Below, piece after piece: positions 1-64,000 of a stretch of 64,000 bases of DNA; position 1 is the first letter of the stretch; the number at the start of each line of letters is the position of its first letter. The stretch is taken from positions 1 through 64,000 of IMG/VR virus record IMGVR_UViG_3300045988_168162. One strand, written 5' to 3'. This DNA comes from a virus. The position numbers and the translations under genes were made by a program. Below the pieces are notes generated by a model. It searched no databases. It was not told the DNA's origin and worked only from the letters and a program-made list of their open reading frames with translations.

Positions 1-16
1 TTTCAAAACTTCCATT

Positions 17-241
17 TTATTCTCCTTTAAGAGTGGCTTTGGTGGTGTCGGATGCGGAGTAGATGATGGATTTATCAAGGCAATCTACGACGCCGACAGT
101 TGGAACGTTCGTTATGGTGGGTCTGCCAACCGGGTTGTAAGGGTTATACATCCCATTATGGTTGACAGGATCTTCCTCAATGGTAGTTTTCTTGATGAGC
201 TTTCCGTTGGTGTCGTACTCCTCGATGATGGTTTTCTTCAT
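17..241 (-). CDS. hypothetical protein (74 aa)
   Basis: Minus-strand ORF directly abutting the next gene (241/242). No recognisable motif. Confidence 0.4.
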   Translation of the reverse strand: MKKTIIEEYDTNGKLIKKTTIEEDPVNHNGMYNPYNPVGRPTITNVPTVGVVDCLDKSIIYSASDTTKATLKGE

Positions 242-430
242 TTACTGCTCCTTATAATACAGTCCGCAGTGGCAGACGCCGGATTTCTGCTCACGAAACT
301 CTTTACACATACACTTAGTTTCCGGCGTATGGGTGAGACGGCAGGGGCAGTAGCCATCATTGGTCTTGATAGAATCACGGAACTCTTTTACCTCATCATC
401 CGTCCACGACGGGTTGGTTTTGATTCTCAT
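242..430 (-). CDS. ferredoxin:thioredoxin-reductase catalytic-chain-like Cys-rich protein (62 aa)
   Basis: Cys pattern CPC-x9-CMC-x10-CHC (GYCPCR..CMCKEF..VCHCGLY) resembles the FTR catalytic subunit CPC/CPC/CHC signature. 4-nt overlap with nrdG. Confidence 0.55.
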   Translation of the reverse strand: MRIKTNPSWTDDEVKEFRDSIKTNDGYCPCRLTHTPETKCMCKEFREQKSGVCHCGLYYKEQ

Positions 431-942
431 TTATACTCCTTCTTGAACAGGTAATTGGCAGGCTCGTACTGCGCGTTGTGATAGCCGCCTTGTACCTTTT
501 TATAGAACACCTGATTGGTGGTGGGACTATCCAGTCCGCCACATTCTTTGATGTATGGGCCAACCTTGACATAATCGAACAGGGACATGTTGGCGGCAAA
601 GTTTCTTTCTGGAATCAGCGCTACGAACTCGTCCAGTATACAGCCGGAATAAACACAGGTTTTGAGGTGATTCTCGTGGCAAAACTGTGCCAGTTGCATA
701 AGCTCCAAAATGTTCTGGTCGCCGCCCATAAAGCAGACGCAGGTGATAAGACCGTCATACTTTTGAATTAGCTTTGGCAGGTCTTGCGCTGCTGGACTGC
801 CGCTGTACTCCCACAGAAACTTGGAATGGCAGTCTGGACAGTGATGCTGGCAGCCGGTGATTTCCAGCACAAGGCTTGTCTCGCCGGGGACCTCCTGAAA
901 TGTAACATCATAGTGGCTGTACAAAAGCGGTTTATTTTGCAT
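427..942 (-). CDS. nrdG: anaerobic ribonucleotide reductase activating protein
   Basis: Radical-SAM-type cluster ITGCQHHCPDCHS in a ~170 aa protein immediately downstream of nrdD. Start placed at MQNKPLL (ATG 942); the longer track ORF would overlap nrdD by 90 nt. Confidence 0.85.
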   Translation of the reverse strand: MQNKPLLYSHYDVTFQEVPGETSLVLEITGCQHHCPDCHSKFLWEYSGSPAAQDLPKLIQKYDGLITCVCFMGGDQNILELMQLAQFCHENHLKTCVYSGCILDEFVALIPERNFAANMSLFDYVKVGPYIKECGGLDSPTTNQVFYKKVQGGYHNAQYEPANYLFKKEYK

Positions 943-2767
943 AATAGCGCTTCGCAGCCTCCTTCTGACGTGCCTCGGAGAAGCTGGAGACACGCTTAAG
1001 GTAACCGATGACACGGGTAGCATAGTCTAAATTCTCGCTGCCGCACTTTTGGCACTTGCGCAGATGATGCTTGGAGATATGGCCGCAGTCATTGCAGATG
1101 GTGTTAGGCACATTTACCGTCCAATAGGGGCAGCCGGTCTTGATCGCCACGTTGAGCAGGTTGTGGTACTGTTCCTTGGTGAGGTGCTCCTCCAGATTCA
1201 GGTGCAGAGCACTGCCGCCATCGAGATACTGGGTCATTTTAGAGCCATGGAGCATAAACTTATCCAGTGGCTTGGTAGTATCCTCGACCACATAGAAGTA
1301 GCTGTTGTAGCAGTCACGCGGGACGACAAAGCCATCCTGCTTATCCCACTTGGCATTCTTTACGCCGAGATTTTCAGCGGGGACGTACTCGGTATTGAAC
1401 ATCAAATCATCGGTCTTTGCGGCCTTGTTTTCGTCGTAGATGACCTTAAGCACGGAGTTGGTGAAGTTTACATAATTCTCATCGTCCGGCGAGATGGTGT
1501 AGCCCAGGAACTCGCAGCCCTCGACATAGCCATTGATGCCGATGGTAAGGAACTGTTTTTCCAGCGAGATATAGCCAGCATTATAGATTGGCAGCAGACC
1601 GGCCTTGAGTTCCTCTTTGAGGATTTCGTTCCATGCTTTGAGGTAGACGTGGATATCGCGTACCTGTTCACGGACAACCTCGCAGATGTCACGGTTTTCC
1701 TTTACGGCGGTCTGAATCAGGCGGTTCATATTGATGGTGATAACGCCCTTGGAGCCAGTAGACACGCCGCCAGCGCCCAGAGTATAGCTGAAGGTGTTAT
1801 CCTGCAGCTCGTTACGCAGGCGGCAGCAGGAAGCCAGAGAATCGACACTGCCCGAGCGGTAGATAAAGAAGCTGTGACCTTTGGCAAGCATCTCAGCGGC
1901 GAAATCTGCCCATTCCTTATCGACATAATCCGTACCGTCATCCAGCAGGTTCAAAGTCTCGACAGGGAAGGTAAGAATCTTCTTCAGGCGCTCCTGATTG
2001 AGCCAGTTCATAAAACGTTTCTGGAGCCAAGAGACAGACTCCCACTGCATTTCGGTGCCGTCAGGGAATACAAAATCCTCAAACATGCCATTGAAATAAG
2101 GTGCGTCAAAGTATGCACAGTTCCAGAAGATGGACTGGAAATTGCGGGCTGCTGCAGGCTGGTTGAGCGAATAGACGACCTGCTCAAAATGGTCGGTAAT
2201 TACCTTGTCAATGGTGCGCTTGCGTGTGGACATATCCACGACATCATCGGCATGCTGGTAGTAGTCATTGCCGTAGTCCTTACGGATGAAATAGTCCATG
2301 TAAGCGATAAATTCCGGCGTAGAAACAGCGCCAGCAAACTGGGATGCAATGGCAAAGCAGAGGTTGATGAACTCCCCGCAGAAGGAATCGAGATTATGCG
2401 GGGCACAGGAGCCGCCGCCGATGCTCTCCAGACCGTTGTATAGGAACGGGTACATGGTGATGCTGGTGCAGTAGGGGAGCAGCGGATTAGTTTCGTCATG
2501 GCGGTAGATGAAGTGGTGGTCGAGCTGGTAGATGTACTTGTCGGCGTATTCCTGCCCAGCCATCTCCTTAATCTTCTTCCACATGCGCAGGCGGTTGACA
2601 CCGATGCCGTCCTTTTTGTACAGCTCGCCGGTGAGCGTGGTTACATTCTTGCTCTCGACATTGGCGTTGGCATCCACCTTGCTGCCGGTTGCTGCGTTGG
2701 TAGACTCTGCATATTCTTTGATATAGTCCAGATAGGGCTGATATTTCTCGTACTGCTCGATAGCCAT
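932..2767 (-). CDS. nrdD: anaerobic (class III) ribonucleoside-triphosphate reductase
   Basis: 611 aa. C-terminal Zn ribbon CNDCGH..CQKCGS followed by glycyl-radical motif TRVIGYL. Paired with nrdG. Confidence 0.93.
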   Translation of the reverse strand: MAIEQYEKYQPYLDYIKEYAESTNAATGSKVDANANVESKNVTTLTGELYKKDGIGVNRLRMWKKIKEMAGQEYADKYIYQLDHHFIYRHDETNPLLPYCTSITMYPFLYNGLESIGGGSCAPHNLDSFCGEFINLCFAIASQFAGAVSTPEFIAYMDYFIRKDYGNDYYQHADDVVDMSTRKRTIDKVITDHFEQVVYSLNQPAAARNFQSIFWNCAYFDAPYFNGMFEDFVFPDGTEMQWESVSWLQKRFMNWLNQERLKKILTFPVETLNLLDDGTDYVDKEWADFAAEMLAKGHSFFIYRSGSVDSLASCCRLRNELQDNTFSYTLGAGGVSTGSKGVITINMNRLIQTAVKENRDICEVVREQVRDIHVYLKAWNEILKEELKAGLLPIYNAGYISLEKQFLTIGINGYVEGCEFLGYTISPDDENYVNFTNSVLKVIYDENKAAKTDDLMFNTEYVPAENLGVKNAKWDKQDGFVVPRDCYNSYFYVVEDTTKPLDKFMLHGSKMTQYLDGGSALHLNLEEHLTKEQYHNLLNVAIKTGCPYWTVNVPNTICNDCGHISKHHLRKCQKCGSENLDYATRVIGYLKRVSSFSEARQKEAAKRYYAK

Positions 2768-2970
2768 TACATACCTCCTACGATCTTCATTGCTTCCTTG
2801 AATCCATACTGTTTGTTGCCAATCTGGAGTACCGGCATCATATCCATGCCCATCTCCAGCATTTTGTTTTTGTCCGTAAACTCCGTATATTGGACGTTCT
2901 TTTCCTTGAGCTTATCGGCAAGGATGGTACAGCGCGGACAATGCGTTGTGTAGAGAATTACATTTTCCAT
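2767..2970 (-). CDS. glutaredoxin/NrdH-like redoxin (67 aa)
   Basis: N-terminal CPRC redox motif (LYTTHCPRCTIL), thioredoxin-fold size, start/stop overlap with nrdD. Confidence 0.75.
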   Translation of the reverse strand: MENVILYTTHCPRCTILADKLKEKNVQYTEFTDKNKMLEMGMDMMPVLQIGNKQYGFKEAMKIVGGM

Positions 2971-2976
2971 AAGCTA

Positions 2977-3303
2977 TTACTTCTCCTGCTTTTTAAGCGT
3001 GGCTGCCTTGACTTTGTCGTCGCTGATGGTGTAATTCACATCGTATGTGCTGACCGTAATCTCCTCGGCCTTCTGATCCTGCTTGATACGCTCAATTTTG
3101 CGGTTGAGATACCATGCGGCCTTTTCGAGGTCCTGCAGGGCGGAGTTACCGGCCTTAAGACCGGCACGGCAGATATACTTGACGGTGTTGCCGAGGTGGA
3201 AGCCAAGACCCCATGCCTCAATCACCTTGATGGTTTCGTATGTATCATCAGCGCCACCGTAGTAATCCGGGTGGTCAACTGCATTAGAAAGTGTTTTTGC
3301 CAT
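2977..3303 (-). CDS. DUF3310 (SaV-like) protein
   Basis: HPDYYGG .. IEAWGLGFHLGNTVKYICRAG .. DLEKAAWYL signature. Start at MAKTLS preceded by AAAGGAGG. Confidence 0.7.
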   Translation of the reverse strand: MAKTLSNAVDHPDYYGGADDTYETIKVIEAWGLGFHLGNTVKYICRAGLKAGNSALQDLEKAAWYLNRKIERIKQDQKAEEITVSTYDVNYTISDDKVKAATLKKQEK

Positions 3304-3314
3304 AAAGACCTCCT

Positions 3315-3809
3315 TTATGCGTATAGGAAACAACTGAGGACCCAACCGAAGAAGAGTCCGAACAGGGGTGGGATAAACTCGCTGGCAGCTGCCATAATGG
3401 CGAAGTACACGGAATCCGGCATGTTGTATTTATCGGCATCCGTAAAATCGCCGTCTACCATCTTGTGCAGATAATTAGCGCATGGGTCATTTAACTCGAT
3501 GCGGCCAAAATTCGTGCGCAGCATCTGGAACGCGAATACCAGGCAATAGCCCTGCAGCCAGGTGATGGTATGAAACCCGGCCAGCGAGACAAACCAGTTC
3601 CAATACTGGGCAATGACATAGCCCCACAGTGGGATGGACAGAATCATAATGCCGAGCCAGATAGCCTTATACTTAGCCCGGTGGCCGATTACTTTTACAT
3701 CATCCCGCAGTTTGACCTTGAGGGCTTCATACTCTAAGTAGAGTTTTGCGGTTTCCGGGTCCATGGTATCGGCAACATTGTCAATGTAAGATTGTTCTTC
3801 CGGGGTCAT
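3315..3809 (-). CDS. integral membrane protein (164 aa)
   Basis: Several hydrophobic helices (IWLGIMILSIPLWGYVIAQYW, GYCLVFAFQML, FIPPLFGLFFGWVLSCFLY). Confidence 0.5.
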   Translation of the reverse strand: MTPEEQSYIDNVADTMDPETAKLYLEYEALKVKLRDDVKVIGHRAKYKAIWLGIMILSIPLWGYVIAQYWNWFVSLAGFHTITWLQGYCLVFAFQMLRTNFGRIELNDPCANYLHKMVDGDFTDADKYNMPDSVYFAIMAAASEFIPPLFGLFFGWVLSCFLYA

Positions 3810-4426
3810 TCAATCACCTCGATATCGTTAAAGATTTCAGGATAGACGTCCTGCAGCTCGTGCAGGACGGGGATCATCAGTTCTCGGATAGCAGGGTGGG
3901 CATCCTTGGCGGTGCGCAGGCGCAGGACCTCATGCCACTCGCGCAGGTTCCAGGTACAGACGATCTCGGTTTTTAGGCACAAGGGCAGGACATCACGGGC
4001 TTGCTCCGGGGTGGCACCATTTTTCAGCATGTCCAAATAACACTGTTCCGCTTGCCAACAAGCATCTACCACATCTTTCATCACGATTCCTGTATAACCG
4101 TGGTTGATGATTGTAATTCCGTTATCGAATTTATCCTTGCTGTAATTGCAGTAGCGGGTGGACTCCTGCGCGTAGGAACCGATGCGATGACGGACGATCT
4201 CATTGGCGACACCGCGGTCTGTGATGAATTTGATAGACAGGCTGATATGTTCGATCATGGCATAGTGGTGGTTCTTACAGAGCATTGCGACCATTTTTGC
4301 ATCACTGCCCGGCTTGATGGCACCCTCGCTTTTATAACAGGTACGGGCGATCTGCTCGATACGCGGGAGCGTTACATCACGGTTGAGCGGTGTGATCCAC
4401 TCATGGGATTGCTGTACGATTTTCAA
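3806..4426 (-). CDS. thyX: flavin-dependent thymidylate synthase
   Basis: RHRIGSYAQESTRY matches the ThyX RHRxxSxxxxSxRY motif. TTG start overlapping the upstream stop. Confidence 0.9.
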   Translation of the reverse strand: MKIVQQSHEWITPLNRDVTLPRIEQIARTCYKSEGAIKPGSDAKMVAMLCKNHHYAMIEHISLSIKFITDRGVANEIVRHRIGSYAQESTRYCNYSKDKFDNGITIINHGYTGIVMKDVVDACWQAEQCYLDMLKNGATPEQARDVLPLCLKTEIVCTWNLREWHEVLRLRTAKDAHPAIRELMIPVLHELQDVYPEIFNDIEVIE

Positions 4427-4674
4427 TCTTCGATCTCCTCTTTTCTGGGTTTATAACAGGTACATGTCACTGGGTAGCTATACTGGTCGTATTCTAATGG
4501 GCAAGACTTAGTCGCTACGCGGAGGCCATTACCGTCAATGGCAATACAGTGTTCGCATGTAGTACACATGTCCGTTCCGGTTTTATCTCCCTTTTTATAG
4601 GTAAGCATCTCGAACAGGAGACGGCCTATAACAGCGCCAGAAAAGCATAGAGTCAAACTTAGAATCAGTTCCAT
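4423..4674 (-). CDS. small Cys-rich membrane-anchored protein
   Basis: N-terminal hydrophobic helix, then CTTCEHC .. C .. CTC cysteines. ATG 4674 lies 8 nt after AAGGAG. Confidence 0.45.
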   Translation of the reverse strand: MELILSLTLCFSGAVIGRLLFEMLTYKKGDKTGTDMCTTCEHCIAIDGNGLRVATKSCPLEYDQYSYPVTCTCYKPRKEEIED

Positions 4675-4676
4675 GC

Positions 4677-4877
4677 TCACTTCTCCTTGATATAGTTCTT
4701 ACATGGTTCCCGGCGGGCGAAAGCTTGGCGCTGGGCAGGGGATAGGTCATTATAATTAAAGGTGCGAACCGGCTTACAGTTGGCATCGTAGGCACGGCAC
4801 ATCACGTTGAGTTCTTCGCGTGACCGCTCCTTACGATTCAGTTCGCGGTGGTTTAGAAATGCCAAGTGAGGAATCAC
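4677..4877 (-). CDS. hypothetical protein (start uncertain, GTG 4877 or TTG 4865)
   Basis: ORF in the co-directional array. GGAGTGAT SD overlaps the upstream stop. Confidence 0.4.
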   Translation of the reverse strand: MIPHLAFLNHRELNRKERSREELNVMCRAYDANCKPVRTFNYNDLSPAQRQAFARREPCKNYIKEK

Positions 4878-5083
4878 TCCTTTATCTTTTGATAGACCGT
4901 ATAGGCGTGGTTTTTTAAATCGATAGGTAGAAAAATAAGGCGGCCAGCCAGAAGAACGAAGTATCCGATTTGCAGACTGGTGCAGACCTCGTAATCATGA
5001 CCGCACAGGAGGGCGATACCGGTATCGGGGTAGTTCTCGTTCATATGTACCATATCAATGGGCTTAGGTTTTCTTGGAAACAT
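4874..5083 (-). CDS. hypothetical protein (start uncertain)
   Basis: ORF from the track, trimmed to the internal ATG (MFPRKPKP) to limit overlap with the upstream gene. Confidence 0.3.
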   Translation of the reverse strand: MFPRKPKPIDMVHMNENYPDTGIALLCGHDYEVCTSLQIGYFVLLAGRLIFLPIDLKNHAYTVYQKIKE

Positions 5084-5288
5084 CCGGGGCGAAAACCTCC
5101 TTATCAAAATTTGGGTCTTTACTGGTCTTGGTCTTTTTCCAGGCTGTGCCATCCGGCATGAATAACGAAAATGAACCCGGCGGGTTGGTTTCTGTTACGA
5201 TAGCCAAGATCTCCTTGGTGCCGTTTGGCTTAGTATGGAAATATTGCAGGCAGACCCGCTGGCCTTTGGGCGGCTTAAACTCTTTCAT
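5064..5288 (-). CDS. hypothetical protein (74 aa)
   Basis: Start at MKEFKPP (ATG 5288) with GGAGAT SD, 2 nt after the upstream stop. The longer track ORF overlaps the upstream gene. Confidence 0.45.
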   Translation of the reverse strand: MKEFKPPKGQRVCLQYFHTKPNGTKEILAIVTETNPPGSFSLFMPDGTAWKKTKTSKDPNFDKEVFAPDVSKKT

Positions 5289-5290
5289 GG

Positions 5291-5803
5291 TCAGATCTCC
5301 TTGAGAGCCTCGATCATCTCGCGGTAGAGAACATCGTAGATGAGCCTGGCCGTGGTATCTGGATGACACATGAGGATTTGACTGTCATAGCGGGCCATCC
5401 AGGTGGTCATGCTGGCCGTCAGAGCGTTGGGTTTCATTTGACTGCGGTACTGGCCGGTGTAAGCTTTTTCCCAAGTAGCTTGTTCTACCAGCAGATAGAG
5501 TTTGGCATCTGCGGCCTGGGCACGCTCGAACTCACGCTTGAAGCGGTCGCGGCTGGTGGATAGATTGCCAGCCAATTCGGTCAAATTCTGTTTACGCTCA
5601 ATACAGGCTTTATCGGCCAGACTAAACGTGACACCGCTTGGTAGCTCGCACTGGGCGGAATAATCACCAAAATCCAGTTTCGTCTTAATAACCGGGCAGC
5701 CAAACTTACAGATACGAGCACGGTATTTCTCGGTATCATGCTCACGGCTGTCTACCAGGATGGTGAAGCTTTTGAGACAGTCTTTTACGGATTGTGAATC
5801 GAT
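5291..5803 (-). CDS. ERCC4/Mus81-Hef-type nuclease (170 aa), apparent ATC start
   Basis: ILVDSREH .. GDYS .. IERKQNLTELAGNL .. RFKRE is the ERCC4 nuclease core (DxRE, GDY, ERK). The frame is open up to 5803 with no ATG/GTG/TTG. AGGAGGTGATTTT precedes ATC at 5803. Confidence 0.6.
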   Translation of the reverse strand: MDSQSVKDCLKSFTILVDSREHDTEKYRARICKFGCPVIKTKLDFGDYSAQCELPSGVTFSLADKACIERKQNLTELAGNLSTSRDRFKREFERAQAADAKLYLLVEQATWEKAYTGQYRSQMKPNALTASMTTWMARYDSQILMCHPDTTARLIYDVLYREMIEALKEI

Positions 5804-5814
5804 AAAATCACCTC

Positions 5815-5973
5815 CTATCCAACCTGGTATAGTGCATAGGTCAGCACGCCAAGGGCGGCGATCTGAACGAGCGATGCAATGATGATGACTGCGTTGCGCT
5901 CAGTATGATGCTGCCAGATGAAGCTGCCAATGATCATGGCCAGGCCAATAATGACGCATAGATTACTAAAAAT
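5815..5973 (-). CDS. small membrane protein (52 aa), apparent ATT start
   Basis: Two hydrophobic helices (LCVIIGLAMIIGSFIW, VIIIASLVQIAALGVLTYALY). GGAGGTGATTCT precedes ATT at 5973. An internal ATG alternative at 5937 has no SD. Confidence 0.35.
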   Translation of the reverse strand: MFSNLCVIIGLAMIIGSFIWQHHTERNAVIIIASLVQIAALGVLTYALYQVG

Positions 5974-5986
5974 AGAATCACCTCCG

Positions 5987-6163
5987 TCAGATGAGGGACT
6001 GGAAGTTCTCCAGCTGGTAGGTCATGATGGACGACAAGAACAGCAGGTAGCTGAGTATGCCGATCTCTACATATTTATTGTCAGTCCGGAAGCTGATCAG
6101 CATGGCGATGGGAATGGAGAGCAGCTCTGCGAAAAATAGGATGATGTTGAAAATCTGGATCAC
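5987..6163 (-). CDS. small membrane protein (58 aa)
   Basis: Hydrophobic ORF. GTG start forms a GTGA overlap with the dnaE stop. Confidence 0.4.
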   Translation of the reverse strand: MIQIFNIILFFAELLSIPIAMLISFRTDNKYVEIGILSYLLFLSSIMTYQLENFQSLI

Positions 6164-9100
6164 CTCACATGGGAATATCTTGTAAGAAACTCGTTGAAGT
6201 CTGTTGTGGACTGCACCCACTGGTCGCCGTCCTTACTCCATTTACCCTCAGTATGAGTGTCGAGCACCTTGATGATCTCGCCTGGTTCGACAGGGTTATC
6301 GTCGAGGGTGCATGGACGGATCTTATAAGTGATGGTTTCGCCGGAGCAAAGCTGATAGAGGGTGATGTTCTTGTTTTTGTACTTGCCCTCGATAGCGGTG
6401 ACGTAGTGGTAGGTGGTGGCGAGGCGGGGGTTGGTGTATTGAAGGTAGCCGAGGTAGTCACTTTGCGCTTTTAGAATCTGCGTGACGCGAAGCTTTTCGT
6501 CCGGCATGTCGTTCCAGATTTCTTGCAATGCCGCATCGCAATCGAAATTCTTATAAGTTTTAAGCTTGTCTGTTGTCTCTGAATATTTCTTTATGTATTC
6601 GATATAGGGAGAATCAGTATCCTTTGGAAACTGTGTACGCCCATACAGCTGATTGCAGGCATCAATAAATTTAAGAATTTTGTTGCCGCCAGCAAATGGC
6701 GAGAAGTAATCCAGCAGAACAAGCGTTTCGATTTTGGCGGAATTCAGACTGCGAGTGTGCGACATTTCTTTCCAAAGAGAATAAAAATCGTTATACTTGC
6801 CGGTTTGATATAGCTTGTACAGATCATTGGCGCAGCCCTGACTTAGCCCCTTGATGGACAGCAGGGAAGGATCAATAGCGTGATTGGCTTTATCGGCAGT
6901 GAATTTACGATTATCATGCCCCCATTGGATTGGTCCCTCATGGATACCAAAGCCGCGAAGCATTTCGGATTTTAGGGAAGAGACTTTATCCTTTTTGCCC
7001 TTGTTAGAGAAATGCTGGAGACAGACCTCATAAAATTCATAGGGATAAGTAGCCTTTTGCCAGGCATTGTAAAGGGAATCATAGGCCATACAGCAGCTAT
7101 GGCTGGCATTGAAGGAATAGGCCGTGGCATCACTTATGATTTGCCAAATTTCACCAGAGACTTCTTCGGGAGTTTTACCGGACGTGCATTGACCTTTAAG
7201 CTTTTCGCACATTCCTGTGACAAACTGACTTTTTAGCGGGCGTACTTTTTCTGGATGTTTTTTCGCAATGTCTTTTATAATTCCATAGCAGCGGTCCATC
7301 GGGAATCCTGCAAAATTAAGAACAGACATAAGTTGTTCTTGGGTTAAAATGAAACTATAGGGGAACTCTTCCGTTTGCAAAATGGTATCCAAAGCCGGTA
7401 TTCCGTAAGAAAATGGCTCACGACTTTCAAATTTTGAGTACATAGACTTGAAGCCAGGACGAATAGCCGCGATAAAATTAGCAAGCTCGGAAACATTTTT
7501 TGGTTTATAGCGCAAGAGTTTTTGCGTTGTGGAAGCTCTCTCACATTGATTGACGCCGCAAGTTAAACCTTTAGAATAAATATTCCAGACGTCTGGATTA
7601 TCCTTGACCGCATCTGAAAGCTCATCTACCGTCAAAGGTTTCATTCCGATACGTTTAAAAACTGCATCTGTGAGGGCAACAGTATCAACGATCAGCCAGT
7701 CATTTTTAAGGAACTTGTATTTTTCTGCAACAGCACCATCAACAACAGTGGTGATATATTCCTTCTTGGTCGTTTCGCTCTTACATTTAATGAGGCCAAT
7801 TTGCCGCCGAATAGATCCCGCATAGAGCATATAGGCACAGGGGGCTTTGGATTTGGAAACGATCAATCCCCAATAAACTTCGCTTTTTTTGACGAGATCT
7901 TGGTATTCAGGATCAACATAATCATAGATGTTAATTTCATCTTTTTCGTCATCGTCAGCGTATTTCATGGCCAAGTCATATTTATCAATCTGGTCACTGA
8001 TTTTATTTGCAATTTCAAAATCCAGCTTTTTGGCACGGGCATACATTTTAAATGCTGCCTTCTTTTTCATGGTGCCAAAGGCGATCATGGGATAAGCGTG
8101 GTCTGCACCTAGAATTTCACGCTGGGCACGCTCAAATGGTTCCTGAGCATTGATGTTCTGGTCGATATCTGGAAGGCTATTCGTTTGAATAATTCGAGTT
8201 GTAGACAAGAATCGTTCTGGATATAGTTTGATTGGACTTTTAAAACGATCGACCTTACTGAATCCGCAGAGCGTATTGGTAAAATAACTCACGGCAGAAC
8301 CACGGCCAGTGTTGGTAATAATGCCGCCATACTCGATACCGCGCTTAACGATTTCATAGTCCATCAAAGGATAATCAACCATGCCGGTATCTTTGTAAGT
8401 GTAGACTTCCATTTTGACGCCGTCATAATAGCGCTGATAATCTTCCGGCGGAACATGCTGCATATACTCGCGGAATTTTTTGCTGATGAGTTTATTGTAG
8501 ATATGGAATTTTTCGTCTGGTGTTTTGTCCGGGTAGATGCTGGGAAGTTTACGGTTGGTCTCAAAAACCTCGCTTTGGTAATCCTCGAAATCACAGATCA
8601 AATCAGTATTTTTGATTGCCTTATCTACATCATCAGCAGAAATGATACCCTGTTCGGCAAAGCGTTTGCGGACTGTAACTTCATCTGGGTAGTCCATATA
8701 CCAGCCGTCCTCATCATCGTAATGAGTATTGCTGGCGGCAAGCAGCTCGTCACGTTCAATCGCCTGTTCAGGATAGATGTAATGGCTATCGAGTCCGACA
8801 ATCATCTGGATACCATATTTTTTAGACAGCTCCAGGATTCTGGCATTTAGCCGCTTTTGCTTATCCGTATTGTGTGCTTGGATTTCCAGCATGAAATTAT
8901 CTTTGAAATAGTTATGTAATTTGAGCACCAAATCATCGACATATTCAGGCTCGTATTGCCAGAACGCAACACAGGCGGAAGTTACAAAGACATCATTCTG
9001 CGGTAGAGAAAACAAAAGTTCTTCATCCAGACGGGGGCGGTAGTAGTAGCCATCCTCATTGGCCGTAGACAGAACGTCGTTGATACTCTCGCGGCCATTT

Positions 9101-9372
9101 TCGTTTTTGGCAAGTAATACGATATGGCAGTTCTGCTTATCTTTTTCGTGCCGGTCTTTGACCCAGTAGGCTTCGGTGCCAAAGATGAATTTAAGACCGT
9201 ACTTGATAGCGGTTTCGCGGCATTCGTGATATTTGCCTTGCCAGCCATGTTCAAGAGAACAGAGGATCTTCTGATTAAGTTCTACAGCGCGTTTGGCATA
9301 TTGCTCGTATGTTGCAGGTGAATCAGGAGTATAAATATTGGAACAGCAGGTGTGCTTATGGTAATTCTGAAT
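6160..9372 (-). CDS. dnaE: DNA polymerase III alpha subunit (1070 aa), apparent ATT start
   Basis: N-terminal PHP motif YHKHTCCSNIYTPDS and Pol III alpha size and architecture. In-frame ATT at 9372 follows GGAGGTGATACT. The upstream gene stop TGA sits inside that SD. Confidence 0.88.
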   Translation of the reverse strand: MQNYHKHTCCSNIYTPDSPATYEQYAKRAVELNQKILCSLEHGWQGKYHECRETAIKYGLKFIFGTEAYWVKDRHEKDKQNCHIVLLAKNENGRESINDVLSTANEDGYYYRPRLDEELLFSLPQNDVFVTSACVAFWQYEPEYVDDLVLKLHNYFKDNFMLEIQAHNTDKQKRLNARILELSKKYGIQMIVGLDSHYIYPEQAIERDELLAASNTHYDDEDGWYMDYPDEVTVRKRFAEQGIISADDVDKAIKNTDLICDFEDYQSEVFETNRKLPSIYPDKTPDEKFHIYNKLISKKFREYMQHVPPEDYQRYYDGVKMEVYTYKDTGMVDYPLMDYEIVKRGIEYGGIITNTGRGSAVSYFTNTLCGFSKVDRFKSPIKLYPERFLSTTRIIQTNSLPDIDQNINAQEPFERAQREILGADHAYPMIAFGTMKKKAAFKMYARAKKLDFEIANKISDQIDKYDLAMKYADDDEKDEINIYDYVDPEYQDLVKKSEVYWGLIVSKSKAPCAYMLYAGSIRRQIGLIKCKSETTKKEYITTVVDGAVAEKYKFLKNDWLIVDTVALTDAVFKRIGMKPLTVDELSDAVKDNPDVWNIYSKGLTCGVNQCERASTTQKLLRYKPKNVSELANFIAAIRPGFKSMYSKFESREPFSYGIPALDTILQTEEFPYSFILTQEQLMSVLNFAGFPMDRCYGIIKDIAKKHPEKVRPLKSQFVTGMCEKLKGQCTSGKTPEEVSGEIWQIISDATAYSFNASHSCCMAYDSLYNAWQKATYPYEFYEVCLQHFSNKGKKDKVSSLKSEMLRGFGIHEGPIQWGHDNRKFTADKANHAIDPSLLSIKGLSQGCANDLYKLYQTGKYNDFYSLWKEMSHTRSLNSAKIETLVLLDYFSPFAGGNKILKFIDACNQLYGRTQFPKDTDSPYIEYIKKYSETTDKLKTYKNFDCDAALQEIWNDMPDEKLRVTQILKAQSDYLGYLQYTNPRLATTYHYVTAIEGKYKNKNITLYQLCSGETITYKIRPCTLDDNPVEPGEIIKVLDTHTEGKWSKDGDQWVQSTTDFNEFLTRYSHVR

Positions 9373-9376
9373 AGTA

Positions 9377-9586
9377 TCACCTCCGTTTTTCGTAATATTT
9401 GGCGGCCTCAGTCCTTGTGCGCTGGACGATTTTATCTGTCTCTTTGACATCGCGGCCGGAAGCACATTTGACGCATTTGATACGCCAGTTGCTTTGACCG
9501 GTATAGTGGCGCTCGAAATGGCCGTAACCGACGGGGACAAATTTACCGCAGCAGTAGCAGTAACCTGGGAATTTATTACGGGCCAA
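9377..9586 (-). CDS. zinc-ribbon protein (69 aa)
   Basis: CYCCGK .. CVKCAS cysteine pairs, basic C-terminus, TTG start. Confidence 0.5.
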   Translation of the reverse strand: MARNKFPGYCYCCGKFVPVGYGHFERHYTGQSNWRIKCVKCASGRDVKETDKIVQRTRTEAAKYYEKRR

Positions 9587-9734
9587 TGGTAATCACATCC
9601 TTATCGTTTTTCTTGAAGTTCATCGCATCAGTTACTTCCTCTGCAATTTTGTCAAAGAACTGTTTGGCAAATTCATCGACAGTAACATTTCCGGTAAGAA
9701 TATCACATGGATTCAATATTTTATGCTTGTCCAT
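9576..9734 (-). CDS. hypothetical protein (52 aa, below track cutoff)
   Basis: ATG 9734 (MDKHKILNPCD..) is embedded in the last codons of the upstream gene. Fills an otherwise empty gap. Confidence 0.4.
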   Translation of the reverse strand: MDKHKILNPCDILTGNVTVDEFAKQFFDKIAEEVTDAMNFKKNDKDVITIGP

Positions 9735-9963
9735 AGAGTTCCTCGAAACTAACAGTCGGCTCTACTGTAGTTACTGGCATGTTCCGTGCAAGGAAGTAAT
9801 CGACAGCGTTTAGCGGCACGATATAAGGATCTCCGCCATTAAATTTTGGATACAGGTAGATATATTCAGGATCCAGTGTACCAGCAGCCATATAGCCGTA
9901 CTCTCTGCAGAAGCCTTGCAGTTTATCAATCAAGGCGTCCTTTTCAGCTTTTGAAAGTGTCAT
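9721..9963 (-). CDS. small protein with C-terminal PTVSFEELY tag
   Basis: Ends ..VEPTVSFEELYGQA. Start at MTLSKAE (ATG 9963) inside the tag codons of the upstream gene. Confidence 0.5.
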   Translation of the reverse strand: MTLSKAEKDALIDKLQGFCREYGYMAAGTLDPEYIYLYPKFNGGDPYIVPLNAVDYFLARNMPVTTVEPTVSFEELYGQA

Positions 9964-10240
9964 ACAATTCCTCAAAATCGATAGTTGGGGATTGCAAAGT
10001 TTCTGACTGCGCATAGTCGCTTATATCAGGCTGCACGAACCAGGCTGTCTCGCATTTATTACCAGAATTATCTTGAATAAAAACAGGGCCATACAATGGT
10101 AGGTCGTAATAACCACCGTATCGATCACAATACCAGTCCAGATAATGTTTGACTTCAATAAACCGTTTGGTCGTGTTAATAATGATTTTCTTTCTGAATA
10201 TGTTTTTATCCTGTTCTGCGGTACTATTATTCATGTTCAT
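9944..10240 (-). CDS. small protein with C-terminal PTIDFEELY tag
   Basis: Ends ..QSPTIDFEELYDTFKS. The start ATG lies inside the upstream tag codons. Confidence 0.5.
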   Translation of the reverse strand: MNMNNSTAEQDKNIFRKKIIINTTKRFIEVKHYLDWYCDRYGGYYDLPLYGPVFIQDNSGNKCETAWFVQPDISDYAQSETLQSPTIDFEELYDTFKS

Positions 10241-10436
10241 AGAGTTCCTCGAAACTAACGATGGGCTTAGTCGCCGGAATACTGACAGGTCTTACATCGC
10301 CGTCTTTTGTGTAAACTGGAACCCCTGCAAGCGAAAAAATGTACTTATCCGCCACGCTCATGAGACCGCTTTCTGGTGCGGTGATGTAATATCCGTTTGT
10401 ACATGATGTAGTACTTTTATTAAATATATAGGTCAT
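10227..10436 (-). CDS. small protein with C-terminal PIVSFEELY tag
   Basis: Ends ..TKPIVSFEELYEHE. Confidence 0.5.
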   Translation of the reverse strand: MTYIFNKSTTSCTNGYYITAPESGLMSVADKYIFSLAGVPVYTKDGDVRPVSIPATKPIVSFEELYEHE

Positions 10437-10768
10437 TTTGTTTCCCCGTATAAATCTTGGAAACTGACAGTTGGAACTATTGGCTCGATACTCACCGTAG
10501 ACTGGCCAGGCTTTTCATCCATATGCGCTGCAAACATTTCCATCATTGCTGCCAAAGATTTTCCGCATACTCTGCCGCCGTTAATCATTTTGGTATATTT
10601 AAGTTCCGTGTCATCAACTACAGAAATATGACTTCCATTTTTGAAGTAATAATCACGCGGCACAAGGTAGCCAGCATCAGCAAACCATCTATCGTATCCT
10701 GGGTAAGCCTTATCAAGAGCCTTGATAATGCTTTCGTATTTGGTTTCGGCTATATCATTCCATTCCAT
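10433..10768 (-). CDS. small protein with C-terminal PTVSFQDLY tag
   Basis: Ends ..IVPTVSFQDLYGETK. ATGA-type overlaps on both sides. Confidence 0.55.
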   Translation of the reverse strand: MEWNDIAETKYESIIKALDKAYPGYDRWFADAGYLVPRDYYFKNGSHISVVDDTELKYTKMINGGRVCGKSLAAMMEMFAAHMDEKPGQSTVSIEPIVPTVSFQDLYGETK

Positions 10769-11868
10769 TAGAACAGCTCCTCGTCATCGTCCGGCTTGGA
10801 TGTGTTTGCAGCCAGACGGTCGTTATAATCTTGGATGTAAGGGCAAGTTTTGCGGTGGCCGCACAAGTTATTGCAGAAAAAACTCGTGTTTTTGCCGATC
10901 TCACACGGCTCCCACGGATGCTCTTTGTCGTGTGGCAGGCTTTCGTACAGGTCAGCCGTTTTATTGATGTAATCGAGCGCTTCCTGTTTAAGCTCCTCGG
11001 TGTATGGATAATTGCGCACATAGGGCTTGATGGAAAACTGCTCACGAACGGCGGCTGGGAACTGGTCACCAAGAATATTCGTTTTGGAAAACTCCATCAA
11101 GGCCATCTCGATATCTGCTTCGTCCATGCCGGATTCGCGGCAGGCGGACTCGACAGCATCCTTGATCGTGGCATAGATCTTAGAGCGGTTGACGATGCGG
11201 GTGAGCGGGGTTTTGATTTTGCTGCGCTTGGTTGCGTACCAGTTGAAGTTGATGACCACATATTTAAGCATGATCCAGGCGGTGGACTTGACTTTGTAAC
11301 CGGCCTGTTCGAGAGCCATGCCATAGATCGTCAGCTGGCGCCCGTGTTCAAGGAGGTCTTTCTCGGCATAATTCGAGCTGGTTTTGTAATCCAGAACAGA
11401 GACTTCATTATCATTGCCCCATCTTAAAAGGTCAGCATAACCGCGGATCGCAAGTTTATCGTTGACTTGATAAATCAGTAGCTCTTCTGTTGTGAACTTA
11501 CCTTTTGGACGATAATAGGTTTTACAGAAATGACAAATATCTTCGATGTAACGCCGTCTGATTTCATCCGTGCCGCGAAAATCTTTGGGAAACTCAAGCC
11601 CAAGAGAATCCATCTCTGCAATACCTTTTTCAAAGCGCGGAAGCAATTCTACTTCTGTAATTTTGTCGTTCTCCAACAGTTCAAGGCTGTCATGGCAAAC
11701 AGTTCCTGCCCAGGAATAACAATTGTCGGCACCACGGTCATGGAGTATGTAAGTGCGCCAAGCGGAATATAAACAAGAATTGATGGTTGACATTTTGGAA
11801 TAACTGAGGAGTTCGACACCAGCATCTTTGAGCGCTTGGATTCTTTCGTCTGCACTACGTTGAGACAC
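10768..11868 (-). CDS. PD-(D/E)XK exonuclease, Cas4/RecB-like with C-terminal Cys cluster
   Basis: VLDYKTS nuclease motif, C-terminal CNNLCGHRKTCPY cysteines plus an N-terminal Cys. Acidic tail ..PDDDEELF. Confidence 0.7.
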   Translation of the reverse strand: MSQRSADERIQALKDAGVELLSYSKMSTINSCLYSAWRTYILHDRGADNCYSWAGTVCHDSLELLENDKITEVELLPRFEKGIAEMDSLGLEFPKDFRGTDEIRRRYIEDICHFCKTYYRPKGKFTTEELLIYQVNDKLAIRGYADLLRWGNDNEVSVLDYKTSSNYAEKDLLEHGRQLTIYGMALEQAGYKVKSTAWIMLKYVVINFNWYATKRSKIKTPLTRIVNRSKIYATIKDAVESACRESGMDEADIEMALMEFSKTNILGDQFPAAVREQFSIKPYVRNYPYTEELKQEALDYINKTADLYESLPHDKEHPWEPCEIGKNTSFFCNNLCGHRKTCPYIQDYNDRLAANTSKPDDDEELF

Positions 11869-11880
11869 TAAAAAACCTCC

Positions 11881-12660
11881 TTAATCTGTGATTTCAACAC
11901 TATAAGAAAGCATAGACAAGTAGCATTCTTTAATAATATTTCCTTTTAAATACTCATCCTCCGCCACTCGTTTTATAATGTCTTCTTTATAAGTTTTGTA
12001 AACTTTAAATGCTTGTTCCGGCGTGTTATATGTACCAAGATAATAATTATTCTTATGTAAAAATGGGTCGCTGCACATAGCCATATAGTTATCGTGGTTT
12101 TTAGTTACACCGATTGGCAAATTTCCTCTATTAAGGTCTTTTTTAACAAATAAAGTATTTACATTATTGGGAACCAAGCTACAATTTTTACCCGAATATA
12201 TTTTGTTGCCTTTTCCACCAATGATATCCTTATCGAGACACCAATGGTGTCCACTTTTCCATTTTTCATAATTGGGTTGAGAAGTAATCCATTTATAAAA
12301 ATCTGTAAAACAGACAAAATCATCCGCTACAAATGCATCACTATAAGTGTTGATGTATTTGGTTTTGTAATAATCTGAACACCTATACAGCATGTCCGCC
12401 CATACTTGATACTCCTTTTTGTGAGCATCTTTTGTATAGATACCACCAGGAATCCCTACGCCATAAACATTTGGACGCATTAGATTTTTTACTAAGCCCT
12501 TTTTTAAAGCGCCCAAAGTACATTCACGTATTGATGGATAATTGCCAAGAAACTCGACTTTGGTTTTTGTACGAGTCCCGCCAATTACCTTTGCAACTTC
12601 CCCATTTTTCATTGTGAATGTCTTACCAATATATTCTTCAAAAGGCTTTCTTTCAGCCAT
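11881..12660 (-). CDS. homing-endonuclease-like protein with AP2-type DNA-binding domain
   Basis: YQVWADMLYRC .. LDKDIIGGKGNKIYSGKNCSLVP .. LPIGVTKNHDNYMAMC .. LGTYNTPEQAFKVY. Related in layout to ORF 30438-31019. Lower GC than its neighbours by eye. Confidence 0.55.
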   Translation of the reverse strand: MAERKPFEEYIGKTFTMKNGEVAKVIGGTRTKTKVEFLGNYPSIRECTLGALKKGLVKNLMRPNVYGVGIPGGIYTKDAHKKEYQVWADMLYRCSDYYKTKYINTYSDAFVADDFVCFTDFYKWITSQPNYEKWKSGHHWCLDKDIIGGKGNKIYSGKNCSLVPNNVNTLFVKKDLNRGNLPIGVTKNHDNYMAMCSDPFLHKNNYYLGTYNTPEQAFKVYKTYKEDIIKRVAEDEYLKGNIIKECYLSMLSYSVEITD

Positions 12661-13678
12661 CTAACCACCTCACTTTCGTTTTCATTATTTCAATATAGGC
12701 TTCACGGCCGAGGTCTGCCGGGTTTGCCTTGCTGCCCTTGGGGATGATCTCGCCATCAGCGTCCCATACATAGCCGACCTTGTTTTTAAGGATCTGGTTA
12801 TTCTGGATGAGCTTTTTGGCTTCCTCGCGGACGGCTTCTTCCTCAAGACCTTCGTCCAGGGCAAGAATGACCCGCTTTGGCTGCATGGAATTGATCATGG
12901 CCGCCTGGGCTTTGGAGACATGGCAGCCGCACAGACCAAGTGCGAGGCCGCAGCCTATGGAGTGCATCTGCATGGGAGCCTTTTCACTCTCATACAAGAA
13001 CACGCTTCGGCGCTCGACAATGTGCTGGTAGTTATACTGCAAGCCGAAGAGTGTCTTACTGCGGGAACATGCAACGATAGGAAGCCAACGATCCTCGTGC
13101 GGGCAGTCAGGGTCATTACTGCGCCCCATAATGCCGCAGAGTTCGCCGTTAAAGTTTCGTTCCGGCACGGTAATACGATTGGATGTATCATCATAGCCGA
13201 CCTGGAACAGCTCCTGAGTCTTATAATCAATACCGCTGCGGAAAAACTGGGTGTTCAGCTTGCCGAGATAAGGTTCTAAGGCTTCCTCCGGGATAGAAGG
13301 AACGTCAAAATCGTTCTCATCATCCGGCATCAGAGCCAGATAAAAACCGTGAAACGGATATCTTGTTTTGATAGAGAGAGCACCTTCGTCCAGCCCTAAG
13401 ACCGTGGCAGCGAGCTTGAGGCTATCTGGGAAAGTGCAGTTTAACCGTTTCATGATCAGGGTAAAAATGTCGCCCCGGTCATTGGTAGAGAAGCAGTAGA
13501 AGCGCAGGGTCTCCACATCCAAGACCATAGAGGTAGGATTTTGGCCCTCGGAACGGGAGAAACGGAACTGGCGCTTGGTAGGATTGTAGGATATGGGAAA
13601 GTATTCAAGCGTTTCGAGAATGGTAAAGACCTTATCCTCGTCGCCTGCGATTTCCTGATGGAGAAGTGCCGCGTTCAT
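12653..13678 (-). CDS. DNA primase (Toprim, DnaG-like)
   Basis: Toprim core VFLYESEKAPMQMHS .. ILALDEGLEEEA. Adjacent to the helicase. Confidence 0.7.
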   Translation of the reverse strand: MNAALLHQEIAGDEDKVFTILETLEYFPISYNPTKRQFRFSRSEGQNPTSMVLDVETLRFYCFSTNDRGDIFTLIMKRLNCTFPDSLKLAATVLGLDEGALSIKTRYPFHGFYLALMPDDENDFDVPSIPEEALEPYLGKLNTQFFRSGIDYKTQELFQVGYDDTSNRITVPERNFNGELCGIMGRSNDPDCPHEDRWLPIVACSRSKTLFGLQYNYQHIVERRSVFLYESEKAPMQMHSIGCGLALGLCGCHVSKAQAAMINSMQPKRVILALDEGLEEEAVREEAKKLIQNNQILKNKVGYVWDADGEIIPKGSKANPADLGREAYIEIMKTKVRWLDG

Positions 13679-13693
13679 GTGGCAGCACCTCCT

Positions 13694-15121
13694 TTAACGC
13701 GCCAGGGCAATGTGGTCGTCCCGGATTTTGCAGTAACCGATTTCGCGCCAGCGGTTCCAGGTGAAATCAACTTCATAGAGGAACTGCTGATTATCCTCGT
13801 CGTTACGGGTTTTATCCAGAAAGGCGACTATGTACTTTTTGGTTTTATCGAGAGTAATCGGAGTGGTGAACTTTTCCCAGGTGCCATCGGCGTTTTTACC
13901 GCGGGTATAGGCGCGGCAGTCGTAACGCTCGCCGGTATATTCATCCTCCCAGAGAGGACGCATATAGAGCATCTCGGAAAAGACCTCTTTGATCTGTTTG
14001 GAGTTGGAGAGGCAGGTAGCATCCAGGAAGCGTTTATCCTTGGCATACAGGGCCAACTGGTAGGTACAGACAACGGCCACATTCTCCCGGCTGGCAGTCT
14101 GGAAGACTTTGCGGCTGGCCTGCAATAGCTGGCGGTACATCTCCATATTGGAATCATCATCCGATTTCATTGTGTCCCAGAGGAACAGCTGAAAATCGAG
14201 CTTGGAATATTTACGAATGGTTTTGCAGACGCGGGCGGTATCGTTATCAAACATTTTAACGAACTTGATATTGCCCTTATATTTCTGCTGCGTGATCTCA
14301 GCAGCCTTGGCAAGAATTTCATTTTGCTCTTGGCTGAAATTGCCGGTTTTAAGGCGCTTGCGGGTCAGCTTCCAGTAATTGAGATCATGCGTGAGTACAT
14401 GGACAAGCTGAAGCTGCTTATAGGCTTGGATCTGCATCTCGTTGGAGATAATGCAGCACTTGATGCCGGACTCGGCCATAGGAAGGATAAGGTTCTCGAA
14501 CACGAAGCTGGTTTTGCCGGTGCCGGAGAAGCCGCCGAACATAGTCAAATCGCCTTTGGGGATGCCCAGGGTAGCATAATTCATGCGCGGGCAGTTTTTG
14601 CCGTAAGGAAGCCCCTGGGATGTGCCCTTATTCAGCTCGGCAATGAACGAGTTATCGCAGTAGACATCCTCGACTTTCATATCCTTGGCAGTGCTGATGC
14701 TGATTTTATTGAGTTCCAGATCAAAGTAATCATAAACATCAGCGCTGGAGCGGTCATCGAACTTGGAGACATCGCTGAACGAATCAAAGAAGCTGCCGCA
14801 GAGATCAGAAAGCAGATTCAGCTTGACGATCTTATCGAAGTAGCCCTCGACATTATCGGGGTTGACGAGCTTGCGCATATCCTCGACATTTTTATAGCCT
14901 TTCAGCTCCAGGAATTTTGTGCGAAGCTCCGGCTTATCGTTGGTATACTCGTTGACCGTGACGTGATCGAAGGACTTATAACCGGCATCGTACATGGCGC
15001 GGCCGAGATTGAAGTAGAACTTGGCGTCCTTGGTTTTGATAGTTTCATCCTTGCCAGTATTCAGGCGGGCGTAATCATCATAGAGAAGCGGCTCGATCCA
15101 GAGACACATGACAAAGGGCAT
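13694..15121 (-). CDS. replicative DNA helicase (DnaB-like)
   Basis: Walker A GFSGTGKTSF within a RecA-fold C-terminal domain, about 475 aa, next to the primase. Confidence 0.8.
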   Translation of the reverse strand: MPFVMCLWIEPLLYDDYARLNTGKDETIKTKDAKFYFNLGRAMYDAGYKSFDHVTVNEYTNDKPELRTKFLELKGYKNVEDMRKLVNPDNVEGYFDKIVKLNLLSDLCGSFFDSFSDVSKFDDRSSADVYDYFDLELNKISISTAKDMKVEDVYCDNSFIAELNKGTSQGLPYGKNCPRMNYATLGIPKGDLTMFGGFSGTGKTSFVFENLILPMAESGIKCCIISNEMQIQAYKQLQLVHVLTHDLNYWKLTRKRLKTGNFSQEQNEILAKAAEITQQKYKGNIKFVKMFDNDTARVCKTIRKYSKLDFQLFLWDTMKSDDDSNMEMYRQLLQASRKVFQTASRENVAVVCTYQLALYAKDKRFLDATCLSNSKQIKEVFSEMLYMRPLWEDEYTGERYDCRAYTRGKNADGTWEKFTTPITLDKTKKYIVAFLDKTRNDEDNQQFLYEVDFTWNRWREIGYCKIRDDHIALAR

Positions 15122-15188
15122 CTCGACTTGCTCACGACCGGCATTGATTTTGGATAGGCATTTTTCTAACTCGATAGCACATCACCCC

Positions 15189-15737
15189 TTATTCATCATC
15201 GTCATCTTGGAAGAAAGACAGATCGCGGCTGGGTTTGGCGGCGTAGCCGACATCGGCAAAATTTGTGGTATCTTCGGCATTAAATTGCCTTTCTTGCCGC
15301 TGGATTCCCGCCTCGGCACTTTCGCGGCGCTTTTTGGCTTTATAGACATCGTTGATATGGTTTTTGACGACAGCCATAATGTAAGAAGCCCGATGATATT
15401 CACTGGAAAAAGATTTGGTGCGCATGGCATTCTCCAACTGTGGTTTACACTGCTCCAGCGTTTCGAGGATGGTTTCATTGCCATAAAACGAAAGCTGTTT
15501 GATGGAGCGTGTAATGCTGGTGGGGAATACCATTGACGGATCGAACGCCAGAATGTCGTGAATAATATCCATAATGCTTTTGTAAACCTCGGCATCATGG
15601 GTGCGCTGTTTATAGAGCGCCTCGGACTTATAGTAATGACCGTCGGGAGCTTTGAAGAAGGTAAGGCTTGTACCGCGCTCGCCAGTGACGAAGCACTTGA
15701 CGGGGCGGCCTTTTGGCGCAGGAGTTTGTTTTGCCAT
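15189..15737 (-). CDS. hypothetical protein (replication module; acidic C-terminus)
   Basis: Start at MAKQT. Ends ..LSFFQDDDDE. No clear motif. Confidence 0.45.
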   Translation of the reverse strand: MAKQTPAPKGRPVKCFVTGERGTSLTFFKAPDGHYYKSEALYKQRTHDAEVYKSIMDIIHDILAFDPSMVFPTSITRSIKQLSFYGNETILETLEQCKPQLENAMRTKSFSSEYHRASYIMAVVKNHINDVYKAKKRRESAEAGIQRQERQFNAEDTTNFADVGYAAKPSRDLSFFQDDDDE

Positions 15738-15749
15738 GCGCACCACACT

Positions 15750-16856
15750 TTACGCCGTAAACAGAGAAGCGATCTGCTTGAGGGTCTGGATAGGCAGGTC
15801 AGGATCAGAGAACTTGGCATAGCCTGCGCCGTTCAGCATCGTTTTGGCCTGGGACTTGAGATCTGCATCCGCAGTGGAGAAGCCAGCCTGAATGGTGGAG
15901 ATGAATTCGTCACGAGATTCTTCGTCAACCTCTGCCTGGCGTGCAACCTTATCACGGGAACGAGAAACATCGGCCTGCTTGTCCATCTCCGCCTGTTCCT
16001 TTTTGACGGTCTTTTCAAAATCAGCATCCGTCATCTTTTTGGTGGTACTGGAGGATTTGACGCCCTGTTTGAATGCCTCGATGAATTCTTTGGGGTCAAG
16101 ACCAATTGTGTCCGGTAAATCATTAAAGCGAGAGCCAGCATCAATGGTAGACGTACCGCGCAGATGGAACACACGCTTTTCGTCCGCAATCTTGCCGCCG
16201 TTGATATTGCGCTCTAGAGTACCGACAATGACCATCTGAGCATTATCAGCAATAGCGCTGTACGTGCGGTCCTGCATCAAATTCGTCAGCTGTTCGTATT
16301 TTTCGCCAGTCAGAGGATCAGTGCGCTCCTTGAACTTGGTATGAGTAAGAATGAAAACTGCAATACCTGCACGATACAGACGGGTAAGCTGATCCTGAAT
16401 CAGTTTCACGAGACGCTCAGGACCGCGATTATAACCGCCCCATGCTTCCAGCAGAGACTTGCAATTCTTGCCAGTTTCCTTACGACAAATACGCAGTGTT
16501 TCTGCGGCAGCGATATCATACAGAGTATCGAAAGTGTCGAAGCAAACGCCCTTGATGCCGTACTCCTTATTGTTATCGATCAGATCATCAATAATCTGAA
16601 CAAGGCCGCGGTGATCTGTCTCTTCGTCATACTCGGAATCCCATTCAAGAGCTTCTTCGACCTGCAGATTATCAAGTGCATGGAATCCAGATTCAGTGCC
16701 GCAGGAAATCAGAAGTCCCTTGGACGCATCACCCCATGCTTCGACAACGAAATTGCGCCACCATGTTGTTTTTCCGAATTTTCGCGGGGAAAGAATCAGA
16801 TACGGTGCCTGATAACTGCCAAAATCACATTTGACAGTGTTCATCTTAAATGCCAT
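15750..16856 (-). CDS. AAA_24/Sak4-like RecA-fold ATPase
   Basis: Walker A SPRKFGKTT, Walker B-like GVCFDTFD, ILTHTK sensor region. Position typical for a phage recombination ATPase. Confidence 0.65.
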   Translation of the reverse strand: MAFKMNTVKCDFGSYQAPYLILSPRKFGKTTWWRNFVVEAWGDASKGLLISCGTESGFHALDNLQVEEALEWDSEYDEETDHRGLVQIIDDLIDNNKEYGIKGVCFDTFDTLYDIAAAETLRICRKETGKNCKSLLEAWGGYNRGPERLVKLIQDQLTRLYRAGIAVFILTHTKFKERTDPLTGEKYEQLTNLMQDRTYSAIADNAQMVIVGTLERNINGGKIADEKRVFHLRGTSTIDAGSRFNDLPDTIGLDPKEFIEAFKQGVKSSSTTKKMTDADFEKTVKKEQAEMDKQADVSRSRDKVARQAEVDEESRDEFISTIQAGFSTADADLKSQAKTMLNGAGYAKFSDPDLPIQTLKQIASLFTA

Positions 16857-16871
16857 GTAAAAACTCCTTTA

Positions 16872-17978
16872 TTAGAAATATTCCTCTTCATCGGCAGCAG
16901 CTTTTGTTTCGGTGACCTCGAAAGGCAGGTCGTCCTTTGCCTTGGGCTTGGCAGCGTTCTTTTCCATGTCGTCGATAGATTCATCCTTGGTGGGGACATA
17001 AATCTCGTCCTCAAACTCGGAGATCTTATAGCCGGTATCAACAGGGCCATTGGCATAGGTTTCCTTGGCGTAAGGCTCATTGAAGCGCAGCTCGGAAATG
17101 CGGTCGCCAAAGATCTGGCCGCGGGGACGGAAATCATCGAGAGTCTTTTCGCCCAGCTCGATCAGCTTCTTTTGGAGCTTCGTCAACTGAGACTCGTCAA
17201 ATTCGACCTCTTGAGCGCCATTGACAATGCGGACATCCCACATCATGGTTTCAGGCGTCTTGGCCTTGGTGTCGATCAGTTCATTACGGCACTCGAACTG
17301 GCCCTTCTGCTTGGCATCGTCCATGTTAAAAGCATTCGTATTGAACACAACGGTCAGCGGCAGGTACTTGCAGGGATTCTCCTTGTCAATATACTGAGGA
17401 ACATAGCCGTTGACGTAGATCTTGCCGGTCTCTTTAAGATCGGACTTATCCACACAATCCTTCCAGTAGGTGAGCGGGACCATGATAGACAGCTTCTTTT
17501 TATCCTTATCGCGGCGCATCCAGACACCATCAATATTGAAATTACGGCGCAGGACGCCCTTGTTGTCATAGCGGACACTCATATTGCCGGTGACGCGGAT
17601 ATCCTGCTTATAATCGCGCAGTTCATCGGCCAGGTACTGAATAAAATCGTACTCGGTAATGAACTCCTTGATCTCGTCATCCTCGGTACCGACATTGGTG
17701 CGGAACTTGCGGTAACGGGCGACCTTTGCGACCACATCAGGGTCTTTGCGGTCAGCCCAGTCAACATCCATAGCCTGATTGTCAGAATTATAGGTATGGA
17801 TCGTGTCGCGGATAGAACCGTAAAGGCCGCAGAACTCCATATTCGTGCCGACCTTGACGCCGAAATTGAGGCGGACAGCCTTGGCACCGTACTGAGTGGT
17901 GCTTTCGGTCAGGAAATTCTTGCCGACAGACGGAGCGCCGGTAAATGTAAAACGGATGTTCGTATTCTGTTTTGCCAT
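16872..17978 (-). CDS. hypothetical protein with acidic-aromatic C-terminal tail (possible ssDNA-binding protein)
   Basis: Ends ..AAADEEEYF, like SSB / T7 gp2.5-type tails. Strong SD and conserved promoter-like motif upstream. Function inferred only. Confidence 0.4.
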   Translation of the reverse strand: MAKQNTNIRFTFTGAPSVGKNFLTESTTQYGAKAVRLNFGVKVGTNMEFCGLYGSIRDTIHTYNSDNQAMDVDWADRKDPDVVAKVARYRKFRTNVGTEDDEIKEFITEYDFIQYLADELRDYKQDIRVTGNMSVRYDNKGVLRRNFNIDGVWMRRDKDKKKLSIMVPLTYWKDCVDKSDLKETGKIYVNGYVPQYIDKENPCKYLPLTVVFNTNAFNMDDAKQKGQFECRNELIDTKAKTPETMMWDVRIVNGAQEVEFDESQLTKLQKKLIELGEKTLDDFRPRGQIFGDRISELRFNEPYAKETYANGPVDTGYKISEFEDEIYVPTKDESIDDMEKNAAKPKAKDDLPFEVTETKAAADEEEYF

Positions 17979-18000
17979 GTAAAAACTCCTTTAAATTAAA

Positions 18001-18030
18001 TTTACGTGCCGTTAATTGTTGGGCGAAAAA
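18001..18030 (-). promoter_or_regulatory. conserved promoter-like motif (TTCGCC-N16-GTAAAT with TTAACGGCAC spacer)
   Basis: Minus-sense TTCGCCCAACAATTAACGGCACGTAAAT lies about 30 nt upstream of ORF 16872-17978. The same core recurs at 35542, 61688 and 61779, and inverted at 37263. Confidence 0.5.
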
Positions 18031-18032
18031 AT

Positions 18033-18311
18033 TTATGAATACAACGGCGAATTGCCATCGCAATCATCAGTAAAAGCATCATCATCGCAGTCATCATCGC
18101 CATAAAGCAGGTCTTCATTAAACTGGACGATGGGGGAGACCTCGCACAAGCTGGCCATGGTCTCGGCAATCGTATCGACACAATCGTTGCAGATGGTCAT
18201 ATCGAACAGATCGCCATCATGCTTGGAACCATAGCCGAAGCGGAATTGAGTGCGCAGGCCATAACCTTCGAGATCAGGGAATACACGTTTGCACTTGTTG
18301 CAGATAAACAT
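18033..18311 (-). CDS. zinc-ribbon protein
   Basis: CNKCKR .. CNDCVD pairs, acidic C-terminus. Start at MFICNKC. Confidence 0.45.
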   Translation of the reverse strand: MFICNKCKRVFPDLEGYGLRTQFRFGYGSKHDGDLFDMTICNDCVDTIAETMASLCEVSPIVQFNEDLLYGDDDCDDDAFTDDCDGNSPLYS

Positions 18312-18333
18312 TTGAAATCCTCCTGAAAAAATA

Positions 18334-18567
18334 CTATTTGAGACGCAGCGCATTGCGTACTGCGAAAAGTTCTTCTGGCGTAGTTGTGATGATGCGGATT
18401 TTACGATTGTAGTCGAGGCTCATCAGGCTGAGCAGACTTTTGGCATTGGCCTGACTGCCGTTGGAATCTATGACCTGAACGTCGATACATTCCTGAGCGA
18501 CGGCCTGCAGGCGCTGACACTGGGCGAAGTAATCGATCTTGGTGATAAAATCATACTGGCCGCTCAT
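18334..18567 (-). CDS. HPr/Crh-like domain protein lacking His15
   Basis: VIDSNGSQANAKSLLSLMSL aligns with the HPr Ser46 region (G-K-x-x-x-A-K-S-l). No His at the N-terminal phosphorylation position. Confidence 0.45.
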   Translation of the reverse strand: MSGQYDFITKIDYFAQCQRLQAVAQECIDVQVIDSNGSQANAKSLLSLMSLDYNRKIRIITTTPEELFAVRNALRLK

Positions 18568-20810
18568 ACAGGTTCACCTCTCTCTGCAAAGAACTGCTTG
18601 CGCAGGGTGATGATGTCATAGCCGCGCTGCTGTTTGTAGTTGCGGAAGTTTTCATCCTGGTTATATTTTTCGCGCAGGAAGCCATAGAAAGCATTCTCGA
18701 CTGCGTCCGTAAGCTGGGCGGTATTTTGGATATAGCCCCAGCGGCGGACAGAATCTGCCACACTGCGCATATGCTTCCATTTGGAGTAGTAATCCGTTTT
18801 GAGCTTGGTCATGAAACCTGCTGCATCCTCGAACACGAAGCCCTCGATATATTCATTCCCATATTTATAGCCGGGCATGCTGGCTTTCGTGTAGAAGTCC
18901 AGGAACTCCTGCCAGGTGTTGAGCGTAGCTACATGCTCCTTGACGGCCAGGAAGAAATCTGCATCATTCTCGGCCAGTTCCTTATAGGGCGTTTTACTGA
19001 ATTTGATCTGATTCTTGACCTTGTCCAAAAGAACCAGATGCTGCGAATTGTACTCGATAATATGCGGATCTTTTACCGGGTCAATGACCTCGTACAGATA
19101 GGTGCTGTCAGAGTCACGCAGGGTCTCTTTGACGCGATTCCAGTTATAGGAATCCTTTTCATACCAGGTCTCGGTAAAGATGTGACGGAAATTCTCGGCA
19201 TAGTCGCCGCCGATGGAACCCTTGGAGCAGAAACGCAGGTCATCGTTGTCAGCATCGTAGCTGAGCAGACCCAGATAGCCGTTCTCTTTACGGTAAACTT
19301 CCACCGGGAATTTCAAATTGGCCTTGAGGTAATCCAGGCTCGTTGTAGCGTGGATGCGCCGCAGCTCATCAATGCGGAAGAACTTTTCATAGCCGCGAGC
19401 TACGATCTTATCCTTGGCTGTATCGATAAACAGGCCGCGGGCAAGAGTTGTGCGCTCGTTCCAGTGCGCATGTTTGAACGCCTGACTGGTGAAGTTGAAG
19501 GCGGAGATATTGCCGAATTTGGATTCCCGCACGTCCGGGTCTTTGCGAAGAGCCTCGACCAGATCAGCGACCGGCGTATCGTGTTTGATCTCCAGCGGCT
19601 TTTCCTCTGGCTTGCGGAATACAGTATTGGGCGTTTCGTGCTGGATGGTATTGCCAAAAGCAAGCTCCACACCGCGCAGGCAGCCGCCAAATTCAATATG
19701 TCCCTCCAGCAGACAACACTTGGAATTATCCGGTAGGATGGGGTAATCCTGGATGTTGCGGTGACCGAAGATATGGATGGTATCGGAATCATGCCAGGAA
19801 TCGATAATGCCCGGCAGGTCCTCGTATTTGCCGACACCGTGGACCATCTGATGCGTAGGAATTTTGATAAGGGCCAGCGGGTCTTTTGTATCAAACTTGG
19901 CAATACCTCCATGGCAAACGAAATAGTCCTGACCTTGGAAATTGAAATAGGCACACTGATGAAGGCGCTGATACAGACGGCTGACGGCCTTTTTATCAAT
20001 ACCGGCTGCGTCCAGTTCTTTGCGGGTGAACTGCTCAAAATCGCGGCTGTTGGCGTTTTGTTCATGCGACCATTTATAGAGCCAGCGCTCGTGGTTGCCT
20101 TCCAGCAGGATCACATTGGGTTTGTCCATGATGGAGAGAAGAAACTGAACGACCTGAACATTTTCAAGGCCGCGGTCAATATAATCGCCGCAGAAGATGT
20201 ACATTTTATCGTCCTGGATACCGCCGATATCGGACAGATACTGTTGCAGACATGTATTGCAGCCGTGAATATCGCCGATTACATGAACTGCCTTGTACTG
20301 ATCAAGGTTCGATTTCTTATAGGAAATTTCTGCAATGGCGTTATCCCGTGTAAGGACCTTGATGCCTGCCGGGATCTTTTGCGTGGCAAAACGGGCGTAC
20401 ATTTTATCAATGACGAATTCCGGCACCTGTTTCATGGGCAGACGGCTTGCATTGCGGCGCTTACATTCCGCAATAGGCAGATTCGTCATATCCACCACGT
20501 AGATGCGGTAGCGGTACTGTTTGGCGAGTGCCTTGTAGCGATTCATCTCAGATGTTTTGGAATTGGTGGCGTCAATGACCGTGAAGCAGCCGTTCTGCAT
20601 ACGGGTTTCGAGCATCTTGAACAGCGTTTCCCAGACGAGTTTATCCTGCTTTTGGCTGATCGTCAGGCTGCCATTTGTTGCCTGGATAGGAGAGGAACAC
20701 TGCATGCGGATTTCATCGGCACTGAGGGCGTACTGCTCCAGCCCATAATTTTTTATGTAGGTGGACTTGCCGCAGCCGGGAGCGCCGCGGAAGAGAAGAA
20801 GCGTTCTCAT
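18564..20810 (-). CDS. polynucleotide kinase-phosphatase-ligase (Pnkp-type RNA repair enzyme)
   Basis: N-terminal P-loop kinase GAPGCGKST. Central calcineurin-type phosphoesterase GDIHGC .. GDYIDRG .. GNHE. C-terminal ligase-like domain with YRKENGYLG (K-x-x-G). Confidence 0.8.
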   Translation of the reverse strand: MRTLLLFRGAPGCGKSTYIKNYGLEQYALSADEIRMQCSSPIQATNGSLTISQKQDKLVWETLFKMLETRMQNGCFTVIDATNSKTSEMNRYKALAKQYRYRIYVVDMTNLPIAECKRRNASRLPMKQVPEFVIDKMYARFATQKIPAGIKVLTRDNAIAEISYKKSNLDQYKAVHVIGDIHGCNTCLQQYLSDIGGIQDDKMYIFCGDYIDRGLENVQVVQFLLSIMDKPNVILLEGNHERWLYKWSHEQNANSRDFEQFTRKELDAAGIDKKAVSRLYQRLHQCAYFNFQGQDYFVCHGGIAKFDTKDPLALIKIPTHQMVHGVGKYEDLPGIIDSWHDSDTIHIFGHRNIQDYPILPDNSKCCLLEGHIEFGGCLRGVELAFGNTIQHETPNTVFRKPEEKPLEIKHDTPVADLVEALRKDPDVRESKFGNISAFNFTSQAFKHAHWNERTTLARGLFIDTAKDKIVARGYEKFFRIDELRRIHATTSLDYLKANLKFPVEVYRKENGYLGLLSYDADNDDLRFCSKGSIGGDYAENFRHIFTETWYEKDSYNWNRVKETLRDSDSTYLYEVIDPVKDPHIIEYNSQHLVLLDKVKNQIKFSKTPYKELAENDADFFLAVKEHVATLNTWQEFLDFYTKASMPGYKYGNEYIEGFVFEDAAGFMTKLKTDYYSKWKHMRSVADSVRRWGYIQNTAQLTDAVENAFYGFLREKYNQDENFRNYKQQRGYDIITLRKQFFAERGEPV

Positions 20811-20900
20811 TTATTCCACCTCGCAGTCATCTCTATAGCGTTTCTTTTTGACAAGACGAACTTTGTCGCCTTTTTTGAATCTGGTGGTTACCAATAAACA

Positions 20901-21266
20901 TCACTCCTTCAAATAAAAATCAGTTAAATCATCGACAAATTTGGCGAGGTAGCCGCAGCCGCGACCCGGGGAAGAACGGAATATCTTAGCCCCTTTGGGA
21001 ATATCAGGTTCATGAGAGAGCCACCAGACATTATCTATACGGCCACAGATGGTGCAGTAGTTGATTTTGGCGAACCAGAGAAACTCTTTGCCGCTGACGG
21101 GACTTTTATAATGATCCTCAGCATAGGCGATCTCGTAGGTATGCTTATGGTCAGTCTTACTGCGATGGGGCTTGCGCTTGCGGGTGGCTTTGATTTGCAC
21201 TTCGTCGAACTCGGATTCCATGACAGTGTTTTCATGCATGGTGTAGGGAGTATTAAGCGTTTTCAT
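20901..21266 (-). CDS. hypothetical protein (121 aa)
   Basis: ORF in the array. Single CTICG motif. Confidence 0.45.
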   Translation of the reverse strand: MKTLNTPYTMHENTVMESEFDEVQIKATRKRKPHRSKTDHKHTYEIAYAEDHYKSPVSGKEFLWFAKINYCTICGRIDNVWWLSHEPDIPKGAKIFRSSPGRGCGYLAKFVDDLTDFYLKE

Positions 21267-21296
21267 CTGATAGCGTCACCTCAATTGTTATATGAA

Positions 21297-21659
21297 TCAA
21301 TTGCCTTGTGTAACAGAGCCGGAGTCTGCATCTGGGTAATAAGTGAACCAGTCGCCGATTTCATAGGAATCATATACATCCTTAGAGACCTCAAAAGAAT
21401 TTGTTCTGCGCTCATCATCGACCATGCAGCTGATATAGAGAACATATTTATCATCCTCGTAAGAGGTATGAGGGATGTTTATAATGGTTACACGGCCGTT
21501 GATATACATACTCTGCGGAATGATATAGGTACTTGTATGAGCCGGTGTAAACTCTTTATCGTAAATCGTCCCTTCGGTAATAGGCTCTGCGCAGGCAGAC
21601 AGAAGCAGGGTACAGACCATAGCAATCGCCACAAAAGCAGACTTCCAGATTCGTTTCAT
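21297..21659 (-). CDS. lipoprotein
   Basis: Signal peptide with lipobox (VCTLLLSAC). Confidence 0.6.
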   Translation of the reverse strand: MKRIWKSAFVAIAMVCTLLLSACAEPITEGTIYDKEFTPAHTSTYIIPQSMYINGRVTIINIPHTSYEDDKYVLYISCMVDDERRTNSFEVSKDVYDSYEIGDWFTYYPDADSGSVTQGN

Positions 21660-21662
21660 AGT

Positions 21663-21779
21663 TCAATCATCCTTTTTATGAAGATGTGTTTTAATGCCGA
21701 TAGCGGCATCGGTGACAAGTCCCGCGATAAAACAGCCTACGAGCAGCGCTGCGAAAACAGGAATGGAGAGGATAATCAT
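21663..21779 (-). CDS. small single-pass membrane protein (38 aa)
   Basis: MIILSIPVFAALLVGCFIAGLV.. fills the gap between two genes. Below the track cutoff. Confidence 0.3.
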   Translation of the reverse strand: MIILSIPVFAALLVGCFIAGLVTDAAIGIKTHLHKKDD

Positions 21780-21787
21780 TTCATGCC

Positions 21788-23350
21788 TCAATTCTCGATC
21801 ATCTTGAACATGACATCGGTGCGGCGGTTAGCAATCTTACCTTCCTCGGTATTGGGGTCACCGATCATCTTGGTATTGCCATTACCGATGACAACGATGC
21901 GGCTGCCATCAATGCCCTGGCTGGTCAGGTAGTTGGCCACGGTCTGAGCGCGGGAGTAGGAGAGCTGCTTGCCGGCTTCGCTTTCCTCGCCGACCTGGTT
22001 GATGTTGCCCTCAATCTGGATAATAGCGCCGTCCAGAGTTTTGGCGATTTCAACAAATTCATTGAGGGTAGAGGCGGCTTCGGCCTGATCCAGGAACTTG
22101 GCGGTATCGGGTACGAAGTTGACAGTGCAGGATTTTGTCAGCATAGAAGAGTAGTCCACAGCGGCGGTTTTCTGTTCCTGGGTGACTTCGACCTTGTTCG
22201 TGACAGCGGTATTGGACTTGTACTTATCGGCCAGAGCTTCCAGATAGGTGGTATCGAAAATCGTATTGACAGCATCACGATCCACGGTTTCGCCCAGAGA
22301 CTCCCAGATGGTACACATATCGTTGTAGGTCTGATGGGCGGTATCAGTCAGGATATCCATGTTATCGGCCCAGTTGGCGAGCTTGGCATGGTCACAGTCG
22401 GCAGCGATAGAGGTATCATCCGCGGTAGAGTACATGGGCATGACCTTGCGAATAGAGTCAAAATCGGTCTTATAAATGCTCTCAGCCTGCAGGACACCAT
22501 CGATGAACTTGGAGACGGTGTCGGGGTGGGCGGCAGCCCAATCGGCATCAAAGACAATGCCGTCCATGATCAGAGTAGAGGATGCGGTGGTATCAAAGAC
22601 GATGACAGAATTGGTGGATTCCTCGGCCTGGGAGAGGTACGGTTCCCAGGTAGCGGCGACATCGATCTGACCGGCAAAGAAAGCCTTGGCGGCATCATCC
22701 GGGGTATCGAACATAATCAGGTTATCGAGGATCTTCTGCTGGTCGGCGGCGCTGAGGTCGGATTTCTGGACAAACCAGGTAACCAGGGTTTCGGCCTCGG
22801 AGAAAGAGGGGACTCCGATGCGGGCATTAGGCCAGGTGGAAATATCAGCAAAATTCGTGCTGGCAATGATACCGTCACCACCATAGGAATAGTTGGTATA
22901 GAACGGCATAATGACATTCTTACCGGCTTCCTTGAATTTCTGGCTGAGGAAAGCAACACGGTTGGTGGTGTAACCTGCGGCCTGCAAGTCGCCGGAGATC
23001 AGGGCGTTGGAGGACTGTGTGGCATCATTGATGATATTGATGTTGACCTTGATGCCGAGCTGGTCGAAGATAGAGCCGGGCTGAGTTGTCAGGCCCCCAC
23101 ATGCGTCTACCAGACTCTTCCAGCCTACCCACTCATCCAGAGACAGGTTGATGGTATCGTCATCGGTCTTAGCAGCGGCAGGCTTGGAGTCATTTTTGGT
23201 AGTGGTGCTGACAGCATTGGTGCTGGCGGCGTGGTTAGGGGCAAGATCATTTTCGATAATGCCAGATTTGAAAACGGCGAAAACGGCGATTGCCAGGACC
23301 AGAACCAGGCAAAGGATCTTAGCTGCAGGGGTCAAACGAAAGCGTTTCAT
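21788..23350 (-). CDS. ABC-transporter substrate-binding protein (NMT1/SsuA-like) fused to OmpA-like domain
   Basis: N-terminal anchor helix and an NMT1/SsuA-type binding region. C-terminal OmpA/MotB motif SYSRAQTVANYL .. NRRTDV. Confidence 0.65.
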   Translation of the reverse strand: MKRFRLTPAAKILCLVLVLAIAVFAVFKSGIIENDLAPNHAASTNAVSTTTKNDSKPAAAKTDDDTINLSLDEWVGWKSLVDACGGLTTQPGSIFDQLGIKVNINIINDATQSSNALISGDLQAAGYTTNRVAFLSQKFKEAGKNVIMPFYTNYSYGGDGIIASTNFADISTWPNARIGVPSFSEAETLVTWFVQKSDLSAADQQKILDNLIMFDTPDDAAKAFFAGQIDVAATWEPYLSQAEESTNSVIVFDTTASSTLIMDGIVFDADWAAAHPDTVSKFIDGVLQAESIYKTDFDSIRKVMPMYSTADDTSIAADCDHAKLANWADNMDILTDTAHQTYNDMCTIWESLGETVDRDAVNTIFDTTYLEALADKYKSNTAVTNKVEVTQEQKTAAVDYSSMLTKSCTVNFVPDTAKFLDQAEAASTLNEFVEIAKTLDGAIIQIEGNINQVGEESEAGKQLSYSRAQTVANYLTSQGIDGSRIVVIGNGNTKMIGDPNTEEGKIANRRTDVMFKMIEN

Positions 23351-23361
23351 TATGTATCTCC

Positions 23362-24171
23362 TTAGTGTTTTTCTTTCTGTTTAGGGGTGACAAATTCAAT
23401 AGTGGGACGTTTAGTGCTACTGGGGAGCGAAACTGGACTGCGCAGGGAATCGAGGAAATCATTAACAGCGTAGTCATCGCTCTTTTCATCGGCACGGGCG
23501 ATACGAGTATTGAGCTTGGCCTCATGCACAATGCGGGAGCCGGCAGCACGCTCAGAACCGGCCTTGACTTCTTCATCGATGGCACCGAGCAGGCGCTTGG
23601 AAGCTGAATCGCGGCGAAGTTCATCGAGATCATCATAGGCAGCCTCAACATCACGGTTGGTTTTGAGCTGTTCGACAACCAGATTCTTTTTGGCGCGGAT
23701 GTCTTTGAGTTCTTTCTCCCGCTGGGTGAAGATGTCCCGCGCCTGGGCCACAGCGGGGGTGAGCTGGTTGACGGTGTCGGCATACTGTTTGGCGACGAGA
23801 ATGGAATCCTGGCGTTTCTCGGCGTAGACACGGGCGGTGGCTTCATCGCCGCGAGACATAGCTGTGCGGGCTTTGGATTCATACTCCTGCACCTCGCGAT
23901 TGGCTTTATCCCGTGCTTTGATAGCGGTTTCCAGACGGCCTGTCATACGCTTGAGGGCATCGGAGGCTTTATTGTATTTATCCTCGGCTTCCTCGATGGC
24001 TTTGGAATAGATAGCCGCGGCGCCCTCGGGCGTTTTGGCTGTATCTTCGACAAAGAGGTTGAGAAAGCCGCCCAGCAGAACACCGAGTTTTTTGCGAAAC
24101 TCCAGGAAGAGGAGCAGGACAGCCGCCGCGCCGCCGACACCACAGAGGATCAGCAGATTACTGAGCGGCAT
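23362..24171 (-). CDS. PspA/IM30-like coiled-coil protein with N-terminal TM helix
   Basis: TM helix LILCGVGGAAAVLLLF, then a long heptad-rich region resembling PspA/LiaH (AIYSKAIEEAEDKYNKA .. RVYAEKRQ). Confidence 0.55.
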   Translation of the reverse strand: MPLSNLLILCGVGGAAAVLLLFLEFRKKLGVLLGGFLNLFVEDTAKTPEGAAAIYSKAIEEAEDKYNKASDALKRMTGRLETAIKARDKANREVQEYESKARTAMSRGDEATARVYAEKRQDSILVAKQYADTVNQLTPAVAQARDIFTQREKELKDIRAKKNLVVEQLKTNRDVEAAYDDLDELRRDSASKRLLGAIDEEVKAGSERAAGSRIVHEAKLNTRIARADEKSDDYAVNDFLDSLRSPVSLPSSTKRPTIEFVTPKQKEKH

Positions 24172-24721
24172 CAGGAGTCACCTCCGTGGCACCGATAAAT
24201 GCAAGGGTGGAATTGATCTTGGCGATTTCATCCTGAACCGCGGTGGAGAGCATATCGCCGTTCTGCACGAGCTGCTGGATAGCTTCTTTATTGGCCTGGA
24301 TCTTGGCTTCGTAATCTTTGATTTCCTCCAGCAGAGCAGTGCGCTTATTCTCGTAATCCTGCATGGTGGCGTTGAACGTATCAGAAAGCAAAGCTTTACG
24401 GCGGTCAGAATCATCCTGGATACTCTGAATAGAGATGCCAAGAGTGCCCAGCAGATTGACGATGATGGTCTTGGAAGTCTTTTCCGGAGTTTCCGGCGGG
24501 ATGGTGGCCAGCAGTTCGTTGACTTTATAGACCGAGGTAGAAGCATCGGTCAGGTCGTTAGCCGCGTAAATTTGTGGAATAATATCGTTTGCTGCAGCAT
24601 CCGGCGAAACAGTGGCCGGTTCTGCAGACGGGGCGACATCAAACGAGAAATTGAGATTGGGTTCTTCTTCCGGCTGGGTAGGGACAGATTCGACGAGACC
24701 TATTTTTTCAAAGAAATTCAT
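24158..24721 (-). CDS. hypothetical acidic coiled-coil protein
   Basis: ORF overlapping the PspA-like gene start by 14 nt. No motif. Confidence 0.45.
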   Translation of the reverse strand: MNFFEKIGLVESVPTQPEEEPNLNFSFDVAPSAEPATVSPDAAANDIIPQIYAANDLTDASTSVYKVNELLATIPPETPEKTSKTIIVNLLGTLGISIQSIQDDSDRRKALLSDTFNATMQDYENKRTALLEEIKDYEAKIQANKEAIQQLVQNGDMLSTAVQDEIAKINSTLAFIGATEVTPDAAQ

Positions 24722-24730
24722 AGTTCCTCC

Positions 24731-25303
24731 TTAAAATGTAAGAATTGTATCGCACATCAGCTTGGCTTCGACCTGACTGTGTGTTACTAAGAGAATTGTG
24801 TTTTGCAGCGCCTTATGCTGTCGAAGCACGAGTGCCTGCATGGCGGCGCGTGTGGATTCATCGAGAGCGGATAGTGGTTCGTCCATAAGTAAGATTTGCG
24901 GCTTTAGATAAAGGACGCGGGCAAGGCTGAGGCGCTGCTGTTCGCCGCCGGAAAGCTGGCGGGGGTAATCATTTTGATGAGAAAGAAGACCAACGGCGGC
25001 AAGCATTTCACGAGCAAGGGTTGGCTTTTGCGGTTTGTGCTGGATCTTATCGCAGATAAGAACGTTATCGAGACAAGTGAGCCAATCGAAATTTGTGTTG
25101 TGCTGGCACATCATAGTGACCGGGGCGCTTGCCTGGAAACTGCCAGAGAATGGTTGGATAACGCCGCACAAGGTTTTGAACAATGTAGTCTTGCCTTTGC
25201 CGGAGGGAGCCATGATGCCGGTGATAGAACCATCGAAGCTGCCGGATACAGGGCCGAGCAGAGGGGTATCATAGCCGACAGTGAGTTCATGCAGTGTGAG
25301 CAT
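24731..25303 (-). CDS. ABC transporter ATP-binding protein
   Basis: Walker A PSGKGKTT, signature LSGGEQQR, Walker B LLMDEPLSALD. Confidence 0.85.
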   Translation of the reverse strand: MLTLHELTVGYDTPLLGPVSGSFDGSITGIMAPSGKGKTTLFKTLCGVIQPFSGSFQASAPVTMMCQHNTNFDWLTCLDNVLICDKIQHKPQKPTLAREMLAAVGLLSHQNDYPRQLSGGEQQRLSLARVLYLKPQILLMDEPLSALDESTRAAMQALVLRQHKALQNTILLVTHSQVEAKLMCDTILTF

Positions 25304-26042
25304 CTTGGAACCTCCAGGAGAAAAAATGACGGATCAGTTTATTGGCCAGCCAGTCAAAGGCCATGCTGACAAGGATAATGGTGAGAATACCGGCAAAGGA
25401 AATGGCGGTGCGGCCGCGAGCGGTACTGGTATAGATGATATAGCCGATACCGTATTTGGCATTGATCTGTTCGCAGACGGCGATGTAAGTCCAGCCGATA
25501 CCATACATCATGGTGAAGGTTTGCAGGATACTGGGCAGGGTGCTGGGCAGCAGAACCATAGTAAGAATCTGGAAGCGATTCATGCCGAGAGTGCGGGCAG
25601 TAAGCATCAAATCCGGGCTGACTTCTTGAAAGGCGAGAACAACACTGGGCAGCATGTAGACGAAGGTTGCCAGAAACAGGAAACTGATCTTCATCTGTTC
25701 GCCGATACCAAACCACAAAATCAATAGCGGGTAAAAAGCTGTGATGGGCAGAAAACGCATGAGGTTGGTAATGGGTAAGATTATTGCCTTAGCCGTAGAC
25801 GAGTAAAAGACCAGCATGCCGAGGGGCAAACTGACTGCAGCGGCAAGCAGGCTGGCGGCTGTAATGCGCCAAAAAGAATAAACAAGACCGTAAACGAGCT
25901 GGCCGTTTGTAAGAAGGGAAACAAATTCATCCAGAACGCTGGCGGGGCTGGGCACAAACAGCGGAGAGACGGCCATGGAAGCGAGCTGCCAGAGAATAAG
26001 AACCAGGGCAAGCGGCAGAACGGTCTTGATTTTAGGTTTCAT
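25287..26042 (-). CDS. ABC transporter permease (SsuC/TauC-like)
   Basis: About 6 TM helices and an EAA-type loop (ARTLGMNRFQILTMVLLPSTLP). Overlaps the ATPase gene. Confidence 0.8.
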   Translation of the reverse strand: MKPKIKTVLPLALVLILWQLASMAVSPLFVPSPASVLDEFVSLLTNGQLVYGLVYSFWRITAASLLAAAVSLPLGMLVFYSSTAKAIILPITNLMRFLPITAFYPLLILWFGIGEQMKISFLFLATFVYMLPSVVLAFQEVSPDLMLTARTLGMNRFQILTMVLLPSTLPSILQTFTMMYGIGWTYIAVCEQINAKYGIGYIIYTSTARGRTAISFAGILTIILVSMAFDWLANKLIRHFFSWRFQDAHTA

Positions 26043-26226
26043 CGTCCACCTCGGTATCCAGTTTCTCTCGCTTTTGCTTTCTGCGATAATTGCGGGTAAG
26101 CGAGTCTTTTATCCATTTCTTACGCTTTGAATTTGCAATAAGACCATACCACCGACACTCTGCCAACTGCCACTCGAAATCCCATGCTTTGCCATCTCTA
26201 CATTTTTTATGTGCGGATTTTTTCAT
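26032..26226 (-). CDS. small basic protein
   Basis: Lys/Arg-rich 64 aa ORF overlapping the permease start. Confidence 0.4.
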   Translation of the reverse strand: MKKSAHKKCRDGKAWDFEWQLAECRWYGLIANSKRKKWIKDSLTRNYRRKQKREKLDTEVDDET

Positions 26227-26310
26227 TGCGATTTACCTCATATAATCTATTAAAAACAGGACATTTGCGCACAGTGCCCTGGGATTGGCTGAAAAATGGG
26301 TATAAGAAAT

Positions 26311-26354
26311 ACACCCTACCGAAAAAACCGGGTTTCGGCAGTGTGATAGGGTGT
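26311..26354 (-). terminator. stem-loop, probable intrinsic terminator
   Basis: ACACCCTA..TAGGGTGT outer stem enclosing CCGAAA..TTTCGG, followed in minus sense by a U-rich tract. Lies downstream of ORF 26374-26538. Confidence 0.45.
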
Positions 26355-26373
26355 ATAAGTTATGAGTTATTCG

Positions 26374-26538
26374 TTATCTTGTTGCGGCGGGGAATAGCTG
26401 CATCAATTCAGCCGGACGAATGGGGACACCACGAATGGTGGCCGCGCCGCCTTTCAGTTCGTAATCAATATGCAGCTTATTACAAACCTCGATAGCGATT
26501 TCGGTTGCGGACTTGCCTGTGTTTAGAAAATCATCCAT
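26374..26538 (-). CDS. hypothetical protein (54 aa)
   Basis: Start at MDDFLNTG (ATG 26538) with AGGTGATACAC SD that contains the upstream stop. Confidence 0.4.
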   Translation of the reverse strand: MDDFLNTGKSATEIAIEVCNKLHIDYELKGGAATIRGVPIRPAELMQLFPAATR

Positions 26539-26543
26539 GTGTA

Positions 26544-27080
26544 TCACCTGTTCAAATCTATATCCAGGGCGAGACATTCATCCATCCAGGTGACGATATC
26601 GCGGTTGAATACCTCGCGGGCATAATCATCGGGATAGGTAAGGCGAAACCAATCCTGCTTAGCCCGGATCTGCTGCTTGATCCCGGACGTATCATAGCCG
26701 GAATATTTCTCAGCCAAGATCAAGAAGCGCGGGATATTCCAGCCCCAGATATACTCGTTGTAGGGGATAGGGAAGAAGCTATCATCGTCAGAGACTGGGA
26801 ACGGCTTTACGCCCTTATAGCGAATAAACAGAAAATCATCCTTGAACATATGATTGGTAAACAGGTTGGGACGATAACATAGTTCCTCGATCCCTTTAGC
26901 GCAGAGAAAGCCGTCCTTATAGCCGTAATATGATCCTCTCAGATACCATGGCGGCATATCATGAACTGTCAGCTTGGTCTTGTAGCGGCCATTGCTGTAC
27001 AAAACGGATTCGTCCGCTGGTGCTGGTGTTGCAAGACTATACTTACCGCAGGAGTAATAGTTGGCGTGCAGACGGCTCAT
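26544..27080 (-). CDS. hypothetical protein (178 aa)
   Basis: ORF in the array. No motif recognised. Confidence 0.5.
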   Translation of the reverse strand: MSRLHANYYSCGKYSLATPAPADESVLYSNGRYKTKLTVHDMPPWYLRGSYYGYKDGFLCAKGIEELCYRPNLFTNHMFKDDFLFIRYKGVKPFPVSDDDSFFPIPYNEYIWGWNIPRFLILAEKYSGYDTSGIKQQIRAKQDWFRLTYPDDYAREVFNRDIVTWMDECLALDIDLNR

Positions 27081-27460
27081 TCTGCGTCCAGAGCGGCCAG
27101 CTGCGCCTGAATCTCTGCCTCCGACATATCATAGAGTGCCTGATTCTGTTTCTTGGCGAGGACTTCGAGCAACTGCTGGCGGCGTTCGGCATTCTCGCGG
27201 GCGGTCTGGGCCTTAGCCTTATCCGCCAGCTTGACGGAGACGATATGCTTGACGATCTCGATCTTGTTGGAAAGTTCATTCTGCTCGGTGGTCTTGGTGC
27301 CAAGCAGGGATTCCTCGCCGGTGGTCTTGAATTCTTTATTAAGGGTCTTGAAGATACTGTCAAGGTTCTGAACGTTCAGATCCCACAGATCCTCGGTGCT
27401 GATCCAGCCCTTGAAGGGGAAACGGTACTTATTGCGGGTTGCGATTTCAAACAGTTCCAT
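27077..27460 (-). CDS. hypothetical protein (127 aa)
   Basis: ORF with an ATGA-type overlap to the next gene. Confidence 0.5.
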   Translation of the reverse strand: MELFEIATRNKYRFPFKGWISTEDLWDLNVQNLDSIFKTLNKEFKTTGEESLLGTKTTEQNELSNKIEIVKHIVSVKLADKAKAQTARENAERRQQLLEVLAKKQNQALYDMSEAEIQAQLAALDAE

Positions 27461-27482
27461 AGTGTTTACCTCTTTCTGTGAT

Positions 27483-29537
27483 TTAAATTACGACCTTGAG
27501 CACGCGCTCGGTCTGACCTTTTACTTTGACGACAAAGGAATCGTGGCGGGTGGCGGAGAAGCCAACGCCGGAGAGCTGGTCGTCGACAGGCTGCACGGAC
27601 ATCTGAGAGCCGAGGGCTTCAAAGACGCGCTTGTGGGTCAGCAGCTCCTGCTTGATAAATTCATTGTAGAAGCCATTGAGCTTGTCCGGGTTCTGACAGC
27701 CCTTGAGCATGAAGAAATAGTGGCGATTGCCGATACCGGTCTGTTCGTCCCAATAGTTGGGGGAGTACATGGCAACGCTGACGGGGACAAACTGATTCGT
27801 GCTGATGTTCCAAATATTGCGGCTGGAGATATTGCTTTTGAGTTCGTCCTTGATGGTGAACTTGCCGTCCTTGAGAGTGACGGTGGCCACGGGGACATTC
27901 GTGCCGGTAGAAATCGGGTGGCGGTATTCATACTGATGGACCTCACCGTTGGCTTCGATCTCAGCGATAAAGCCGTTGTTTCCTGTGCGGCTGGCAAAGC
28001 AGTGGACATAGAATTTATAATCACCATCGGCCATCTTCTGCAGCATGGGCCAGGTGATATTTTCAACGGCAGGAACATTCTTGCTGGGGTGCGTAATATC
28101 AACATCCAGATTGCCGCCGGTAGAACTGAAGTGATTGCCATACCAGATATGATCAACAGGGGTACTGCAGTGTGCATCTTCATCCGAACGGTCCCAGTTA
28201 TCAGGTTCATCGTTCCACTGGATAGAGAAGCGGAGAACGCCATCGACCTTGCCGCCTGCACGCTTGACATTCTCGCGGATATCGGAATCAGCCAGATTGC
28301 CCGTGTAGGCCCATGCGAAAGCGTTATCCCATTTGAACATCGTTTTGGCGCCGTGATTGACAGGGGCGGTCAGCGAGACCATGTTCTTGGAAAAGCGGTT
28401 TTCCATGAACAACTCCAGCTCCCTGGCGATGGGCAGGACATCCGAGATGAATTTATCAATACCAATCTCCTCTACATGGGAGAATCGTTTTGGATCAATG
28501 GCAACCTGCTGTTCCATAGCGGCAAATGGGTCTGCGGCTGCACCGTTCATACGCATGACGGCATCGCGGTTGGCAAAGAGAATATTGTTGACGCTGATAT
28601 CATCGAGACGGGCAAAGCGGCGGGGCAGGGAATCCATATAACCGAGTTCCGTGACGGTTTTCTTGGCATCCTCAAGCATTCGTTTTGTGAAGATAGCCTT
28701 GGGACGCTTATAGTTGGCAGGGGCGACCACGCGCTCATAAGCAGTTACAGCAGCGTTGAGATCCTTGCCGTCTGACAAGTCAATAAGCAGTGTGCCGATG
28801 CTGGTATTGCGGATGCGTGCGAGAGCTGGGTTCATTTTGATGACATCGACCCAAGATTGCAGCTCTTTCTGCCCTGCGGTCATAGCGTTGTACTTCTCCT
28901 GATAGGAGGCAAGCTGTTCCAGCTGGGACTTCCACTCGGCACCACGGTAGAGGCTGTTCTGTGCAATGAGTTCCAGTACGGTCTGCGTAGCGTCGAGCGT
29001 CAGTTCACTCATGGAGCGCAGGAATACATTGCGGTCATCCCGGATACGGGCAGTTTCCGCGTTGATGTCGCGGGTGGTGTAAGCGCAGCGCGGTGTATTG
29101 ACGAAGAAATGATTCCATGTCAGAACCTTGTTGCTGTTTTCATCCCGCTCATAGCTGCTGGCGGTGCCGACGGTAGGCTCATGAGTCAGAAAAACATCCT
29201 TGATAGGCTTAGACTTGACATAGACGGAGAGGGCATCGACAACAGGCTGATAACATTCCGGCGAGGTGGTGTCAAAGTCCCAGATGGTTTCGATTCGGTT
29301 ATCACGAATAGCGACCACACCGCCCATCGTTTTAATGAAATGACGGCAGTAGGAGCAGTCAAATTCACGCCGGACACGATAAACGGGGTTTGTACCGGCA
29401 GGGAAGGAATCGAGATAAAGGTTCCAAAGTACATCCGGGTCGAAATCGACACGGTAAAGGGCGGCGGCGTCCTTGGTCATGGAATCAAAATGAGCCATGA
29501 ATTTGTGGTGAAATGAGTGGAATGACATGATAGCCAT
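27483..29537 (-). CDS. large hypothetical protein (684 aa)
   Basis: Long uninterrupted ORF with an SD. Single CSYCRHF motif. No family recognised. Confidence 0.6.
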   Translation of the reverse strand: MAIMSFHSFHHKFMAHFDSMTKDAAALYRVDFDPDVLWNLYLDSFPAGTNPVYRVRREFDCSYCRHFIKTMGGVVAIRDNRIETIWDFDTTSPECYQPVVDALSVYVKSKPIKDVFLTHEPTVGTASSYERDENSNKVLTWNHFFVNTPRCAYTTRDINAETARIRDDRNVFLRSMSELTLDATQTVLELIAQNSLYRGAEWKSQLEQLASYQEKYNAMTAGQKELQSWVDVIKMNPALARIRNTSIGTLLIDLSDGKDLNAAVTAYERVVAPANYKRPKAIFTKRMLEDAKKTVTELGYMDSLPRRFARLDDISVNNILFANRDAVMRMNGAAADPFAAMEQQVAIDPKRFSHVEEIGIDKFISDVLPIARELELFMENRFSKNMVSLTAPVNHGAKTMFKWDNAFAWAYTGNLADSDIRENVKRAGGKVDGVLRFSIQWNDEPDNWDRSDEDAHCSTPVDHIWYGNHFSSTGGNLDVDITHPSKNVPAVENITWPMLQKMADGDYKFYVHCFASRTGNNGFIAEIEANGEVHQYEYRHPISTGTNVPVATVTLKDGKFTIKDELKSNISSRNIWNISTNQFVPVSVAMYSPNYWDEQTGIGNRHYFFMLKGCQNPDKLNGFYNEFIKQELLTHKRVFEALGSQMSVQPVDDQLSGVGFSATRHDSFVVKVKGQTERVLKVVI

Positions 29538-29709
29538 AAGCGGTCTCCTTTTAAAAATGTTTAATGTAACAATTGTTTTGTGCGAGGACTAAATCATCTC
29601 GTGTCTCCTGTTAAAACTCTTGGGTGGTAAACGCGCTTGGGTTGCATGTCTGATACGATGCGTATACGGCCGAGGGCGGCAGACAGTTGGTGGATTGCCT
29701 TTGGACACC

Positions 29710-30075
29710 TCACAGAACACGCGGATAGTAGCGCCGGTTGTGTTGGGCTTTATCGATCTTGCGGAGCTTGCCGACCAGCTCGGACAGTTCGCGGACGGCT
29801 TTTACATTATCAACGTCCTGCAGATAGTCTTTGATGGGCTGCATCCGCTCGATTTCATCCTTCATCATACGGCGAGTGGCGCGACACTCCTTGAGCTGCT
29901 TGGCCAGCTTGACCATTTCGACAGCGTCCAGAGATTCAAGCTCAAGCCTATGTAATAAATCCTGGGTAATGAGGTCTTGCTCTTTGACACCGGCCACGTT
30001 GACCTGATAGCGCATATCAAGATTTTGAAACAGCTGAACGGTTTGGGACAGGGAATCTGCTGCGGACGAGTCCAA
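29710..30075 (-). CDS. hypothetical coiled-coil protein
   Basis: ORF preceded by AAAGGAGTGAT. Confidence 0.45.
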   Translation of the reverse strand: MDSSAADSLSQTVQLFQNLDMRYQVNVAGVKEQDLITQDLLHRLELESLDAVEMVKLAKQLKECRATRRMMKDEIERMQPIKDYLQDVDNVKAVRELSELVGKLRKIDKAQHNRRYYPRVL

Positions 30076-30164
30076 GATAAATCACTCCTTTAAAATTATT
30101 TTTTTTTGATTGGCGCACAAAAGCGAGCTGCCCATCCCTGAGCGAGCTTTTTAGGTTTGCATTT

Positions 30165-30241
30165 GGTAACAAATTCATTAACTCGGATATGACCTGAGTT
30201 CGTTTTGCCGGGCTTAGATGGTTCCCCACAAAGGGTGACAC
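30165..30241 (-). ncRNA. copy A of a conserved structured-RNA module (4 copies in the window)
   Basis: GGTAACAAATTC + hairpin with invariant CGGATATGACCTG core and covarying outer stem + second hairpin + GGGTGACAC. Lies about 80 nt from tRNA-Thr. Strand inferred, not proven. Confidence 0.5.
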
Positions 30242-30321
30242 ATCGTGGCTGCCGACCACTATGTACTACGCCATTTGCTGTCTGCCGAAGCGGACGGAGA
30301 AATATGGATGACGAATCATCC

Positions 30322-30396
30322 TGGTGCTGGATGCAGGCTACGATCCCGCCTTGCCGGAGTACAAAACCGGGGTTCTACCAAATGAACTAATCCAGC
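30322..30396 (-). tRNA. tRNA-Thr (UGU)
   Basis: Cloverleaf read by eye: acceptor GCTGGAT/ATCCAGC, D arm GTTC/GAAC, anticodon loop TTTGTAC, encoded CCA. T-loop is ATCGTAG (non-canonical). Confidence 0.7.
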
Positions 30397-30403
30397 ATAT
30401 AAA

Positions 30404-30423
30404 CCTCAGATTTGCCGCTGAGG
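30404..30423 (-). terminator. intrinsic terminator after ORF 30438-31019
   Basis: CCTCAG-N8-CTGAGG hairpin followed in minus sense by TTTAT. Confidence 0.5.
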
Positions 30424-30437
30424 AGCCGGTATGTAAA

Positions 30438-31019
30438 TTAAGAGCGTTTATCGAGAACTTTCTCGTCCATGTAAGCATCGATCATTCGTTGCGTTTCTTC
30501 ATACGTGTGCTCACGGGCGTAACGGTTTACGTAGTTGATGCCGACACCCATGATCCTGGCAGCCTCGCGCCCAGTGACAGGAATCCTGTAATAATGTGTG
30601 GTGGATTTATGCTTTGAGTTGAGCCGCGTTGGAATCCAACGGCAATTCTCTGGGCAGTAATCCTTAGAAGAATCAATACGGTCAATGGACAGACCGGGTT
30701 TATACCCGTTTTGTAAAGACCAGAAAATAAATTCATCCGGGTGATAGAGCCATTCATCACAAATTCGGATGCCTTTTGCGCCATAGAATTTATAATCAGA
30801 TGCAGAAGTATCGTAACATCGGTCTTTCATTTTTAAGAAAGTTTTGGTAAGATGAGAATTTGAGACAGATGCTTTGGCAGCATGAATCGTAGGAAATCCA
30901 AAACGATCATAATGCGGGCATGTGTCATTTTTTAAATAATGAAAGTCACCAATAGACCGAATTGTTTTTGTGCCGCAGTAGACGCACTCGCCAACATAAA
31001 GTGTCCGATTGTTTTGCAC
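30438..31019 (-). CDS. homing-endonuclease-like protein (HNH/AP2-related family)
   Basis: MKDRCYD..YKFYGAKGIRICDEW .. F..W .. GYKPGLSIDRIDSSKDYCPENCRWIP, a pattern common in free-standing phage endonucleases. C-terminal HTH-like GREAARIMGVGINYV. Confidence 0.6.
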   Translation of the reverse strand: MQNNRTLYVGECVYCGTKTIRSIGDFHYLKNDTCPHYDRFGFPTIHAAKASVSNSHLTKTFLKMKDRCYDTSASDYKFYGAKGIRICDEWLYHPDEFIFWSLQNGYKPGLSIDRIDSSKDYCPENCRWIPTRLNSKHKSTTHYYRIPVTGREAARIMGVGINYVNRYAREHTYEETQRMIDAYMDEKVLDKRS

Positions 31020-31119
31020 AGATTTATCTATGATTTTGTAAGGACCACAGCGCTCGCCAATATGATTTGTTTTTATTGGAAATCACCTCTTTGAAAAGAA
31101 GACCGAATAGCATTTTAAG

Positions 31120-31193
31120 TGTTCCCGGTGGAAGTCGAATCCACAAATAACAGAACCTAAATCTGCCGCGTCTGCCAATTGAGCCACGGGAAC
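31120..31193 (-). tRNA. tRNA-like gene, anticodon UAG (Leu) but short variable arm and weak D stem
   Basis: Acceptor GTTCCCG/CGGGAAC, anticodon arm GCAGA-TTTAGGT-TCTGT, good T arm GTGGA-TTCGACT-TCCAC, A73. The D stem has only 2 clean pairs. Confidence 0.4.
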
Positions 31194-31469
31194 ATGGCAG
31201 GCTTCCCGCATAGATTATCGAATCACTATCGTCACCGTCATGACCTTCACCATACCATCTTTGCACCGACAACTAGCATTGGCACTAAGCATGTAGGAAG
31301 TGATTTGTTTTCAGCGGACATTGTCATTCTGGGTGAGGCTATCCCATGCGCTCTCACATCGTTCGGGCGCTACCCGACCTCTGGATAAACCAGGCTGGCT
31401 CGAACAGTCACAAACGGGGTCAAAGCCCGTTGCTCTTACCATTAGGGGCGAAAGCTCATTATAAATTGA

Positions 31470-33008
31470 TTATACGAATAAAATACCCGTATTTTTTGCA
31501 ACAAACCTGCACTTTCCTGCTGCAATTTTATTTGTATTTGTATCATAGTACGTTGTTGCTTTTCCATTTCGAGAAGATACAATCCCTTGCATTATATGAA
31601 TTTGCTTTTTGACAAGAAAAATACTTCCTGGATAATTACGGTTCGGATTCCTGTATGTTTGATGATGTTTTTCAACTTTTAGTTTGCAAACAGTATTTTG
31701 ATTTTTTTTACGAAATTCTTCCAAACTATCTACAACCTGTTCAACAGCCTTATGCCGATTAAATGCTACTTTTTTACCATTGAACGTATATATGCGACTC
31801 ATGTTTGCATTATTTAACGCCCTCCTATCGTGACGACGGAACTGTTTAAGTTCATACGGTGCACGACTGTTGATTGTACTATCACAAACATCGTTAGGCA
31901 AAACAGAACAGGCAATGCAATAGGCATCGAGCCAGTGGTCTTTGCTTATACCGTGTGCTGCACGGTAATCGTAGGTGCTTTTTCCCGTTGTTACGAAAAA
32001 GTGCTTTTGAAAAAGAGAACTTAATTCTTTCGTCAGTGCCGGAATGATTTGATTCAATACACTCAAAGCACCATATTTTTTATTGAGTCCTGTTTTCTTT
32101 TTGGCGAGTTTTTCTTGCCATGCAGTATCCTTATGTACGAGGTTATGATGCTTTGCGCATAAGCCAACGATATTGGCAATTGTGTTGCTGCCATTTTTAT
32201 GTTGCGGTACTACATGATGGTAATGTTCAATAGGTTTCTTACAAAACAAGCAGTGCTGTTCCTGCATTTCAGAAACAGCGCTCTCAAGATCCCCTTTTTG
32301 ATAGAGTGGACCCTGTTGGTACTGCCACTTCTTGATAACGGGATTATCAAGCTGCATGAAAGCAAATTTGTTAACCTCAAGCACAACATCACTGATGGGA
32401 AGGAATTTTTGAATTTTCTTAACCAAGTTGATGTGTGTTTTGAGCAACTGATTTGCAGTAGGCGTAAGCCAGCCTTCCGGTCTTGTGCGATTGTTGAACT
32501 TTGCTTCTTTGTTCTTGATGCCAATGCAAAGGACTTCTTTCTCGCAACCCGGAAGATGGCGCTTAATGACGCCAATTTCTTTTGCACGCTTGCTGACGCT
32601 GCCATTTTGGGCAGTGTCTTGCTTCACGCACTTTTTAGAAATAGTGCCATTGGCTTTTGCTCTCCGCTGACGACGGCATCGTCTACCATTGGTACGTCTT
32701 GCACGGCGGGAATCCTTACGCTTTTTCATCAATTTCGGAATTTCCTTGTTACGGGTTTCCAGATGTGCGGTAAAGACTGCCGTGCCGTCCGTTTTAACAA
32801 CAGCAACACCGATATTGGTTCTGCCGGGGTCGATGCCCAAGTAAAGCGGTTGCACCACATCGTCAGTTTCATACAACAGTTGAATGGTAAACGGCTTTGT
32901 TCTTACGGCTCGTGCTTTCTGCTCTTTAAGAAGATGGCGTACATGCCCACAGCGAGTCGTAGGCATTAAAGGTTTACCGTCTTTATTAAGCACATATACA
33001 GTGGACAT
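31470..33008 (-). CDS. iscB: IscB RNA-guided nuclease (512 aa)
   Basis: PLMP motif (DGKPLMPT), RuvC-I LGIDPGRTNIG, Arg-rich bridge helix RRARRTNGRRCRRQRR, HNH (CLFCKK..HHVVP..N..LCAKHHNLVH), RuvC-III DHWLDAYC. ATG 33008 follows AAAGGAGG. Confidence 0.85.
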   Translation of the reverse strand: MSTVYVLNKDGKPLMPTTRCGHVRHLLKEQKARAVRTKPFTIQLLYETDDVVQPLYLGIDPGRTNIGVAVVKTDGTAVFTAHLETRNKEIPKLMKKRKDSRRARRTNGRRCRRQRRAKANGTISKKCVKQDTAQNGSVSKRAKEIGVIKRHLPGCEKEVLCIGIKNKEAKFNNRTRPEGWLTPTANQLLKTHINLVKKIQKFLPISDVVLEVNKFAFMQLDNPVIKKWQYQQGPLYQKGDLESAVSEMQEQHCLFCKKPIEHYHHVVPQHKNGSNTIANIVGLCAKHHNLVHKDTAWQEKLAKKKTGLNKKYGALSVLNQIIPALTKELSSLFQKHFFVTTGKSTYDYRAAHGISKDHWLDAYCIACSVLPNDVCDSTINSRAPYELKQFRRHDRRALNNANMSRIYTFNGKKVAFNRHKAVEQVVDSLEEFRKKNQNTVCKLKVEKHHQTYRNPNRNYPGSIFLVKKQIHIMQGIVSSRNGKATTYYDTNTNKIAAGKCRFVAKNTGILFV

Positions 33009-33240
33009 ATACGCCACCTCCTTTACGATAAGTCTCCCCTGCCGAAGCGGGAGGTTATGTTTCCCTTGGCTAGGTAGCAGCTTAGTAGTGTTGCAAGCTG
33101 GGAAAACCTGCAAGTACATCTGCTATCTTGATGTACAAAAGTACATCTGCCTGTGATATTGAAGGAACTTAGTGGAATGATATTATTTTATTAAAGTTCT
33201 TCAATACCCTACGACGATGTGCCGTTTCGGAAACCCGGAT
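33009..33240 (-). ncRNA. candidate IscB omega-RNA (HEARO-like) scaffold
   Basis: 232-nt non-coding leader immediately 5' of iscB with several hairpins (GATGTAC-TTTT-GTACATC; TAGCAG..CTGCTA; CTCCCGC-TTCG-GCAGGGGAG). The position matches known IscB omega-RNAs. Boundaries unknown. Confidence 0.45.
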
Positions 33241-33317
33241 GGAACTGGAGGGCCTCGAACCCAAAATCATAATCCCAGTTATGAGCTGGACGCACTAACC
33301 ATTTGTGCTACAGTTCC
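33240..33317 (-). tRNA. tRNA-Met/Ile2-type (CAU)
   Basis: Acceptor GGAACTG/CAGTTCC, D arm GCAC/GTGC, anticodon loop CTCATAA. The T stem is weak (3 clean pairs) and the variable region is 9 nt. Confidence 0.55.
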
Positions 33318-33409
33318 TTATAAAATGGTTCCGTTTTTATCCTTAACGGTTTCCGTAACAGATAAGTAAGAATGAAACAAATATAGAAGGAGGGGGATAC
33401 CAGCCCCCA

Positions 33410-33485
33410 TGGTCGAATAGGCGAAACTCGAATTCGCGGCCTCTTGCTCCCAGGGCAAGCGTTCTACCAGCTGAACTACTACTCG
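33410..33485 (-). tRNA. tRNA-Pro (UGG)
   Basis: All four stems are clean (CGAGTAG/CTATTCG, GTTC/GAAC, CTTGC/GCAAG, GCGAA/TTCGC), encoded CCA. The anticodon loop CCTGGGA has C at position 33. Confidence 0.8.
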
Positions 33486-34030
33486 ATAATAAGAGAGAAC
33501 CTACCCCTGGATGACTCGAACGTCCGTTTTCAGCCTGCGCTGCTGTCCTTGCCTATTAGACGAAGCGGCAAGCTCTCTCTGAATTGGATTGAAAGTGTTT
33601 TCTTCTTGGCTCCCATTTCTATAGCCAGGATTCCGATAGTGGCGAACTATCCTAGGTGTTGGTTTATCTGCTAATGTTTACAGACTCTATAGCAGACCAC
33701 ATGCGAGTGGTGAAACCTTTGGCACCTGCCGGTTATCTGCAGGCACACGCTTTCAATCTTGGCGGGGCACTATCCCCAGCCTGTTGGTGGGACCTGGACC
33801 TTGCGGCCAGCCCCCGAGTTGTGCGAGACCTAGATCTGAGCGAGGCGAATCCTGCCTTTGCCGTTTGGCATCTCGCGGTAACGGAACCTGAATTCATGCG
33901 GATTTCACTGGGCGATATCTAATAAATAGACACCGAAACCGTTCATCATCCGAAGCAGCTGGATTCCGTTTTGCCCTGATTCCGGCTTTCGGCAGGTGAT
34001 CGGCCTGCTATAGAACCAGGGCAATGGTGC
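33486..34030 (-). ncRNA. long structured non-coding region between tRNA-Pro and RNA module B
   Basis: No credible ORF. Many local and long-range helices, e.g. 33971-33978/34017-34024 (8 bp), a GNRA-capped hairpin at 33794-33810, and a tRNA T-arm-like GGACG-TTCGAGT-CATCC at 33509-33525. Confidence 0.4.
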
Positions 34031-34319
34031 GGAATGAATCTTGACCAGACAGCCCGCGATTGGTATGTATAATGCAATGGGTGTGGCGCATGGTCTGGGT
34101 GACAAATTTGAACACTCGGATATGACCTGAGTGTGGCGCGTGTTGCAAGGGAATTCTCGTGCCTGGAGGCAGCTGCACATTTCGATTATACTGACAAAGT
34201 AGTGGCATAATCCACTGGACAACCTGGGCCGTGACTGTCATTAACCCTTGGCAGAAACCAGGTATTACTTTCGCGAGAATCCTGTGGCGCTGCTGTGCGC
34301 TGTTGGTAAGATTCATTCC
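34031..34319 (-). ncRNA. copy B of the conserved structured-RNA module, closed by a 12-bp helix
   Basis: GGAATGAATCTT (34031-34042) pairs with AAGATTCATTCC (34308-34319). The conserved module GGGTGACAAATTTGAACACTCGGATATGACCTGAGTG lies at 34097-34133. Abuts tRNA-Gly. Confidence 0.5.
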
Positions 34320-34321
34320 GT

Positions 34322-34396
34322 TGGAGCGGCTGAGGGGCGTCGAACCCCCGTCCCCAGCTTGGAAGGCTGGTATACTGGCCGTTGTACGACAGCCGC
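34322..34396 (-). tRNA. tRNA-Gly (UCC)
   Basis: Acceptor GCGGCTG/CAGCCGC, anticodon arm CCAGC-CTTCCAA-GCTGG, T arm GGGGG-TTCGACG-CCCCT, encoded CCA. Confidence 0.85.
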
Positions 34397-34576
34397 ATAA
34401 TAGGGCGGATTATTTTTACATGCTACCGCCTTCGCATGTTGCCCATATACCAGCCTTGAGGACAGCGAACTGTCGCACAGCCGGACATATGACCTTGTAC
34501 CAAGGATTTTTAAGAAACGTTGAGCGTGTGAACCGTAATCATTAAGCGTTGACGAAAAATAAACTTTGAATCTTGA

Positions 34577-34604
34577 GCGTTAAGCTGTTAGCGTTGAGCT
34601 GTTA
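34577..34604. repeat. tandem 14-mer GCGTT(A/G)AGCTGTTA x2, with related AGCGTTGA/GAGCGTG half-sites from 34519
   Basis: Direct reading of 34519-34606 in a 440-nt non-coding gap. Confidence 0.6.
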
Positions 34605-34838
34605 GCTTTCCCATCAATTGTCTTCGTTGGGCTGCGGGCTTCACAAGTATCCGCAGCACGATCAATAATGACAACGAAGACCGTCTTTTCAGCAATCATA
34701 ATTTTAATGATATGGCAGAGTTCCAGATTTCAGTTTCAACTCAGTCCTGAACCCCAAGGGGACGGAGCGGCTGTGATTTATCGCTTTCGATATACAGGCA
34801 AGATCTATTTAATAACGAGTGTTAAGCTCGGAAGGATA

Positions 34839-35501
34839 TCAGTATTCGATGGTGATGGTTGTGGTGGCGTTGGAGACCGAGAGGGCAGCATCCAGATCGT
34901 TCTGGAAGGTGGTTACCATAGTCTCCAGCTCCTCGATGCGGGACGAGATCGTCTGCTTGTTCTGCTTCAGGCCATCGAAAACCTCGTAGGTATTGGCCTT
35001 GACGTAGGCTTCGCGGGCAGCTTCGACCTCTTTGGGATCGGCCGCCTTGGCCGCCTTATCGCCGCCGTACAGAGATGCGATATAGGAATCCGTGCGCTTA
35101 TCCAGCGTGGCGTTTTCATCCTCGACTTCCGATACGGCGTTGCTGTACTGGTAGCGCAGCTGGTTGAGCAGGTCTTTATACGGCTGGTAGCCAACCTGTT
35201 TCATAACGATAGCCTCGGCCACGGTCATGGTTTTATCGCCGACCTGGATCTTGGTGGTGGCGTTGGATACGGGGATGGCCATTTTAATGGCGTTGCGGCG
35301 ATGGATCAGCTCACTGATTTTATCGTAGGCGGAGACTGCCTTTGCGGTGAACTCTTCTGTGGGCTGACCGAGCAGCTTTTTGGCATTCATCTTGGCGCTC
35401 ATGCAGAAGTTGGCTTCACCAATGGCCTTGCCGATGCGCTTATCAATGGTTTTGAGCTCGACAAGGGCGCGGTGGATGGTCATGGTTTCGGTAGTGGACA
35501 T
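34839..35501 (-). CDS. hypothetical protein (220 aa), probably highly expressed
   Basis: Strong SD (AAGGAGGTCC) and a conserved promoter-like motif upstream. Coiled-coil-rich. No family recognised. Confidence 0.55.
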   Translation of the reverse strand: MSTTETMTIHRALVELKTIDKRIGKAIGEANFCMSAKMNAKKLLGQPTEEFTAKAVSAYDKISELIHRRNAIKMAIPVSNATTKIQVGDKTMTVAEAIVMKQVGYQPYKDLLNQLRYQYSNAVSEVEDENATLDKRTDSYIASLYGGDKAAKAADPKEVEAAREAYVKANTYEVFDGLKQNKQTISSRIEELETMVTTFQNDLDAALSVSNATTTITIEY

Positions 35502-35541
35502 GGGAAGGACCTCCTTGAAGTTTGAAATTTTATGGTTTATG

Positions 35542-35567
35542 TTTATGTGCCGTTAATTCTTGACGGC
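35542..35567 (-). promoter_or_regulatory. conserved promoter-like motif (TTAACGGCAC core)
   Basis: Minus-sense GCCGTCAAGAATTAACGGCACATAAA lies about 40 nt upstream of ORF 34839-35501. Confidence 0.5.
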
Positions 35568-35575
35568 TTAAATAT

Positions 35576-35606
35576 CCCGGCCTGTATGACCGGGGTATTT
35601 TTTATT
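35576..35606. terminator. hairpin CCCGG-N9-CCGGG with T-run, possible bidirectional terminator
   Basis: Sits immediately 3' of ORF 35602-36693. The U-tract is stronger on the plus strand. Confidence 0.4.
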
Positions 35607-36693
35607 GGTCGCTGATTTCACACCAACGATAATAATTGATAGTGCAAAGGCGTTTATTGCAAGTGGAAACGTAGGAATCTGCAATTGCTTTTGCCTCTTC
35701 AGGCGGAAGATTCTCTTTTTTTAAACGATAGAATATCCCGCTTAACATGATGGTTTCAGGGGTAAGTGTTTTGCTGCGGAACGGAGAATCCGACGGCAAT
35801 CTTTCCTGATGGGGTTTCATATTGCGGCTAAACGTATGCAGATATTCAAGACGTGTGCCATTTTTAGCTTTGTTCTCTGCACGATCCGACTTGATATTAC
35901 TTCTTGCTTTTACGACACGGCGAAGAATGTAGTCGGTTTCATCGTCGCAATATCTTAACACAGTGGGAGTATAAGTGCCATCGTTACGCGGAGATTTATA
36001 GAGACCGTTACAAGTATCTGACACAATGGCCAGTTTTATTGTGCGTAAGAAATCTGCATCCGTGATACTGATGCTATGACCATTATACTGGATATACGCG
36101 GGGCTGTTTTCTGTCTTATCGTGAAAATCCTTATGAGTCATATTCTCGATTTCATTACGTGAGAAACCGATCCACAGTAAGACAAGGCTGGCAGCCAGGT
36201 GAATATACGTATCATTGGGGAATACCGCGAAACAGAAATCTTTAAATTCCTGCTCAGAAAAGAACATGGAATGACGATAATCTTCATCTGACTGAAATAC
36301 CAACTTATTGCCGATTACTGGCTTTTTGGTAGCATTGCCATCGCGGAGCATTTTTGTTCTGAAATAGATATCTTGTAGTGGATGCTGATTGCAGACAGCG
36401 TTAGGCACATAACCGGAAGAAGAGAGCCAATCAAGATACTGACGCATGGAGTTAATATAATAAATCAAGGAACGGTATTTCTCTGAATTTGTTTCTTTTA
36501 CAATAGCAGAATAGGAAAAATATTGTTCCAGACATTGCTCGACCTGGGAAGGTGTGAGATCTTGAAATGGGCACTGGACCTGCTTTTCAAAAAGAGCAAT
36601 TACTTTATTGATATATTTTTTAGTTGCGATGGTGGTGGTCTTATTATATTGATCGATATAGGAAATATGCGCGGAATCGTTTTGAGTTGCCAT
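35602..36693 (-). CDS. tyrosine recombinase/integrase-like protein (degenerate)
   Basis: SAM-like N-terminal region. Box I-like LLWIGFSRNEIENMTHKDF (candidate Arg). LHTFSRN and GIFYRL near the C-terminus. Confidence 0.45.
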   Translation of the reverse strand: MATQNDSAHISYIDQYNKTTTIATKKYINKVIALFEKQVQCPFQDLTPSQVEQCLEQYFSYSAIVKETNSEKYRSLIYYINSMRQYLDWLSSSGYVPNAVCNQHPLQDIYFRTKMLRDGNATKKPVIGNKLVFQSDEDYRHSMFFSEQEFKDFCFAVFPNDTYIHLAASLVLLWIGFSRNEIENMTHKDFHDKTENSPAYIQYNGHSISITDADFLRTIKLAIVSDTCNGLYKSPRNDGTYTPTVLRYCDDETDYILRRVVKARSNIKSDRAENKAKNGTRLEYLHTFSRNMKPHQERLPSDSPFRSKTLTPETIMLSGIFYRLKKENLPPEEAKAIADSYVSTCNKRLCTINYYRWCEISDQ

Positions 36694-36751
36694 AGTAGGC
36701 CCACCTTTCTATAGTATTATTTTACACTATGTAGGTGGGCTTTTCAAGCCC

Positions 36752-37177
36752 TTAGCAGGGAATCGCTACTTGCTCAGACTGTGGAGCCGGCATATTAGAA
36801 ATGATCATGAAAGGATTTTGTGCGAGGATAGCCGGGATGACACGCTGCCAATTTTCGTTTGTGAAATAGCCAATCGGCTCAGACAATTGAGAATGCAGCA
36901 GCACATCGCGGCTTTCCACGACCAGGGTGGAATCATAGATAAGGCCATCCACTTCTGCCGCGGCAAAATCTACGTGAGCAGGATTGCGGCGGCCAAAGCG
37001 CTTTGTTGTGAAAGGAATCACCTCGCACTGGCCGGAGAAGCGGTTGTAGCGATTGTTGCTGATGACCAGATAGGGGTGAAGACCAACATACTTGTGAGTC
37101 GGGCTGGGGGTGCCCTGTTCGACGTACCCCAGCCGGATCTCTCCCAATTTAGGGATCGAAGTGCCGGGTGTAAACAT
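36752..37177 (-). CDS. MazF/PemK-family endoribonuclease toxin-like protein
   Basis: GEIRLGYV .. HPYLVISNNRYNRFSGQCEVIPFTTK .. GLIYDSTLVVESRDVL pattern of the PemK/MazF fold. Confidence 0.65.
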   Translation of the reverse strand: MFTPGTSIPKLGEIRLGYVEQGTPSPTHKYVGLHPYLVISNNRYNRFSGQCEVIPFTTKRFGRRNPAHVDFAAAEVDGLIYDSTLVVESRDVLLHSQLSEPIGYFTNENWQRVIPAILAQNPFMIISNMPAPQSEQVAIPC

Positions 37178-37262
37178 AGGTTTAAATTCCTCCTTAAAGG
37201 ATATTCAGTAGGATTTTGGGTGCTTGCTTTGTTTTTTCTTACTGTAGCTATAGTATAGCATA

Positions 37263-37283
37263 GTTTTAACGGCACGTCAATAG
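37263..37283 (+). promoter_or_regulatory. inverted copy of the TTAACGGCAC promoter-like motif
   Basis: GTTTTAACGGCACGTCAATAG read on the plus strand, in the MazF / ORF 37299 intergenic gap. Confidence 0.3.
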
Positions 37284-37298
37284 CTTTTTGAAAAAAAT

Positions 37299-37604
37299 TT
37301 ATGCCATGGTAATGCGGAACGCCATGCCATGGGACAGCACTTGAAGTGCCACGCAAGAGGGGGTGGAGCCAAGCTCATATTCAACCTTAACAGCAGGGCC
37401 CTCGATACAAAAAGAAGCGGTATCGTTTACAAGATCCAACTGTTTTACGGTTCCGCCTGATTTATAAAGGGAAAGAGAAGCGCTGTTAAAACGGATCGTC
37501 AGGCCAGTTCGTCCATCAGGGCTATAATGATGTACGCTGATCGCATTGTACTGGCGAAAGATACTGGCAAGCTCCTGAAGCGTGATGGTTTTAGATTGCG
37601 GCAT
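37299..37604 (-). CDS. hypothetical protein (101 aa)
   Basis: Start at MPQSKTITL. Located upstream of the MazF-like gene (121-nt gap). Confidence 0.4.
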   Translation of the reverse strand: MPQSKTITLQELASIFRQYNAISVHHYSPDGRTGLTIRFNSASLSLYKSGGTVKQLDLVNDTASFCIEGPAVKVEYELGSTPSCVALQVLSHGMAFRITMA

Positions 37605-37840
37605 GAAATTTCTCCTCCTCTTTGCCTGGATGTCCGAATTATAGGACACACTATATTGTATAATACTGTTATGTAAAGAAAGCACCCGCTGCCAGGCCCC
37701 TCATCCTGGCAACAACCGGCAACAACGATACAACCAACTGTTGTGTTTTGAATCTAGTATACACCAATCATTTCCAGATTGCAATAGGGAACCGGTAGCA
37801 ATTGGTTGCTCCTACTGAGATTTGAACGGAGGCATGTAGT

Positions 37841-38056
37841 ATGGTAAATGTTGGAAGCAAAATCAAATTATGGCGGACAAACCGCGGAATCAACCAGAAA
37901 CAGATGGCTGCCTTGACCGGGTTTAGTTTGCGGGCGCTGCAAGGATGGGAAAGAGGGGAGACATCACCCAGCCTGGACGCCGTAGTAGCACTGGCACTGG
38001 CTATGAACGTTACGGCGGATTGGTTGCTTGGGCTGGACGAAGATCAGAAGTCCTGA
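37841..38056 (+). CDS. XRE-family HTH transcriptional regulator
   Basis: HTH_3 pattern RGINQKQMAALTGFSLRALQGWERGETSPS. The only convincing plus-strand gene. Confidence 0.75.
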   Translation: MVNVGSKIKLWRTNRGINQKQMAALTGFSLRALQGWERGETSPSLDAVVALALAMNVTADWLLGLDEDQKS

Positions 38057-38310
38057 AGTGCGGAGATCATTTCGCGCAGATCGTCGACCATGTTGGCAAG
38101 GTCATCCTTTTGTTCTTCCAGCGTGCCGATTCCTTCTTCCATTTCGATACCGCGGTCAGACTGCTGCAAAGATTCCGGCATGTTATCAAAGGCTTCGGAT
38201 TCATCATCATAGATTTGTTCGAGCAGGATCTGCTGTTCTTCGAGTGCGTCAGCAATAGTGCCTAGCCGTTTTGCGACGGACTTGAGCTGCTTACGACGAT
38301 CGTTATTCAT
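38044..38310 (-). CDS. hypothetical acidic protein (88 aa)
   Basis: ORF convergent with the XRE gene, overlapping it by 13 nt. Confidence 0.5.
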   Translation of the reverse strand: MNNDRRKQLKSVAKRLGTIADALEEQQILLEQIYDDESEAFDNMPESLQQSDRGIEMEEGIGTLEEQKDDLANMVDDLREMISALQDF

Positions 38311-38325
38311 AATAGACCTTCCTTA

Positions 38326-39792
38326 TTATAATAGGGGAGCATTGTGCTCCTGCATAAAAAGTTCTGCGTTTCGGCGCAGGAGACAGGGATCATTTTGGAA
38401 CTTGCCATCTACCACGCATTGCAGAAGATGGTTAAAGCATTGGCCGAACAAAGGGCCAGGACGATAGCCCATCTCCATAAGATCATGACCATTGATGTGC
38501 AGGTCCTGGATGGAGAGCTTGCGCCCCTCGAAAATTGCGATAGCGAGATACAGGTATGTGATTTCGGCCTTGCGCATAGCGTTCATAGTGCCAAACTTGG
38601 TATAATCGACACCGTGGGCGTAGAGATCAGCAAAACGGACAGCCATAAGCAGCTGGGCATTGACAGGACCAAGAGCGGCCAGCAGACGATTGGCACAGCG
38701 GACGGTGGGTTCAAATTGGCGGTCGTGGTTTTTGATGAGCAGGACGATCCGTTCCCGTTCCGCGTTAGAAAACTTGAGGCGGCGAAGAATGTCATCGGCA
38801 AGTTCGGCACTTTTTTCAGCATGGCCGTAAAAGTGGCCGGTGCCGCCATCATCGACCGTATAGCATACTGGTTTGGCAATATCATGCAAAAGCATCGTTA
38901 TGCAGAGCTCGAACCAGTGAGCGTGGATAGCAGCGGTAAACTCGGGGAGTTTTTGGGTGACGCTCTTCAGTTCCACGACAGACTTTAGAATATGATCTTG
39001 CACGGTGTAGATATGATAGGGACTGTGCTGCTGAAAATCACGACTGAGATAAAGTTCCGGGATAATTTCTTCCAGTACGTCGATATAATCGAAAAGAAGC
39101 AGACTGAAATCATCGTGCTCATAGCTGGAGGTGAAGATTTTGCGGAGTTCGGACTGTACACGTTCGGCGGAAAGACCGACAAGCATCTGAACATTCGCAT
39201 GAATTGCTGCTTCGGTTTGTACATCGATCGTCAAATCATAGCTGACGGCAAAGCGCAGGGCACGTAAGATACGCAGAGGGTCCTCCTGGAAGCGTTTGTT
39301 AGGGTCACCAACGCATTTGATGAAATTGCTGCACATATCCGCATAGCCTTTAAAGGGGTCGACGATCCCAATCGTGTAAGTGCCTTCTTGGGATGCATCA
39401 TCATTCGGTAAAATTCTGCCAGCGATGGCATTCATGGTGAAATCACGGCGGGCAAGATCTTCTGTGATATCATCGACAAACTCGACCGTATCAGGATGGC
39501 GGTGGTCTTTGTAAATGCCGTCTTTACGCATGGTTGTGACTTCGTACTGGCCGTCCGGCATGATAACTGTAACAGTGCCATGCTTGATGCCGGTATCAAT
39601 GGTAGGAGAGAAGAGAGATTTTACCGTGGTTGGGTCGGCCTGGGTGACAACATCATAATCGTGCGGTGTTTTATCGAATAGAATGTCCCGCATACAGCCA
39701 CCAACAAGGTAGGTTTTATAACCGGCACCTTCTAACTGGAGGACAAGGGTAACAAGATCATGCGGCAGGGGGATACCTTGTAGTACAGGCAT
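38326..39792 (-). CDS. cca: tRNA nucleotidyltransferase (CCA-adding enzyme) with HD-like region
   Basis: Head-domain motif LVGGCMRDILFDKTPHDYDV, RRDFTMNA, and a later LLHDIAKP HD-type motif. Confidence 0.8.
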   Translation of the reverse strand: MPVLQGIPLPHDLVTLVLQLEGAGYKTYLVGGCMRDILFDKTPHDYDVVTQADPTTVKSLFSPTIDTGIKHGTVTVIMPDGQYEVTTMRKDGIYKDHRHPDTVEFVDDITEDLARRDFTMNAIAGRILPNDDASQEGTYTIGIVDPFKGYADMCSNFIKCVGDPNKRFQEDPLRILRALRFAVSYDLTIDVQTEAAIHANVQMLVGLSAERVQSELRKIFTSSYEHDDFSLLLFDYIDVLEEIIPELYLSRDFQQHSPYHIYTVQDHILKSVVELKSVTQKLPEFTAAIHAHWFELCITMLLHDIAKPVCYTVDDGGTGHFYGHAEKSAELADDILRRLKFSNAERERIVLLIKNHDRQFEPTVRCANRLLAALGPVNAQLLMAVRFADLYAHGVDYTKFGTMNAMRKAEITYLYLAIAIFEGRKLSIQDLHINGHDLMEMGYRPGPLFGQCFNHLLQCVVDGKFQNDPCLLRRNAELFMQEHNAPLL

Positions 39793-40798
39793 GGTAGTTT
39801 ACCTCCATAACGAGTTCTTCTACCCGTTTATAATCCGAGGTTTTGGGGAGCATGGTGTTGGCTTTGTCATATTGCAGGCGCTTTTCATACTGATCGATGA
39901 GATCGAAAAACTCCTGGTAGTAAGTGCCGTCCGGCTTTTGGAACTTACCGGCGCGGATCTCCAAGAGGAAATCGCGGTCGTTTTCGCGGTAGGTGTTGAT
40001 CTCGCCTTTTTCAAGAATATCAAAGCACATGAGATAAAGCCAGACCAGGTGCATGGCGTGCTTATTCAGATGCAGATCATCCTTTTTGCTGTTGCGCTTT
40101 CCGAGCTTGGCGTACTGGCCGATGACCGTGCCGAGATCAGAATTCATTTCCTTAAAGCTGCGGAGTGGATAATGTTTAAGGTCGCAGTCAATGAAGATTT
40201 CTGTCTCCATGCCCTCTGTTACGCCTTTGTCAATATATAGGTGAACGGAATCACCAGGGATATCGGCGTGCTGCAAACGGAAGTTTTCAAAGACAGATTT
40301 GCAGGTGCCTAGAATATGGCGCTCTTTTTCATCCTGGTGATAGTGGTCATGTGCCAGGGCATTTTGCAGGCGGCGCAGCTGCTGATTGGCATAACCGCCA
40401 AAAGCGTGGACGGCCGTTTGAGAGAGAAATAGTTTTTTATTTTCAATAAGCATCTGGCCCGCCGGAGTGATGTAAAAATACTGGTCCGGTTTATTGCCGA
40501 GAAGTTCGATCGTGTTGGGATTACAAGAGAGCAGTAGACTGACGAGCTTATTGAAACCGAAGATCGTAGTGTCGGTGCCAGTATCAACACGCTGCTCAAA
40601 ATTAGAGAAACCGAGAATATCCTGCGGGGAGTTCATGGCACAGCCGCGGACATCCACATCCGAACCTTCGACATTGGTGCCATAGGCGTGACTGCCGCCG
40701 AGCGTTAGGAACATAATGTTTTCGCCCAGGTGCGGATCGGTGCGCAAGAAATCATAAGCAGGGGACAAGATCAGGTCATCGAATTCGTTTTGTGTCAT
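39758..40798 (-). CDS. pol-beta-fold nucleotidyltransferase (RlaP-like)
   Basis: GGSHAYGTNVEGSDVDVRG is a minimal G-S .. DxD nucleotidyltransferase motif. Confidence 0.6.
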   Translation of the reverse strand: MTQNEFDDLILSPAYDFLRTDPHLGENIMFLTLGGSHAYGTNVEGSDVDVRGCAMNSPQDILGFSNFEQRVDTGTDTTIFGFNKLVSLLLSCNPNTIELLGNKPDQYFYITPAGQMLIENKKLFLSQTAVHAFGGYANQQLRRLQNALAHDHYHQDEKERHILGTCKSVFENFRLQHADIPGDSVHLYIDKGVTEGMETEIFIDCDLKHYPLRSFKEMNSDLGTVIGQYAKLGKRNSKKDDLHLNKHAMHLVWLYLMCFDILEKGEINTYRENDRDFLLEIRAGKFQKPDGTYYQEFFDLIDQYEKRLQYDKANTMLPKTSDYKRVEELVMEVNYHACTTRYPPAA

Positions 40799-40810
40799 AG
40801 GACCTCCTTA

Positions 40811-41446
40811 TCAATCGAGTAATGCTTTGTCGATGGTTTGGAAATTGGCGCGGTGGATATAGAGCGCACGGCCGTCGATCATGAGTTTGGTTGTCTTGGG
40901 CAGATTTTGACAGACTTCCCAATAGACATTCTCGCCGCTGTAAGCGCAGATGGGATCACCGAGCTGGCTTTGGATAACGACAACAACGGGCTTACCGAAA
41001 GCGTTTTTATAAGAATTGACGGTTTTAGCAATAATAGGGTTCTCACCCAGACTGCCATCGGTCGTGCTGTGAATATCCTGAACCTGAAAGTCAACATCAG
41101 GCTCCAAGCCTTCCTCGGCAAAAATAACGGTGGAGCCGCAGTTATTGATCTGTTTACCATCTACCGTAATGGTAACGACGGACGACATCGTTTTTGTAAC
41201 GCCCCAGCCGCCATCACTGGTGTAGGTGTATTCCTTAACGACGTTGGCGTTCATATCAATTTTTGAACCGGCGACATCCATGAATTCTTCGCCGTCATTG
41301 GTATAGAACTGGCAATTATATGTATGGCCTGTGATGCTGCCATTCATATCATGGACGCCGCTTTCTACGTTGGCGCAGGAAGAGAGGGATGCCGCCAGGA
41401 CGATGACGAGTGCAAGCGATGTGATATGGTGTATTGTCTTTTTCAT
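40811..41446 (-). CDS. lipoprotein
   Basis: Signal peptide with lipobox (LAASLSSC). Confidence 0.6.
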   Translation of the reverse strand: MKKTIHHITSLALVIVLAASLSSCANVESGVHDMNGSITGHTYNCQFYTNDGEEFMDVAGSKIDMNANVVKEYTYTSDGGWGVTKTMSSVVTITVDGKQINNCGSTVIFAEEGLEPDVDFQVQDIHSTTDGSLGENPIIAKTVNSYKNAFGKPVVVVIQSQLGDPICAYSGENVYWEVCQNLPKTTKLMIDGRALYIHRANFQTIDKALLD

Positions 41447-41457
41447 TGTGGGCCTCC

Positions 41458-42423
41458 TTACTGATTGGCGAGAGCGATCAGGGAGTTGCCGCAGGTGATG
41501 CGGTCGGCGTCCTCTTCTTTACTGGGAACAAACACGATGACGTCCCAACCGTCTTTGACGAGTGGCTGCTCGAACTTTTCGTAAACATCAAAATCGGTAA
41601 CGATTTCATAACCTTCGCTGACGGCCTCGACCGTTTCGTGGATGGGGGTGATCTTGACAATACACTTTTCTTTATCGAAGTATTTATTCATCAGATCCAC
41701 ATCGAGATTGTTCTGGGACGTGACAGCGAAGTTAAGGGTGTATTTACGTTTTTTAGGGGCGGGCAATTCTTTGATAATGTTGCTGATCTCCTGCAAAGAA
41801 AGGGAATGGCCGCGGAACATTTCATTGCGGGCGGCTTCATCCAATGTGTTGATGGAGAACTGCAGGCCGAAGCCATCCTCGCCGCCATAAACAGCGCCGG
41901 TACTGACCCATTGGTGCAGGAACTCTTTCAGGTTTTTATTTGCCTTTGGCATCATGGTAGAAACAACAGGATGATAGGTATCGAATTTGATATCGGAATT
42001 ACGGTCTTGCAGCATCCGTGCAATGAGCCTGGCGGACGTGATGACGTTGGGATTGAAAGTCGGTTCACCCATACGGGCGTAGTGAACATTCAATCTGGCG
42101 CCGTTATGGATACCTGACAGAGAGATGGCGGACATGATCTCGGACAAAAGCTCGGCCGTGGTGGCATTACCGTGGAACCCGAGCTTAGGGCAATCGCAGA
42201 AATTACAATTCATCGGGCAGCCCTTCTGACTGGAGACTGTGACGACCAGTTTTTCTTTGATATTCACCGGCTTATGCTCGACTTTTTCGATACGTTTGGT
42301 GTAGCCGAGAAAATCGGCTTTGATATTGTTTTCTTTGCCATAATCACCGACATAGAGATACTCAAGGCAAAGATCTGTATCGGAAATGATTTTGCCGGTG
42401 TGGGTTTGTGTAATCGTTCTCAT
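41458..42423 (-). CDS. RlmN/Cfr-like radical-SAM RNA methyltransferase
   Basis: VTVSSQKGCPMNCNFCDCPKLGFHGN matches the RlmN/Cfr CxxxCxxC region. Conserved C-terminal Cys (RITCGNS). Confidence 0.65.
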   Translation of the reverse strand: MRTITQTHTGKIISDTDLCLEYLYVGDYGKENNIKADFLGYTKRIEKVEHKPVNIKEKLVVTVSSQKGCPMNCNFCDCPKLGFHGNATTAELLSEIMSAISLSGIHNGARLNVHYARMGEPTFNPNVITSARLIARMLQDRNSDIKFDTYHPVVSTMMPKANKNLKEFLHQWVSTGAVYGGEDGFGLQFSINTLDEAARNEMFRGHSLSLQEISNIIKELPAPKKRKYTLNFAVTSQNNLDVDLMNKYFDKEKCIVKITPIHETVEAVSEGYEIVTDFDVYEKFEQPLVKDGWDVIVFVPSKEEDADRITCGNSLIALANQ

Positions 42424-42435
42424 TTTAAAACCTCC

Positions 42436-42813
42436 TTATCTGCGCCGCCGTTTCATCTCAGCAAGCCGTCCATACTCGCAGGAATACCGGAAATCCCAGC
42501 CGCTGATATGGTTGAGGTATCCCTCTGATACGGGAACACCTTCGTCCTCGTAAACATGCTGCCACCAGATCTTTTTGCGTTGCTCCGGCCACATGCCATC
42601 GGTGCCAAGCTGGTTGTACCACTCGCCGCGCTGGTTGTTGTAAGTGCCAGACCATTTGCGACGCACAGCACGAACCTGAGCAGAAACATCATTATCGGTC
42701 TCGCTGGGAATGCCGTAGCCTCCGGTGGAGTTGCTGCGATTCTCCGCGCCCATCATGGCGGCAGAGCCAAACAGGCCAGCGACACCTAACAGAAAAGCAG
42801 TTGCACCTAACAT
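42436..42813 (-). CDS. secreted/membrane-anchored protein, Trp-rich
   Basis: Start at MLGATAFLLGVAGLF after AGGAGTGATCTT. Basic C-terminus. Confidence 0.45.
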   Translation of the reverse strand: MLGATAFLLGVAGLFGSAAMMGAENRSNSTGGYGIPSETDNDVSAQVRAVRRKWSGTYNNQRGEWYNQLGTDGMWPEQRKKIWWQHVYEDEGVPVSEGYLNHISGWDFRYSCEYGRLAEMKRRRR

Positions 42814-42826
42814 AAGATCACTCCTA

Positions 42827-43036
42827 TTAAATTTTTTTAGCACGACAGCGCATGATTTGGATGGCTTGTACGCTGCGGTTTAGTTTTGCGGACAGTTCGC
42901 GGTCTGGAATGGTATGGGAAAGAACCTGTGTGATTTCATGTGCGGTCCAGCCGCGGGGCTCGTACCCTTGGGTTTGCCGGTAATTATTGCGGCGATAGGT
43001 ATTTTTGGCTTCGTTATCTAATGTACTTCTTATGAT
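42827..43036 (-). CDS. Myb/SANT-like HTH protein (69 aa), apparent ATC/ATA start
   Basis: RGWTAHEITQVLSH..DRELSAKLNRSVQAIQIMR resembles a Myb-type helix-turn-helix. The frame opens right after TGA TGA and holds no ATG/GTG/TTG before the domain. Confidence 0.4.
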   Translation of the reverse strand: MIRSTLDNEAKNTYRRNNYRQTQGYEPRGWTAHEITQVLSHTIPDRELSAKLNRSVQAIQIMRCRAKKI

Positions 43037-43039
43037 TCA

Positions 43040-43432
43040 TCATATCCTTTCAGGCACAGGCTGCATGGTATCAATCAGATCATCCAGATCCATATTGACA
43101 ATGGCTGCGAACATATTGGCAGCTGCAATGCCGCTGTTGTGTCCCACATCCATTACGGCTGCGTAACCGGTATTAGCCACAGAGCGTCCCAAGGTTTCAT
43201 CGGTAACAGAATCCTCGTACATGGTTTCGGAAATACGAAAGCCAAGTTCCTCTTGCAGTTCTGGAATACGAGCAATAACGGCCAGCTTTTGCGCAGTGCT
43301 CTGATTGGTAAACGGAACAAGTTCATGGTCACAGTCGATACAGTTTGGCCGCTGATAAAGACCTGTACCAACATAGATCTGCTTACGGCCACAGTCAGGA
43401 CAGGTAAGCACATACCACGGGGTGTCGTTCAT
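43040..43432 (-). CDS. zinc-ribbon protein (130 aa)
   Basis: CPDCGRK .. CIDCDHE. Start at MNDTPWY with AAAGGA SD. The longer track ORF overlaps the upstream gene. Confidence 0.5.
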   Translation of the reverse strand: MNDTPWYVLTCPDCGRKQIYVGTGLYQRPNCIDCDHELVPFTNQSTAQKLAVIARIPELQEELGFRISETMYEDSVTDETLGRSVANTGYAAVMDVGHNSGIAAANMFAAIVNMDLDDLIDTMQPVPERI

Positions 43433-43445
43433 AAGGATCATCCTT

Positions 43446-43787
43446 TCATTCCTTGATAATAAGAGCGCAGCTGCCGATGCGGTTGATGAAATCCTCGCCG
43501 TAGGTTTTATACAGCTCTTCAAAATCAGGGGTGTAGATGACATCATCGACATCGTGGAAATACTGGGCGAGCAGCTCGGCCATATCAACATCGGTAAGAC
43601 CGTAAAACTCATTGGTGAGGAACAGCTGGCCCAAGAGATTGCCGACTTCTTCAAACGGCGGGCCAAACTTGTCCAGCGAAATGTAATCGATATACTCGCC
43701 GTCGGAATCATAGAATTTGAGACGATCAGATTCCTCGGCGTTATTGGCGGACAGGAACTGGTTAGAAAATGAAAGAGATACGGACAT
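43446..43787 (-). CDS. hypothetical acidic protein
   Basis: ORF in a tight array. Confidence 0.45.
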   Translation of the reverse strand: MSVSLSFSNQFLSANNAEESDRLKFYDSDGEYIDYISLDKFGPPFEEVGNLLGQLFLTNEFYGLTDVDMAELLAQYFHDVDDVIYTPDFEELYKTYGEDFINRIGSCALIIKE

Positions 43788-43789
43788 AA

Positions 43790-43954
43790 TTATTCCTCCT
43801 GTACAGGATGCAGGTCAATATGCCAGCCGTCATCTTCTTTGGTGCAGATGACACGGTCGATCAGTTGGCCGCCAACCGTCATAGCGATGGTCTCGCCCTT
43901 ACTTGGCAGACCATTGACGAGTTGTTTGAAATCTTTAAATGTAAAGGGAATCAT
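43790..43954 (-). CDS. hypothetical protein (54 aa, below track cutoff)
   Basis: MIPFTFKDFKQLV.. fills the gap. Its stop abuts the next start. Confidence 0.35.
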   Translation of the reverse strand: MIPFTFKDFKQLVNGLPSKGETIAMTVGGQLIDRVICTKEDDGWHIDLHPVQEE

Positions 43955-43956
43955 GG

Positions 43957-44292
43957 TTAGTCCTCAACTTTTACTTCTTCAACGCGGAACTCAGCAAAGG
44001 CATACAGGCCGCCAATTTCATTTCGATTCGGATCTGTGACCGTCATGCGGCTCCAATGGTAATCATCCGTCGGATCATCGGTTTCCTGATAATCAAACTT
44101 GAGCTGGCTGTTTTTGACTTCACAGTTTTGACGATACGAGTACATTTCCATTTCACCATAAGCAATAGCAGAATCGCGGTCAGGAAAGAAATGCACGTCT
44201 GTATTGATCTCGACAAGGTCGGCCATATCTGTAATCCAACCAGGGGTGTAGCTGTCAACACAGTGGTTGAGCGTTAATGTATAATACATCAC
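43957..44292 (-). CDS. hypothetical acidic protein
   Basis: ORF in a tight array. Confidence 0.45.
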   Translation of the reverse strand: MMYYTLTLNHCVDSYTPGWITDMADLVEINTDVHFFPDRDSAIAYGEMEMYSYRQNCEVKNSQLKFDYQETDDPTDDYHWSRMTVTDPNRNEIGGLYAFAEFRVEEVKVED

Positions 44293-44303
44293 AACATCTC
44301 CTT

Positions 44304-44891
44304 TTAATTAAGGCATCCATAGAGCGGGTTCTTATCGCCGTACCAATAGGCATCATCGGTGAAGACGGAGGTTTCTTCTTTGTCGTCCCAATCAATGATG
44401 TCATCGGCATTGATGCATGGATAGGTCCCGCCATCAATGGTGACTGTTTCATTTTCGAGCTGGGCATCCTCGCCGGGGCAGCCTGCGCAGCCGATGTTGA
44501 ATACACGGTGTGTGAAAAGATCGACTTTGCAGGGGGAATCGAAATAGGAGCCGTCGTCCCAGTTGGAGGTAAAGGTGGCGTCCACGATCTGGGAGCTAGT
44601 GGTAAACAGGGGTTCATCTAGCGGCTTATGGTTGAACAGCTTGCTAAAGACATTGTTGTACTGCTCGTCCTTGAAGTGTTCGCCGTCATCAGTTTCTTGT
44701 GGATATTCAAATTCACCCTGAAATTCAGCCTGGTCGCCAATTTCATCGAAAATGGCAATGATGCCCTGCAGCATATTGTCGAGATCGCCGTTATGATATG
44801 TATCGAAAAACTTGTCCGTCAGTTCAACCAGAAGCATTTTTTGCTGGTAGAAAGATACTGGATCAAGGTTCAGATTTACAGTAGTATTCAT
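44304..44891 (-). CDS. hypothetical acidic protein
   Basis: Start at MNTTVNL after AAAGAGGTGAACCAT. Confidence 0.45.
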   Translation of the reverse strand: MNTTVNLNLDPVSFYQQKMLLVELTDKFFDTYHNGDLDNMLQGIIAIFDEIGDQAEFQGEFEYPQETDDGEHFKDEQYNNVFSKLFNHKPLDEPLFTTSSQIVDATFTSNWDDGSYFDSPCKVDLFTHRVFNIGCAGCPGEDAQLENETVTIDGGTYPCINADDIIDWDDKEETSVFTDDAYWYGDKNPLYGCLN

Positions 44892-44967
44892 ATGGTTCAC
44901 CTCTTTTACTCCAGCGTGATCTTGACTTGACATTGGTTGTAATTCTTTGACATGGTGCAGAGCCTCC

Positions 44968-45600
44968 TTATTTAAGCGTTTCGTTTACGAAAAAGATGTT
45001 GTTATGTTCGTAGCATTTATGACATGTCAGGCAGTTGCGGGCACCGCAGTTGATTTCGACATTGTGCTGTTTGCTGTACGCCTTATCGTAGACGGTGAAT
45101 ACCTTATCGATCCAGCTGTAGTTGGAGAAATCCTGCGAGACCTGATTGAGGTGGTCGGAGCTGTATACGCAAATCAGATTGTCCGGCTTGCCAAGCTCCT
45201 TAATGGCCTTATCCATGAAAGCTGCGTTCTTCGTCCAGAGAGCGATCGTACACCACGGATTCGCCCTGGCAATGCGGATGTAGTTCTTGGCGTGGGTCAC
45301 ATTGACAAGGTCGCCATGGCTTTCAAACCGGGCAATGCGGCTATTCAGGACGGGCAGCTCGTAAACCTCAAGGTCATGACTGGAAAGGATCTTGGTGTTT
45401 CCTGCATAGCGGTTTCGTGCGGCGGGATAGATGGCCAGACCACGCTTGGCATAGCAGTGTGAGCATACGCTGGTTTCATCCTTGGCACGCTGCTCACAAA
45501 TGGGATTGCAGAGCATACTGGTGGTGATGGTCGGAATGCCATTCATTTTGCCTTGCGGGTGAGAGATAAAAATCTGTTCTATGACACGATCATTTTTCAT
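44968..45600 (-). CDS. Cys-rich hypothetical protein (210 aa)
   Basis: CNPICEQRAKDETSVCSHCY plus a C-terminal CGARNCLTCHKC. Start at MKNDRV after AAAGGA. Confidence 0.5.
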   Translation of the reverse strand: MKNDRVIEQIFISHPQGKMNGIPTITTSMLCNPICEQRAKDETSVCSHCYAKRGLAIYPAARNRYAGNTKILSSHDLEVYELPVLNSRIARFESHGDLVNVTHAKNYIRIARANPWCTIALWTKNAAFMDKAIKELGKPDNLICVYSSDHLNQVSQDFSNYSWIDKVFTVYDKAYSKQHNVEINCGARNCLTCHKCYEHNNIFFVNETLK

Positions 45601-45749
45601 TTTATGTATCCTTTCTTGGCAGCGCACAAGAGCGGATACAATATTCAATTTTTATATCTCACCCTTGGTGGCTGGTATTACAGCATCAGCGCGACGAAAA
45701 GTGGTTGTTTTGTTTCAATCAGGGCAAGGAGATCCATTATGATTCCTCC

Positions 45750-45950
45750 TCACTCATCCATCGGGATGGCATCCGTCACCTCATAGTGGCCGTTTCGCAT
45801 GGAATAGCCAATGTTACTGGCAACATCAGCGCTCATGTTTGCATCACCATTATTCAATGCCTGACTTACCTTTTCGATGGCATCATCAGCGCTCTCAGCA
45901 TCAATGTAGACAGTCGTGGAAACAGAAATGACAACTTTGTAGGTATTCAT
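45750..45950 (-). CDS. hypothetical protein (66 aa)
   Basis: ORF in a tight array with a 4-nt overlap to the upstream gene. Confidence 0.4.
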   Translation of the reverse strand: MNTYKVVISVSTTVYIDAESADDAIEKVSQALNNGDANMSADVASNIGYSMRNGHYEVTDAIPMDE

Positions 45951-46186
45951 AATACACTCTCCTTGAAAAAGCCCCAGTTTGTCATAGTCGATTCGATACG
46001 GTCGGAAAGATCGCCATAATCACAGCCGTAGATGTTTGTATCACTGCAGGATGCATCACCGATGGCATCCATGTCGCGGTCGGGATTGTCGATCTTGACA
46101 CCCTTTTCATCGAGAAAGTCTTCGAAGATGTCAATGATCTGGCCGATAAATTCGAGCTTATCGCTGTTTGTCATATGATATATCAC
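45947..46186 (-). CDS. hypothetical acidic protein (79 aa)
   Basis: ORF in a tight array. Confidence 0.4.
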   Translation of the reverse strand: MIYHMTNSDKLEFIGQIIDIFEDFLDEKGVKIDNPDRDMDAIGDASCSDTNIYGCDYGDLSDRIESTMTNWGFFKESVL

Positions 46187-46248
46187 TCCTTTGTGTAACC
46201 GGTGGCGGTGATTTCATTTTTAAAGTTGATCATTTTCAGAACCTCTTA

Positions 46249-46437
46249 TCAGTCATTCATATATTGGAAGTCGTGAATAATACCGAGCTTGTTTAGAAGA
46301 TCGATTAGGCCATCATGGACCCCTTCAATATAACCAGTATCATAACCAGGGTCAGAAATTTCAAGATTGTCGTCATTGTCTTTGATAAGAGCGGCAACAA
46401 CATTGCGGATTTGTGACGACGTATAGGAATTTTCCAT
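46249..46437 (-). CDS. hypothetical acidic protein (62 aa)
   Basis: ORF in a tight array. Confidence 0.4.
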   Translation of the reverse strand: MENSYTSSQIRNVVAALIKDNDDNLEISDPGYDTGYIEGVHDGLIDLLNKLGIIHDFQYMND

Positions 46438-46455
46438 TTGCAGAACCCCTCCGTT

Positions 46456-46632
46456 TTATTCAACTTCTACCATTTCGAGCAGATCATATGCACTGGAGCC
46501 GTCATCGGTTTCATCGTCAAGGCGCTGAAGCAGCTCTTTCATTGCATCATTTTTATCTTCTGCTGTGACAAGGTAGGTATCGCTAAATTTGCGTTTATTG
46601 TTGTAAACACGACAATCATACAGATGTCTCAT
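46456..46632 (-). CDS. hypothetical protein (58 aa, below track cutoff)
   Basis: MRHLYDCRVYNNKRKF.. fills the gap, with a 4-nt overlap to the upstream stop. Confidence 0.35.
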   Translation of the reverse strand: MRHLYDCRVYNNKRKFSDTYLVTAEDKNDAMKELLQRLDDETDDGSSAYDLLEMVEVE

Positions 46633-46823
46633 ACTTCGTCATGCTCCTTTGCGACAAGTTTCTGCAGCTTTTCATACAGTTTGCTGCAGGCATTAGCTCG
46701 CTGCTTTGCCAACTTGGCCTCTCCGCCTTCAAGTGTGCTTGCATATTCCTCGAAGTTTTCGCGGTTGGCTTCCAAGGCATCAATAATGGTCCAGAGTTGA
46801 TTATCAGTTAAAGTGATTTTCAT
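46629..46823 (-). CDS. hypothetical protein (64 aa)
   Basis: Start at MKITLTD after GGAGGTGTAACC. Confidence 0.45.
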   Translation of the reverse strand: MKITLTDNQLWTIIDALEANRENFEEYASTLEGGEAKLAKQRANACSKLYEKLQKLVAKEHDEV

Positions 46824-46836
46824 GGTTACACCTCCG

Positions 46837-47055
46837 TCAATGCCAGTCGTGGGAATTAAATTCTTCGATTGCACGGTCAAGCTCGTCACAATCATTTGAA
46901 ATGCGTTTTTGATCGTCCAACCACTTAGGAGGAACAACCATATCTTTCCTTTCATTTCTTGTGATTTGTTCTTCTGCAAAACACAGTGATTCGTTTGCGC
47001 GTTCCCGCTCATCAGAAAGAGCCTTATAAATTCGTTGTAAGGTTTTAAAGGTCAT
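46837..47055 (-). CDS. hypothetical protein (72 aa)
   Basis: Start at MTFKTLQ after GAGGTGCGGT. Confidence 0.45.
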   Translation of the reverse strand: MTFKTLQRIYKALSDERERANESLCFAEEQITRNERKDMVVPPKWLDDQKRISNDCDELDRAIEEFNSHDWH

Positions 47056-47082
47056 ACCGCACCTCAATCGAAGCTTTGTTTT

Positions 47083-47355
47083 TTATTCGTCCGTTAAAAT
47101 GATATCTTCGCCAACGACCAGCGAGAGCGGATGAGAATTATAATGATCTGTGATACCCCAGCAGTTATAATACTCGTTATCTTCATCCAGACCAACGCCC
47201 TCATTTACATCATCCAAAATATCTTGCGTAGTTGGAAGTTCGGTTTCGTCGGCAGTATCAATGCCAGCATCCAAAACCTCTTTTCGCTTGGCAGCGCACT
47301 CTGCAATAAAGCGTTTGACAGTCCGATAACCATTGACAGTAAAAACGTATCGCAT
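47083..47355 (-). CDS. hypothetical acidic protein (90 aa)
   Basis: ORF in a tight array. Confidence 0.45.
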   Translation of the reverse strand: MRYVFTVNGYRTVKRFIAECAAKRKEVLDAGIDTADETELPTTQDILDDVNEGVGLDEDNEYYNCWGITDHYNSHPLSLVVGEDIILTDE

Positions 47356-47367
47356 GTTGTACCTCCG

Positions 47368-47754
47368 TCATTGACAAATTTCCCAGCCTTCATCCCACAG
47401 ATAACGTTCTCTAAGCTCACACCAAATCTGTCTTGAAATATCCTTGATCTCTTGATGTACACAGATGTGTTTCCAAATTTCTTTGGTTTCCTCGACTGTG
47501 CGTGGTTCGTAGATGTTGTTGAGCCACTTTGCAATGGTTTCGTTGGTACCATCTGGAAATATAAAGCGCGGTTTGTTTGTGTCATCGGAAATGTAGGACC
47601 CAAACCACCGGTTGAGGGTGCCTTTCGGCGCGGCTTTTTCGCGCTGTTTCAGATCCTTTGTTTTGACACCACCAAAGACGGCGGCGACTGCGCAGACTTC
47701 CTCGTCAAAGCGCGGATAGCTGGCGCTACCGGCATATTCATAACTCATGCCCAT
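47368..47754 (-). CDS. hypothetical protein (128 aa)
   Basis: Start at MGMSYEY after AAAGGGA. Confidence 0.45.
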   Translation of the reverse strand: MGMSYEYAGSASYPRFDEEVCAVAAVFGGVKTKDLKQREKAAPKGTLNRWFGSYISDDTNKPRFIFPDGTNETIAKWLNNIYEPRTVEETKEIWKHICVHQEIKDISRQIWCELRERYLWDEGWEICQ

Positions 47755-47814
47755 AATAGGTTCCCTTTCATCAAACATAAACTTTATTGATTCGCGATTA
47801 ACGTAGTATCGTTG

Positions 47815-48270
47815 TTATTCCTTTTCTACAACTTCTATAATTTTATAAAAGTCTCCATATTCCTTAAAGATACGTTCCTGCTCTGCAGATGCGGCCTCAA
47901 AATCAAACCTTTTTGCAGCAGCAAGGCAAGCTGTATCTGCGCATTCGTCCAAAGAAATATAAAGTGGAACACGGGATGTACGGATGCTTCGCTTAAGAAC
48001 ATATTGAGGTTCATCGATGCTAATACTGAATACAGACCATGTTGTAACATCATTTGCTGGCGTATTTTTTTCTAGTGTGATTTTTAATGTCTGATGGTCA
48101 CTTCTCATACAACAATTGATACCATTTTTAAGGCTATTGTCGAATTCTTTGTTGGCGTCACGAACTGCTGCTTGAAAGCACTCAACATCACTATCAAATG
48201 GGCCAACCACAGTAATATCTGGATCAAAAGAATATGTACACAAGTAATACCATTTACACATAAGTTTCAC
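47815..48270 (-). CDS. hypothetical protein (151 aa)
   Basis: ORF in the array. AT-richer than its neighbours by eye. Confidence 0.45.
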   Translation of the reverse strand: MKLMCKWYYLCTYSFDPDITVVGPFDSDVECFQAAVRDANKEFDNSLKNGINCCMRSDHQTLKITLEKNTPANDVTTWSVFSISIDEPQYVLKRSIRTSRVPLYISLDECADTACLAAAKRFDFEAASAEQERIFKEYGDFYKIIEVVEKE

Positions 48271-48299
48271 CTCATCTTTTCACAAAAATAGAAAACCTA

Positions 48300-48698
48300 T
48301 CAGTCGTAGAAATCTCTCACGATAGTTTCGCACCATTCATCATTCGGGATGCCGTCATCGGCGCTGTCGATGAAAGAGTTGGCAATCGTCTCCGCATCGC
48401 CTTCATCCATGGCACGCTTGATACGATCTTCGATTTCATCTGTAGACCATTCATCATCGTATCTGTATTTGTTTTGGAAGTATTCACGGATGTAATACTT
48501 GGCTTCTTCAGTAGCACGTCGCATGAGTTCATTTTCATGCTCATCTACAACGATAGAATCAAGGTTTGTGAGGACAAGTTCAAAAGATTCAATGCGACCG
48601 AGTTCGTACATTGAAAGAAACTTGTCACCGAGCATCACATAATTGTCCATTTTCTTTTTGCTGGTAGCCAGTAATTCTTCTAAGTTTTTCTTAGTCAT
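48300..48698 (-). CDS. hypothetical acidic protein (132 aa)
   Basis: ORF in the array. Confidence 0.45.
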   Translation of the reverse strand: MTKKNLEELLATSKKKMDNYVMLGDKFLSMYELGRIESFELVLTNLDSIVVDEHENELMRRATEEAKYYIREYFQNKYRYDDEWSTDEIEDRIKRAMDEGDAETIANSFIDSADDGIPNDEWCETIVRDFYD

Positions 48699-48728
48699 AA
48701 ATGTTACCTCAATTCATAAAACGATTTC

Positions 48729-48947
48729 TTAGCGAATGGGGATATTCTTTCTGAGAGAAAAAACGTAAGCAAACTTAGGGTCAAGATCAAAAACGTGGTC
48801 TGTGCGGAACACTTCTTCGGCGTTGTTTTGCAAAACTCGTTTTGCTTTTTCACTGGCTTCCTGTTTGGAGTTGGCGGCAAGAATAACTTCTTCACCATAA
48901 ATTCTTGCGCCGTCATCCATAACACCAACAACTTTGTACCAATTCAT
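48729..48947 (-). CDS. hypothetical protein (72 aa)
   Basis: ORF in the array. Confidence 0.4.
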   Translation of the reverse strand: MNWYKVVGVMDDGARIYGEEVILAANSKQEASEKAKRVLQNNAEEVFRTDHVFDLDPKFAYVFSLRKNIPIR

Positions 48948-48961
48948 GTTGTCACCTTAAC

Positions 48962-49294
48962 TTACTTTTTTACAGCATTCGATAAATGTTCACACAGGGA
49001 ATTAAGCTTCTCGGCCATTTCGTCCGCGTCACGAAGCAAGGTGCGGATACCAGGTGCCTCACGCATATCGACGCAGAAGAGAGCGTGTTCTTCGGGATCG
49101 AAATCTTCAGCGTATTCGTACAGGCTATGTAAAATTTCATCATCGTTGCTGCCATAAAGATAGACAAGGAAATCCTCACCGGCGGGAGACCATGTTTCAA
49201 GTTCAAGACCAATGGGATTTGTATCGTTATCAAAATCGACACTATAGAGCCAACCTTTTTCTTGGATGGCATTAAGTAGAGTATTAGAAAACAT
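48962..49294 (-). CDS. hypothetical acidic protein (110 aa)
   Basis: ORF in the array. Confidence 0.45.
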   Translation of the reverse strand: MFSNTLLNAIQEKGWLYSVDFDNDTNPIGLELETWSPAGEDFLVYLYGSNDDEILHSLYEYAEDFDPEEHALFCVDMREAPGIRTLLRDADEMAEKLNSLCEHLSNAVKK

Positions 49295-49371
49295 TATGCT
49301 CTCCTTTGTTGGTTAAAAATGAATTCTTTTGTACATTGGGCGCCGAGGATATGTATGTGCCACGAGATATT

Positions 49372-49686
49372 TCATTTTACATTCACCTTTAACAGATAAT
49401 TGATGGTGTCTGTTAGATTCTGTACGGAATTGATGCCGTAACCGTAGACACATTCGATTATTGTGTCAGAGCTTCCCTGCACGAGTTCACAGTAGTGTTC
49501 CCACTGGAATGTGCCGTCGTCTTTCATGCAAAGTTCAAAGGAAATGTCGAGCAGGACATCCGGCGTATCGGTGACGAATACCATGGTTCTAGTATCAAAC
49601 CCGGCAGGCATTTCACCTTGGCCGTCCCAGTTTGTGGGATTCATTTCATGCAGAAATGCTTTTGCGATTTCATCAGGCTTCATCAT
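49372..49686 (-). CDS. hypothetical protein (104 aa)
   Basis: Start at MMKPDEI after GGGAGGGA. Confidence 0.45.
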   Translation of the reverse strand: MMKPDEIAKAFLHEMNPTNWDGQGEMPAGFDTRTMVFVTDTPDVLLDISFELCMKDDGTFQWEHYCELVQGSSDTIIECVYGYGINSVQNLTDTINYLLKVNVK

Positions 49687-49706
49687 GCGATTCGTCCCTC
49701 CCAACC

Positions 49707-50105
49707 TTACTGTGAAAGCATATAGCCGCGCTGAAAGTCTACGCAGCGATTCCAGTCCATGACTTCAGAGATGGAATTATCGCCGACTTCATTTTCAAAG
49801 GCACACTCGGCAATGAGCTGGCAATAGTCTGCGACCGACATATCCTTGCCATAAGACTCGACCATAGCCTGGACGGAATCATAGAAGCCGCAGATGGCAG
49901 TCTCGATCTTATCAAGATCCATGGAGCCGACATTGACCGTGGAGTTTGTGACGCAGTAGTCTGAGTCTTCGCGCGGGAGCATATCCATCAACTGGAGTTG
50001 GACAAACTCGTACTCGGTATCCGTGATTTTACGGCAATACTGGGCGCAGGAATCATCGGTAAGGAACCATGGGCCTACGGTGGCGGGCAGAGAGCAGACA
50101 GACAT
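49707..50105 (-). CDS. hypothetical acidic protein (132 aa)
   Basis: ORF in the array. Confidence 0.45.
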   Translation of the reverse strand: MSVCSLPATVGPWFLTDDSCAQYCRKITDTEYEFVQLQLMDMLPREDSDYCVTNSTVNVGSMDLDKIETAICGFYDSVQAMVESYGKDMSVADYCQLIAECAFENEVGDNSISEVMDWNRCVDFQRGYMLSQ

Positions 50106-50107
50106 GG

Positions 50108-50455
50108 TTAATCCTCCAGCGTTTCATCGACAATTTTGTATTTTATAGAGGACGGAAGACCATCGTACTGCGGATGATCAAAGAAAAGATAGGAGAGGAC
50201 ATCTTCCATGATGTATTTCATATTGCCGTTGTTGATATGCTCCATCTCTTTTTCGGAGCACATGTAGGTATCACTATCGCCAGAGATAAAACCACAGTCA
50301 TCTTCAGCATGACCAACAAATTCATCGACAGCGCAATTGATATAACCGGCATAGCCTTCCTCGATATCTTCGGGCAGAAGGTTATCGCCGGTGCCGGGAG
50401 TCAGAGTGACGATATAATTCTTACCGGCATCTTCATCTTTTACATAAACAAGCAT
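50108..50455 (-). CDS. hypothetical acidic protein (115 aa)
   Basis: ORF in the array. Confidence 0.45.
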   Translation of the reverse strand: MLVYVKDEDAGKNYIVTLTPGTGDNLLPEDIEEGYAGYINCAVDEFVGHAEDDCGFISGDSDTYMCSEKEMEHINNGNMKYIMEDVLSYLFFDHPQYDGLPSSIKYKIVDETLED

Positions 50456-50485
50456 TGAGAAACTTCCTTTCTTGAAAAAAATAAA

Positions 50486-50800
50486 TCAGACCATACTGTA
50501 CAGGTCTGCGAATGTAAGAATGGGGTGGACTGCTTCGGCCTGTACCGTGCCGGTAGCACAATCAATTTCTGCTATATCCACCATCATAAGGTGTCCATCC
50601 CAGGTTCTAATCATATATGTTTCACTATAGAGGGAGTTGGCACAATCCATAATAGTAGCCAGGTGGCCATAACGATGTTTATTAGAGCTGAAAGCCCAGA
50701 CTTCACCAATTTTGATATCGCCATGATTATCTTCGCCAAATTCCTTTGCTAGATCATCCCAGCTGCGGAGCTTGACGGTGTCATCGATGTTGTAGGTCAT
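50486..50800 (-). CDS. SH3-like-domain paralog with C-terminal tag (..HPILTFADLYSMV)
   Basis: N-terminal DDTVKLRSWDDLAKEFG module shared with the five upstream paralogs, plus the shared C-terminal motif. Confidence 0.55.
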   Translation of the reverse strand: MTYNIDDTVKLRSWDDLAKEFGEDNHGDIKIGEVWAFSSNKHRYGHLATIMDCANSLYSETYMIRTWDGHLMMVDIAEIDCATGTVQAEAVHPILTFADLYSMV

Positions 50801-50814
50801 AAAATCACCTGCCT

Positions 50815-51393
50815 TTACGGTGTAACAGAAAAGAGATCGTCGAACGAAATGGTGGGGGCGATGATAGTTGCGGAATCCTTAATGACGCAATCAATGCAGT
50901 ATTTGGTGAACTCAAAATATTGGAATGAAAATTCAGGCTCGGGCATATCCTCGACGATAATTCCTTCAATTCTTTCATCACCCTGCTTATAGGTTTTGAT
51001 TTCTTTGATCGTAAGCGGAACATCGACGAAGAATTTAGAAAAATCACCGCTAAGGCAGGTCGGGTTGTCATTCTCGGGGCCCAGGCCGTTCATATTAAAA
51101 TCGGCCTGCATATCAGCCCAGGAGCGAAGCTGAATCCTATCGCCGGGGTAATAGGCTGGTTCCGGCTCGAGCATTTCATCGCCCCAGCTCCAATAACTTA
51201 AATCAGACAAGAAATCTATATAATAACTACATTCATATACACACGTGATTTTGCCCCAGCGGCCGCAATATTCACGCATAGTATCGGTAAATGTCAAGGG
51301 AACCAGAATGTTTCCATATACGTCCATACCATATTCAGCTTCCATATCGTCCCACTGGCGGATACGGACCCAATCGCCTACTTTATGCTGCAT
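50815..51393 (-). CDS. two-module paralog with C-terminal tag (..APTISFDDLFSVTP)
   Basis: GDWVRIRQWDDMEAEYG and a second GDRIQLRSWADMQADF module. Conserved junction AATGTGAGGTGATTTTGT-ATG. Confidence 0.55.
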   Translation of the reverse strand: MQHKVGDWVRIRQWDDMEAEYGMDVYGNILVPLTFTDTMREYCGRWGKITCVYECSYYIDFLSDLSYWSWGDEMLEPEPAYYPGDRIQLRSWADMQADFNMNGLGPENDNPTCLSGDFSKFFVDVPLTIKEIKTYKQGDERIEGIIVEDMPEPEFSFQYFEFTKYCIDCVIKDSATIIAPTISFDDLFSVTP

Positions 51394-51404
51394 ACAAAAT
51401 CACC

Positions 51405-51977
51405 TCACATTGCGGCATCAGAGAAAAGATCGGAAAAAGACAGCGTGGGGACGACTTGCGGTAAAGAGGTTGGCACAGCGTGGCAAAACTCATAGCCAGA
51501 AAAAACATACATTTCGAGGTGTGTGTTCTCTTTACAGAATATATGATAGTGATAAATACCTGCACCTCTGTGCGTTATATCCTTGATCGTGGCAAGGACA
51601 GGATTTTGAAACCTGGATTCAAATTCAGGCTTCGTAAAAAATGTCGGATTTATACTTTTGTCGACCCCATTCATATCGAAATCACGATCCAGTGCGTCCA
51701 TACTGCTGACGATGACCTGATCTCCTACCTGGTAGGGCTCATTTGGTTCCAGCATAGCATCTTTCCAGTACCAATTATTATCGACACCTTTAAAGGAGAT
51801 CCGACAAGCATTGCCCCATATGTCTGTTATTTTGCCCCAGCGGCCGCAGAGCTTTTGCATTTTGGGAGCAAAACAAAATTCATCAACCAGAAGGCAATCA
51901 TGATCATCCTTACGGTATTCTTGACAAAGGTCATCCCATTGGCGAACACGCACCCAGTCACCAATTTTATATTTCAC
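51405..51977 (-). CDS. two-module paralog with C-terminal tag (..VVPTLSFSDLFSDAAM)
   Basis: GDWVRVRQWDDLCQEY and GDQVIVSSMDALDRDF modules. GTG start after GAGGTGATTTTGCC. Confidence 0.55.
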   Translation of the reverse strand: MKYKIGDWVRVRQWDDLCQEYRKDDHDCLLVDEFCFAPKMQKLCGRWGKITDIWGNACRISFKGVDNNWYWKDAMLEPNEPYQVGDQVIVSSMDALDRDFDMNGVDKSINPTFFTKPEFESRFQNPVLATIKDITHRGAGIYHYHIFCKENTHLEMYVFSGYEFCHAVPTSLPQVVPTLSFSDLFSDAAM

Positions 51978-51989
51978 GGCAAAATCACC

Positions 51990-52322
51990 TCACATTGCAA
52001 AAAGTTCTTCAAAGGAGACTGTAGGTTCGACCTGGTCGGAAACAGGATCTAACATATCATCGTTAAAACCCCATAGCATGTAAGATATATCATCGGGAGA
52101 TAAAACATTGCCGTTATCATCCTGTAAATTGTAGCGATTACCAGACCTGCTTACCGTAAAAACCTGGCCGCAATACTTACGCATAGCTGGGTTAAAATAC
52201 AAACCGTTTACATTTGGCCCTGCCATGCTCGGTATCTTTTCATACTGCATAGCCCACTTAGAAACCAGCTCGTCCCAATCCTTGACGCGGACACAATCGC
52301 CGGGTTTGAATTTGTTTTTCAT
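51990..52322 (-). CDS. single-module paralog with C-terminal tag (..VEPTVSFEELFAM)
   Basis: GDCVRVKDWDELVSKW module, YCGQVFTV core, tag. Confidence 0.55.
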   Translation of the reverse strand: MKNKFKPGDCVRVKDWDELVSKWAMQYEKIPSMAGPNVNGLYFNPAMRKYCGQVFTVSRSGNRYNLQDDNGNVLSPDDISYMLWGFNDDMLDPVSDQVEPTVSFEELFAM

Positions 52323-52669
52323 TGCAGTGCCCCTTTGGCAAAAAGTTTTTCAAAAGACAAGGCGGGCTCGATCGCCATAGTAGGGACATCCTCGGCAGGC
52401 TCCAGCATTTTTTCACTGAATGACCATGTTATTTTGAAATCACGAGAGCGAAGAATATCCCCGGCATCGTCTACAAGATTGAAATAATCTCCGCTGTATT
52501 TGCAAATTGTATAAACATGACCGCAATACGGGATCATGCGGGAGTTAAATAAAAGACCGTCGATACGAAATCCGTCTACGACGGGCACCATATCTTTGGC
52601 ATTCTCGCTGATGGCTGTGAGTGCTTCCAAGCTTTTGACACGGACGCGGTCGCCGATACGATAGGGCAT
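52319..52669 (-). CDS. single-module paralog with C-terminal tag (..IEPALSFEKLFAKGALQ)
   Basis: GDRVRVKSLEALTAIS module, YCGHVYTI core, tag. Confidence 0.55.
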   Translation of the reverse strand: MPYRIGDRVRVKSLEALTAISENAKDMVPVVDGFRIDGLLFNSRMIPYCGHVYTICKYSGDYFNLVDDAGDILRSRDFKITWSFSEKMLEPAEDVPTMAIEPALSFEKLFAKGALQ

Positions 52670-52672
52670 GTA

Positions 52673-53296
52673 TCATTCATCCTTTCCAAAAAGTTCTTCA
52701 AAAGAAACAGTGGGCTGTGTGATGATGGACTGGACAAATTTGCTGCAGTAATAAAGCGTGCTGAGGGGAAATTTCCAGGTAGTATCATTCTCGTCCTGCA
52801 GATTGGCAGCAGTAGTGTCGCCATTGCGATCATAACTTATATGAACGATCTGATACTTTTTAAGGCACATCTTTTTCATGCTTCTGGTGATAAAGATGTT
52901 ATTGACCATACAGTCAGGATCAACCAATGTGGCAGGGGGATTTGCCTGGGCAATGATTTCATTCCAGGGACGCACCCAGACGCTGCTGCCTACTGTTACA
53001 GGAACCTCAGAAGCAGGAACGGCTTCGTACAAAAGAGTATCAGAGAAGATCATCTGACCGCCATCTTTGTAGCGGACAACCATGCACGTCATAGGATCAA
53101 TAAGATCATAACGGATGAGGCATGTCCTTGCATGTATCTGCCCAACACGCATAAGACGGCCGCAGTAAGCAGCTTTTTCCTTATTGAAGCTGATACCGTC
53201 CCTTGTATAAAACGCCTCATCGTTACTACGGCCATTTTCCGCGAGGATCGTTTCAAGGCTGCGGACGATGACCCAATCTCCTGCTTTATAACTCAT
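52673..53296 (-). CDS. two-module paralog with C-terminal tag (..TQPTVSFEELFGKDE)
   Basis: Start at MSYKAGDWVIVRS (ATG 53296). Second module SSVWVRPWNEI. Tag present. Confidence 0.55.
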   Translation of the reverse strand: MSYKAGDWVIVRSLETILAENGRSNDEAFYTRDGISFNKEKAAYCGRLMRVGQIHARTCLIRYDLIDPMTCMVVRYKDGGQMIFSDTLLYEAVPASEVPVTVGSSVWVRPWNEIIAQANPPATLVDPDCMVNNIFITRSMKKMCLKKYQIVHISYDRNGDTTAANLQDENDTTWKFPLSTLYYCSKFVQSIITQPTVSFEELFGKDE

Positions 53297-53912
53297 ACAG
53301 CTCCCTCGCTTTTTCTTCCGGAATGATTTCGGCATGGCTGCTGCCAAAGAAAGCCTCAAACATTTCATCGTCGTGATCGGTATGGAAGCCGCTGCAGCTA
53401 TCATGGTATTCCCAGGAACCCGTGTCAGTATCATAGACATAAACATCATAGACGTAGCTGGGACCGGTGAGATAATCATCGTAAGCCCGGATCTCATCCC
53501 GAATCAGCTTCTGTGCAGTCTGCTGCCAGTTTTCATCCGTGCCGAACTGGTCGATCACATTCTGTTTGGTGCAGATGGCGTAACCAATCTGACCGGAATC
53601 CCACTGATCATGATAGGGCAGCACACTGATGGAAATACCGCTGTGCGCATACAGGAACAACGGCAGAGCCACGAACTCCTGACCGATTTCACGGCGGGAA
53701 TCCAGTTCCGTGCGCGGATCATCGCAGGTGATATCGCCCCAGAAATAGCGGTTCTTGGTGGTGACAAGTTCGATCGTGCCGTAATCTTCGTGCGGGTTGA
53801 CGGGGTCGGTATCGTAGCTGGCGGTGACAAAATACAGTTCCCCATCCTTGGTAAGAACATAAATACCATCCATGGTCTGGGTCGTTTTGACCTCGATCGT
53901 AAGAGCGGACAT
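53286..53912 (-). CDS. hypothetical protein (208 aa)
   Basis: Start at MSALTIEV (ATGA-type overlap with the upstream stop). Conserved-looking core YAHSGISISV..WDSGQIGYA. No family assigned. Confidence 0.5.
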   Translation of the reverse strand: MSALTIEVKTTQTMDGIYVLTKDGELYFVTASYDTDPVNPHEDYGTIELVTTKNRYFWGDITCDDPRTELDSRREIGQEFVALPLFLYAHSGISISVLPYHDQWDSGQIGYAICTKQNVIDQFGTDENWQQTAQKLIRDEIRAYDDYLTGPSYVYDVYVYDTDTGSWEYHDSCSGFHTDHDDEMFEAFFGSSHAEIIPEEKARELYEL

Positions 53913-55336
53913 CAGGCTTCCTCCTTTTGGGAGCACTTTGTGACCACGGCATCGGCTGCGAAAACAAACCGGTCGGTCAGAGAATCGCTGTTGATGAAGA
54001 GCTCGCGGCGCAGATTGGCCTTGACGCCGAATTTTTCTTGAAAGGCAGTGAATAACGCGGGCCAATTCGGTTTCATCTCGTCATAGATCAGGTGATAGCT
54101 GGCGGCGCTGTGTGCGGTGCGGTCGTTGGTGACATCGACAACAGACTTGACTGCCGCATCAATACGGCTGCCGTTGTTCGGGTTGGCGGTGGTGGAACGC
54201 AGCCATTTGATCTTGGGCTTGGCGGAAGCTTTCTGCTCCGGCGTTTCCTGCTTAGGGGCTTCATTCCCAAAGCTGTTGGCATCAAACTCGGCCAGACCGT
54301 TTTTATCGTACTTGACCTTGGGGTTATCCTTGACGCAGTGGAGAATGGAATCGTTATAGAAATCCTCCAGCACCGTATCAAAGATCTCGCGCCACTGGCG
54401 GTTGTCCTCGATGGCGGTCATGGTGCTGAAGTTGCCGCCCGTGCGGGGATGCTTGTTCATGTAATCGCGGCGGAGCTGCCATTTGACAAAGCCATACGTC
54501 CTGGTCATTTTGTCGTAAATCAGATTGACGACTTCGCGGGAATCATCATATTTGCCGGGCTGATTGGCAAGGATCTTACGGACAGTGTCATATACTTCGC
54601 CCTTCCACTCGCTGGTGGTAGCGCGGTGCTTGGTCGGCTTGACATGGGGAATCTTGCACTGGGCGCTCTCCGCCTTTTCGTTGGCAGCAGCGGTGAACTC
54701 GGCATCAACAGCGGCGTCATCCGTGGATTGTGACTCGGCGACAGGTTCGTTCTTGGCAGTGAGCATGCGCTGGTTCTGCTCCAGGATATGGTTGGCCAGC
54801 AGGGACATGGTGTTCATCATGGCAGCCATGGCGGTGCGGGAATCCTTCTGATCCTCGATAAAAGACTGGACAAGCGTGTTGGTAGTCTCCTGAGACTTGA
54901 CCAGCGTATCAAACATCAATTTGAAGGTATCATTGCTGACGGCAGTCTGCTGGTCAGGGGCGGCGAGAACGGAGTTGCCGTTATAGAGGGACTCCATCAC
55001 ATTCCAGACAAAGTCCATGAACTTATCGGCTTTATCTTGGCGGGAGAAGCGGCAGATCTCCATGGTGCCACGAAGAGTGTAGACAAAAGTCTCATGATCT
55101 CGACCATCAGCCCCCCTCAAAGTGAGGTAGGCTGACAGGGGATTCAATCTGTCTGCATTTCTCGAATGGATCTGCTGAATAGCGTCATTAGGCTTTGCGT
55201 ATTCAAGGGCAGTCCCAATCTGATTGCGGGTCATATAGAATTCGTTGTCGTTGCCCTGCCAGAAATCACAGGTCAGAGTGCCAAAAGGCTTCTGGGTGGC
55301 GAGGGTGAGAGAAGTAGTTGCGGTAGGCATAATCAT
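53912..55336 (-). CDS. Bro-N/antirepressor-like domain protein (474 aa)
   Basis: N-terminal FGTLTCDFWQGNDNEFYMTRNQIGTALEY resembles the Bro-N/ORF6N module. Start at MIMPTAT after AAAGGAAA. Confidence 0.5.
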   Translation of the reverse strand: MIMPTATTSLTLATQKPFGTLTCDFWQGNDNEFYMTRNQIGTALEYAKPNDAIQQIHSRNADRLNPLSAYLTLRGADGRDHETFVYTLRGTMEICRFSRQDKADKFMDFVWNVMESLYNGNSVLAAPDQQTAVSNDTFKLMFDTLVKSQETTNTLVQSFIEDQKDSRTAMAAMMNTMSLLANHILEQNQRMLTAKNEPVAESQSTDDAAVDAEFTAAANEKAESAQCKIPHVKPTKHRATTSEWKGEVYDTVRKILANQPGKYDDSREVVNLIYDKMTRTYGFVKWQLRRDYMNKHPRTGGNFSTMTAIEDNRQWREIFDTVLEDFYNDSILHCVKDNPKVKYDKNGLAEFDANSFGNEAPKQETPEQKASAKPKIKWLRSTTANPNNGSRIDAAVKSVVDVTNDRTAHSAASYHLIYDEMKPNWPALFTAFQEKFGVKANLRRELFINSDSLTDRFVFAADAVVTKCSQKEEA

Positions 55337-55362
55337 TTTCCTTTCTTTGAAACAGATTTCTT

Positions 55363-55653
55363 TTAGTATTCGTCCGGGAAGAGGACCGTGGTTACGGAAC
55401 GGTCCCACTCGGTGATGATCCAGATGCGCCAATCGGGATGATCGGCGGGGTTATAGACGCTGAACAGGCGATCATTGCCAGAGGTAAGAGCTTCATTATT
55501 GAGCTGGGCATCCTCGGCACAGCAATCACCCCAGTCAGCGTTTTCGTGGCGGGTGATACACTGATACACATAGGTAAAGAAATTACGGTCATCATTCATC
55601 TTGGCGGCGATTTCATCCGTGACTACAAGAGAGCCAAGCTTGAATTTACTCAT
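55363..55653 (-). CDS. conserved plasmid/phage small protein (96 aa)
   Basis: ADWGDCCAEDAQLNNEAL .. RIWIITEWDRSVTTVLFPDEY. I recognise this pattern as a recurrent mobile-element family of unknown function. Confidence 0.5.
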   Translation of the reverse strand: MSKFKLGSLVVTDEIAAKMNDDRNFFTYVYQCITRHENADWGDCCAEDAQLNNEALTSGNDRLFSVYNPADHPDWRIWIITEWDRSVTTVLFPDEY

Positions 55654-55817
55654 ACAGAAGCACTTCCTTTCGGGTTGGCCGCGAAGAACTCATCCTCGGG
55701 GCAGAAGGGGCAATACCAGGAACCGCCGCGGTAGAAAGCGCCGGGTGTGTCCGGCAGACATTCGTAACAGACGGTGCCGTCTACAAAAGCAAGGGTGTAG
55801 GTGATGGATTTCATCAT
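55650..55817 (-). CDS. zinc-ribbon mini-protein (55 aa, below track cutoff)
   Basis: MMKSITYTLAFVDGTVCYEC..WYCPFCPEDE. ATGA overlap with the next gene. AAAGGAAA SD. Confidence 0.4.
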   Translation of the reverse strand: MMKSITYTLAFVDGTVCYECLPDTPGAFYRGGSWYCPFCPEDEFFAANPKGSASV

Positions 55818-55845
55818 TGAATATCATTTCCTTTCTGTGTGGTTT

Positions 55846-56190
55846 TGTGTGATGTAAGCTGATAAGGTGGCTGCCTGGACCAGGAGGTGGTCCCAACTCG
55901 TTATTCAGAAGCTGCTGCTCAATTTTAGGAAGTCCTGGTACGATTTTCTGGGTACGAAGCACTGTTGATTGGACGTGTAAGTGAGCTAATCGCTATGGAC
56001 TCTGACGCTTTTGCCAGTCGTTAGTTGGCAGTAAACTCTGAATCTTCGCTGAAGAATCACTAGGATCGCGATGGCCATCGGCGACTCGCCGATCGTGGTG
56101 GGTGGACTGGGTAACAAATTCATACTCTCGGATATGACCTGAGAGTTTTTGCCTTGAACTACAAAGCAAAAGTAAACCTTACATAACACA
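55846..56190 (-). ncRNA. copy C of the structured-RNA element (345 nt) downstream of the RT gene
   Basis: Closed by a 13-bp inverted repeat with one mismatch (56178-56190 vs 55846-55858). Conserved module at 56109-56146. Same 5' layout as copy D. Confidence 0.55.
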
Positions 56191-56208
56191 GTTTATAGAA
56201 TGTAAAAA

Positions 56209-56382
56209 CATTTCTGCGGCATTACCGAGCGCTCCAGATGGGGGTCTGAAGCGCCGGCAAGAAAGGAAGAAAAAATGAACAAGGGCTGCATGGAATCACC
56301 ACAAACCATGCGCCCGGTGGCCGGACGAACAACCGAAAGAAAGGAAGAAACGGCTGAAGCGCCCGGTAACACCGCAGAAACG
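56209..56382 (-). other. structured spacer between the RT stop and RNA copy C
   Basis: About 24-nt imperfect inverted repeat (56209-56232 vs 56359-56382). It encloses two direct copies each of AAGAAAGGAAGAAA (56259, 56337) and CTGAAGCGCC (56246, 56354). Confidence 0.45.
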
Positions 56383-56398
56383 GCGGGGGAAAACTGAA

Positions 56399-57589
56399 TC
56401 AAGCTGCTTTGGGCTTGAGATCGTCAGAGATACAGGTGAGAAGATCGGCACCATATCTGGCGTTGTACTTTTGGATGACACCGGCAATGGTGGCGGGTTC
56501 TACACTAAGGTAGTAGCTGATATTGCCGCGGAACTTTTGGAGATCCTCTTCGTCCCATTTTTTGCCGTTGCGGCGGTCTTTGAAATAGGTTTCGATGGTA
56601 GCTTTAAGGATTTTGTGGTTTCGATAACCAACGGTAATATCGCCATCCTTATTGAGCATCAGACCGAGCATCCAGTTACGACCGGCGCGGGTGCCGAAGT
56701 GGGTCTTTTCGGTATTCAAGGTAAAGGGAGCATCGAGTTCATGAAGCATGGCGATCAGTTCCCGCTCGACCTTGCGGTAGTTGAAGAAGACCCGGCAGGA
56801 GATATGAATATCATCGGCATAGCGGGTGTAACAGATGCGGTCTGTGATGGGCGTGCCATCTGGGTTGACTTTGCCGCTTTGGAACTGGTTGAGCAGGCGG
56901 GCAAACTTATGGTCGAAGGGAATCATCATGACATTGGTGATGAAAGGGGAGAACGGGGTGCCCTGTGGCAGGCCGTTATTGAGAAACGCCAGGCTTAAAG
57001 CGCGGCGAAGCTCCCTGCGGCCGGTGGGGTCTGCCAGGATCAGGTTGAAGGGATAGATCTCTTCCATCTGTTTGAAGACAAAGTGCGGTGTGGTGGATGG
57101 GAAAAAGCCGTGGAAATCATAATGGCAGAAGTACCAGCTGCGGAACCGCTGATGCTTGATAACGGCATCCTTGGTGGAGCGGCCATTGACATAGGCAAAA
57201 GCGCAGGTGTGGTGGTCGGCAAACATCCAGCCGGACATCATATCCTTGAGCTGAGCCAATGCCTTTTTGAGTTCCGGGTGCGGGGCATCAATGGGACGCA
57301 TCTTGCCGCCGGTCTTTTTCGGGATCTCGAAATGATCGTAGAGTTCCCATTTGTTGGGGTAATCGATCAGATCCTTATAGCAGGTATTGAACATCTTGAG
57401 CTGGCTGATCATGGCGTCCAGGCAAGTGATTTTCATAATGCGCTCAGGAACTTTGTCGCATACAACGGTGCGGGTGGAGCCGTGACCGCCGGAACGTAAG
57501 GAATCCAGCGGAATATCGACACCGAGCATAAGTTCCTCGAACGTGATTTGACGAACGGTTTCGGGGGTATTGTAAGTTATGTATACCAT
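56399..57589 (-). CDS. reverse transcriptase, retron/Abi-like type (396 aa)
   Basis: FEIPKKTGGKMRPIDAP (RT1-2), NGLPQGTPFSPFITN (RT4), YTRYADDIHIS (YADD box in a retron-like context). Start at MVYITYN (ATG 57589). The longer track ORF runs into structured non-coding RNA. Confidence 0.85.
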   Translation of the reverse strand: MVYITYNTPETVRQITFEELMLGVDIPLDSLRSGGHGSTRTVVCDKVPERIMKITCLDAMISQLKMFNTCYKDLIDYPNKWELYDHFEIPKKTGGKMRPIDAPHPELKKALAQLKDMMSGWMFADHHTCAFAYVNGRSTKDAVIKHQRFRSWYFCHYDFHGFFPSTTPHFVFKQMEEIYPFNLILADPTGRRELRRALSLAFLNNGLPQGTPFSPFITNVMMIPFDHKFARLLNQFQSGKVNPDGTPITDRICYTRYADDIHISCRVFFNYRKVERELIAMLHELDAPFTLNTEKTHFGTRAGRNWMLGLMLNKDGDITVGYRNHKILKATIETYFKDRRNGKKWDEEDLQKFRGNISYYLSVEPATIAGVIQKYNARYGADLLTCISDDLKPKAA

Positions 57590-57607
57590 AGTGGTGTACC
57601 TCGATTG

Positions 57608-57944
57608 TGTTTGTGATCTTGAAGGAATGATGCTGATCTTGCGAAGCTGATCAGCTTCCTGGATTAGCTCCATACAGTGGTGGAATTGGCTTAAAACTCC
57701 AATCAGACAACTGACTGATGTCCAATCTGCGGCTGCCAAGTCTATTACATGACCAATCGACATCGATTGCCCGCTAAGTTAGCTTAAAATGCCCTTGATG
57801 TGAGCGGCGGAACTCGGCGATTCTTGTGGCACCCCCAGATGCGCCTGGCGCGTGCCTGCCCGGTCTGGGTAACAAATTCGTACTCTCGGATATGACCTGA
57901 GAGTCGTTGCGATTTACAAAATGCAACGGTAAACATCACAAACA
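57608..57944 (-). ncRNA. copy D of the structured-RNA element (337 nt) immediately upstream of the RT (retron msr-msd-like position)
   Basis: Closed by a perfect 10-bp inverted repeat (57935-57944 vs 57608-57617) that ends 19 nt before the RT ATG. Conserved module at 57867-57904. TATAAT box at about 57968. Confidence 0.55.
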
Positions 57945-57993
57945 AATTTAAATTACAAAGTGTATTATACGGACGATATATTACATAGTGATA

Positions 57994-58677
57994 TTACATG
58001 GCCGTGATAGCTCCTTCCGTGTCGAGATTGAAAGGCGCAACCAGGATCAAATCCTTGATCTTGCCATCCGTGACAAACTTTTGGAAGTTGATAACGGTCA
58101 TGGTGGCAGCCATGCGAACCGTGGGCGCTACACCAAGGACCTCGCCACAGGCGGAACGGGGCACCTCAGCGGTCGCTTCCTCGTGGGTGAAGTTCATACT
58201 GTCGAGCAGTGCTTTCTTGGCCTGCGGGTCACGCCAGTCGGCTGCATAAAGCTGGGCATCAAACAATGCCGTGCGGACATCAAACATCGCCTTGATATTG
58301 GCGTTGTACTGATTGCGCTTGACAATGTCGCGCCGGATCGCAATATCATCCACGGCCAGGAACACATAGCCTGCCAGCGGCTCACCATGCCAGCCATCGG
58401 GTTTGACCTTGACGGTTTCATTACAGGTCAGATTGATATTACCAAGAATATCTCGCAAGGCATCGACCTTTTTCATGCCGACATGGTCATCGAAGAACAT
58501 CTGGTTGACGAGGTTTTTCTCCTCGACCTTGTCCATATCCCAAAGGGTGAACTTGGTGAGACCGTAGCGGGCCAGCAGCTCGGCGATGGTAGAACCGACA
58601 GAACCGCAGCCAATAATGTGAATGGGAGCGGTGATCTTGGCGGGGTCGAAAACCTCGCGGCTCTTATTTAAATTCAT
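57994..58677 (-). CDS. ThiF/MoeB/E1-like adenylyltransferase (227 aa)
   Basis: Rossmann IIGCGSVGS plus DMDKVEEKNLVNQ. Start at MNLNKSRE after AGGAGGTCCCCG. Confidence 0.75.
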   Translation of the reverse strand: MNLNKSREVFDPAKITAPIHIIGCGSVGSTIAELLARYGLTKFTLWDMDKVEEKNLVNQMFFDDHVGMKKVDALRDILGNINLTCNETVKVKPDGWHGEPLAGYVFLAVDDIAIRRDIVKRNQYNANIKAMFDVRTALFDAQLYAADWRDPQAKKALLDSMNFTHEEATAEVPRSACGEVLGVAPTVRMAATMTVINFQKFVTDGKIKDLILVAPFNLDTEGAITAM

Positions 58678-59296
58678 CGGGGACCTCCTGACCGTAGGTG
58701 TACCAATCGTACTGCTTATAGTGGTTGTACTGGTTGAAATAGATGGGCGGCTGAACGACCGGCAGCGATTCGACCTTGACCATGGTTTTGACTTCATCCA
58801 GGAAGGACGGGTCAAAAGTATCGTAGGTAAGAAGAACTTCGTCCTGTTCACGAATCGTGCCATGATCGTAGATGTGGGCTGTGTAGTAGAGATCCTTGTT
58901 CCAGATCATGAAGATATAGAACTGGTTATCCGGGATGTGGCGTTCCTCCTGGCTTTGGATATCCGTACCGGAGGGGTGCGTGTCCATATAGACGTGGCTG
59001 TGACCGTGGTAGTGCAGGTCATCAAAGTTGGGATGCTCAAAGTACCAGCGGCCATATTCCTCCTGATCGACCACCACCGTAGCAGCGGTGACCGTTTGCG
59101 GATAGACCGTGATATCATAGACCTCCCAGCCATCCTGGATGGGGCGGGTAAGACCATGCCAGCCGATTTCGGTGTTATACTCGTTCAGCAGAGCGAGCTG
59201 TTTGTTCCAGGCATTGGCCGTGAAGTGGATATGAATGGGTTTCTTTGCGGGTGCCTTGACGGCGGGGGCCTTTTCATTCGGGCTCGTTTTGGACAT
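58664..59296 (-). CDS. JAB/MPN (JAMM) metalloprotease-like protein
   Basis: EIGWHG .. HSHVYMDTHPSGTD matches E..HxH-x7-S-xx-D. Overlaps the E1-like gene by 14 nt. Confidence 0.75.
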   Translation of the reverse strand: MSKTSPNEKAPAVKAPAKKPIHIHFTANAWNKQLALLNEYNTEIGWHGLTRPIQDGWEVYDITVYPQTVTAATVVVDQEEYGRWYFEHPNFDDLHYHGHSHVYMDTHPSGTDIQSQEERHIPDNQFYIFMIWNKDLYYTAHIYDHGTIREQDEVLLTYDTFDPSFLDEVKTMVKVESLPVVQPPIYFNQYNHYKQYDWYTYGQEVPDEFK

Positions 59297-59299
59297 GGC

Positions 59300-60673
59300 T
59301 TACGCCTCCTTTCCGTTCATTTCATCACAGACGATCTGCATGGCTTCCTTGAATGTGATATCGGTGCCATCTTGCGTGCGGATGACCTTGCCACTGCCGA
59401 GAACCAGCTGCTGCGTAACACGACCCATGGCCCAAGTCTCAGACAGGGACACATTGGATGCGCTTTGCTGCGTGATAGCCAGGGCAGCGATATAATCATG
59501 GTTGCGCTCGGCATCTGCAAGATCGCCTGCATAGCCGCCCAGGCAGGTGGCAAAAGCGATATGCGGGTTATTGATATAGTCCGCAGCAATAGGCTCCATG
59601 GGATCATCGGCTTCCACAGCGTGGACAGCGGCATCTCTGTTGATGATGTAAGTGGCGGCCATCTTGATCGTGAACCGATGATCAACAAAGACAGCGCGGT
59701 AGAACGCGGTCATCTGATCGTTATCATACGGGTTATCGATTTCATGGGAGCCGCGGCCGATGCTGGAATAACCATCGAGAACGTCAGGGTAGTTCAGCAC
59801 ATAAGAATCGACCATGTCCTCATCATAACAGGAGAGGGTGGTGAGCACCGTGTACTGGATATAACCACTGCCGATGCCGATATGATCGATACGGAATCCG
59901 CCGCTGCGCAGGTAATCATAGATTTCCTGGCGAAGCTGATTCGTGTCGGTTTTGCGAAGGTAGGCAATCTTTGCGTTGTACTCTGCAATGAGACGAAGAT
60001 GATCGGAGATGCGGCGCTGGTAGCTCTTGATCTCTTGTTCGGCTTCCTCGATATTGCGGGAGGCGGAGCGGATCTGATCAGCCTGTGCGTTGACGGTGAT
60101 CTCCTGGGCGGCAGAACGATACTCGATCATATCGTAAGCGTACTTAGCGATAAAGGAAGCCGTGGCGTCCCAGAAATCTTTGCGCGATGCTGCGTTATCT
60201 TTTTGACTGATCTTGTAGACCAGCTGAAGCAGCGCGTATTCATCGGGCTGAAGCTTCTGTTCACCCTCGAACAGCCAGGGCAGGAGCATGGGGATGGCAC
60301 TAATCACACGAAGCCAGATCGCATGGCGTGGACGTACCGCCTGGTCAACATTCACGACGGCCCTGCGCTTATCGGGCAGGATAAAGACCTTGCTGTGCTC
60401 CGGGGCGATATAGTTTTCAAGCCGGGTCACACTGGTAAGGTTACTGGTAACAGGGAACGGAACCGTCCTGAGATAAAGGAACTCCGCATCCGTATCACCG
60501 TTATGGCCGTTTTCAAGATGAAGCGTTTCCGTTCTGGGGGCAACCACACACATCCAGACGGCCTGGAGGACGAGCAGATCATCACCGCTGACGGCGTAAT
60601 ACTGGTCACTGGTGAACCGCCCCTGCATGGAGCTTTCAAACGCTTTCGAGAGGATTCTTTCGTTGATTTCCAA
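59300..60673 (-). CDS. hypothetical protein of the E1/JAB cassette (457 aa)
   Basis: Central coiled coil. C-terminal NNPHIAFATCLGG loosely recalls an E2 HPN..C active-site loop (speculative). Confidence 0.5.
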   Translation of the reverse strand: MEINERILSKAFESSMQGRFTSDQYYAVSGDDLLVLQAVWMCVVAPRTETLHLENGHNGDTDAEFLYLRTVPFPVTSNLTSVTRLENYIAPEHSKVFILPDKRRAVVNVDQAVRPRHAIWLRVISAIPMLLPWLFEGEQKLQPDEYALLQLVYKISQKDNAASRKDFWDATASFIAKYAYDMIEYRSAAQEITVNAQADQIRSASRNIEEAEQEIKSYQRRISDHLRLIAEYNAKIAYLRKTDTNQLRQEIYDYLRSGGFRIDHIGIGSGYIQYTVLTTLSCYDEDMVDSYVLNYPDVLDGYSSIGRGSHEIDNPYDNDQMTAFYRAVFVDHRFTIKMAATYIINRDAAVHAVEADDPMEPIAADYINNPHIAFATCLGGYAGDLADAERNHDYIAALAITQQSASNVSLSETWAMGRVTQQLVLGSGKVIRTQDGTDITFKEAMQIVCDEMNGKEA

Positions 60674-60705
60674 AACGGAAACACTCCTTTCTTTAAGCAG
60701 CGGAC

Positions 60706-60978
60706 TTAGCCGCGGCAGGCGTTATCCTGCTTGGGGATGTTGAGCATGTAGAAGCTGGTGGCGGTGTTGATCTTCTCGAAATTATCGGCGAACCAGCGGA
60801 TGGGCTTGTCCAGGTTTTCCTCGCCCAGAGCGATGCCGTTGAAATTCGTCTGGCCGACATGGTAGTCAACGCCGAACTGATCCAGCAGCTGACGGGGCGT
60901 GGTGGTGTCCACAGAGATGGGGGCGGACTCGTGACGATCGAAAGAAGTGCCGACTTTAACCTTGATGATGCTTTCCAT
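60706..60978 (-). CDS. small protein ending in Gly (90 aa), possible beta-grasp/ubiquitin-like partner
   Basis: Start at MESIIKVKVG after AAAGGAGA. Terminal residues ..NACRG. Ubl size and position in the cassette. Fold not verifiable here. Confidence 0.4.
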   Translation of the reverse strand: MESIIKVKVGTSFDRHESAPISVDTTTPRQLLDQFGVDYHVGQTNFNGIALGEENLDKPIRWFADNFEKINTATSFYMLNIPKQDNACRG

Positions 60979-61062
60979 AAAACTTGTCTCCTTTGAAATA
61001 TACATTTATTTTGTGATTTTATACAGTGTTTGTATGCGGGCTTTGGATGTAAAAGAGGGGGA

Positions 61063-61482
61063 TCAGCCCTCTGCGGTGGTGTCCTCGGCGTTGGCTTCAC
61101 CGGTCAGTTCCCGGATGAAGGCGGCCTTGCGATCCTTTTCATTCTGGACAGCGGTGGTGGCGGTGGCCTCGATCTCGTCCAGCTTGGCCTTGGCAGCGCC
61201 GACCTTATCAAAGATCTCGTTCAGCTGCTCATCTGCGGGCTTATTGGTGTCCAGCGTGTAGGTCAGGACGGCCTTGCCATCGCGGGTCTTGTTGGCGAAA
61301 ACGATGCCGTACTGGCTGATGCTGCCCATGGTGCCGCCGGTTTTGACAACGAACTGGACGTCGCCGTCCTTATCCTTGATGGCCAGGGCGTCGGGATTCT
61401 GCTTCTCCAGCAGTTTGATGTCGTCCAGCGACAGGGTGGAGATGAGGTCGAAAGTGGTTGCGTTCAGGGTGATCTTAGACAT
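61063..61482 (-). CDS. hypothetical protein (139 aa), first gene of the E1/JAB cassette
   Basis: ORF with Ala/Lys/Glu-rich C-terminal half. Confidence 0.5.
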   Translation of the reverse strand: MSKITLNATTFDLISTLSLDDIKLLEKQNPDALAIKDKDGDVQFVVKTGGTMGSISQYGIVFANKTRDGKAVLTYTLDTNKPADEQLNEIFDKVGAAKAKLDEIEATATTAVQNEKDRKAAFIRELTGEANAEDTTAEG

Positions 61483-61547
61483 AGTAGTTACTCCTTTGAA
61501 TTTGTTTTGTACGTTAGTACGTTATTGTGTGGATGGCGGATATATCA

Positions 61548-61664
61548 TCAAGACCTTGCGGCCTCGATTTCGTGGTAGGCTTCACGGATGGAATCCGCAG
61601 AGCAAAAGAACTGGCGGTCAAGATAGACTTCATAATGACCGCGGCGGTAATGGATGGTGAACAT
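61548..61664 (-). CDS. mini-ORF (38 aa)
   Basis: MFTIHYRRGHYEVYLDRQFF.. with a GGAGTG SD, directly downstream of the promoter-like motif. Confidence 0.3.
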   Translation of the reverse strand: MFTIHYRRGHYEVYLDRQFFCSADSIREAYHEIEAARS

Positions 61665-61687
61665 AGGCATCACTCCTTTCTGTTGCA

Positions 61688-61716
61688 TTTATGTACCGTT
61701 AAATGTAGGGCGAAAA
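61688..61716 (-). promoter_or_regulatory. conserved promoter-like motif
   Basis: Minus-sense TTCGCCCTACATTTAACGGTACATAAAT. Confidence 0.5.
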
Positions 61717-61778
61717 TTTGGACCTGCTGCGCAATGCAGGTGAGAACACCGACTGCGAGCAGGATCAGACTTGGCTAT

Positions 61779-61806
61779 TCATGCGCCGTTAAATCTTGCC
61801 TAAAGG
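61779..61806 (-). promoter_or_regulatory. conserved promoter-like motif (second tandem copy)
   Basis: Minus-sense TTTAGGCAAGATTTAACGGCGCATGAAT. Confidence 0.4.
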
Positions 61807-61997
61807 ATACCACCGCACCATCGTTTTGTCAAGTGGGGTGGCAAAAGATTGCTTCTTGGTGCGCAAAATATGTGCGGTCTTGCGAAACGGCAGGGTTGGA
61901 CACGAGGCAAAACTACGAAATCCAAAATCGCCTAAGTAGGGGGTAAAGTTGCAGAAAGTGTTAAAGTATATTAGCAGTAATGACATTCGTAAAGTTA

Positions 61998-62076
61998 CTC
62001 CGTAATCCAGTCCTCTCCGAAATCCAGGTCCTTCGAGAACAAGTTCTCTGCGAACCAGTCTTTCTACGAGTCCAGT
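61998..62076. repeat. four iteron-like units C(T/G)(C/A)CG(N)AA(N)CCAGT(C)
   Basis: CTCCGTAATCCAGTC, CTCCGAAATCCAGGTC, CTGCGAACCAGTC and CTACGAGTCCAGT, spaced 16-33 nt apart. Confidence 0.55.
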
Positions 62077-62099
62077 ATTACTACATAACTTTACTCATG

Positions 62100-62560
62100 T
62101 CTTTGCGGCATTGTTCGGGTTTCGTCCTTGTTCGTGTTTGTTCAGGGTTTCGATTTTGTTCTGGTCTCGCAGGGGTCCAGGCTCTAAGAGGTGTCATCGT
62201 ACATAGTGTTCGTCCTTTTCTTGTCATGGTTTACAGGGTGTCATGGGCTTGGTTGTGCCCTTGTTTACGGAAATCGGTCTGAGAGGGCTTGTGCGGGGCT
62301 TGCTTGGTTCGGGAATATAAGCTGTCGGATTTGGTAAAGAACAGCTTGTAAGGCTTGCTAGGTGTCTTGTAGCGTGTCCTTACCAAAATCATGCTCGTGC
62401 TATAAGTGGTTCCGGGCTTCTCAGATCGTCTGTGGGGCGGCTGTGCGGCCTTGTACGGGGGTCACTTGGCTTGGCAGGGTAACTTACTTATGTAAAGGTA
62501 CAGGCTCGCAGAGAGGCTTATTGGCGGGCGTTACATGGTCGGTGCGGAAACGGCATTGGT
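62100..62560. repeat. GT-skewed repeat field (TTGTTC x4, GGTGTCAT x2, GGCTTG x7 or more)
   Basis: No credible ORF on either strand. Short direct repeats read directly. The plus strand is strongly G+T rich. Confidence 0.55.
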
Positions 62561-62617
62561 CTTTTACTATGTAATTTGTAATTGTCGTTTTGCATGTATA
62601 TACACATTTTATGTATA

Positions 62618-62833
62618 TCAGCTGGCAAGGTGGTAGCTGCCGTGCGGGTCGATAAATTCGCTAACATAGAACATCTGCCCGGCATGGAAGAAGAAATCGC
62701 CCCCGCCCTTAGTGCGGCACAGGTGATGGATCTTGTGCTCAGTCAGGCGGCCATTGCGCCAAACGGTCAGCAGGATTCGTTCGTGGTCGCGGCTATGCTG
62801 GATGCGGTAGGTGGTGGAGCCGAGTTTAAGCAT
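62618..62833 (-). CDS. hypothetical protein (71 aa)
   Basis: Start at MLKLGST after AAAGGAGG. Confidence 0.45.
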   Translation of the reverse strand: MLKLGSTTYRIQHSRDHERILLTVWRNGRLTEHKIHHLCRTKGGGDFFFHAGQMFYVSEFIDPHGSYHLAS

Positions 62834-62865
62834 CTGCGATGGCCTCCTTTCAGGCAAGCAAATCA

Positions 62866-63069
62866 TCATTTAGAAATCAATTCAAAGGGCAAATTTTCAG
62901 CGGCCTGGACGCCGTAGGTGAAGCGCAGACCGTTGTGCAGGTTCTGAAATACGAAACGGGACGGAATTAAATCTCCACGCCAAATATCGCTGTTATCCTG
63001 ATAGCCGACGATCTTATAGTGGGTTCGTTTACCTTGGATGCGGACGATCATGCCGGGTTCAAGTTTCAT
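62866..63069 (-). CDS. hypothetical protein (67 aa)
   Basis: Start at MKLEPGM. The longer track ORF overlaps the upstream gene. Confidence 0.4.
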   Translation of the reverse strand: MKLEPGMIVRIQGKRTHYKIVGYQDNSDIWRGDLIPSRFVFQNLHNGLRFTYGVQAAENLPFELISK

Positions 63070-63349
63070 CGTTGACATCATCTCCTTCATCCTCGTCATC
63101 TTTGTCATCCTCGCCGTCATTGTAGCGCTCAAGGGCTTTCCAGTTTTTGAAGCCGAGCAGCTGGGCAATATAGTCATCCTCAAACCAGAACAGGTCGTTG
63201 ATTGCGGTGTCGGTCGGGTTTTCGCCCAGGACTTCCGGTAGCAGGCCATCCAGCCGGTCAAGCTGGTCGGTGGTCAAGTGGTCGATGCGTCCTTTAGCGC
63301 CGGACCAGAATTCAAACTGGCGCAGGGGCTTCTCTACGGTATAGGTCAT
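63059..63349 (-). CDS. hypothetical protein with poly-acidic tail
   Basis: Ends ..DGEDDKDDEDEGDDVNDET. Confidence 0.45.
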   Translation of the reverse strand: MTYTVEKPLRQFEFWSGAKGRIDHLTTDQLDRLDGLLPEVLGENPTDTAINDLFWFEDDYIAQLLGFKNWKALERYNDGEDDKDDEDEGDDVNDET

Positions 63350-63729
63350 GGTGTTCGTTCTCCCCTCTGTGATGTTTTGTCCAATAGGGAACGGCTTTGG
63401 TGGCCGCAGGCATACTCGATCATAACATCGGGGTTACTGCTGTGGCCGTGTGCCCAATCGACCTGGATAAGACCGCGGGTCTCACCGCAAACGGGGCATT
63501 TCATATCGGTCAGGTCATTGTAATACGGTTCGATCTGCACCCAGCCATCCGGGTTGCCGAGAATGACCTGCTCGATGAGGAACTTTTCGACCTCGGATTC
63601 CAGGTAGGGACGGGTTTGGTTGAACAATTTCAATTCCGGGTCATGGCTGAAGCTGCGATTGACATACCGGAACTCAGTGCCAGCCTTAATGCCGGGCAGG
63701 TCTTTGAGCGTGGTAACTTTGTAGATCAT
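63346..63729 (-). CDS. hypothetical protein with Zn-binding-like CPVCG .. H..H motif
   Basis: ORF in the array. KCPVCGETRG .. WAHGHS .. YACGH. Confidence 0.45.
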   Translation of the reverse strand: MIYKVTTLKDLPGIKAGTEFRYVNRSFSHDPELKLFNQTRPYLESEVEKFLIEQVILGNPDGWVQIEPYYNDLTDMKCPVCGETRGLIQVDWAHGHSSNPDVMIEYACGHQSRSLLDKTSQRGERTP

Positions 63730-63778
63730 CTTCTGGCGGAGCCTTCTTTCTCTGACGGAGTCTTAGCTGGCGGCGTCA

Positions 63779-63958
63779 TTATTCATGAGACAGATCGTGC
63801 CAGTACATGACGGCAACCGTGACAAGTGCGGCAACGACCAGAGGGAACACGACCCAGCCGGGCAGGGTAGCGGCCAGCCACAGAATCATGATGAACAGGG
63901 CAAGGACGGCCAGGGTTGCGAGGATGCAGGCCAGGTGGAAAAGCGGTTTGGATTTCAT
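63779..63958 (-). CDS. small two-helix membrane protein (59 aa)
   Basis: Start at MKSKPLF after AAGGAG. Hydrophobic throughout. Confidence 0.4.
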   Translation of the reverse strand: MKSKPLFHLACILATLAVLALFIMILWLAATLPGWVVFPLVVAALVTVAVMYWHDLSHE

Positions 63959-64000
63959 TTCGTGTTCACTCCTTGATTGCTTTATCATAAATTTATTGAT

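Follow-up and report, generated by a model that had tools for sequence, protein, structure and literature searches.

A ubiquitin-like activation and processing cassette in a human-gut phage

The window, which is the whole stretch of 64,000 nucleotides analysed here, derives from IMG/VR virus record IMGVR_UViG_3300045988_168162. Between positions 57994 and 61482 it carries five co-directional ORFs on the minus strand, all lying where the initial annotation had placed them. In 5' to 3' direction these encode protein A (61063-61482; 139 aa), a ubiquitin-like protein (Ubl; 60706-60978; 90 aa, starting with MESIIKV), the large protein BIG (59300-60673; 457 aa), a JAMM/JAB metalloprotease (JAB; 58664-59296; 210 aa) and an E1 enzyme of the ThiF family (57994-58677; 227 aa, starting with MNLNKSR; the raw ORF extends to 58863). 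The genes are tightly packed, with 84 nt between A and Ubl, 32 nt between Ubl and BIG and 3 nt between BIG and JAB, while JAB and E1 overlap by 14 nt. Together they form a human-gut phage cassette for ubiquitin-like activation and processing. Directly 5' of gene A, on the same strand, lies a small conserved ORF of 38 aa (MFTIHYRRGHYEVYLDRQFFCSADSIREAYHEIEAARS; 61548-61664), and a promoter-like site is found at 61804-61832, likewise on the minus strand.

The JAB and E1 proteins carry complete active-site motifs

The JAB motif (E43...H99-S-H101-x7-S109-xx-D112) is complete and invariant in 119 distinct homologs. A search of the PDB with the family profile returned Rpn11 and CSN5 as sole matches (E=3e-3), and the PADLOC JAB model was matched at 2.6e-4. 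The protein was thus correctly recognized as a JAMM/JAB protease, and from its sequence we predict a Ubl-maturing, possibly deconjugating peptidase. E1 matches Pfam ThiF well above the cutoff (E=2.8e-20, 72.9 bits; cutoff 28.1), which together with its GCGSVGS motif bears out the original assignment as a ThiF/E1-like enzyme. It is a minimal single-domain protein with a Mg-binding Asp110 and an invariant Cys177; of 115 sequences, 114-115 retain the GxGxxG motif, D110 and C177. UBA5, TcdA, MccB and MoeB are its best relatives in the PDB, and its sequence is identical to DAD70102.1, annotated as 'E1 enzyme family protein'. None of the five cassette proteins matched the Pfam families Prok-E2, Prok_Ub or Prok-JAB.

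Ubl is a beta-grasp protein with a conserved C-terminal alanine

The AF2 model of Ubl (pLDDT 80) has a disordered tail, with values below 50 at residues 86-90. The best matches that Foldseek found to this model were solely SUMO, ISG15, ubiquitin and Atg5 (TM 0.5-0.68), so that the suspected beta-grasp fold of the 90-aa protein is borne out by structure prediction. The terminal Gly, which had been taken as a functional feature, turned out to be specific to the lineage. Throughout the family the tail reads ...K-x-D-[N/G]-A, followed by 0-5 variable residues, and Gly replaces Asn in ∼10% of the tails. In the window it reads ...KQDNA plus CRG, an extension particular to the window clade, whereas the conserved end of the family is Ala. 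Substrates of E1 enzymes rarely end in Ala instead of Gly. The E1, JAMM/JAB and beta-grasp assignments hold; the idea of a Ubl conjugation/deconjugation apparatus is supported, as is its phage setting.

Protein A belongs to an orphan family that invariably goes together with Ubl and for which no relatives were found in Pfam or the PDB. Comparison with E2 enzymes revealed no similarity either (hhalign probability 0.4%). Residues S15, F62 and E105 are invariant. In at least 8 loci A is fused to the C-terminal side of Ubl, and the junction (...DNA|A-x-I-x-I-x-G) corresponds to the start of the stand-alone A protein once its Met is removed. In two loci (L104/L105) the A-Ubl pair is doubled. Candidate roles of A are those of a partner, adaptor or substrate, or else of a Ser-based carrier.

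BIG is an orphan protein with a conserved Asp/His/Cys triad

The AF2 model of BIG (pLDDT 93) starts with an alpha/beta domain, continues into a long coiled-coil hairpin and ends in a third domain, which contains D284, H371 and C377. The initial annotation had described a loosely E2-like NPH-x5-C motif in this protein. The motif itself is well conserved, with H371 present in 121 and C377 in 122 of 123 distinct homologs, and D284 is invariant in the homolog alignment. Similarity to E2 enzymes was not recovered by profile or fold searches: a UBC domain was found neither by Foldseek (best E=0.58) nor by hmmsearch against the PDB, hhalign against five E2s gave a probability of 0.5%, and Pfam yielded no UBC match at E<=10. 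The order of secondary-structure elements in the predicted model would be compatible with a UBC fold. More generally, BIG had no match in the PDB by fold or sequence and none in Pfam, and its sole match in BFVD is an uncharacterised Siphoviridae protein; the family comprises 1215 representative clusters. Since BIG lacks detectable likeness to E2s or other known enzymes, it is its genomic context that makes it a candidate Ubl acceptor or ligase. A Cys peptidase or an effector would be alternative identities for BIG.

The cassette is part of a mobile module with a reverse transcriptase and a structured RNA

Conservation of the gene set was followed in a census of 107 ThiF-anchored loci with enough flanking sequence, all selected through a single ThiF subfamily and drawn from metagenomic contigs of related gut phages. 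JAB and BIG were present in all 107 loci, A in 105, a reverse transcriptase (RT) in 103 and Ubl in 102, and the order A-Ubl-BIG-JAB-E1-RT was kept in 89. When BIG served as the anchor, five of five contexts also carried ThiF and RT. As the gene set recurs in >100 independent loci, it is more than a chance assembly. In 2660 locus pairs with less than 60% ThiF identity, ThiF and RT were common to 100% and BIG to 95% of the pairs, while the three upstream ORFs were shared by 0.9% and the three downstream ORFs by 0.8%. These variable flanks point to an accessory, conflict-type system. Whether the neighbouring RT had any functional connection to the cassette had been left open before; RT and RNA now prove to be conserved along with it in one mobile module, of which the cassette is the protein half. 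This widespread module consists of (small ORF)-A-Ubl-BIG-JAMM-E1, a structured ncRNA, the retron-like RT and further ncRNA copies. We found no description of it in the literature searched. The small ORF encodes a seventh protein that the module may or may not include: an HMM detected it in 46 of 128 loci, and homologs lie immediately 5' of A in loci L004/L005 and L007 and in the L014 clade. Some variants of the module have a DHH/DHHA1 phosphoesterase inserted, and many relatives harbour tRNA genes within them.

The RT gene (56399-57589, minus strand; 396 aa) starts with MVYITYN at position 57589 according to the alignment and not at 57763, where the raw ORF begins, which leaves a spacer of 404 nt (57590-57993) between E1 and RT. 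Its YADD and other catalytic motifs are invariant. Retron RT models give by far the best matches (NCBIfam retron St85 RT, E=1.8e-50; PADLOC RT_II-A, 3.9e-45), yet they remain under the curated cutoffs (172 bits versus 235 for St85), and the protein has an N-terminal extension of ∼90 aa.

A covarying two-hairpin RNA, which is a newly recognized structured RNA, accompanies the RT. The covariance model gave 118 matches when both strands of 1.3 Mb were searched, all of them on the coding strand. Paired cells amounted to 99.1%, compared to 73.8% in shuffles and 44-51% in slid controls, and compensatory double changes were found in 336 cells versus 82 in shuffles. A heuristic scan identified 119 RNA modules, 75 of them between E1 and RT (median position 44 nt 3' of the E1 stop) and 38 after the RT. 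A further copy 3' of RT was present in 51 of 91 loci. In the window, copy 1 (57873-57929, minus strand) lies within the E1-RT spacer and was picked up by the heuristic scan (W 4072-4128). Its hairpin 1 is formed by CCGTTGCA..TCGCAACG and its hairpin 2 by CTCTC-AGGTCATATCC-GAGAG, followed by the tail TACGAATTTG. Copy 2 (56109-56172, minus strand) is located 3' of RT and shares hairpin 2 and the tail with copy 1, while hairpin 1 differs. The copies have a 49-nt direct repeat in common (56104-56152, 92% identical to 57862-57910). Both score poorly against the family model R2, copy 2 reaching 6.7 bits (E=0.81) with the correct architecture, and the window clade represents a diverged subtype. Directly 3' of the RT stop, a highly structured region (56173-56398, minus strand; MFE -86 kcal/mol over 226 nt) is closed by a 27-bp inverted repeat (56211-56237 / 56354-56380).

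Retrons, with St85/Sen2 (type II-A) being the nearest RT families, may be likened to this arrangement: the RT is closest to retron RTs, a structured ncRNA is found directly 5' of RT on the same strand, and accessory genes are tightly linked. In contrast to retrons, the RT has the N-terminal extension and sub-cutoff scores described above, the RNA is not an Rfam family (no Rfam retron RNA matched it), and 1-5 RNA copies per locus flank the RT on both sides. Pairing of the a1/a2 type received no clear support, differing marginally between cognate (-16.1 kcal/mol) and non-cognate (-14.5 kcal/mol) combinations. No counterpart of the five-protein Ubl module among retron effector types was found in the literature searched, and to our knowledge it matches none of them.

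Proposed function of the module

What the analysis shows is the gene content, the linkage to RT and RNA, the RNA structure and, for Ubl, JAMM and E1, folds and motifs; from these we infer the chemical steps, the targeting and the biological role. We regard it as somewhat more probable than an even chance that we are dealing with a retron-like system in which the proteins form a cascade of Ubl maturation, activation and transfer. By the logic of the sequences, JAMM would cut Ubl after ...K-x-D-N-Ala, thereby removing CRG in this phage and splitting the Ubl-A fusions in relatives. Going by the chemistry of its family, E1 would then adenylate the exposed C-terminal carboxylate of Ubl and probably form a thioester at Cys177. 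Judging from context, Ubl might next be passed to Cys377 of BIG, helped by H371 and D284, so that BIG would stand in for a canonical E2 in conjugation. Ubl would finally be attached to a target, with A serving as obligate partner (adaptor or substrate) or as a carrier based on Ser15. The RT would copy the ncRNA or ncRNAs whose 5' handle is the conserved pair of hairpins. Its RT-nucleic-acid product may, as in retrons, sense or gate the protein module, or the module may act on the product. No target, E3 or toxic effector domain was recognizable in the module. Superinfection exclusion, lysogen defence and counter-defence are possible roles.

Relation to known conjugation systems

Bil (bacterial ISG15-like, BilABCD) likewise has its beta-grasp Ubl as a separate protein, together with an E1, a JAMM/JAB peptidase and a transfer protein that bears a Cys; it works without an E3 and belongs to phage-host conflict (10.1101/2024.11.21.623953). 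However, the phage E1 is a 227-aa single domain whereas that of Bil has the architecture IAD-AAD-CYS, the candidate transfer protein is the 457-aa orphan BIG without UBC similarity, and Ubl ends in Ala instead of Gly. A, RT and ncRNA are obligate extras of the phage module, which is encoded by phages, while Bil resides in bacterial defence islands. With Bub (6E / DUF6527) the module shares a Ubl synthesized in fusion with another protein, BubAB corresponding to Ubl-A, from which JAB would have to release it, and an additional novel-fold protein with a nucleophile-His pair. JAB cleavage of the BubAB precursor has been demonstrated experimentally (10.1101/2024.11.21.623953). Unlike in Bub, matches to DUF6527 and to E2 families of Pfam are absent, JAB and E1 are encoded by two genes, the locus includes RT and ncRNA, and E1 keeps its invariant Cys where Bub uses Tyr and Ser oxyesters. 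Type II CBASS also regulates an immune pathway by E1-type adenylation and a JAB peptidase (Cap2/Cap3), and the best defence matches of E1 in PADLOC and NCBIfam are Cap2-like proteins. In contrast to CBASS, there is no E1-E2 fusion, a dedicated Ubl replaces the cyclase C-terminus, and PADLOC detected neither a CD-NTase nor an effector among the cassette and RT proteins.

Alternative explanations

The roles of A and BIG may be exchanged, A being the E2-equivalent carrier via a Ser15 oxyester as in Bub and BIG a Cys-His(-Asp) peptidase or effector. The parallel between Ubl-A fusions and the Ubl-E2 fusion BubAB, the Ser/His/Asp residues used by the Bub E2, the second, novel peptidase of Bub operons, the single invariant nucleophile of A (S15) and the D/H/C triad of BIG would all suit such an exchange. 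We consider it unlikely, given that A has no E2 similarity, that a Ser at residue 15 does not fit E2 topology, and that E1 retains an invariant Cys while the Bub E1 has no catalytic Cys. A slightly lower probability is assigned to a stand-alone counter-defence system, in which JAMM, perhaps with a decoy Ubl and E1, strips or poisons Cap2-CD-NTase (type II CBASS) or Bil conjugates of the host and the RT is separate. Such a role was raised in the initial annotation, and it agrees with the phage-borne location and with the resemblance of the E1 Rossmann part to Cap2-type E1-E2 proteins (PADLOC E1-E2, 6e-17; NCBIfam 6A-MBL cap2_3, 2e-16). Deconjugation alone, however, would need no own Ubl with an invariant tail, no intact E1, no BIG and no A, and these are kept together with RT and RNA as one module. 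Because RT and the structured RNA are conserved in the same module, a stand-alone anti-CBASS or anti-Bil role is less likely than an RT-integrated function. Far less probable still is a PRTRC-type cassette as in plasmids and ICEs, ParB-/ThiF-related, which by chance has come to lie in a phage next to an RT unrelated to it. Both indeed place ThiF and JAB on a mobile element next to a small Ubl-like protein and to unknowns, small as well as large, and PRTRC_ThiF (TIGR03736) is among the weak matches of E1 (E=1.4e-4). Its score of 21.3 bits lies far below the cutoff of 144.75, at E<=0.1 none of the NCBIfam PRTRC A-F models matched a cassette protein, and no ParB-related protein occurs in the cassette or in the module as conserved across the 107 loci. 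The linkage to RT (103/107 loci) amid unrelated flanks and the presence of the ncRNA are likewise foreign to PRTRC. The earlier label 'PRTRC-like' is refuted at the HMM level.

A biosynthetic pathway of the sulfur-carrier or RiPP type (ThiS/MoaD-ThiF, CysO-Mec+ or MccB-like), brought along as auxiliary metabolic genes, has a similarly slim chance. JAMM-processed sulfur carriers exist, and ThiF and MoeB models are the top NCBIfam matches of E1 (E=1e-19 to 1e-9). These matches cover only ∼70 residues and stay far under the cutoffs, the best ThiF model reaching 70.9 bits versus 159, so that the HMMs do not assign the set to sulfur transfer. Moreover, Ubl has no GG tail, a ThiG, MoaE, CysM or rhodanese partner is missing, and the genes are instead accompanied by an RT, an ncRNA and a pair of orphan proteins. 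Ubl (or A) might instead be joined to nucleic acid, an acyl-adenylate or thioester being resolved by a hydroxyl or amine of RT-made cDNA or RNA; this we rate as improbable, on a par with the counter-defence role. The ThiF relatives MccB, which makes a peptidyl-nucleotide, and TcdA, which acts on tRNA, perform chemistry akin to such a conjugation, and both are among the nearest solved relatives of E1. The strict coupling of E1 to RT and ncRNAs, the invariant D-N-A in place of G-G at the Ubl tail, and the phosphoesterase and tRNA genes mentioned above point in the same direction. The likeness to MccB and TcdA is, however, limited to the common Rossmann core, and the Gly that replaces Asn in a tenth of the tails argues against Asn-specific MccB chemistry. 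The invariant Cys of BIG, moreover, fits an ordinary thioester relay.

Coupling of the cassette to a reverse transcriptase

The initial annotation proposed a five-gene cassette on the minus strand of the window, and all five ORFs were confirmed at the positions assigned there. These are A (a 139-aa orphan protein, 61063-61482), Ubl (a 90-aa ubiquitin-like protein, 60706-60978), BIG (a 457-aa orphan protein, 59300-60673), JAB (a 210-aa JAMM metalloprotease, 58664-59296) and E1 (a 227-aa ThiF-family adenylyltransferase, 57994-58677). Gaps of 84, 32 and 3 nt and then a 14-nt overlap separate successive genes. Starts were set from homologs and exact database matches, and lie at MESIIKV for Ubl and MNLNKSR for E1. 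A 396-aa retron-like reverse transcriptase (RT) starts at 57589 (MVYITYN, minus strand).

Distant BIG homologs (35-44% and ∼20% identity) had the same neighbours in all contexts, followed by an RVT_1 gene. A census of such loci was anchored on E1, the best conserved of the parts (at 50% E1 identity, BIG has ∼20%). The E1-anchored search gave 184 IMG/VR matches, from which 80 loci were retained. GTDB genomes contributed 59 further loci, all on MAG contigs that come mainly from gut Clostridia (Oscillospiraceae, Lachnospiraceae, Christensenellaceae and others). HMMs of the cassette proteins were run over six-frame ORFs of all loci, and presence was counted in the 107 loci with sufficient flank. 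JAB and BIG were found in all 107, A in 105, the RT in 103 and Ubl in 102. In 89/107 loci the genes run A-Ubl-BIG-JAB-E1-RT; in seven, Ubl precedes A with both fused in one ORF, and two have a duplicated A-Ubl pair. Tandem duplications of this pair were seen in L104 (713-2209) and L105 (2010-3504).

To distinguish a module from mere synteny, 2660 locus pairs with E1 identity below 60% were compared. E1 and RT were common to 100% of these divergent pairs and BIG to 95%, while for the three ORFs on either side, any one was shared in 0.9% of pairs upstream and 0.8% downstream. Thus, the unit is mobile as a whole across different phage backgrounds. The adjacency of the RT had initially been left open; its presence in 103 of 107 loci with unshared flanks indicates that the RT is part of the system. 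The evidence is entirely comparative, and the census covers loci selected through a single E1 clade on metagenomic phage contigs.

Several variants of the layout were observed. In a distant branch, a DHH/DHHA1 phosphoesterase is inserted between BIG and JAB (L009, 9410-10345; L010, 2263-3198; L150, 7299-8261). In L009 and L150, an SSB gene is also found a few kb upstream. A tRNA is located between Ubl and BIG in 30/119 loci, in 23 of these 30 a tRNA-Leu(UAA); examples are L114 (3690-3949), L065 (3915-4002), L069, L106, L108, L056, L076, L121 and L122. A further 95 tRNAs were found within 3 kb downstream of the RT, in some loci (e.g. L108) interleaved with the RNA modules described below. The window has no tRNA between Ubl and BIG or just downstream of the RT. 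Directly upstream of A, the window encodes a conserved 38-aa ORF (61548-61664, minus strand) with the pattern GHYE-x-Y...F-x-SAD...EA-x-x-E. This ORF adjoins A in the nearer clades (46/128 loci), and its pattern seems to resemble one YegP/DUF1508-type repeat. On a 244-kb Oscillospiraceae MAG contig (L149, 5424-7984), the whole module is fragmented and apparently pseudogenised.

A retron-like RT flanked by covarying RNA modules

The YADD motif and the other catalytic residues are kept in 114-118 of 118 RT homologs. Retron models were by far the closest to the RT (St85, 1.8e-50; PADLOC RT_II-A, 3.9e-45) and exceeded group II intron and DRT models, with the score lying under the curated retron cutoff.

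The spacer between E1 and RT is usually 290-400 nt long (median 391; 404 nt in the window). A 49-nt direct repeat lies on both sides of the RT in the window, and a repeat is common to the spacer and the post-RT region in 51/91 loci. The underlying RNA has a hairpin 1 that varies in sequence, in most cases one G at the junction, then a hairpin 2 and the tail UAACAAnUUGA. Hairpin 2 reads CUUCuCGC...GCgGAAG in most clades and CUCUC...GAGAG in the window. A covariance model was built on six sequences and used to search 1.3 Mb on both strands. It found 118 RNA copies, every one on the coding strand. In the alignment of these copies 99.1% of cells were paired, compared to 73.8% after shuffling and 44-51% in slid controls, the pairing being somewhat inflated since the alignment was fitted to the model. 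Double compensatory changes occurred in 336 cells versus 82 in shuffles, and 13 of 14 base pairs covaried. Even with a model-fitted alignment, the 69 distinct hairpin-1 sequences are hard to explain otherwise.

A heuristic scan located 119 RNA modules, 75 between E1 and RT, 38 after the RT and 5 elsewhere in the loci. Those between E1 and RT lie a median of 44 nt past the E1 stop. Up to five copies occur per locus (L092, 7692-10432; L108, 7719-11183), and in multi-copy loci each copy has its own first hairpin and its own downstream sequence. This suggests that several distinct RNAs are served by one RT. The two window copies (57873-57929 and 56109-56172, minus strand) are of a diverged subtype assigned by architecture and the 49-nt repeat, and score weakly and non-significantly against R2, the second covariance model of the RNA. 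The RT flanks had no Rfam match. For pairing in the a1/a2 style, the RNA 5' flank and the pre-RT region gave -16.1 kcal/mol for cognate and -14.5 kcal/mol for non-cognate combinations, a small difference (p = 0.003) that does not make such pairing convincing. A comparison of the variable portions of both window ncRNAs with the remaining window sequence yielded no meaningful match. Between the RT stop and the second module, a 226-nt region (56173-56398, minus strand) has a predicted folding energy of -86 kcal/mol, and a 27-bp inverted repeat (56211-56237 / 56354-56380) closes it.

Components of a putative Ubl conjugation pathway

E1 is a member of the ThiF family (Pfam, 2.8e-20), and its closest solved relatives are UBA5, TcdA, MccB and MoeB. 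The window E1 has exactly the sequence of GenBank DAD70102.1 ('E1 enzyme family protein [Siphoviridae sp. ct3o911]'), which occurs on 203 contigs. Genes beside this E1 carry hypothetical annotation only. JAB gave a weak PADLOC match from the single sequence (19 bits); with a 23-sequence profile, Rpn11 and CSN5 were its only matches. All 119 distinct homologs keep the motif E43/H99-S-H101/S109/D112. A search of PHROGs with A, Ubl, BIG and JAB gave no match.

The cassette had initially been described as PRTRC-like. This label did not hold: PRTRC_ThiF scored 21.3 bits against a cutoff of 144.75, the PRTRC A-F models were unmatched, and Prok-E2, Prok-JAB and Prok_Ub found nothing in the cassette. 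The PRTRC reading failed every HMM test applied, and it and a sulfur-carrier reading are effectively excluded. Publicly, the parts are labelled 'E1 enzyme family protein', 'molybdopterin/thiamine biosynthesis adenylyltransferase' or 'hypothetical', and the present assignment corrects a likely mis-filing as PRTRC or as a thiamine/molybdopterin biosynthesis adenylyltransferase.

The 90-aa protein proved to be beta-grasp-like, as suggested. Its model (16-sequence alignment, pLDDT 80) matched only SUMO, ISG15, ubiquitin and Atg5 among the top PDB hits. The terminal Gly noted initially is unconserved; the family ends in ...K-x-D-[N/G]-Ala, and about one third of the members carry 1-5 extra residues past this Ala (A, R, C, CRG, LAL and others). 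Ubl is fused to A in at least 8 loci, plus L009 and L010. The fusion junction ...DNA|A-x-I-x-I-x-G corresponds to the N-terminus of stand-alone A minus its Met. The simplest reading of these sequences is that the JAMM protease would cut exactly after the Ala. Cleavage of the Ubl-E2 precursor BubAB by JAB has been shown experimentally (10.1101/2024.11.21.623953), and the predicted cut of Ubl-A would parallel this processing in Bub. Protein A showed no relationship to PDB entries, E2s, BIG or Ubl in any comparison.

BIG represents a large family that lacks annotation, with 1215 representative clusters (50% identity, E ≤ 1e-3). The NPH-x5-C loop pointed out in the initial annotation indeed holds the most conserved residues of the family, and the set D284/H371/C377 is invariant, which we grade as solid. 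The structural model was of high confidence (pLDDT 93). Foldseek against PDB returned no significant neighbour (best E = 0.58), the sole BFVD neighbour was one uncharacterised phage protein, and hmmsearch of the family profile against PDB sequences gave coiled-coil noise only. Pfam had no match for 76 members or for the C-terminal domain alone at E ≤ 10, and hhalign was negative against five canonical E2s and against BIG's own N-terminal domain. Assignment of BIG as an E2 or another known enzyme found no support in any of these searches. The C-terminal elements are ordered helix, two strands, insert, two strands, NPH loop, Cys and helices, an order compatible with a UBC core with an insertion, which we do not count as evidence.

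Possible function of the module

The tail of Ubl is invariant, the protease would expose this tail, E1 has an intact adenylation site and an invariant Cys, and BIG is a large protein with an invariant Cys-His-Asp set. Together, these parts are best read as a cascade for Ubl maturation, activation and transfer. BIG would stand in for the missing E2 and A would be an obligate partner of Ubl. A credible alternative exchanges these roles: A may carry Ubl on a Ser, as in Bub, with BIG as a peptidase or effector. For the RT, a complex with nucleic acid may sense or gate the effector in the manner of retrons, which would fit the strict coupling to a predicted-active RT and its RNAs. Conjugation of Ubl to the nucleic-acid product of the RT is also credible, as is a stand-alone anti-CBASS or anti-Bil role, raised initially for the cassette. 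Concerning the direction of information flow, the modified target and the role (exclusion, lysogen defence or counter-defence), we infer rather than observe. We think it improbable that RT and Ubl cascade act on each other's products, either with Ubl (or A) covalently joined to a cDNA/RNA handle as a programmed protein-nucleic acid conjugate or with cDNA directly switching Ubl conjugation on. If true, this would link two machineries never before seen together in one pathway, in common human-gut phages.

Each component is of a known kind, which cannot be said of the combination: a retron-like RT and structured RNAs in several copies, together with a Ubl cascade in which no E2 is recognisable, a Ubl ending in Ala and two orphan families. 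In the full-text literature searched, of which coverage was incomplete, no paper tied ThiF, JAB or Ubl genes to an RT or a retron. The Ubl systems Bil, Bub and Cap2/Cap3 and the retrons are active topics in phage-host immunity that are treated as separate, and the module unites both. It joins a full Ubl maturation/activation set and two orphan families to a retron-like RT that is predicted to be active and to a novel RNA motif with covariation, and these parts travel together among phages of gut Clostridia. The module offers a concrete, testable case for what retron-type RTs regulate, for Ubl cascades without recognisable E2 and for the use of a C-terminal Ala by an E1.

Phage context

The window derives from a large tailed phage. 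Its minus-strand genes include a PolIII-alpha-type polymerase, NrdD, PNK/RNA-ligase, a CCA-adding enzyme, a DnaB-like helicase and Ant-like proteins. In a collection of 50,697 phage records, megablast with the locus gave no match, and tblastn with E1 matched one unannotated faecal phage record. On the minus strand, the phage encodes four tRNAs (cluster 30325-34396), a PNK/phosphatase/RNA-ligase fusion (18564-20810) and the CCA-adding enzyme (38326-39792), which together look like a toolkit for tRNA repair and replacement, of the type that counters anticodon nucleases. Inside the tRNA cluster, Rfam matched a DUF3800-XI RNA (33765-33814, minus strand; 44.3 bits, gathering score 37.8). In related phages, a tyrosine integrase (L007, 990-1883) and a RelB/YafQ toxin-antitoxin pair (L004, 2000-2531) lie a few kb upstream of the module. 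These neighbours hint at a temperate lifestyle for at least some carriers and at an accessory region as the site of the module.
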